Assembly: GCA_046563655.1 (NCBI GenBank)
Contig: CM102285.1
Coordinates: 1,302,001 to 1,366,000, forward strand
DNA from: Yuukianura sp. NJ FZ-2021
Lineage: Eukaryota
Reading direction: 5' to 3'
DNA: 64,000 nt
A program made the position numbers and the translations under genes. The notes beneath the pieces are model-generated. The model was not told the origin of the DNA, did not search any database, and saw only the letters and a program-made list of their open reading frames with translations. Of this stretch, positions 1-64,000 are shown piece after piece (within the stretch, counting starts at the first letter, position 1; every line of letters begins with the position of its first letter).

Positions 1-23319: not shown

Positions 23320-24706
23320 TTAGAATGTGATTACTAAATTTTTGACATTTTCAACGACAATTGTTCCAAAAATTGTGAGAATGAATTCCCTCGAATCGAA
23401 TACAAAGTGGTTTCCAACTTGGAAATTAATTTGCGTTCGCGACTTCCAAAATCGGCGACTGCGTGTCATGTCGCGGTGAATTTTATTCCCTCCAACTCTG
23501 CAACATTTAACAGAGTTGATATGACAGAGCACTGCTAGAGTTATAGAGGTCTTTATAAAATAAGCGATCAATAGCGCAACGATGATGAATAGTTGAAGTA
23601 TCAGGATGTATTCCAAACTACCAAATTTGAAAAAGGCGTAAATAAACAGGATCATAACAGCCTCGCAAATGTACAAAGCAAATTCAATAATGTCAGCGAA
23701 CATTTGATTTGCAATGCCGTTGAGAACTTGGAAACAAATGAAAGTGAATTCATGGATTCCATTCTCAGAAGAAAGACAAGACACGAGTCGGTTTCTAAAA
23801 AAGAAATGCTTAGTTAAGAAATTTTACACAAAGTAAAAAATTTCGTTTCATTTGTTATATTTTTCTTGCTTTAAATCCATTAGCCAGTGGCGCACTACAT
23901 TGCCATAAATTAGCCCAAGATTTGCGAAGAGGAATACAGCAAACCCAGCATTAATGCCAGCAATACATGCGACAAAAGCTACAATACCCATTGCTGATCT
24001 CACCGAATATGTGTCTGGATTAGTATTTATACACAATTGCAGAATCTGTACAAAAACACTTTGTATAAAGTCTGTGATTTGATTGTTGCCAAACACAAAG
24101 AACCCGGAAATTGCAGGGGGAATGAATATTCGTAGGTAATGAAATGCCAAATTGATGAACTTGGAAACATTTTCGTATCCATCTGAGCCTTGGGCGTGTA
24201 TCGGCACTACATACTGTTGGTCTAGTATAAAAAGAAGCATTGGCTAAAATAGTTATTTCTAAAATCGGTCCGAAAATGAAAATTTTTCAACCGAAAATAA
24301 ATTTAGATAAAATGAGCGCAAATAGCTATCATAAATGAGACAACTTACTGAGTTTATTCATGAATTTTAAAAAGCATGATAATACGTACATTATTTCCTC
24401 CATGTAGAACAAATACCAAAATTGAAATCCACTCAACGCGAATGTCAACGTTAAAATTCCAACAAATAGAACAATTACACTTTCATTTTTGTGGAACGTA
24501 ACACATCCATAGATGTATAATACCATTAGCAAAACGTTTACGCATAGGCTGGCTTTTGTCAACAGTTTGGAAATTGCAAAGTTTTGGGAAATGATTGTAA
24601 TAACGTATCCTTCTTTAGTCAAAGTAACTTGAAAGGGGTAAATTCTCCACTTGTACCCAGCATTGACAGTTTTTAAGGCGTAGTCCCAGGTTGTCTTGGA
24701 TAACAT
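23320..24706 (-). CDS. 7TM chemosensory receptor-like family A, copy 3; exons 24349-24706, 23870-24221, 23320-23794
   Basis: Paralog with the same 358/352/475 exon sizes and an open reading frame. Confidence 0.75.
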
Positions 24707-26370
24707 TTTAAGAAAATGTTCAACTGAACCGGCCTAATCGACAACTAATTTAAAATTGCCACTAAGGTAAACTTAGGTGAAAAATTTTTCAATTTTTCTA
24801 AATGCAATATCCGACGCTTACAAATAATTCAACACAATTTTCAAATTCCTGTGAAACGTTTTTTAATAAGAGGAATTTTTGAAACGCTGTGCATAACATA
24901 CAAAGGGCTGAACGTATTTTTTCTTTTTGATATTAAAAAATTCACGCAAGTGGGCTGAAAATTTTTGAAAATATGGACTACCTCATTTTCCTTATTCAGT
25001 GCCCTTTGCTCGAATGACGGAAATTGTATGAAATATGCAAGGAGATGAACTGAAGTGGACGAAAGCTTTGAAAATTTACGCCCAACTCTTTGGAAGGAAA
25101 TGGTGGCCTACAAATTTCAAACCCACATCGTATGAAACAAAACCTTTCGTGTTTTGTTTTAGCACTTCTTACAGGCCTAGATTTGCATGACTAAAATTAG
25201 CACCCAGTTTGTTTGCTTTTGCTCGAGATTTTTTCCCCAAGAGCTATCTGACACTCGGGATTTCTCCAAAATGTTGCCGCAAATGGTGGGATCACGTTTT
25301 GGTGGGTTTCATTTGGGCGTTCCTTTGAAATTCAAAAATAGAAGCACTTGACGTCGAGGAACATGACGTCGAGAACATACAAAAGGCTGGAAGTATTTTT
25401 TCTTTTTTATATTAAAAAATTCACACAAGTGGGCTACACATTTTTGAAAATGTGGACTATCTCATTTCCCTTATTCAGTGGCTTTCGATGGAATGACGGA
25501 AATTGTATGAAATATGCAGGCAAATGAACTGTTTTTTTTACTTTCTACCTGCTGTAAAAAATGGAAACCGATAATTTTTCAAAAAGTTATTGATGACCAA
25601 GAACGTCTGAACGACGCCCTAGAAAATTAATGGCCAAACTTAAAGGAGAAGAATTTGGCGGGCTGCAAAAGCTGTAGGCTAGTCCAAGCTATAAACAAAA
25701 GCTACTAATGTTCAATCTGTTTTAGCACATCTTACACGCCTAGATTTTCAGGACAAAAATTAGCACCCAGTTTTTTTTCTCGAAATTTTTTTCTCCCAAG
25801 AGCTCCTGCCACCTCTGGCATAAATCAAAATGTTACTACGAATAGGATGACGTTTTGGCAGGTTTCATTGGGGCGTTCATGTAAAATTTAAAAACCGGAG
25901 CAGTTGAAGTTGAAATTCACGAATTTTTCACTTTTTCTGCCATTTGAAATTAAACTCTCAAAATACTCGGTTGTACCTCGGTTTTTGTACATTGCAAATT
26001 GTGCAAAAATCGATACAACCGAGTAAAACGAATACAATATGTTTATTGCGTTATAAATTGGGCCGGAGAAAATACAAACAAGCAAACAAATGGCGTTGGG
26101 CCGTTTTAGCAGAACAAATCCGAAAACATTCTTTATTTAACTGTACCTCAAGCAATTAGATTTTGAAGGTGAAACGATTTAGTAACAACTAGAATCAAGT
26201 CCAAGCAAACCTGACCCTAAATTTCTGCAATTTTTTATTTTTACCGAATTTCAAATTAAAACCGACTTGGTGGTCTGCCAGTAATAAAAATATTGCTAAT
26301 AATTACTTCTTCTCCTTTGTCGGCATATTCATACAGGCCATTCAAGTAGTGGGTAGAAAACTTGTATTTT

Positions 26371-28058
26371 TTAATTAATCCTAACAATAGGAATCAAGCT
26401 ACAGGTTAACGAAATTAGGCAAATACCGATAAGTAAAAAGATCAATTCGAACATACTTATACTCTCTTGCTCCGAATCAGTTTGCGCAGTCGTGTTGGAC
26501 GTCGTACCGTGGTTGAAAGGTGCGAGTTGGCCGGATCCAGACGAATTACTTCCAGCAGTTGACCATGGAACTCGGATATTAGTGCTCGGTGGAGTGACAA
26601 GAATTGGTGGGTTGTAGCCTGGCGTGACCTCTACTTCAACTAGATATCGGATGACAATTCGATTCGGATCGTAGACGACAAATTCGTTGTAGTTGAGGGC
26701 GTGTGTCGGGCAATTATTACATTTGGCAGTTTTTCCATAAGGTATGAGACACCCATGGATATCTCCAGTGTCACTCCAATCTGGAACGTAGGTTCCGTTT
26801 CCCCGGACACTGTCAAATCCAGGGGAGGAGCTGTCCAGGCACAGTGGTCTGTTTCCCAAGAATAGATATTTCCCAGTTTAACCTGAAATGACGGAGTTAA
26901 GGTATTAATTAGCTGGTTAAAAAATGTTTCACAGATTTGTTACAAATTATTACAGACAAGACGAAAACTTTACTGCGTACACACGGACAAGCAAAACATT
27001 TTTTCAGTATTAGGTCATTACTTTCAGGAGAGTGTTGGTGGATGTTTAAACGCCCAGTGGCTTAATTGTTACTTATCCACTGGAAGAAATGTACCCCAAA
27101 TGGACGAAAATATTAGTGGATGGAAGAAATTAAGAATTGTGCACAAAATTAACAAAAAAATAAGAAAAAGAAATCAGGAATATTTTCTTTCATCCTTAAA
27201 ATTAATTATTTATTTAAAACTCATTCAAAAACCATATTTCCTTCGTTTTTGTACAGTATTTTGAATTGTTTTTTGCATTTAATAGTTTTTAAAATCTTTA
27301 GTATTTAATTAATTGAAACCCCGCGGGCAAAGCTACGACCCTTTTGATTTATCCATTACGTCCATTTCTTCCACTGGATATCCAGTCGTAGACGAAATGT
27401 AGAAAAAGGGGATATCCACCAACACTCTTTCCGGACAAACAAACGAACCACACCATACGTTAGAATTAAAATAGATAATTGAAATACTATGTATGTTATA
27501 TAGACAACTGACCTCACACAGAAGTAAAAAAGTGTTGATACTAGCATCACAGTAGTTGAGTGATTTAGTAATCCGATCAGCAAAGTAAATTCCGGCCCCG
27601 AACATTTGTCCATTGAACTCTGGTAAAATAAATCCAGCATCCAGTATTTTCGGTATGTTTCTGCGTTTTGTTCCATGCCAAAGGAGTATTCTGTTGGGAA
27701 TTTCAAATAGGGTGTAACTACCCAATCGTTCACTCAACCGAAGGACAACATGAATATGGACGACCTTGAGACTGACGTTGTCGTGACACTGGCTGTTGTT
27801 GACATATTTAACTATTTTATGGTAGTCGGGTGCATCTTCATACAGTTTGAACAAGACATTTTGTTTGAGAAAGGATAATCTTGTGTCCAGCAATCCAGCA
27901 AGCCGTCTCAAGTCGTGCCGTTTTTCATGCAAATTAATTCCACACGAATCACAATCCTCTTCTGAATCATTCGTCCGGTCAGTACCATGACGAGAACTGG
28001 ACGAGTTAGTACGGAAGTCCTGTGCCGCTTGTTGTGCGCGAGATTTGTTGGACGCCAT
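26371..28058 (-). pseudogene. PARP catalytic-domain gene with C-terminal TM tail; 1-nt frameshift in exon 2 (exons 27513-28058, 26371-26882)
   Basis: LLWHGT, MFGAGIYFAD, YNEFVVY. Exon 2 is 512 nt, one base short near 26821-26830 relative to the paralogs, which could be an assembly error. Tail sequence is MFELIFLLIGICLISLTCSLIPIV. Confidence 0.75.
27030..27427. mobile_element. hAT-like MITE in the PARP intron
   Basis: 14-bp TIR gagtgttggtggat/atccaccaacactc and 8-bp TSD tttcagga/tttccgga (1 mismatch). Homologous to 48529-48888 in the opposite orientation. Confidence 0.75.
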
Positions 28059-28338
28059 TTTGATCCCCAGTAAAGTAAGGCTGATCACCAGATTGATACG
28101 AAAGAACTTTACAATATGGAGAATGGTGTGCCTCGGAACTTTCAGACAAGAATATTAACCTAAATCTGAGTTTATTCCATTTCAAAAAAGATTTTTTCGA
28201 AAAGCTGCTATGCTAAAACAAAGCCCATCAAACCTCGTAGAAGGAACCAAAAAGTGGGGGACTAAGTGAAACTTATTTTTACTTTTGTTTTTCTAAGGTT
28301 TGGAAAATTTGCTTCATTTAAGAATTGTCAACAAACTC

Positions 28339-28885
28339 CAGTGGTGGGAACCTACGCAAATTTTTTATACCTGTGGCACCTGCACCTGCAGCTTGTGTAA
28401 CCTGTCCAACCTGCAACCTGCAGGTCTAGCGTGTTTCTGAAACCTGTGGAACCTGCAGATGATGCAGGTTACCCGCACAGAGAACAATAGGGAGCTCCTT
28501 TGGCAAACTCGCGAAGTTAGTTTAATTGAGATAATAATCTTAATTAAACTTTTCATAATCCATTCAAAATACCTATTGCTAGTATGCTAGTTGAAACAGA
28601 TCGGCAATTTTGATCATCTGAACGGCAAAACTTTTAAGTTTTGTACAAACTGATACAAATGTTTTAATCCGAAACAAAAAATATGTGCTTTTGGTACCAG
28701 TATACTGTTTTTCGGTTGATTTTCGAAGTTTTCCTCTTATACAACATGGTATTCCGCAGGCTTGCAGTTAACCTAACCTGCACCTGCAAAATCCAACTTT
28801 TTGCCTTGATTATGTGTACCTATCTGCGCAGGTTTGCAGGTATCTGCAATGACCTGCAGGTTATCCGCGCGGGTTCCCACCACTG
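28339..28885. mobile_element. hAT-like MITE
   Basis: 14-bp TIR cagtggtgggaacc/ggttcccaccactg, perfect 8-bp TSD acaaactc, and many subterminal acctg/caggt motifs. Confidence 0.88.
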
Positions 28886-29068
28886 ACAAACTCTTCCCTT
28901 TGCCTATCCCTTCAAACGCCCCAGGACATAAAGTAAAAATTTCGAACTTACAATTTCTTCCTAAAGTGTGTTTTGAATATTTTTTTTCTATTTTTTTGCT
29001 GAAATTACATTTATTACAATAATTTTAAATTCAAATATTGCGTTCAAGGTTCGTAAACAAACAATCTA

Positions 29069-29464
29069 CACCAGGTTGTCCAGTAACTGGAAGTTTTAAA
29101 ATGTGTTTAAAAATAGCAAATCTGATTTTTTATGGTAATTTTTTGCATATAGTGTTCCGTTCATTTAACAAATGCAAAAAAAAGCCAAATTTGGAAAAAG
29201 GCTATATTCCCATAAGAAAAGAGTCTAAAAAAAAACTCTAATTTCGGAAAGTTTTTGGAAAGACAAGGTGTCTCTTTTCTCGGAGGGAGGAAGTGAGGAT
29301 CTTCTTTTGAGACTCCTTTTCTTATTGGAATATAGCCTTTGCCGCAATTTGGCTTTTTTTTTTACATTTGTTAAATGAACGGAATAGTAAGGTAAATACG
29401 ATTCGTGCAGAAAGTTGTTTGAAATAAGAGTTTTGGAAACCCTTAGTTACTGGACAACCAGTTT
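29069..29464. mobile_element. Tc1/mariner-like MITE
   Basis: ~170-bp imperfect inverted arms (ggttgtccagtaact.../...agttactggacaacc), flanked by TA on both sides. Confidence 0.75.
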
Positions 29465-29513
29465 TAGGAAATACAATTTGGTTGTTATTGCAACCTTGAT
29501 TGCGTTTATTGAA

Positions 29514-29945
29514 ATGAGTCTGGACCAGCCGTCGCCTACACGGGGCAGAGAGCATGAGCAGAATCACCATGGTCCTCCTTTTGACTTGCCGCAAGCGTTA
29601 CATTTTCGTCTTTTGGATTCTTTCAACTCTAGCAAAACAGTAACAAAACCGCCTTTTTTGGAACCTTTAGGCGATTGCTGGAATTTTGACTTTTTTGAAC
29701 ACCCCATTTCTGTTGAATTTACGTATGTCTGCCTTCATGAGCTGCAAAATCCTGCGTTGAACCGACTCCAAAATACTTTCAAAATACCAGAGTTCACGTA
29801 ACAAATGAAGGCAGATTGGAGGAAATTTTGAATCACTCGCAAGTAGATTGGATGAATGCCAGTATTTCGCCAAGTTTGTGCAACTTCAAAGGAATTCCGT
29901 TTCTAACCAAATTCAAATCTTCCCTCCAATTCATCTGAATTGAAA
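29514..29945 (+). pseudogene. F-box gene pseudogene
   Basis: Homologous to 41295-41886 (FDLPQA|AIAGILTFLNTP). The donor GT is lost, there is a frameshift, and the 3' end is truncated. Confidence 0.65.
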
Positions 29946-30122
29946 CTGAACTGAAGTGAAACGATTTAATAACAACTGGACTCAATTCCAACCAAACCTG
30001 ACCTTACAGTCTTAAATATTAGACTAATCAGTAAAGGTCAAGGCTAAGGTAACCAAATGTTACGTAAAATATAATTGAGTAACTAAATTACACTGAAATT
30101 GGACCATGGGCGTAGCAGGAGT

Positions 30123-31784
30123 TTACAAAATTGAGCATGGACAGCAAATGGGGTTAATAGCAGATGAGGTATTGGCACGACCTCGTTGGTTCGGCGTTCG
30201 AGCTGCTGGGTACGTGATGTACGGAGAAGACGAAGCTTGGACGGTGGTTCCAGCAGCTTGTCCATTTTGACGAACGGGAGCTTTTTGAGCAGCAGTTCTG
30301 GAACTAGAAACTGGATTTGCGTTGGTGGAGCTGAAACTGCCGTAGGTAGCTTGTGTACTTGAATTTGAATAGGATGAAACTTGAGAAGCAAATGCACTTG
30401 AGGAATAGCCAGTAGTTGATACATGACGTCCGTTAATAGTAGTGGTGCTACTTATTTGCCGCGTTTGAGTTTGTGTGATAGTTGCGGATAATCCTGGTGC
30501 AAGTCTAACAGTAGTAGTACGAGTTGCTGCCAAAGCTTTAGCACGAGCGGCAGTTAAAGTTGTTGCAGGAGTTGCTGTAGAAGTTGAATTACGAGTGGCC
30601 GTTGAAACTGAAGTTGAAGCAGGAGTTGCATAAGACGAGTAGTAAGTTTGGCCTGAATAAGGTGGTTGCTGCGGGCGAGTGACAGCGACAGTGGTGGCTG
30701 CGGTACTACGACTAACGGGTACAACTTGATTGGAAACGGTTGGATTGATTCGAACAGGCGTTCCTCTACGTCCATTTCCACGACTGTTAGTGTTGATACT
30801 GCTGGCTGGAGTGACAAGGAATAATGGTGACGGTGAGTATACTCGTGTGACCTCCACCTCCACCAGAAATCGAATGACAATACGTTTCGGATCGTAGACA
30901 ATAAACTCGTTATATTGGACGGCATGGCTAGGGTATTTGGTACATTTGGCAGTCTTTCCATACGGTATCAAGCAGCCCATGAATCGTCCGTTGTCAGTCC
31001 AGTCTGGAACGTATGTCCCGTTCCCCTTGACACTGTCGTATCCTCTTGGAGCACCTTTCCAGTCATTGTGTGCTTCTGCGCAGGAATATATCTTTCCCAA
31101 CGCAACCTGAATGACACGGATAACCAGACATAGTAAAATCAATCACATTAAACTAATAATCTAGTAAACCACATTATATAGTGTAGTAAACAAAATAGGC
31201 GAAAATCTAACCTCGCAAAGAAGGAGGAACGTGTTCTGGGAATCACTATAATTACTTGATTTAGTAATTCGGTCAGCAAAGTAAATCCCTGGGCCAAACA
31301 TCTGCCCATTGTGAGGTGGTAAGATGAATCCAGTCTCCAGAATTTTTGGTATGTTTTCACGTTTGGTTCCATGCCAAAGGAGCATTCGATTGGGTATGTC
31401 AAACAGCCCTTTCGGATCGTCTCGTTTCCAGACACGATGAATGCGGACGACTTTGAGACTGACGTCGGTATGACACTGACTGTTGTTGACGTAAGTAACA
31501 ACTTTCTGGTAATTGGGTCCATCCTCCCATAGTTTGAGTCCAGCATGTCTTCTGAGCAAAAATGAAGTTGTTCCCATCAACTGAGCAATTCGTTCCAAAT
31601 GTCGCCGCTCCTCCAGCAATTTTTGTTGCTCTTCCCACGTTTGTTCTCTCTGCTGCTCAGAATTATCGTCTTCTGAATCATCTGTGGATGGAAGACGACG
31701 ATAATCAGAAGAGCGGGATCTGGAATTATACGATGATGATCCTCTTCCTCGAGGCCTTCGAGAAGATCCACCGCCGGACGCCAT
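30123..31784 (-). CDS. Minimal PARP (ADP-ribosyltransferase, H-Y-E type) with Ser/Thr-rich tail and C-terminal CaaX, 518 aa; exons 31212-31784, 30123-31106
   Basis: LLWHGT...QMFGPGIYFAD...LLCE|VALG...YDSVKG...YNEFIVYD with a phase-0 GT-AG intron. The protein ends ...PICCPCSIL-stop. Confidence 0.88.
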
Positions 31785-33430
31785 TTTGATTTAGCAAGCC
31801 GGTTTAGTCTGAAATCAAAAAATCATATGTTACTTCCATGTCACTTGATAATATCATTACGTCCACGACTTTTCGAATACAAAACAATTCAAACAACCTT
31901 GATTACTACTGACGTCAATGGTAACAGTTACTTTAGGTTTAAAAATTGACAACTTATTAGGTTTTTGTGACAGACTCACAAATCCGTGTATCTGCAGCAA
32001 TTTTGAATCCTTTTTAGTGTTTTGTGTAATTCCGAATTCTGTTCCGTTGTTCCGTACACGATTCCGGATCCGATCAACTGTTAAATCAAAATGTTAAATT
32101 AAAAAAAAAATCCAGGTGATTGGTACTAATCTAGTGCATTATCTTACCAAATCACGACGAGCTCTTTTCCATACAATGCAAAACAAGAAAAAATGAGATG
32201 TTATGCAGTGCAGAGAGAGCATTGGATCCAGATCCAACTCCCAAGGCCAGCAAAGGAAACAATGCACCTAAAATCTGAAAGTGGTTATTTTTACAACTGC
32301 AGGGTTCGTAAATTCCCGGGTAAAGGATGGGTGCCTCAGGGTTATTTACATGGGAATGACATGTAGGAAACCAAACGCTCTTGCGCAATTCTACAGGTAG
32401 TTTAACAACGCTTTCTTCTTCAAAATTAAGCATTAATTCAGAATGTTACGTTAATTTAGTTGAGTCTGTTTCTTCGTTGGCCATCGTTTTGCAGGAAGTT
32501 CAGTGACCTCTACCCAAAGTGCAAGGTATTGGTCAATTCAAACGCACTAAAGGTCAAAGTTTCACCTTGTCCAATATTACTTGTACAATATTTTTTTTAG
32601 TAGATCACAAACAACCTGTAAAAATTAAATAAGAACAACTTTTCATGCTCCTTTGTCATTTCCGTAAATTTTACGATGACAGATTAACCTTGGAGTTTTA
32701 GTAACAGCCTACTAAAACACTCAAATTGCAAAGTCGTTTCTTCGTTTTAAAAACGAAAATTTGCTGCTACGATTCCAAATCTTGTTCGCATGGAACGTTC
32801 TGGTTTCATTCCATTAGCTATAAAAATCGCTTTATTTGCACTTTACAACCGGTTTATTTCATTTCGGTTTATTTCAAAATTCAAAATATGCTTTAAGGCT
32901 ATCCCTACTACTTGCATCTTAATTTCATATTTTATGTAATAGGATTGAATTTTAAATTCTACTTTCATCACTTTTTTATGCAGCTTTCCCTCGAAGAAGT
33001 AAAAAAAGTAATCAAGCGCGAATATTATTAAAAAACATGCCAGCCGGAGATTACTCCAGCAGAAAGGCACTAAAATTATTATAGTTTAATTTAGTTTGAT
33101 TAACTAAAAGTCAGTCGACGGGTATCAAAGTAGATTGAAAGATGAAATGAATGAAAATTTAAGTTCAACTTTGATCGTTTTCACTGCAGTCAAATTAACA
33201 CAGTCTTTCCTTCTTTACTTTAGTCATGACACCTTCGAAGTGTCAGACAGCGTTAGACAGACGTTGGGCACAGACTTGTTCTGTACAGTTGACGTAGTTA
33301 GCGGAAATAACTTTATCATTGAGGTTAACACTAGAATAGTTTTGGTTGCTACGACAACGGCACGATTTTGATCGTTATTTGAACAACACGAATTTTGGTT
33401 GTCAGGGCAACGCAGCGATTTTGGTGAGCT

Positions 33431-35146
33431 ATGATTTGTAAAGCGTCAATAAGAATAGTGTTAGGTGTGCTGGAAATGAGTTCCAAATTGTACCAAACTA
33501 CTTTTAAGTGGGATCCGGTTAACTACCGTTTGATCGCCATGGAACCGGAGTTCAAATGGAATAAATTTGTTGTAATTAAAATGAAACGGCTGTGGTTCAG
33601 AGTTGCCAACTTGGTCACAATCCTGTCACTTGCGTTTCGAATTGTACGGTTTCTTCAGGCAATATATATTTACGAAATGTCATACCAACACGTAATGTTT
33701 CAATGGTTAATCGTGCGTGATGCTGTCTACTCTGGGAACAACTCTTGTTATGGTGAGTGCTCTAAGAGTTGACGATTTGGCAACAGTGTACACCATGTTA
33801 CTTCGATACGACAAAATGTTAACAGGTAAAACAAATGCATCAGTATAACAAATTATTAAGTATTTTTTTTTTATAATTATTTATTAATAACGAATTTCAT
33901 CAACTTGTCTTTTTAGAGCAATATAAAACAGAGTATCCAGTTAAGGACAAGTTACTTCCTATACTACTGTTTTTTACCATGGTTCCTGCATTTCTCATCC
34001 CTGGACTTCTCCTGCTTTGTATGTTGAATCATAGCATGCCGGTTTACATTACTTCGTTACTCTACTACATACCACCAAATTTCAAAATTTTGCGCGCCCT
34101 GGTATTCATCCCTTTTCTTGGACTCGAACTTTGGCAAGCAACTATAACCGTTTGCATCGGCCTACTTTTTGTTACAACTACAGTGATGTTGTACCATTCA
34201 GCAACATTTTGGATTACGGAAATGAGGTACATATCCAACTACTGTGAGCGGAAATACTATATAAATATAATATGGATTATACAGACTGTATAATCTATAT
34301 TATCTGTATATTATCTGTACAGTATATATATTCTATGGATTATATATATAATATAAATTATAATATATTTAATAATATAAATATAATATAATTTATATTT
34401 CCCGTTTATGCTATATTTTAAAATAAATATAAATTTGAATCTACACAAACAATATGGTGTACCATACCATATGGCATACCATAATGCTGTTGGGTAAGTC
34501 ATGTAATTATATAGAGGGTTTACCGTATAAAACTAAGTTGCTATACGAGAGCGCCATCTGTATCTAAAAAATAATTCCTGACGATGTTTTTACAGCTCCG
34601 TTGCGAAAATGCCGGGATACTCCGAGTTTGACTCGAACCACCGAACGCAAAATACGCTCCGCCGACCTTCTAGTGTGCTCAGCGTCTACAGATCCTGGCA
34701 AGTAATTCTGCGGTGGTTCAGCGAAGTAATGGATTTTGGCATTACTGGACAGCACTTTATACTGGTTATTACACTCATCATTGGAGCATACTCTACGATT
34801 GCTTTTTGGGGAGATCATAACCTAGAGTCCATTCAAGCCTTTTTGTCCTTTGCCGTTTATCCTGGAGGATCCTTCGTCGTTTTCGTTTGGATTGTACTGA
34901 TCCAACCAATGTGTGCAAATCTGTCAATCAAATGTGAGGAATTGAAGACAAATTGGATATGGCAGTCGCACTTGCTTATGCGCAGAGCACATGGCGTCGA
35001 GAAAGGAAAGGCTTTGAGGAAATCCATTGTTTCATGTCAAATACTAACTACTCATGTACACGTTTTTTGCGTACAAAGTTAGCACAATGCCGCAACTTCT
35101 GGACGAATGTGTTGACAAAACCATCATACTCTTGCTGGGACTTTAA
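33431..35146 (+). pseudogene. 7TM chemosensory receptor-like family B, frameshifted copy
   Basis: Paralog of 38510-40099. Exon 1 is +4 nt (near 33715) and exon 3 is -2 nt (near 35060) relative to the intact copies. Confidence 0.75.
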
Positions 35147-35505
35147 AAAGACTCGCGATTACAGCTGCTCGTCGACGAGATATTGCGTGACGCCGTAATG
35201 GTGTAGGACGTTGTTTTTTATTATAATGTTGATAATTTTCAGAAATTATTCTAGGTCAGATATTCATGCCGAAATTTGCCCAGCACATGCGCAGTTTTAC
35301 GACAACAATAACACACCAGTTTTGAACAGAAACTTTAAATCTCTGCTTTTTTTAGTTTGTCATGTTTAAAACATGTTTGAAGAGATAGTGATAGTGCTTA
35401 AGAGCTTACTTCAAGTTGATCTTAGGGCTATAGATTCTGAAAACAAAATCTTAATTGCTTGAATAAAATTCAGTCAAATTGAGTCAAATTTTGAAATTCT
35501 AAATT

Positions 35506-37188
35506 TCAAATAATGACGAGTTCAGAGTTTGCACGGCCGTATATGGCACGATGTGCGTAGAACAAATCTGTGAGTGCTGCTATGTACTTGGAATGAACTT
35601 CGTCAATATATTCCTGGCTTGGATTGGCTTGTAGCTCCACAGGGATTGGTGCACCGACTGAAAAAGAGAAATTTTGAATATGATTTTCAACATCTTGATT
35701 ATATTTTTCAAAAATCCTACCGACTGTAGTAATTGGACATCGTCTTGGAAGAATTCCAAATGAATACTGAAAAATTCCTCTGCCTAAAACCAAAACTGGC
35801 GCTCCCCCGAAGAGATCTGTGCATTTATCCTGGAAATTCCTAAGCCAAGATCCCTTCGGGTTCTTCAGTTGAGAATAAATGTCGGTTTCACCAAAACTGT
35901 AAATTGGCACTAGTGGTGCTCTGAAATACAAAATTTTGAATTTTGAAACTGCCCGAAGCTTTAGGAATTTTCAAATTTCAGGTTTCATAAGGCTACGCAC
36001 CCATTTTCGATAGCGACCTTGATAAATCCTTTTCGTTTTTTCAAGTAGACTATGTCTGTTCCGGGAGAGGAGTAAAGCACTATAAGGTCAGGTTATAAAA
36101 TTTAGTTAATAGTTTTACTCAGAAAATCAAATTTTTAAAATGTTTTTTGAAAACTGTTTCGCCGTTACTAACTTTCACGGCCTCCCCCAGGTGAAATTAT
36201 CAAGCCGTTTCCGACGCCGCTTTTACTCAACAAAAAATTTATACCTTCCCGCGATACGGAACATACACCTGAAAATGGTGAAGTTCAAAAAGTTATGAAA
36301 TTTAAACCAAAATTTTGCTTTGAACTTCAAATTTAACGGTACCACACGCTAACGCGACATCTCGAAATACTGGAATTCGGAAAAGCAAGTCAAGAGTTTG
36401 TAAGGTTATTTTGATTCCAGGGAAAACTTGACTGACATTGGTGCCCTCGGTCGCAAAATTTCCATAAAAACCTTCACGTTTAACATAAAATTAAAGTCTC
36501 AAAAATTTCAAAATTTTCTAAACGTTTTGAAAAAAAAAAGTTGCTCTTGCCGGAACATAAAATTCCATGGGGGTGGCACACCAATAAGTAGTTCCTGGAT
36601 GGATCCAATTCCGTTGTTTTCACTAACCGAATTGGAAAGTAATTGCAGTACCATTTCCACAGTCTCAAGTTCCGAAAGACATCAAACCTTCAAAAAAAAA
36701 ACAATTCTTTGAACTTTCAAAAAAAATCAAAATTTTGAAACTGTTTTGTACCTTCGTCCTCCTAGTCTCGCAATATTTCTATCGTAAATCATCCAAGTGA
36801 TGTAGGCAAGTCCGAAATACCAGTAACTGGTGTACAGTAGAACGTAAATGAGCAATAGTGGACCAAGAACAAGAAGTGACCAGAAAAACAGCCATGAGAG
36901 AACGCCAAACTGGAATTAGTTATAATAATTATTATAATAACTTTATATAAATTTATGGTCTTGAATTATATACATATTTTCATTACAGTTTCCAAGCGCC
37001 TTGACCATGGAATACAAAGCGGAGCAAACTCAATCAATCTAAAAAAACATTTTTTTGGAAAATTAGAAAGTGAACATAAATTGTAGACATAAAGCCTCTG
37101 AAACCAAAGTTCAAAAAACTATGTTTAGAAAAATTAATTTAAAAAAATTTACTCACCTTTTTCGCTGTAGACACTCTGTAGTTTCCAT
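35506..37188 (-). CDS. DGAT2/MOGAT-family acyltransferase, copy A (9 exons)
   Basis: [34 protein letters not shown] motifs. Exons were walked through in frame; one donor is GC (36549-36550). Confidence 0.85.
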
Positions 37189-38509
37189 TTTAACTCATCG
37201 TTTTTTCTTTTTGTGTTGAAAAGTGTTTAGGTTTTTCGAAAATTTAACTTTTTTGCACGGAAAATTTTGGTTAGGGCATTCTTTCCAGGAATGTCATTCA
37301 CTCACTAAAGTAAAATCTTGAAAAGAAGTATTTTTTTTAAGAAGAATATCGCGCTCAGTGTAACTTGAATTTTGTATTCACATTCATCAAATGCATGTGA
37401 TGGCGTGTTCTACTTCTATGCTTAAACAAATTTACACAACATAACTTTCCAGTTTCTGCAGGCGTGGGAAGATTGTACATAAGATAAATTTAAGTTTTCT
37501 GTTTAGCGTAATAATGGAAATTTTAGCATGGAAATTAGTGTGAGGTTGGGCGTTGTTTTTTATTGGTCGTTCCAACACGTTTCTAATTAAAATTCTGGAG
37601 CCAATATTTACAAGGTTCCTTGACAACGGAATTGTAGTTCTGCGGCAGGATGTCCAGTAACTCTGGATTTTCAAAAATCTCGAAAGAATAATTGTTTTTC
37701 TCCAATTTTCTTCCAATGTGTATTATATAACATGTAAATCATGACCATAGAAAATACACTGTAGCGGTAGCCTGAGATTCTTCGAGAAGAAAGGCGTTGA
37801 ACTTCTGATTTAATGTACTTTAATTAAGTAAAAACCAGTCGAAGAGTCTTCAAAAATATCAAATCAAATACATAAAATGAAATTTAACACACAACTTTCA
37901 TAGTTTTGGCAAATATTTTGCAACCAGTTTATTTCATTTCGGTTGATTTCAAAATTATACGTCTTTAAGGCTATCCCGACTACTTGGCATCTAATTTCAT
38001 ATTTTATGGAACAGGGTTTAATTTTAAATTCTAATTTCATCACTTTTACGTGGCGGTCGCTGGAATAAAACAAAAAGTAATCAAGCTCGACTTCTTAAAA
38101 AACACGCTAGCCGGAGATTACTTCAGAAGAAAGGCACTAAAGCTACTATATTTTAATTTACTTTAATTAAGTAAAAGTCAGTGGACGGGGTTCTAAATAG
38201 ATTGAACGATGAAATGAAGATTTAAGTGCATCTTTGATCGTTTTCATTGCAGTCAAATTGAAAAAAAGGCTTTTCTTCTTTACTTTAGTCATGACACCTT
38301 CCAAGTAGTGTCAGACTGCGTTAGACCGACGTTGGACACTCACCTACTCAGCACACGATTGACGAATAAGCTAACAGAGAGGTAACTTTATCATTGAGGC
38401 TGACACGGGAACAGCGTGTTTTGGTTGCTAAGACAACGCCACGATTTTGATCGTTATTTGAACAACGCAAATTTTTGTTGTGAGGGCAACGCAGCGATTT
38501 CGGCGAGCT

Positions 38510-40099
38510 ATGATTGGTAAAGCGTCGCTCAAAATAGTGATAGCTGTGCTTGAAATCAGTTCCAAGTTGTACCAAACTACTTTTACGTGGGATCCCGTTA
38601 ACTACTGTGTTGTTGCCAAGGCACCAGAATTCAAATGGAATAAATTTGTAACATTTGGAATAAAGCGGGTAGGGTTCAGAGTTGCCAGCTTGGTCACAAT
38701 CCTGTTACTTGCATTTCGAGTCGTACGGTTTTTACAGGCAATATATATCTACGAAATGCCATATCAACAAGTAATGTTTCAATGGTTAATCGTAACGATA
38801 TCTTTTTTCGGATCGACTCTTGCTGCTGTGAGTGCTCTAAGAGTTGACGATTTGGCAGCATTGTGCACTATGATCCTTCGATACGACAAAATATTAACAG
38901 GTTAATGCATTAATCTAACTAATTAACTGAAAAACTAGATATTAACTAATTAATTATTAACAACGAATTTCAATAACTTACATTTTTAGAGCAATACAAA
39001 ACAGTGTATCCAGTGACGGACAAGTCACTTCCCTTTCTCCTGTTTTATACCGCGTCTCCTGCATTTTTTATTCCTGGACTTCTACTGCTTAACATTTTGA
39101 ATCCTAGTATGCCGGTATATCCTACCTCGCTACTCTACTACATACCGCCAAATTTCAAAATTTGGCGCGTATTGGCATTTGTGTTCCTTCTTGGGGTTGA
39201 ACTTTGGCAAACGGCGGCTATATTCCTTTGCAACTGCCTCGTTTGTGCTACAATTACAGTGACGTTGCTCCATTCAGCAACATTTTGGATTACAGAAATG
39301 AGGTACATATCCAACTACCGTAATCGGAAATATTATATAAATACAATATGTAATATATATTTTATATTATTATATTATAATATAATATAAAATAAAATAT
39401 AACTCAGCACAAATAATAAGTTATAAAACGGGTAGCTATTAGGGTGAGTGATGTAATCGGAGGGCTTACGGTATCAAAGTAAGTTGCTATACGAGACGGC
39501 CTGTTGTACTTAAAAACAAATTGACGATATGTTTTTACAGCTCCGTTGCGGAAACACATGGAACTGGATACTCCGAGTTTGACTCGAACCGCCGGACTCA
39601 AAATACGCTCCGCCGACCTTGTACCATACTCAGGGTCTACAGATCCTGGCAAGTAACTCTACGGTGGTTCAGCGAAATACTGGATTTTGGCATTACTGTC
39701 CAGCACTTTATACTGGCTATTGCACTCATCATTGGAGCATACTCTACGATTGCTTTTTGGGGAGTTCATAATCTAGAGTCCATTCAAGCTTTTTTGTCCT
39801 TTGCTGTTTATCCAGGAGGATCCTGTGTTGTTTTCGTTTGGATTGTACTGGTCCAACCAAAGTGTGCAAATCTATCAATCAAATGTGAAGAATTGAAGAC
39901 AAATTGGATATGGCAGTCGCATTTGCTCATGCGCAGAGCACATGGAGTCGAGAAAGGAAAGGCTTTGAGGAAATCCATTGTGTCATGTCAAAGCCTAACT
40001 CTTCATGTACAGCCGTTTTTTCCCTACAAAGTTAGCACAATGCCGCAAGTTCTGGACGAATGTGTTGACAAAACCATCATACTTTTGCTTGGACTTTAA
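38510..40099 (+). CDS. 7TM chemosensory receptor-like family B, 420 aa; exons 38510-38900, 38990-39302, 39541-40099
   Basis: In-frame GT-AG splicing, multiple TM helices, and a C-terminal RKSIVSCQSLTLHVQPFF...STMPQVLDECVDKTIILLL motif. Confidence 0.75.
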
Positions 40100-40463
40100 A
40101 AAAAGCGTTTTTATTGCGATAACGATTAATGGTACTCCTTAGAATATAACTTCATTAACACAAAGAGTGGAAACATTTTTCTCATAGACCAGAACAAGCA
40201 ATGCAGTGCAATACCAGTTAACTAAATTATACAAGTAATAGCAACAAGTGAGCCAATTTTGGAAGGTTTGTTACAAATTGTTAAACATGGGCGAAAACGT
40301 TACTCTACGGAAAGACACACACAGATTTTTTTTAGTACTAAGTCATCACTATACGGACATAGACCACATTTCGTTAATATTCAAAGTCGGACACACAAAC
40401 AAACCAAACATTTCGTTAGTATTAAAATAGTTGAAATAATGTATATGTAATATACACCATTAA

Positions 40464-40950
40464 CCTCACCTCCCATAGTAGTAAAAACGTGTTGTGCTTG
40501 TCACTGTAGTTGCTTGATTTCGTAACTCGATCAGCAAACTAAATTTTGCGCCGAACATTTGTTCATCTAACTGTGGTATAATGAATCCAGCATCCAGTAT
40601 TTTGGTTATGTTTCTAGTTTTGCTCCGACGTTGTTCCAATCGATATTTTGTTTATTTTTTCTTAACAGGTTATACCATAACTCTTTGTTTCTTGATTTTA
40701 AATTTTTTGAACCTCACATCTTGTGCTACGCTTACGCTGCGTAGCAGCGTTGCGTTAGTAATTCGACATCAAAATTATAGATTCCTATTGCAAAAGCGTA
40801 AGGAAGAGGCAATATTTTTGGTTAGACAACAAAATTGGTCCAAAAGTTGTTTTTTTTCTTATTTTTTGTTTGAAAAATCTGAGTTATTATATAACCTAAT
40901 ACGGCATTTGTATAAATAGTCGCTCTAGAAACCTTGGTTTTGTTCCATAC
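40464..40950 (-). pseudogene. PARP exon-1 remnant
   Basis: Degenerate ILDAGFIIPQLDEQMFGAKI*FADRVTKS. It is interrupted at the HGTK codons by an insertion, and the rest is deleted. Confidence 0.7.
40625..40936. mobile_element. Degenerate P-family MITE inserted in the PARP remnant
   Basis: The right end gtcgctctagaaaccttg matches the autonomous TIR at 16/18. The subterminal aggtta..ata.ctc motif occurs near both ends. 8-bp TSD gttttgct/gttttgtt. The left terminus is diverged. Confidence 0.6.
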
Positions 40951-41294
40951 TAAAATTTTAAAACACTCATTTTTTTAACTGTATTGTGCAAACAAAGGCC
41001 CCCCAAAGCCTTAAGGAGGAACCTAAAACGGGCGAGGACTTAAGGTAAACCTATTTTTAGTTTTCTTTTTCTGAAGTTTTTTTTTTTTTTTTGAAAATTG
41101 TGAACAAATTTTTTTCTTTGTCTGATCCCTTGAAACGCTAAAGGACATAAAACTAAAAGTCTGAAGTTAGTCTCCTCATTTTTGTTTGTTCTGTCTGTTC
41201 ATTTGCTTTTTATACTTTTTTCTGCTCGAAATACTTTTTCTAAAAAAGATCATACAGTTGATAAATTCAATAAGTGTGAGAAAAAAGGGCGAAA

Positions 41295-41886
41295 ATGTGT
41301 CAGGACCAGCAGTCATCTACACAAAATGGAGAAAATGAGCAGAGTCGTCGTTATTTTACTCTTTTTGATTTGCCACAACCGGTACGATTGGTTTCTGTTT
41401 ACACAGATTTTTTTAAATTCTAGTAGGTATAACAATATAAAAAAAAGAAGTTTATTTTTCAATTTTTAGGCAATTTTTGAAATTTTGAGTTTTTTGGATA
41501 CCCCATCGCTGTTGGCTTTACGTTTGACTTCAAAAGCGGCAAAATCCTGCGTTGAATCGACTCCCGAATGCTTTCAAAATCTAAGAGTTCACGTGACAGA
41601 TGAAGACAGGCTGGAGGAAATTTTAAATCACTCGAACGTGGAGTGGATGAGCGCCAGTATTTCGCCAAGTTTGTGCAACTTGAAAGGAATTCCATTTTTG
41701 ATCAAATTCAAATCTTCCCTCCAAATCATCCGAATTGAAAGGAAGGACTCAGACTGTAGTTCATTTTCAACTGATGGACTTGTCAAGTTTCTGACCAACA
41801 CAAGCCCAAATTTAAAATCGCTGGATATCGCTGAAGACTTGGAACTTTGGTTCGTCAGCGCCATGTTCCAATTTTTACACTTTTGA
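41295..41886 (+). CDS. Short F-box protein (~167 aa) with LRR-like tail; exons 41295-41381, 41470-41886
   Basis: The spliced product reads FDLPQP|AIFEILSFLDTPSLLALRLTSKAAKSCVE (F-box pattern), followed by PNLKSLDI. It may be a truncated gene. Confidence 0.65.
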
Positions 41887-43617
41887 GATTATTGGGATAA
41901 AAATGTCATGCACAAGTTTATATTCACAACAATACAGAAACTATTTAAATATGTAAAATTTTCGAAAGTTTCGACCTTAGATTGTTGTAATTGATTTTGG
42001 AAGCATAACGAGAAAACGTTCTACGGTCTACGATAGTATGCTAGAATAGTTTCGAAATATATTGGAGAGAAATATAATTGAGACGTGGGACGAGATACTT
42101 TTGAGATACAAAGGATTCTGGCGAGATATTTTTGAGATAATGTGCTGTATAGTGGCTACATTTCTGAGATATAAGTATCGAAAGGAAAGATTTCTGAGAT
42201 GGAACTAGATATTTCCACATACGCAATTTTACAACCACAAAACTCACAACGGTTGAAAAAGAGCTCTTGGTGAAACGCCTTTCGAAATTTCAAATGATGA
42301 CGAGTTCAGAGTTTGCACGGCCGTATTTGTCACGATGTGTGTAGAACAAGTCTGTGAGTGCAGTCATGTACTTGGCATGAACTTGGTCAATATATTCCTG
42401 GCTCGGATTGGCTTGTAGCTCCACATGGATTGGTGCACCGACTGAAAAATGGAAATTTTGAATATGAGTTTCAAAATTTTGATTATATTTTTGAAAAATC
42501 TTACCAACAGTTACCACTAACTCTTACCAACTGAAGTAATTGGACATCGTCTTGGAAGAAATCCAAATGAATACTGAAAAATTCCTCTGCCTAAAACCAA
42601 AACTGGCACTCCCCCGAATAGATCTGTGCATTTATCCTGGAAATACCTAAGCCAAGATCCTTTTGGATTCTTCGGTTGAGAGTAAATATCGGTTTCACCA
42701 AAACTGTAAACCGGTACTAGTGGTGCTCTGAAATGCACAATTTTGAATTGTGAAACTGCCTGAAACATTACGAATTTTCAAATTTTAAGCTTCATACCCA
42801 TTTTGAATAGCGACCTTGATAAATCCTTTTCGGTTTTTCAAATAAACGATGTCTGTTCCGGGAGAGGAGTAAAGCACTGTAAGGTCAGGTTACCAACTTT
42901 AGTTAGTTGTTAGTCAGAAAATCAAATTTTCGAAAAACTTTTTTGAAAACTGTTTCAAAATTGGCGTTACTAACTTTCACGACCTCCCCCGGGTGTCATT
43001 ATCAAGCCGTTTCCGACGCCGCTTTTACTCAACAAAAAATTCATACCTTCTCGCGATACGGAACATCCACCTACATATGGTGAAGTTCAAAAAGTTATGA
43101 AATTTTAATCAAAATTTTGCTTTGAACTTGAAAAACAATACCACACGCTAACACGCCATCTCGAAATACTGGAATTCGAAAAAGTAAGTCAAGCGTTTGA
43201 AAGGTGATTTTGATTCCAGGGAAAACTTGACTGACGTTGGTGCCCTCGGAAGCAAAATTTCCATACAGACCTTCACGTTTAGCACAAATTTAAAGTCTCG
43301 AAAATTTTAAAATTTTCAAAACGTTTTCAAAACAAAGTTGCTCTTGCCAGAACATAAAATTCCATGAGGGTGACACACCATTAAGTAGTTCCAAGGTTTC
43401 TATAGCAACGGAATAGTTCTTGCTTCATAAGGTTAAGCAATACCTCGGTTTTTATATTTTTCCTCCCAAAATTGCAAAAATGAAAGGACATCACGGCGGC
43501 TTTCGTTTCCTTGGGAATTTTTTATCCGAATTTTTTTTATTCACTTTTTTTCCTTTTTTTTATTTTTCATTTTTTTAATTCTGAGAAATGTAGAGACAAT
43601 GTGCTGCAAACTTTTAG

Positions 43618-46600
43618 CTATGCTACTGGATCACCGCACAATGCAAATTGGTTCCCCTTTCCCAAGTTACGAATACGACCTTTCAGGAGATGAAGCTTCT
43701 GGTTCAAGTGTCTCAATCGTAGAAATGTCCTGACCCTTGCATATCGTTTCACGACACCAGCGTCGATAGTTGGAAAATCGTGAACAATCATTGACTCCAG
43801 TCGACTTATGACGCCAGGATCCTTACATACATGTCCTCCATGCACCCTGAAATATATTTATCTTTTAGAGAAAAAAATTTAATATTGGAAAACGCTGAAC
43901 GTACTTTTCGAAATACGATTCCCACAATTCCATGAGGGACATCATTCGTTCGGAAGGAACAGTGATGCCACCGCGAGAGAGCCTCTGACACCAACTTTGT
44001 GGCAATCGGTTCTCATCCAACAAGACCAAGTCAGGATTCGTGTCCTTGAAATTTCTCAAAATGTAGCCGGCGACGTACTCCAGACCAGAATTCTCACATT
44101 CATCAGATCGTGACCGTTTTCTTTTTCTGGATGTAGATGGAGGGTCAAAGTTGGCGCAATAATCAGTGTTAATCTGAGGAAACAAAAGTGTAATTTTTAA
44201 CAAAAGTGCGGAATCGAAATTTTAATTCATGTAACTCACTTTGACGGTATCATCCTCGATCAGTTCCTGCAAAACGTCGCACAATCGAGCGAGCTCTTTG
44301 TCATCCGTTTCCATTGACAAAAGCCAGATCAAAGCCAGAGTTCTCAGACGATATTTTGCGTCAACAGCCGTCATGATGACTTTGAAGCCTCCGATTCCTC
44401 TCATAATGCAAAAAGCATTTTCTGCCACATCTTGATTCAACCTATTGATGGCCATGTACCTTACTCCTTGGGATGTAACCAAATCTTGAAACAGATTTTT
44501 CACGGAAGTAATCGTCATCAGAATTCCCTTCTGGAAGGGTAGTAAGGATTTCAGTCTTGGGTGGTTAACCTTCATCTTTGAAACCATCTAAAAATTTAAC
44601 TGTTTTAAATAATGTAAGCGTTAAAAATTGAAAATTTGCTTTGTAATTTGTACCTGGTACAGCTTATCCAAGGTTTGATTCTGCGCTTCGAGGTGGACTC
44701 CGTAGCACTGCTTCGCTGGATTCTTTTCTTCTCTAATCCTGGAGTTCAAAAGGTCAAAACCATCCGAAATCAAGCGTATAAATTGACTTTGCGACTTCTT
44801 GGCGGGAAACAAGAACTCAATAGCATGGGAAACTGAATTTGACAGGGTCTGAAAAGCCATTCTGGCATTTTGTCTTTCGGAATTCTGGACTTCAAGATGG
44901 CGTCTAGTGAGCTTATGGCAAATTCGTAGCTCCGAACGATCGTGTTTAAGCAATTCCTCAAATAGATCTGCAACGTAAGAATATTTCAATTAAAATTTCA
45001 TTTAAATATAAATTCCGTTAGATGGCGCCACCGTCGACCCCTCGGGACCTCAGTAGTTCCAAGTTTGGCCGCTAGATGGCGCCACCGTCGACCCCTCGGG
45101 ACCTCAGTAGTTCCAAGTTTGGCCGCTAGATGGCGCCACCGTCGACCCCTCGGGACCTCAGTAGTTCCAAGTTTGGCCGCTAGATGGCGCCACCGTCGAC
45201 CCCTCGGGACCTCAGTAGTTCCAAGTTTGGCCGCTAGATGGCGCCACCGTCGACCCCTCGGGACCTCAGTAGTTCCAAGTTTGGCCGCTAGATGGCGCCA
45301 CCGTCGACCCCTCGGGACCTCAGTAGTTCCGACTTTGGCCGCTAGATGGCGCCACCGTCGATGTCAGAAATAACTTAAACTCACCCTTTGTTACTTGATA
45401 CCCATCAGGAAGTGTAAGTCCCCAGTCGAAGATGTTATTCCTGAGCAATTTGATAAGATGTACCGGATCAGAGATGCAATAAATACGATGTCCAGTCACG
45501 GGATGTGGGAAAGAAGTATTAGTGAAACTGACATTCAATCTTGTCCAAATCCCTCTGTTGGCCCCAGAATTATCGCACGTCATGGCGGAAGGTATCAATC
45601 CAGCGTCGTGTAACTTTGACATAATTTCTTCAATTGTATCTCGCTGAAACTTTACGTCGTACCCCATGAAGATTGGAATTTTCCAGGATGCAAAAATACC
45701 TCTGGCAAAAACTACCATAAAATTCTTGGCACCTCCAAGGACTTGATCCAAAGAAGTATCGTAGCAGTAACTGCCGTCCAAGTTCATTTCGTCAAATGTG
45801 ACACAACAATACCTAGTTGAACAATTGCAAGTGATTTAGTTATGATTTTCTGCTTACATTTTGTTACGTTCTAACCTAGACAATTGAGGGGCATCGGTGA
45901 ACTTTGATTTTATGAAAACAATCAGATCATTTAGAATTCCTGGGCGGATGCTGATATTTTGAAGCCAGTTCTGTAAAGTTCTGACGCAAGGAAGTCGGAT
46001 GTTCCAGTTATTTCTCACAAACTCATAAGCTGATTTTGATTTAACCCTTAAACGCATAGCTTTCAAAATGTCTTCTACGGGCCACCAAGTTTTTGTTTTT
46101 GACGACAGTAGCATATCCAGTTGACATGGGGTGACTATCTGAAAATATAACATATTCAACACATTGCATTAAATTACACTAAATAGTGGGACGTCTGACG
46201 TGAAACTCACTTTGTTGAGAACATCGTTTTGGGCTTCCATTTTCTGGGTCAGTTTTTTCAAACAATTTTCCAGTTCCGTAATTCTGACTGACTTAGCTTG
46301 GACCAACTTCCGGTACCCCAGAATTACTTTCTTGTGATGGTGTTGTCTGGACTTGTCTTTTTCGGAGTAAGTGAGGCGAAGGAATTTGATGTGCTTCTTA
46401 CATTTCTTCCATTTCTCTCGAAACGACAACTTTTTTTTTCCAACGTGAATCGGTTGCGTATTAACTGAAATAAATCATAATGAGTTAACAGTTGATAGGG
46501 ATATTGTGTTAGAGTGCGAATGCAATTACTTGGTTTGACTAGAGGAACTGGAACTTGGCCCTTTGGTAGCCTTTTGACATTCTCCGGTAGATTTGGGAAA

Positions 46601-46770
46601 TGATGGGAACATACTCTTGAAGAGTCGTTGAACTTGGTAGAGCAACTGGCTTCCCAACTTTTACGAATTGCTTCTGGTTTTGGCACTCGAAACAACTTAG
46701 TCTTGCATTCACCAATCTTCACTTTGTAGTCACTGTTCAGACAGTCTGGAACTGAGCAATAATGCACCAT
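43618..46770 (-). CDS. P-element transposase, ~781 aa, 8 exons (46530-46770, 46211-46464, 45876-46138, 45385-45812, 44654-44967, 44240-44587, 43905-44173, 43618-43846)
   Basis: THAP domain (CSVPDC...FRVP...W...VCSHHF...VP), FDEM, TCDN, DPVHLIKLLRN, ERQN, QDVAEN and YVAGY motifs. All seven GT-AG introns are phase-compatible, giving 2346 nt without a stop. Confidence 0.9.
45019..45361. repeat. 54-bp tandem array (6 units + partial) in transposase intron 4
   Basis: The unit tagatggcgccaccgtcgacccctcgggacctcagtagttccaagtttggccgc starts at 45019, 45073, 45127, 45181, 45235 and 45289, with a partial copy at 45343. Confidence 0.97.
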
Positions 46771-48528
46771 CTTAAACTAAATGACTTAACTTGAACTGTA
46801 AACTTAACTTTAACTGTAAACTTAACTTTAACTGTCAACTTTTAATTTGATTTGATGCTAACTTTTAATTTCTTTCATCCCCAAAAAGTGATCAACAAAC
46901 TTGGGTGAAACTTGGGTGAAAAAAAAGTTTGGAGCGAGATTTTTGGAAAACAAGACTTATTGCTTAACCTTATGAAGCAGCGGTTGCTATAGAAACCTTG
47001 AAGTAGTTCCTGGATGGATCCAGTTCCGTTGTTTTCACTAACCGAATTGGAAAATAATTGCAGTACCATTTCCACAGTATGGAGTTCCGAAGGAAATCAA
47101 ACCTTCAACAAACAATTTTTTGAATTTTTTGAAAAAAAAAAATTCAAAATTTTGAAAATGTTTTGTACCTTCGTCCCCCTGTTTTCCCAATGTTTCTATC
47201 GTAAATCATCCAAGTGATGTAGGCAAGTCCGAAATACCAGCAACTGGTGTAAAGTAGGACGTAAATGAGCAATAATGGACCAAGTACAGGAAATGACCAG
47301 AGGAACAGCCATGACAGAGCGCCAAACTGGAATTAGTTATAATAATTATTATAATAAATTTGTTTAAATTTATAGTTTTAAATTATATAAATTATTTTTT
47401 TTACAGTTTCCAAACGCCTTGACCATGGAACACAAAGCGGAGCAAATTCAATCAATCTAAAAAAACATTCTTTTTTGAAAATTAGAAATTTGTGAACACA
47501 AATTGTTGACATGAAATCTTGAAAACAAAGTTCAAAAAATTATGGTTAAAAAAATTAAAAAAATTAAAGGTTAAAAAAGTTAGACTCACCTTTTCCGCTG
47601 TACACACTCCGTAGTTTCGGTTTTACTCATCGTTTTTTTCTTTCTGTGTTGAAAAGTGTTTAAGTTTTTCAAAAATTTGACCTTTTCGCACGTTAGTTTT
47701 TGGTCTGCTATCGAGGTTATGGCAGTCCTTTCCAGGAATGTCATTTGCGCACTGTTAAATCTTGAAGAATATCGTGCTCAATGTAGCTTGAATTTTGTAT
47801 TCACATTCATCACATGCATGCGATGCTTTGCTTTTAAGCTGATGGTGTGTTCTACTTCTATGCTTAAACAAATTTAAACAACACAACTTTCCAGTTTCTA
47901 CAGGCGTGAGAAGATTATACATCAGATAAATTTAAAATTTATGTTTAACGTAATAAAGGATTTTTTTAGCATGGAAATTACTGTGAGTTTGGGTGTTCTT
48001 TTCTGGATTTTTCTGGATTTCTGGACTTTTCTGGATTCCTTGAACCTTGAACATTTATGCAACGCGTGAAGGAATTACAATTTTTTAAACCTAAAAATAC
48101 TTTTATTCGACGCCTAAAAATTTGGAACACCACATTCTCCGTTACTCTGAGGTTGTTCAGTTTGAACTAACTTGTTTATTAGTCCCGGGGAGTTGTTCAT
48201 TCCGTTAACTTAAAAAACCGCGCTATCGCTTGAGCTACTTTTTTTATGTGCGATTTACATCCGGTTTATTTAATTATAACCTCAAAAACAAACGTCCTTA
48301 AGGCTATCCCTAAAGCACTTCAACAGTAAATAACTTGCGCGCCATTTACGACGTGTTATGTTAACTCTACTTTCCCTTCCCCTCTAAAAAGCATAAGTAA
48401 GTTGAAGAATATTTAAATTTCTATGATGAAAGACTTTAACTTCATATTTTATGAAATAGCATGGAATTTTTAATTCTAATTCTATTAATTTTATCTAGCT
48501 CCCGCTCGAAGAAATAAGCTGTAAACAA

Positions 48529-48888
48529 CACTGTTCCTGGATACCCACTTTTTCGACATTTCATCCACGGCTGTATATCCAGTGGAAGAAATGGACGAAA
48601 CGGATGAAATCCAAAAGAGCGGAGCTTTGCCAGCTGTGTTTGAAATAATTAAATACAAAAAGCTTAAACAATTCAAAATACTATACAAAGACGAAGGAAA
48701 ACCCGTTTTTGAATAAGTTTTAAGTAAATAATTAATTTTGACAATAAAGAAACTCTTTAGAATAATTTTTTTGAATTTCGAGCTAAATTCCTAATTTCCC
48801 TTCTATTAAGTTTCATTCATTTCACGGGTATTTCTTCCAGTGGAAGTGGCAATTAAGTCACTGGACGTTTAAGCGTCCAGCAACACTG
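48529..48888. mobile_element. hAT-like MITE (same family as 27030-27427)
   Basis: Imperfect TIR cactgttcctgga/tccagcaacactg and perfect 8-bp TSD gtaaacaa. Confidence 0.8.
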
Positions 48889-49303
48889 GTAAACAAGTAA
48901 TCAAGCTCGAATTCTAAAAATAGACTTTAGCCGGAAATTCTTCGAGAAGAAAGGTGATGAACATATGATTTGATGTCCTTTAATTAAGTAAAAACCAGTC
49001 GAAGCGTCTTCAAAAAGATCAAATCAAATAGATGAAATGAAATTTAACACAAAATTTTCATAGTTTTCGCACAATTTTTCCTTCATTACGGTAGTGTTGA
49101 CACCTTCCAAATGTCAGACAGCGTTAGACCGACGTTGAACACAGACCTAATCTGCACGGTTGACGAATAAGCTAGCGGAGATAACTTTATCATTGAAATT
49201 AAAACCAGGACAGTTTTGGTTGCGACGACAACGCCGCGCATTTTATCGTTATTTGAACGACCCAAATTTTCGTTGTCAGGGCAACTAGCGATTTCGGTGA
49301 GCT

Positions 49304-51215
49304 ATGATTGGCAAAGCGTCGTTGAAAATAGTGATAGGTTTGCTTGAAATCAGTTCCAAGTTGTACCAAACTACTTTTAAGTGCGATTCGGTTAACTACT
49401 GCGTTGTCGCCACGACACCAGAATTCAAATGGAATAAATTTGTAACATTTGGAATAAAGCGGGTGGGGTTTAAAGTTGCCAGCTTGGTCAAAATCCTGTT
49501 ACTTGCATTTCGGGTCGTACGGTTTCTACAGGCAATATATATCTACGAAATGCCATACCAACACGTAATGTTTCAATGGTTAATCGTAACGCTGTCTGTT
49601 CTCGGAACGACTCTTGCCGCGGTGAGTGCGCTAAGAGTTGACGAATTGGCAGCATTGTACACTATGTTCCTTCGATACGACAAAATATTAACAGGTTAAT
49701 GCACTAATCTAACTAATTAATTGAAAAACTAGTTATTAACTAATTAATTATCAACACAAATTTCAATAACTTATATTTTTAGAGCAATACAAAACAGTGT
49801 ATCCAGTGAGGGACAAGTCGCTTCCTTTTCTCCTGTTTTTTACCGCGTCTCCTGCATTTTTTATTCCTGGACTTTTACTGCTTAATATTTTGAATCCTAG
49901 TATGCCGGTATACCCTACCTCGCTACTCTACTACTTACCGCCAAATTTCAAAATTTTGCGTGTACTGGCATTCGTCTTCCTTCTTGGGGTTGAACTTTGG
50001 CAAACGGCGGCTATTTTTGTTTGCAACGGCATCGTTTGTGCCACAATTACAGTGGCGTTGCTCCATTCAGCCACATTTTGGATTACAGAAATGAGGTACA
50101 TATCCAAATATCATAATATTAGAGACGGTGAGTGAAACGTACTCTGATTCTAGAAAACGATTCTAGCTACAGTAGTGGTATTGTAGGTTCATACGATGTA
50201 TTGTAGAATCTACGTTTCACTCACCGTCTCTCACATGTAAATACAATAGGTAATACAGTAGTCTCTCCTATTTATTCCATTTGCCAAATACAAAACAAAT
50301 TGAATTGAGAAATACAAAACTCGCACCCGTACATTGGCGCTGAACTGGCAAAATGAAGCATGAAATGGCAAATGGGGGATTTTTCAATGACAATTTGACT
50401 CTAGACTGATGTAATTTTCTAACCCCAGTGTAGCGCCATTGCAATCTGTTTTGTATTTGGCAAATGGAATAAATGGGAGGGACTATATTTTATATTATTA
50501 TATTATATTATAATATAATATAACTCAACACAAACAACATGTTATATAAAGGGTAGCTGTAGGGGTAAGAGATGTAATCGGAGGACTTACGGTATCAAAG
50601 TACGTTGCTATACGAGACGGCCTTCTATATTTAAAAAAAAATTTGACGATATGTTTTTACAGCTCCGTTGCGGAAACACCTGGATACTCCAAGTTTGATT
50701 CGAACCACCGGACGCAAAATACGCTTCGCCAAGCTTCTACTTTACTCAGCGTCTACAGATCCTGGCAAGTAATTATGCGCTGGTTCAGCGAAATACTGGA
50801 CTTTGGCATTACTAGCCAGCACTTTATGCTGGCTATTTCACTCATCATTGGAGCATACTCTACGATTGCTTTTTGGGGAGTTCATAACCTAGAGTCCATT
50901 CCAGCTTTTTTGTCCTTTGCTGTTTATCCAGGAGGGTCCTGTACTGTTTTCGTTTGGATTGCATTGGTCCAACCAATGTGTGCAAATCTATCAATGAAAT
51001 GTGAAGAATTCAGGACAATTTGGATATGGCAGTCGCATTTGCGCATGCGCAGAGCACATGGCGTCGAGAGAGGAAAGGCTTTGAGAAAATCCATTGTGTC
51101 ATGTCAAATCCCAACTCTGCATGTACAGCCGTTTTTTCCCTACAAAGTTAGCACAACGCCGCAAGTTCTGGATGAATGTGTTGACAAAACCATTATACTT
51201 TTGCTAGGACTTTAA
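49304..51215 (+). CDS. 7TM chemosensory receptor-like family B, 418 aa; exons 49304-49694, 49783-50095, 50663-51215
   Basis: In-frame paralog of 38510-40099. Confidence 0.75.
50121..50231. mobile_element. Tiny TIR element in receptor intron 2
   Basis: Perfect 21-bp IR agagacggtgagtgaaacgta/tacgtttcactcaccgtctct. It is absent from the paralog introns and has no clear TSD. Confidence 0.65.
50259..50485. mobile_element. MITE in receptor intron 2
   Basis: ~44-bp IR (tagtc.ctcc.atttattccatttgccaaatacaaaaca), absent from the paralog introns. Confidence 0.7.
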
Positions 51216-51554
51216 ACAAATGCGGTTTTATTGCGACAACAATTAATGGTACTCCAGAGAACATTATAACTTCATTAATACAAAGAGTCAAAAAAAAAAA
51301 ACAACCTTTTGTTACAAATTGTTACACACGGCGAAAACTTATTCACTCTACGGAAATGATTTTTTAGTATTAAGTCATCACAATAAGCACTAACAAACAA
51401 ACACCTCATTTCGTTAATATTCAAAGTCGGTCACACAAATGTACCGCACGTTTCGCTAGTATTAAGTCATTACTTTACGGACACACAAACAAACCGCACA
51501 TTTCGTAAGTATTAAAATAGTTGAAATAATATGTATGTAATATACACAACTGAC

Positions 51555-51836
51555 CTCGGATAGGAGTAAAAACGTGTTGTGAGTATCACTGTGTACTTGC
51601 TTGATTTAGTAACTCGATCAGCAAAGTAAATTCTGCGCCGAACATTTGTCCATCTAACTCCGCTATAATGAATCCAGCATCTAGTATTTTCGGTATGTTT
51701 CTGCCTTTTGTTCCATGCTAAAGTGGCATTCTGTTGGGAATGTAAGATAGGTCGCTAGGCTCTTTTCTTCGACTGGCATGAAAAATGCGGAAGACCTAGA
51801 GACTGACATTAGTGTGACATTGACTGCTGTTGACAA
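51555..51836 (-). pseudogene. PARP exon-1 remnant
   Basis: VNSSQCHTNVSL...PNRMPL*HGTK...MFGAE.YFADRVTKS, with a nonsense codon at the Trp of WHGT. Confidence 0.75.
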
Positions 51837-52601
51837 TTTGTTGTGGCTTTTTATACTTTTTATTCTGCTCGAAATATTTTTTCTCCAAAAATTATATAGT
51901 CGCTAAATTCAAAAATTGACTCCATTAAAATGTGTCAGAACCAGCAGTCTAGGAGACTTAGCAGTGACCTGATTTGCCATATTTCTGCAAATAAATTTTA
52001 ATATATTGGCTAGTCGATTTCTAGTTAGTTTCTGTATGTTTTCGTCAAACAGCGTCCGCTGTTTCCTAATTCTATTTTTGAAACTCATTAGAATCCTTAT
52101 AATTCAAGCTGGCCTATGTGGAATCCGCCACAGCTGCAAAACAACACTCCATTCATAGCCCAAAATTTTTACAATAGATATGGCAACAGATAACCAACTT
52201 CCATAGAAACACTAAATACTGAAAAAAAATGGAAATGAAATGGGAAAGCGTTGAGATTAACCAACAGAGACACAAAAAATTGAATTTGAAACCATGCTTT
52301 CAAATACTCTTAATAAAAAACTTGAAATAAACAAAGATATAAAAATTCCGATATATTTGAGAAAAAAAAATTCGCTGTGAAGGTTTATTCAATTTTGGTT
52401 TACAACTGGCAGATGCGTTTTCTAAACAAGAGTATAACGTCATAACTTAAAATTAATCAGTTATGGTGTAAATTAATCTGGTAAACACGTACAGCAGAAA
52501 AAATAATTTATATTGTTCGCACAAAATTAATAAGTGACCTAATAAATCAATCAATTAATTAGTCTAATTTATGAAACTGTGAATGGTAAAAGTTAGAATG
52601 A

Positions 52602-53546
52602 TCATTCCATGAAATGGATATGAAACGGATTGATGCAAACTTTTCCATCCGTAGCCGTAGTTTGACAAGAGTGCCAGCCTCTTTTGCAGTCCTTGTACTC
52701 CATTTTTCGCCCTTCACACAGTATCGCCTAATTACTGATTACTAAGGGAGAACATTCCCAACCGGTTCTCAAGTTTTTGAATTTAAAAAATACAGTTGTG
52801 TTTTGTTTATCGAAGAGCAAATTTTTGCAGTAGTTTTTATTGCCAACGGCAATAACAAAATTACCCGACCTGGGCTCCAAGCCGTGGCCCAACTCCAAAG
52901 GAATAAGGAAAAAAAATTACGTGGAATTTTTGAAATGGAAACATGTTTAGGATGTTGTATCATACAATCTGGACTAGTACTACTGTTGAACAATTTGACA
53001 TACACAAAAATTTTTTTTCTTGAGCAGGGTCATAGGTTCGAGTCGAGGTCGGGGTACTTTTTTTTTGGCGTTGTTAACCAAAACTACTACAGGAGATATT
53101 CTTTTGACATACAGAATATGACTGCATTTTTAAAAGTCAAAAACTTGAGAACCGGTTGGGAATGTTCCCTCGTAAGTAATACCTGATTAGACTTACGTCA
53201 TGAGTTGAACTTTGTTCGGCACTTTCCAATTCACGAATTCGCTGTTTTAAGGCTTCCACTTCTCGTGTCAAATTCTCAATTTGTGCCTCAAGATTTGAAC
53301 CTGACAAAAAATAAACATTGATTTAAAAAAACAGACAGATGTAAATGACAAATTAAATAAATACTTACATTTTGAGCATTTTAGTCGAATGAATAAACTG
53401 CTCTGCAGCACCTCAGACGAAGGCTCGCTGTAGTCGTCTGCCCCTGCCGTAGTATCATTCCAGGAGGTTTCAGCTAAAAAACTCTCCTTAATGCGGCTGA
53501 TGTGCGAGTCAGCTGATGTTTCTGCGCGAGATTTTTTTGGCGACAT
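52602..53546 (-). CDS. Small orphan protein (135 aa): PARP-like N-terminus, coiled coil, Cys/His tail; exons 53369-53546, 53197-53300, 52602-52727
   Basis: Two phase-compatible gtaagt...ag introns give MSPKKSRAETSA...KCSKCSNLEAQIENLTREVEALKQRIRELE...CKRGWHSCQTTATDGKVCINPFHIHFME-stop. Confidence 0.55.
52745..53172. mobile_element. TA-flanked MITE with ~100-bp TIRs
   Basis: gaacattcccaaccggttctcaagtttttga / tcaaaaacttgagaaccggttgggaatgttc, with TA at both flanks. Confidence 0.8.
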
Positions 53547-54155
53547 CTTGACACTTTGATGCCTGTCGCTGATTTCTACAAAATTGCTTTAAATGGAGTT
53601 TGTCTTGACAGTAGTTTTACACTAAAGTGATTGATTTTGAGTTGCTGAATTTGGAAAAAAAAATATTGAAGAGTGATTTATTTTTGAAACAGCTCTGTCC
53701 AAACAAAAGCGCCGCAAAACCTTGAGAAGGAACCAAAAAGATAGTGGACTTAAAGGAAACCTATTTTTAGTTTTTCTTTTTCTTAGGGCTATTTTTTGAA
53801 AATTGTGAACAAAAAATTTTTTTAGGCGACCCTTGAAACGCTAAAACACATCAAACTAAAAGTCTCGAGTTAGCCTCTGCATTTTGTTTTTGCTTTTTAT
53901 ACTTTTTTTTCTGTTGGGAATATTTTTCTCCAAGAAAACATAAAAATCATACAATTGCTAAATTCGAAATTTGGCGAAAATGCGTCAGGACCAGGCAAAT
54001 GTGCCGTCCTCACAAAGACGTGACCGAGAACAAGAGCAGCGTCTCCGTTGTTCTATTTTTGATTTGCCACAACGGGTAATGTCTTTTTTCCTCTCAAAAT
54101 TTTTTCCTCTCAAAAAATCATTTTGTCGGTAAATTCAAAAATTGGCACTATTAAA

Positions 54156-54642
54156 ATGTGTCAGGACCAGCAGTCATCTACGTGTGACCCAGAACATGAG
54201 CAGAGTCGCCATTACTTTGCGTTTTTGATTTGCCAAAACCGGTATGTTTTCGTTTTTAATTAGACAGATTTTTTAAATTCTAGTATAACAATATAAAAAG
54301 AAGTTTATTTTTCCATTTTTAGGCAATTTTTGAAATTTTGAGTTTCACGTGACAGATGAAGACAGGCTGGAGGAAATTTTAAATCACTCGAACGTGGAGT
54401 GGATGAGCGCCATTTTTCCGCCAAGTTTGTGCAACTTGAAAGGAATTCCGTTTTTGATCAAATTCAAATCTTCCCTCCAAATCATCCGAATTGAAAGGAA
54501 TGACTCACACTGCAGTTCATTCTCAACTGATGGACTGGTCAAGTTCCTGACCTTCACAAGCCCAATCCTAAAATCGCTGGACATCGCTGAAAACTTGGAA
54601 CTTTGGTTCGTCAGCGCCATGTTCCAATTCTTACACTTTTGA
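54156..54642 (+). pseudogene. F-box gene pseudogene
   Basis: 2-nt deletion in exon 1 and deletion of the F-box core between gagtt microhomologies (~54340). An extra exon-1 copy lies at ~53979-54075. Confidence 0.7.
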
Positions 54643-54990
54643 CAACACGAACAAAAATGTCATAGACAATTTTATATTGACAACAATATTGACAGCAACG
54701 TTATTTGTTATTCTTATATGATTTTCGGAATTTTCCACCTTAGTTTGTTGTAATTGATTTTGGAAGCATATTATATTTTCCGGGGAAAACGCAGATCTAC
54801 CACAATATATTCTTTTGAGACACAGAAAATTCGGAAGAGATATTTTTGAGATAATGTGCTAGAGTGGATATATATTTTTGAGATATGTCGGAACGAGATA
54901 TGCGCAGTTTTACAACCAATAGTAAACACTCGCAAAATTTGAAAAACAGCTCTTGTTTGAACAAAACGCCAAATTTTGAAATTCGAAATT

Positions 54991-56673
54991 TCAAATGATG
55001 ACGAGTTCCGAGTTTGCACGGCCGTATTTGTCACGATGTGCGTAGAACAAATCTGTGAGTGCAGTCATGTACTTGGCATGAACTTCATCAATATATTCTT
55101 GGCTCGGATTGGCTTGAAACTCCACAGGGATTGGAGCACCGACTGAAAAATGCAAATTTTGAATATGATTTTCAAAATTTTGATTATATTTTTGAAAAAT
55201 CTTACCGACTGTAGTGATTGGACACCGTCTTGGAAGAATTCCAAATGAATACTGAAAAATTCCTCTACCTAGAAAGAAAATTGGCACTGCACCATACAGA
55301 TCTACGCATTTATCCTGGAAATTTCTAAGCCTAGATCCCTTTGGATTCTTCGGTTGAGAGTAAATATCGGTTTCACCAAAACTGTAAACCGGTACTAGTG
55401 GTGCTCTGAAATGAAAAATTTTGAATTATGAAACTGGCAGGAAATTTAAAAATTTTCGTTGCGTTTGCAGTTATACCCATTTTGAATGGCGACCTTGATA
55501 AATCCTTTTCGGTTTTTCAAATAAACGACGTCAGTTCCGGGAGAGGAGTAAAGCGCTAAAAATCAAATTACAAAATTTAGTCTAAAGAATCGTTGAAGGT
55601 GTTTTAGTAAAGCAAATTTTTTTAAGTTTTTTGAAAATTGTTGTTACTATATAACCTTCACGAGCTCCTCCAGGTACAATTACCAAGCCGTTTCCGACGC
55701 CATTTTTACTCAACAGAAAGTTCATACTTTGCCGCGATACGGAACATGCACCTACAAGTAGTAAAATTCGAAAGGTGGCGGAATTTTTTTGAAGTATTTT
55801 TTTTCAGTTTTTTATTTCTGAAAACCTGTACCCCATGCAAGAGTGACGTCACGAAATCCTGGAATTCGAAAATTCCCGTCAAGCGTGAGAAGCCTGGTTG
55901 ATATGCCAGGGAAAACTTGACTGACGTTGGTGCCTTCAGAACCAAAGTTCCCATGCACACCTTCACATTTGACTCAAAGTTAAGATCTCAAAAATTTCCC
56001 AATTTCACATCGTTTTCGCAAAACAATTGCTCTTACCGCAACTGATTATTCCATGGGGGTGGCACACCATTAAGTAGTTCCTAGATGGATCCAGTTCTGT
56101 CGTTTTCACTAGCCGAATTGGAAAGTAATTGCACCACCATTTCCACAGTCTAAGATGCCGCCAGAAGTAGGACCTACAAAACCCGAATTTTTGAATTTTT
56201 CAAAAAAGTTCAAAATTTTTGAAAATGTTTGTACCTTCGTCCCCCTGTTCTCCCAATGTTTCTGTCGTAAATCAACCAAGTGATATATGCAAGTCCGAAA
56301 TACCAGTAACGTGTGTACAGTAATACATAAAGGAGCAGAACTGGACCAAGAACAGGAAGAAACCATAGAAACAGCCATACCGTGGTGCCAAACTGCAAAT
56401 AGTTTTAATACTTTTAATATTTTATATATTTTATACAATATATAATTTATATAAATTATACAAATTTTTTCTCTTAACTGTTTCCAAGCGCCTAGACCAT
56501 GGAATCCAGAGGGGAGCGAATTCAATCAATCTAAAAATAAAGTATTTGTCGAAAATCATAAATTAAGGTAAACTAGGGTATATTTTCAAAAATTAAAGTT
56601 AAAAAAATTTTGGTTGCAAAAAAAAACTCTACCTTCTCCGTTGTACGCGCCGCTCGGTTGCATTTTCACTCAT
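54991..56673 (-). CDS. DGAT2/MOGAT-family acyltransferase, copy C
   Basis: Same exon set and motifs (YFP, HPHG, GGARE, RKGF, YSFGE). Not every codon was checked. Confidence 0.8.
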
Positions 56674-57808
56674 GTTTTTTTCTTCTGTACAAAAATGCTG
56701 TATAACTTGTTGGAAATTTGACTTCTTATGGAATTTGTTAGAAATTTTTTTTGTATTTTCTAACTTAGGTCGCTGTTTTTTCCAGGAAGGTCACTATGGC
56801 TCTAATTTCAAACTTTGACAGCAGGTGACTGAATTTATGTCATTTGAATACATGCATCACATGCAAAGTGATGCTGAATTCTTAAACCCGTAGTGAGTTC
56901 TACTCCCGTCTTTATATTACCTTCAATAATTTATACTTAAACAACGTGAAATACCTAGGCAACCCGACCTTTTAAACTTTAGACTGATATAATTGCTTCT
57001 GACGTTTTTGTCCTCTGATGTAATTGTAGTTGATGTAAGTGATTCTGATGTATTTTTCACATATATAAAAGTCACTTACGTCAATCAACGGATGTACTGA
57101 CGTGCAGTGCTCTGTGAGTGTTTATCCGGACCCGGACGCATAGTTTCATTTTACCGTAAATATTCTTTATGGACAAACGAAATGGATATCTCCAAAAACT
57201 TTTACAATCTGAAAGACTGAACTTTATTTTACTCAACTTCTTTTTAAAAGTTACGTTTCTTTGAGTTATTAGAACTTTTGCCGTTGCAAGGTCATTCAAC
57301 AACACTTCAAGGTTATTCGAAATATAAGAATTATAAAAAAACCGCTAAAGTTTTAACGTTAACGATTTTCAAATTTCTCTGGTCACTAGGCGGAAAATCT
57401 CAGCAGCGGTACTACTCAAACTATTCTGAGTTTCGAATTTTTTTTTTGGTGGTAAGTCCGCGTTTGCGTTTAGGATGCTAGAAAAACATTTAAGGAACGT
57501 GTGAAATAATTACCAGGTTAAAAAAAGTTTCATTCAGTAGAGAAGGCTACTTTATGCAACCACCTTGTGTGTCTGTCTGTCTGTCTGTCCGTGCATTGTC
57601 CGCAATTGGTTTATTGTAATTTGGTCGGAATTGGATTGGTCGAAAAGGTCGATAGGAAACAACACCACAAACTCTGGACGAACGTGTTAACAAAAACTGT
57701 TGCACTACTGCTTGGAATTAAAAAAACACGATTGCAGTAACTGTTAATGATAGTAAGCCAGAATATATACTTTATTAGCGCAAAGTTTAAAAACTGCATT
57801 ATTTTTTT

Positions 57809-59381
57809 TCATTTACTCGTAAGACAAGCAACCAATGTGAAGGTAACAGTTAACAAAATTATGCAACTACCGGCAAATTTACCAATCCAGTCGAACATAC
57901 TCGTCTCCTGATCTAAATCAGTTTGCGCAGTCGCATTTCTGGTCGTACCGTGATTGACCGGTACAACTTGAGTCGTACCGTCATTGACCGGTACAACTTG
58001 AGTCGTAGCGTGATTGACCGGTACAACTTGAGTCGTACCATGATTGACCGGTACAAGTTGACCGGATCCTGACGAACTACCTCCATCAGTTGACCCTGGA
58101 TCACAGTTAGTAGTGCTGGATGGGGTGACAAGAACCAGTGGGGTGTAGCCACGTCTGACATGTACTTCTACTAGATATCGGATGACAATCCGTTACGGAT
58201 CGTAGACGACAAACTCGTTGTAGTTGAGTGCATGTTTCGAGTATTTGGTACATCTGGCAGTTTTTCCATACGGTATCAAACACCCATCGAGTTCTCCACT
58301 GTCAGTCCAGTCTGGAGTGTAGGTTCCAGTTCCCTTGACACTGTCGAATCCACGAGGAGGCGCTGTCCAGTCACTGTGGTCTTTTTTGCATGAATGATCT
58401 TTCCAAGTCCAACCTGAAATGACGCAGTAACATAGTTAATTTAGATGTTTTAAAACATAGTACTTCACATATTTGTTCAGGCAGCCGTACACACAGACAG
58501 ACGCAGATTTTATTAGTATTAATTAAGTCATGCTATTTACGTTACGGACAAACAGACGCATATTAAAATACATAGTAATTGTAATACAGTAGAACCTCTC
58601 ATCTCGCAACTCTGACTAGTTGGTTTGAGTGTTTGGCGACTACACTGTAAGGCTCTAAATTCTAGCACATCGTCTGAGGTATTGCAATTATTGTAACGCC
58701 TAAATGTGTTGTTAACAATACAACTCCCTCCAAAAAGAATTTAAATTTTACGGTACACGGACGTCGGCAGATGTGTAGCCAAATGTTGCGTCATGAGAAG
58801 TTCTGCCGTATTATGTTATGTAAACAGCTGACCTCACAGAGAAGTAGAAACCCGATGGTCGAGTACCTATCGTCAGCGTACTTGCTTGCTTTAGTGACTC
58901 GATCAGCAAAGTAAATTCCGGCGCCGAACATTTGTCCATCTAACTCTGGGATAATGAATCCAGAATGCAGTATATCCGGTATGTTTCTGCGTTTTGTTCC
59001 ATGCCAAAGCAGCATTCGGTTGGGTATGTCAATTAGCCTTTTTGGATCCCATCGTCGTCGTACACGATGAATACGGACGACACTGAGATTGACATCAGTG
59101 TGACATTGACTATACTCGACATAGGTACTAACAATTTTCTGGTGATTGGATCCATTGTCACACAGTTTGAGCAATGCATTTCTTTTGATGCAAGTGGATG
59201 TTGTATCCGTCAATTGAGCAATTCTATGCACGTAGTACAGTTCTTCTGGCTGATTCAATTCAATTTTGTGCCAACCATAATCGTCTTCTGAATCATCTGT
59301 CCAGTCCGTACCATGATAACTGGACGAATCTGTGCGGAACCAGTGTGCCGATGCTTTTTCACGAGATTTTCTGGGCGCCAT
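57809..59381 (-). pseudogene. PARP pseudogene with TM tail; exons 58833-59381, 57809-58413
   Basis: H-Y-E motifs are present, but there is a 1-nt deletion near 58395 and an in-frame TAA (YDP*RIV, ~58193-58195). Confidence 0.8.
57941..58060. repeat. 30-bp x4 coding tandem repeat in the PARP tail
   Basis: agtcgtaccgtgattgaccggtacaacttg units encode QVVPVNHGTT-like decapeptides on the minus strand. Confidence 0.9.
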
Positions 59382-59840
59382 TTTGAAACTTTGTTGCGTG
59401 TGGCCGGTTTTCAACAAAGTGCCTATAAATGGAGAGTGGTGGTGTGTCTCGCAAGTAGGTTTTACACTAAAAGTGCTTGATGTTGAGTTGTTCAAACCAA
59501 AAAAAAAAAATTTGAACACTGATTTTTTTTAGAAACCTGCCTTGTTCAAACTAAGGATCTCATAACCTCAAGGAATGAACTTAAAACGGACGAGGACTTA
59601 AGGGAAATAATGGGAACCTATTTTTAGTTTTCCTTTTCTGGTTTTTTTTTTGAAAATTGTGAACAAAACTTTTTTCCATCGGACCCCTTGAAATGCTAAA
59701 GGACACAAAACAAACAGCCTCAAGTTAGTCTCTACATTTTTGTTCGTTCATTTGCTTTTTACACTTTTTTTTCTGGCCGAAAATTTTTTTTCTCTCAAAA
59801 AATCATCTCGTCGGTAAATTCAAAAATTGGCTCCATTAAA

Positions 59841-60424
59841 ATGTGTCAGGACCAGCAGTCACCTACGCGAGACGAAGAAAATGAGCAGAGTCGCCATTAT
59901 TTTGCTCTTTTTGATTTGCCACAACCGGTACGTTTAGTTTTTGTTTAAACAGATTTTTTAAATTCAAGTATAGCAATATAAAAAGAAGTTTATTTTTCCA
60001 TTTTTAGACAATTTTTGAAGTTTTGAGTTTTTTGGACACTCCAGCGCTGTTGGCTTTACGTTTGACTTCAAAGGCGGCAAAATCATGCGTCGAATCGACT
60101 CCAGAATGCTTTCAAAATCTAAGAGTTCACGTGACAGATGAAGACAGGCTGGAGGAAATTTTAAATCACTCGAACGTGGAGTGGATGAGCGCCAGTATTT
60201 CGCCAAGTTTGTGCAACTTGAAAGGAATTCCGTTTTTGATCAAATTCAAATCTTCCCTCCAAATCATCCGAATTGAAAGGAACGACTCAGATTGCAGTTC
60301 ATTTTCAACTGATGGACTTGTCAAGTTTCTGACCTACACAAGCCCAAATCTAAAATCGCTGGATATCGCTGAAAACCTGGAACTTTGGTTCGTCAGCGCC
60401 ATGTTCCAATTTTTACACTTTTGA
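59841..60424 (+). CDS. Short F-box protein (~167 aa); exons 59841-59927, 60008-60424
   Basis: FDLPQP|TIFEVLSFLDTPALLALRLTSK, near-identical to 41295-41886. Confidence 0.65.
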
Positions 60425-60889
60425 CAAAACGGGCAAAAATGCCATCGACAATTTTTTATTGACAACAATATTGACAGCAACAAGATTTGTTATTCTTGCA
60501 CAAACTATTTAAGTATGTAAACTTTTCGAAATCGCAAACATTAAATTGTTGTAATTGATTATAGAAGCATAGCATATTATATGTTCCAGAGAAAACGCAG
60601 ATCTACCATATAGTATGCTAGAATATTTTAAAAATATATTGGAGAGAAACACATTTGAGATATGGAACGAGATATTTTTGAGATATGAAAGATTCGGAAG
60701 AGATATTTTTGAGATAATGTGCTAGAGTAGATACATTTTGGAGACATACCAAGTATTGCAAAGGAATATTTCTCAGATATATCGGAACGAAATATTTCCG
60801 TATGCGCTGTTTAGAACCAAAAAAAAACTCGCAAGTTTAGAAAAAAATCTCTTGTTTGAACAAAACGCCAAATTTTGAAGTTAGAAATT

Positions 60890-62597
60890 TCAAACTATGA
60901 TAAGTTCAGAGTTTGCGTGTCCGTATTTGTCACGATGTGTGTAGAACAAATCTGTGAGTGCAGTCATGTACTTGGCATGAACTTCGTCAATATAATCTTG
61001 ACTTGGATTGGCTTGTAGCTCTACAGGGATTGGTGCACCGACTGCAAAATGGAAATTTTGAATATGATGTTTCAAAATTTTGATTATATTTTTGAAAAAT
61101 CTTACCGACTGAAGTAATTGGACATCGTCTTGGTAGAATTCCAAATGAATATTGAAAAATTCCTCTGCCTAAAACCAAAATTGGCACTGCCCCAAAAAGA
61201 TCAACGCATTTATCCTGGAAATACCTAAGCCAAGATCCCTTTGGATTTTGTGGCTGAGAGTAAATATCGGTTTCACCAAAACTGTAAATTGGTACTAGTG
61301 AAGCTCTGAAATTCAAAATTTTGAATTTTGGCGGGAATATTAATAGTTTTAAAATTTCTACTTTTGTTTACAATTGTACCCATTTTGAATAGCGACCTTG
61401 ATAAATCCTTTTCGTTTTTTCAAGTAGACTATGTCTGTTCCGGGAGAGGAGTAAAGTGCTAAAATTCAGGGTGCAAAATTTATTACAAAGATTCGTTCGA
61501 AACGTTTTAATGAAACAAATTTTGAAAAAAGTTTTTTGAAAATTGTTTAAACTTTTTACTAACCTTCACGAGCTCCTCCAGGTGTCATAACCACGCCGTT
61601 TCCGGCTCCGTTTTTACTCAACAGAAAATTCATACTTTCCCGCGATACCGAACATCCACCTGAATCAATTCGAAAAGTCACAAAATTTTGAAAATCAAAA
61701 TTTTGAAAATCAAAGTTTTGAAAACTTCTCAATAACCGTACCAAATGCTACTACCGCATCACGAAATCCGGGAACTAGAAAGTTTCCGTCAAGTGTGAGA
61801 AAGGTTATTTTGATTCCAGTGAAAACCTGACTAACGTTGTTGCCCTCTGTCCCAAAATTTCCGAGCAGACCTTCACATTTTCCACAAATTTCAAATTTCA
61901 AAAATTTCAAAATGAAAACTTTTCATAGAAGTGACTCTTACCGGAAGTGGCCATTCCATGAGGGTGGTGCGGCATTAAGTAGTTTCTGGATGGATCCAGT
62001 TCTGCCGTTTTCACTAACCGAATTGGAAAGTAATTGCAGTACCATTTCCACACTCTGGAGTTCCGCCACAAGTCAGACCTTCAAAAAAACAATGTTTAGA
62101 AATTTTTCAAAAAATGTTCAAAATTTTGAAAATGTTTTGTACCTTCGTCCTCCTGTTCTCCCAATGTTTCTATCGTAAATCATCCAAGTGATGTAGGCAA
62201 GTCCAAAATACCAATAAGTGGTGTACAGTAGAACGTAAATGAGCAGTAATGGACCAAGAACAGGCAAAAACCAGATGAACAGCCATGATGCAACGCCAAA
62301 CTGGATTTTGTTGTAATAATTATCATAATAAAATATAACTATAATTAATACAATAACTTTATATTAATTCATAAAAAATTCTTTCTCTTTACCGTTTCCA
62401 AGCGCCTTGACCATGGAATCCAAAGCGGAGCAAATTCAATGAACCTAAAAAACATTTTTGGAAAACATAAATTTGTGAACATAAATTCAACAAATGAAAG
62501 CTGTGAAACCAAAGTTTAAAAAGAATTAGAAAATGTAAAAAACCTACCGTTTCCGCTGTACGCACTGCTTATTTATAATTTCAGTTTCACTTATCAT
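60890..62597 (-). CDS. DGAT2/MOGAT-family acyltransferase, copy D
   Basis: YFP, HHPHG, GGARE, RKGF and YSFGE motifs with the conserved exon layout. Confidence 0.8.

Positions 62598-64000: not shown

Follow-up and report, generated by a model that had tools for sequence, protein, structure and literature searches.

The window (the whole 64-kb stretch of DNA analysed here, from a springtail-type animal) carries an intact gene for a protein that is probably a lipid-anchored, stand-alone ART of the PARP1/2/3 type, residing on a membrane and lacking DNA-sensing and autoinhibitory modules. The enzyme is probably held at membranes rather than activated by DNA breaks. Comparison with related sequences supports the membrane tethering well, because the paralogues of the gene in the window, as well as an unrelated pair of minimal PARPs, exchange the CaaX tail for a hydrophobic anchor.

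A stand-alone PARP domain encoded by two exons

The coding sequence spans exactly positions 30123–31784 of the minus strand, the limits that had been given in a preliminary description of this DNA, and runs from an ATG at 31784–31782 to a TAA at 30125–30123. The gene is intact and its two exons encode a product of 518 amino acids (Table 1). The intron was absent from the preliminary description. The splice junction is supported because the Pfam profile PF00644 runs unbroken across it: profile positions 3–115 match exon 1 and end exactly at the exon end (E = 4.5e-21, 75.7 bits), and positions 116–198 match exon 2 from its first residue (E = 3.1e-12, 46.9 bits), giving a joint coverage of 3–198 of 199 positions at a cut-off of 26.7 bits. 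The junction lies at an identical position in both window paralogues, A and B, and a tblastn read-through of the intron shows stop codons. In one environmental RNA library, we found a contig of 239 nt that matches positions 30751–30989 with 0 mismatches and covers, uninterrupted, the transition between catalytic domain and tail. This contig, which neither spans the intron nor reaches the 3′ end, is a weak hint that the gene is transcribed, and such libraries can contain DNA. The library is a single run with a small word share.

Table 1. Positions of the PARP-CaaX gene, its parts and the related copies in the window
Feature	Positions	Strand	Remarks
Exon 1	31212–31784	−	191 codons: ATG, disordered N-terminus, two short helices, first half of the PARP catalytic domain
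Intron	31107–31211	−	105 nt, GT..AG, phase 0, in-frame stops inside
Exon 2	30123–31106	−	327 codons (31106–30126) and TAA: second half of the catalytic domain, then tail
Tether	30138–30848	−	Disordered, basic, without acidic residues, Ser/Thr/Ala/Pro-rich
CCPCSIL C-terminus	30126–30146	−	CaaX box CSIL at 30137–30126; extra Cys at −7 and −6
Paralogue A	26371–28058	−	Same two-exon structure: exon 1 at 28058–27513, exon 2 from 26882
Paralogue B, pseudogene	57809–59381	−	Frameshift at 58413, shortly after exon 2 begins; in-frame TAA at 58195–58193
Decayed PARP fragment	51575–51891	−	Stops and frameshift (tblastn)
Short decayed PARP fragment	40461–40544	−	One in-frame stop (tblastn)

The catalytic triad is in place. 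His138 (in the motif LLWHGT, codon at 31373–31371) and Tyr168 (GIYFAD, 31283–31281) are encoded by exon 1, and Glu258 (YNEFIVYD, 30908–30906) is encoded by exon 2; all three are invariant in the seven sequences of alignment A1 and in the 50 sequences of alignment A2. The protein also has His138-Gly139, Lys175-Ser176 and Tyr179, which, together with Tyr168 and Glu258, we take to be the counterparts of the NAD+/nicotinamide-site residues of PARP1. Across A2, the His, the Gly, both Tyr and the Glu are invariant, and the Lys and Ser are nearly so (at least 90%). By sequence, the catalytic domain is nearest to PARP1/2/3. A phmmer search against PDB returned the catalytic domains of PARP2 (E = 1.7e-13), PARP1 and PARP3 as the best matches; all matches, 42 distinct sequences for exon 1 (E ≤ 1e-3) and 42 for exon 2 (E ≤ 0.01), are PARP1/2/3, and tankyrase and PARP16 were absent from both sets at these thresholds. 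The PARP1-like core with an intact H-Y-E triad that had been proposed at the outset is borne out by these matches.

The same description had noted no zinc fingers, BRCT, WGR or helical domain (HD), and our searches agree with it. In Pfam, neither exon matched any family except PARP above the curated cut-off, including WGR (PF05406) and the helical domain (PARP_reg, PF02877). When five multi-domain PARPs were used as tblastn queries, convincing matches to the window (E ≤ 1e-5) came from their catalytic parts alone, every other match had E ≥ 0.016, and the WGR parts had no match anywhere in the window. No coding sequence for a zinc finger, BRCT, WGR or helical domain was found within these 64 kb, and the 11 close homologues described below carry PF00644 alone. 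A 5′ extension into DNA-binding domains had been named as a reason to reject the earlier reading. The reading frame is closed by a stop codon 9 nt ahead of the ATG (the stop-to-stop open reading frame opens with IKMASGG), and no such domains were found in the window. The N-terminus, said to be Arg/Ser-rich and acidic, contains 11 K/R, 12 D/E and 13 S in its first 60 residues.

For the fold, we used an AF2 model of homologue P0013, which is approximately 65% identical in the core and stands in for the spliced protein of the window. The model has pLDDT >90 for approximately residues 12–245, a disordered tail (pLDDT <50) and two short helices only ahead of the ART fold. In Foldseek, its top matches are PARP1 ART or HD-deleted constructs (among them 5ds3, 6bhv, 6nri and 8u4w), with a TM(target) of 0.82–0.86, an rmsd of approximately 2 Å and approximately 238 of 237–244 residues aligned. 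PARP1 CAT chains that contain the helical domain mostly gave a TM(target) of 0.55–0.60 and an rmsd of approximately 5 Å, with the exception of 4zzz_B, which aligned over 221 columns at an rmsd of 2.0. The entry 5ds3 is described as 'constitutively active PARP-1' and 8u4w as 'helical domain deleted PARP1'. An ESM Atlas look-up of P0013 returned generic PARP-domain clusters only.

That the enzyme extends chains (poly or oligo) rather than adding mono-ADP-ribose alone is a guess, about a coin toss. The alternative, that it is membrane-tethered but strictly a mono-ART (PARP3-like) or mainly an NAD+ consumer, falls somewhat short of an even chance. PARP3 and PARP4 have H-Y-E yet mono-ADP-ribosylate only, and the D-loop has been implicated in this (PMC9189837). 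The D-loop of the window protein is four residues shorter than that of PARP2 in the HMMER alignment, and PARP3 is among the PDB sequence matches. By contrast, PARP2 and PARP1, not PARP3, give the top matches in sequence and in fold, and just one or two short gaps interrupt the alignment of PARP1 and PARP2 to residues 1–85 of exon 2, a stretch that reaches the domain end and contains the catalytic Glu. Tankyrases, likewise without HD, make polymer (PMC7050482), which also argues against a strictly mono-ART enzyme.

The CaaX box and its exchange for hydrophobic ends

The tail had been described as Ser/Thr-rich, approximately 230 amino acids long and ending in CCPCSIL. Measured from the end of LVEVEV, it has 241 amino acids including the CaaX box, with 34% Ser+Thr, 0 Asp/Glu and 20 Arg/Lys (net charge +20), and the protein ends in ...NPICCPCSIL before the stop. 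A basic tail is a classical second membrane signal beside prenylation. The tail has no Pfam match, and we rejected a tandem-repeat origin, for which there were just three trivial low-score rows. The protein has no transmembrane (TM) segment, its maximal 19-residue Kyte–Doolittle mean (KD19) being 1.21 and located inside the ART fold. In CSIL, Cys lies exactly at −4 and Leu at X, with Ile at a2 and Ser at a1. The CaaX rule for the X residue (GGTase-I) is given in PMC10940682 and PMC11152559. The latter reports that, in a yeast reporter, human GGTase-I geranylgeranylates CVIL and CTIL completely, and that in a CxIM series approximately 50% is modified by GGTase-I with Ser, Ala or Leu at a1 versus 100% with Val or Ile; CSIL has 0 occurrences in its main text. 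The Ser at a1 of the window's CSIL is not aliphatic.

The preliminary description had suggested looking for the PARP and CaaX combination in other taxa. The 11 close homologues that we found are not 11 independent lineages, since nine form a shallow clade. All 11 end in C-x-I-L (six CVIL, four CTIL and one CAIL), with Val, Thr or Ala at a1 where the window protein has Ser. Cys at −4 occurs in only 1 of the 152 other PARP-domain proteins retrieved, and on this comparison of sequences the CaaX ending is more than chance. After P299, alignment A1 has no invariant columns but C387, I389 and L390, and the tails are otherwise unalignable. The net charge is positive in each of the 12 CaaX tails (+5 to +20) and −2 in both TM tails. 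The KD19 of CaaX members is at most 1.34, except for an N-terminal extension in P0008 (1.88).

Only two organism names appear among the CaaX homologues, Folsomia candida and the fly Bradysia coprophila. Searches of metagenome contigs with profile A1 and exon 1 gave no relative. In viral contigs, four loci have PARP-like segments that are 27–39% identical; none is close, and there is no pointer to a viral vector. We found no paper in the literature that describes the CaaX-PARP family. Its limitation to springtails and a fungus gnat may reflect transfer of the gene from one soil arthropod to another.

The window contains five PARP-like copies, four of them broken. Paralogue A has a 1-nt frameshift near 26825–26821, within a C-run; alternative acceptors that would rescue its frame were rejected, two downstream AG sites being out of phase. 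At the end of its tail, the hydrophobic segment IFLLIGICLISLTCSLIPI (KD19 2.61) stands in place of the CaaX box, and the tail of paralogue B likewise ends in a hydrophobic segment (KD19 2.29) and has no CaaX box. We rejected a GPI-anchor reading of these ends, the N-termini being hydrophilic (Arg/Ser/acidic) with no signal-peptide-like stretch, and a tail anchor would be the better fit. The tree places the three window copies in a single clade inside a family whose other members all carry a CaaX box (SH-aLRT 99). A separate pair of minimal PARPs, P0046 (ending in CTLS) and P0117 (with a hydrophobic end, KD19 2.23), are sisters (SH-aLRT 100). The TM half of this anchor swap is represented by pseudogenes A and B and one protein, P0117. 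A query with exon 2 of paralogue A returned the CaaX member P0007 only and no intact TM-tailed relative, in a search that was weak because long candidates crowd out relatives. The repeated exchange of a CaaX box and a TM helix would amount to a natural experiment showing that the C-terminus serves anchoring.

It is unlikely that the protein is a real enzyme that stays soluble in the cytosol or nucleus and uses C-x-I-L as a PDZ-type or other docking motif or as a degron. Class-I-like PDZ ligands follow the rule S/T-x-hydrophobic, which CTIL and CSIL fit but CVIL and CAIL do not, and the invariant Cys at −4 is left unexplained by PDZ or degron rules. The paralogues swap the motif for a hydrophobic anchor instead of losing it. 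Nuclear import or the binding of nucleic acid would be a conceivable use of the Arg/Ser-rich N-terminus and the basic tail, although basic tails occur only together with a CaaX box. Ser at a1 is suboptimal for GGTase-I, whereas CVIL and CTIL are proven complete substrates of this enzyme (PMC11152559).

We consider it quite improbable that the CaaX box is used at a lamin-like destination, the inner nuclear membrane or chromatin periphery, with a tail that binds nucleic acid or poly(ADP-ribose); such binding would mean that the enzyme is not independent of nucleic acids. A tail of +20 net charge with no Asp/Glu in 241 residues would suit this destination, and the Arg-rich N-terminal stretches could be an import signal, but the N-termini of the homologues have no Arg-rich stretch (A1). 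The TM-tailed paralogues have acidic-neutral tails, which suggests that basicity follows the lipid anchor and not a nucleic-acid role. Prenylated nuclear lamins are a precedent (the lamin CaaX box is discussed in PMC11152559); however, lamins are farnesylated and CaaM-type, whereas a CaaL box whose second signal is basic or Cys is typically found in proteins of the plasma membrane or endomembranes, such as FBXL2 (PMC9988375).

In the tree, the branch length of the CaaX copy is 0.13, compared with 0.41 and 0.36 for the paralogues. The dN/dS, by the crude Nei–Gojobori method, is 0.23–0.30 between the CaaX copy and the paralogues and 0.61 between the two broken copies, values that give direction only, as dS in the former comparison (0.9–1.5) approaches saturation. 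That the gene is a silent or decaying birth-and-death member, whose open frame and CaaX end are leftovers with no present function here, is the least probable of the readings: the other window copies are broken, the evidence for expression is one short contig, and other frames across the tail are open too, over 113–135 codons, in a composition that helps to keep frames open, but the gene retains a lesion-free frame of 518 codons with every catalytic residue and an undamaged splice junction, has the shortest branch in the window clade and a dN/dS below that of the broken pair, and still follows the family rule C-x-I-L.

A model of a membrane-tethered PARP

The invariant CaaL box, the basic tails, the exchange of CaaX and TM ends and the modelled fold, which resembles HD-deleted PARP1, all favour the lipid-anchored, DNA-independent membrane PARP that the preliminary description had envisaged. 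From these features we infer lipidation, membrane residence and constitutive activity. In the mechanism that we propose, cytosolic GGTase-I would add a geranylgeranyl group to the CaaX Cys, with the usual −aaX cleavage and carboxymethylation next. The two upstream Cys, which may be palmitoylated, and the basic tail would together form a second membrane signal, and the catalytic head would be tied by the long tail to the cytosolic side of a membrane. As the helical domain is missing, the NAD+ site should stay constitutively open, as in HD-deleted PARP1 and tankyrases, so that location, and not DNA breaks, would decide the targets.

A role in defence would be consistent with circumstantial evidence, namely the tandem birth and death of copies, NACHT-like neighbours and the analogy to ZAP-L and OAS1 p46, both prenylated. 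A broader proposal, possible but doubtful, is that springtails (and a sciarid fly, by transfer or patchy retention) have HD-less, constitutively active, geranylgeranylated PARP1-type polymerases that act as cell-autonomous immune or stress effectors. Such enzymes might write ADP-ribose, or burn NAD+ locally, on membrane targets such as viral replication compartments, and their lipid or TM anchor and tether would be swapped repeatedly in an arms-race-like birth-and-death process. If this proposal is true, the protein would be the first PARP that is both lipid-anchored and catalytically live, and would belong to a poly(ADP-ribose) system at the membrane surface.

In the textbook picture, a PARP with H-Y-E is either a sensor of DNA breaks in the nucleus or a tankyrase recruited by a scaffold, and the two membrane-bound PARPs that we found in the literature are PARP16, a mono-ART with no catalytic Glu, and ZAP-L, which is catalytically dead. 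If active, the membrane-tethered enzyme proposed here would carry out (poly)ADP-ribosylation at a membrane surface and offer a simple system for an unregulated PARP1-like enzyme in two dimensions.

Comparison with known systems

The combination of PARP and CaaX has a precedent in ZAP-L/PARP13, the long isoform of ZC3HAV1. ZAP-L is likewise a PARP-domain protein with a CaaX end; it has a farnesylated CVIS end and a dead triad, Y-Y-V, and its prenylation shifts the protein to endomembranes and is essential for function (PMC8568172). It belongs to another PARP clade, has CCCH zinc fingers and WWE, and carries the CaaX box directly after the PARP domain, whereas the window protein has an intact H-Y-E triad, a CaaL box of the geranylgeranyl type and a 241-amino-acid tether, and its PARP domain is the only domain found.

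PARP16 (ARTD15) has been described as the only PARP so far with a demonstrated association, by way of a C-terminal TM domain, with the ER and nuclear envelope (PMC9189837). It is a small PARP held at the cytosolic membrane face by its C-terminus, and paralogues A and B have its architecture. Unlike PARP16, which has a TM helix and is a mono-ART without the catalytic Glu, the window protein has H-Y-E and no TM segment.

For the lipid signal itself, the closest parallels have domains unrelated to PARP: OAS1 p46 is a nucleotidyltransferase whose CTIL is a canonical prenylation box (PMC7612834), and FBXL2 is an F-box/LRR protein whose CVIL is geranylgeranylated and whose neighbouring Cys417 and Cys419 are palmitoylated (PMC9988375). 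These tetrapeptides are the same as those of 10 of the 11 homologues, and according to these sources the lipid places the proteins at endomembranes or the plasma membrane. The upstream Cys-x-Cys arrangement of FBXL2 resembles the CCPC of the window protein.

Tankyrases (PARP5a/b) share H-Y-E and the lack of a helical domain with the window protein. They are constitutively active, with NAD+ constitutively accessible, and are regulated by place of recruitment and target (PMC7050482); their further domains are ankyrin clusters and a SAM domain, and they lack a lipid anchor.

With the ART domains of PARP1 and PARP2 and with HD-deleted PARP1 (5ds3, 6bhv and 8u4w), the window protein has the fold, the NAD+ site and H-Y-E in common. 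It is only approximately 28–30% identical to PARP1 and PARP2, lacks zinc fingers, BRCT, WGR and the helical domain, has the shorter D-loop and adds the basic tail and CaaL box. The structural matches of the P0013 model to HD-deleted PARP1 span essentially the whole construct. The deletion in those constructs is engineered, and the window protein would be a natural version of this 'constitutively active' PARP1, with control shifted to the subcellular address.

Gene structure and product

The span 30123..31784 singled out in the preliminary description is exactly one coding span on the minus strand, running from ATG to TAA in AT-rich, eukaryotic DNA of about 36% G+C. The intron must be removed because it contains in-frame stops, and the exon junction is set by the Pfam PARP profile, whose positions 3–115 end together with exon 1 and whose positions 116–198 begin together with exon 2. 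The junction lies at the identical position in two broken paralogues in the window, A and B. The reading frame is closed by a stop 9 nt before the ATG. Further out, about 25 nt before the start codon in the 31812 region of the minus strand, a good polypyrimidine-AG acceptor (ttttttgatttcag) suggests that the 5′ untranslated region contains an intron; because an in-frame TAA separates the acceptor from the start codon, the coding sequence cannot extend N-terminally through this site.

The encoded protein, 518 residues long, begins with a disordered N terminus (11 Lys/Arg, 12 Asp/Glu and 13 Ser among the first 60 residues). A single PARP catalytic domain follows, in which His138, Tyr168 and Glu258 are all present, in agreement with the intact H-Y-E triad reported earlier. 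The Ser/Thr-rich tail, first put at ~230 residues, measures 241 residues with 34% Ser+Thr, 20 Arg/Lys and no Asp/Glu, and ends in CCPCSIL. The N termini of three window copies share an acidic cluster after Ser/Thr (TDDSEDD, TNDSEED and TDDSEDD in the copies starting at 31784, 28058 and 59381 on the minus strand) that is absent from homologues of other species and presumably resembles casein-kinase-2/acidic-cluster sorting motifs.

Features of the PARP gene and its neighbours in the window
Feature	Position	Strand	Remarks
PARP gene, ATG	31784	minus	
PARP gene, exon 1	31784-31212	minus	191 codons
PARP gene, intron	31211-31107	minus	105 nt, GT..AG, phase 0
PARP gene, exon 2	31106-30126	minus	327 codons
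PARP gene, stop	30125-30123	minus	TAA
Paralogue A	28058-26371	minus	exon structure as in PARP gene
Paralogue B	59381-57809	minus	exon structure as in PARP gene
Giant ORF	131-5101	minus	tandem, intron-less, 1656 codons (stop to stop)
Giant ORF	8851-13686	minus	tandem, intron-less, 1611 codons (stop to stop)
Three-exon gene (six tandem copies over this and the next row)	17775-24733	minus	
Three-exon gene, continued	33428-35082, 38462-40099, 49301-51215	plus	
DGAT2-type acyltransferase exons	35506-35970, 54991-55425, 60987-61367, 63440-63904		four recurrences
THAP-domain / TNP-like RNase H transposase gene	43865-46776	minus	P-element type, several ORF pieces

A PARP1-type catalytic head

PARP was the sole Pfam family above the curated cut-off in the gene, and when five multi-domain PARPs were compared with the window by tblastn, convincing matches (E ≤ 1e-5) came from their catalytic ends only. 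Both results bear out the claimed lack of Zn fingers, BRCT, WGR and the helical domain (HD) that is autoinhibitory in PARP1. In a PDB sequence search (42 distinct sequences per exon, at E ≤ 1e-3 for exon 1 and E ≤ 0.01 for exon 2), both exons matched only the catalytic domains of PARP1, PARP2 and PARP3, the best match being PARP2 (E = 1.7e-13); tankyrase and PARP16 were not among the matches of either exon. The D-loop is four residues shorter than that of PARP2, and over its last 85 residues the domain can be aligned to PARP1/PARP2 with no more than one or two short gaps.

Structure was predicted from a 50-sequence alignment for P0013, a close homologue that stands in for the window protein. 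Residues of about 12–245 were modelled confidently (pLDDT >90) as two short helices plus the ART fold, and the tail as disordered (pLDDT <50). Foldseek ranked PARP1 ART/helical-domain-deleted constructs at the top (for example 5ds3, ‘constitutively active PARP-1’, 6bhv, 6nri and 8u4w), with target TM-scores of 0.82–0.86 and an rmsd of about 2 Å over nearly the whole construct, whereas PARP1 catalytic fragments with the HD mostly gave 0.55–0.60 and about 5 Å. Because HD-deleted constructs are the best fold match, the model identifies the window protein as a predicted natural counterpart of HD-deleted PARP1. The triad His, Tyr and Glu were invariant in 50 of 50 aligned sequences; H-Y-E is also present in PARP3 and PARP4, yet these are described as mono-transferases (PMC9189837).

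The CaaX box, its replacement and its distribution

Two protein searches (7 matches in one, 19 at E ≤ 1e-10 in the other) found 11 close homologues of 301–434 aa, which score 535–739 bits; the next best protein scores 129. The preliminary description had proposed seeking PARP plus CaaX in other taxa, and all 11 indeed terminate in C-x-I-L (CVIL in six, CTIL in four and CAIL in one). Past the folded domain, only the Cys, Ile and Leu of the box are invariant in an alignment of seven of them. Scanned with HMMER, 1.84 billion representatives yielded 4754 PARP-domain matches; among the non-family proteins P0014–P0165, Cys at −4 occurs in 1 of 152 (P0046, CTLS), and nearly all the rest terminate where the domain ends.

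In a yeast reporter, human GGTase-I is reported to geranylgeranylate few tetrapeptides to completion, CVIL and CTIL among them (PMC11152559). In FBXL2, CVIL is described as geranylgeranylated and two neighbouring cysteines as carrying palmitate (PMC9988375), and CTIL of OAS1 p46 as a canonical prenylation box required for antiviral action (PMC7612834). The window's own box, CSIL, has Ser at a1, a residue reported to halve modification in the CxIM series (PMC11152559); the tetrapeptide CSIL is absent from the main text of that paper. Two extra cysteines lie just upstream of the box in the window copy. Net charge is basic in 12/12 CaaX tails (+5 to +20; window tail, +20), a basic tail being the signal that classically accompanies a prenyl group, as in K-Ras4B (PMC10940682).

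Four further PARP copies accompany the intact CaaX copy. The tails of A and B are homologous to each other, carry a net charge of −2 and end without a CaaX box in a 19-residue hydrophobic stretch (Kyte–Doolittle 2.61 and 2.29), the like of which a Kyte–Doolittle scan found in no CaaX member. Both TM-tailed copies are broken, A by a 1-nt frameshift in a C-run that could be an assembly error, and B by a frameshift and an in-frame TAA; a search with exon 2 of A found no intact TM-tailed relative. In a 45-row tree (the CaaX copy, A and B, together with P0003–P0017, P0022–P0047 and, as the sole protein above P0047, P0117; P0018–P0021 were left out), the three copies from the window grouped in one clade (SH-aLRT 87), A being sister to B (98), and this clade was nested in a family of 14 (99) whose other 11 members are all CaaX. 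This nesting argues that the CaaX box is ancestral and the TM tail a local replacement. Of the three, the CaaX copy sits on the shortest branch (0.13, versus 0.41 and 0.36 for the paralogues), and its dN/dS against them is 0.23–0.30, versus 0.61 between the two broken copies. In a separate minimal-PARP clade, P0046, which has Lys residues before its farnesyl-type box, and P0117, which has a hydrophobic, tail-anchor-like terminal segment (2.23), are sisters (SH-aLRT 100); here lipid and TM anchors have been exchanged a second time, independently.

Of the two CaaX-clade members with an organism name, P0009 belongs to the springtail Folsomia candida and P0010, encoded on a 5.4-Mb contig, to the fungus gnat Bradysia coprophila. 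Springtails also supply the next-nearest named minimal PARPs, which lack the tail: they occur in Orchesella dallaii, with three on a single 1.17-Mb contig, and in F. candida. Given these springtail sources, stand-alone PARP heads appear to have expanded in Collembola, with one branch of the family gaining a membrane-anchoring tail. Within this otherwise springtail-type family, the Bradysia protein (Diptera, Sciaridae) is 69% identical to P0009, ends in CTIL and falls inside a shallow nine-member clade; Bradysia is the only named insect among the close homologues (at least 535 bits). Sciaridae have been proposed to owe terpene synthases and some P450s to gene transfer from soil micro-arthropods (PMC11665903), and by analogy P0010 may be a further such transfer; it may also reflect contamination or patchy retention.

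Proposed mechanism, neighbourhood and defence

The conserved C-x-I-L, basic tails, anchor exchange and HD-less fold support, at the level of sequence, the main reading of the preliminary description: a lipid-anchored, DNA-independent PARP at membranes. From these observed features and their conservation, we infer lipidation, localisation and constitutive activity. GGTase-I would lipidate the CaaX cysteine, standard -aaX processing would follow, and the basic tail and upstream cysteines would reinforce and direct membrane binding. Without an HD, NAD+ access to the head would be unblocked, as in HD-deleted PARP1 and tankyrase, and the head would modify anything within the tether's reach of the membrane.

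Each giant ORF opens with a P-loop NACHT-like segment (22 and 19 bits, under the Pfam cut-off of 26.7), carries a pentapeptide-repeat block that does exceed its cut-off, and matches no Pfam family in the remaining ~1000 residues; both are possibly NLR-like. The six-copy gene looks rich in hydrophobic, membrane-spanning-like stretches, gave no Pfam match in three ORF pieces from each of two copies, and forms an expanded, unclassified family whose products may be membrane proteins. Segmental duplications make up the region (for example, 40461-41886 versus 57809-60424), and a PARP copy or fragment twice precedes one of two nearly identical F-box ORFs (41470-41886 and 60008-60424). In the transposase gene, an 18-codon unit is repeated about six times in tandem at 44966-45373, open on both strands.

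A defence role is only suggested, by tandem PARP birth-and-death (one intact and four broken copies within 33 kb), by the two nearby giant ORFs with their sub-threshold NACHT match, and by analogy with ZAP-L and OAS1 p46, which are prenylated. Within the literature searchable, the titles listed for PARP with prenylation or CaaX were ZAP-L papers and general reviews, none of them on a lipid-anchored, catalytically active PARP; springtail genome papers contained zero occurrences of ‘ADP-ribose polymerase’. The evidence supports the window protein being a membrane-addressed PARP, and it differs from the known membrane-addressed PARPs by its predicted live PARP1-type head and geranylgeranyl-type anchor.
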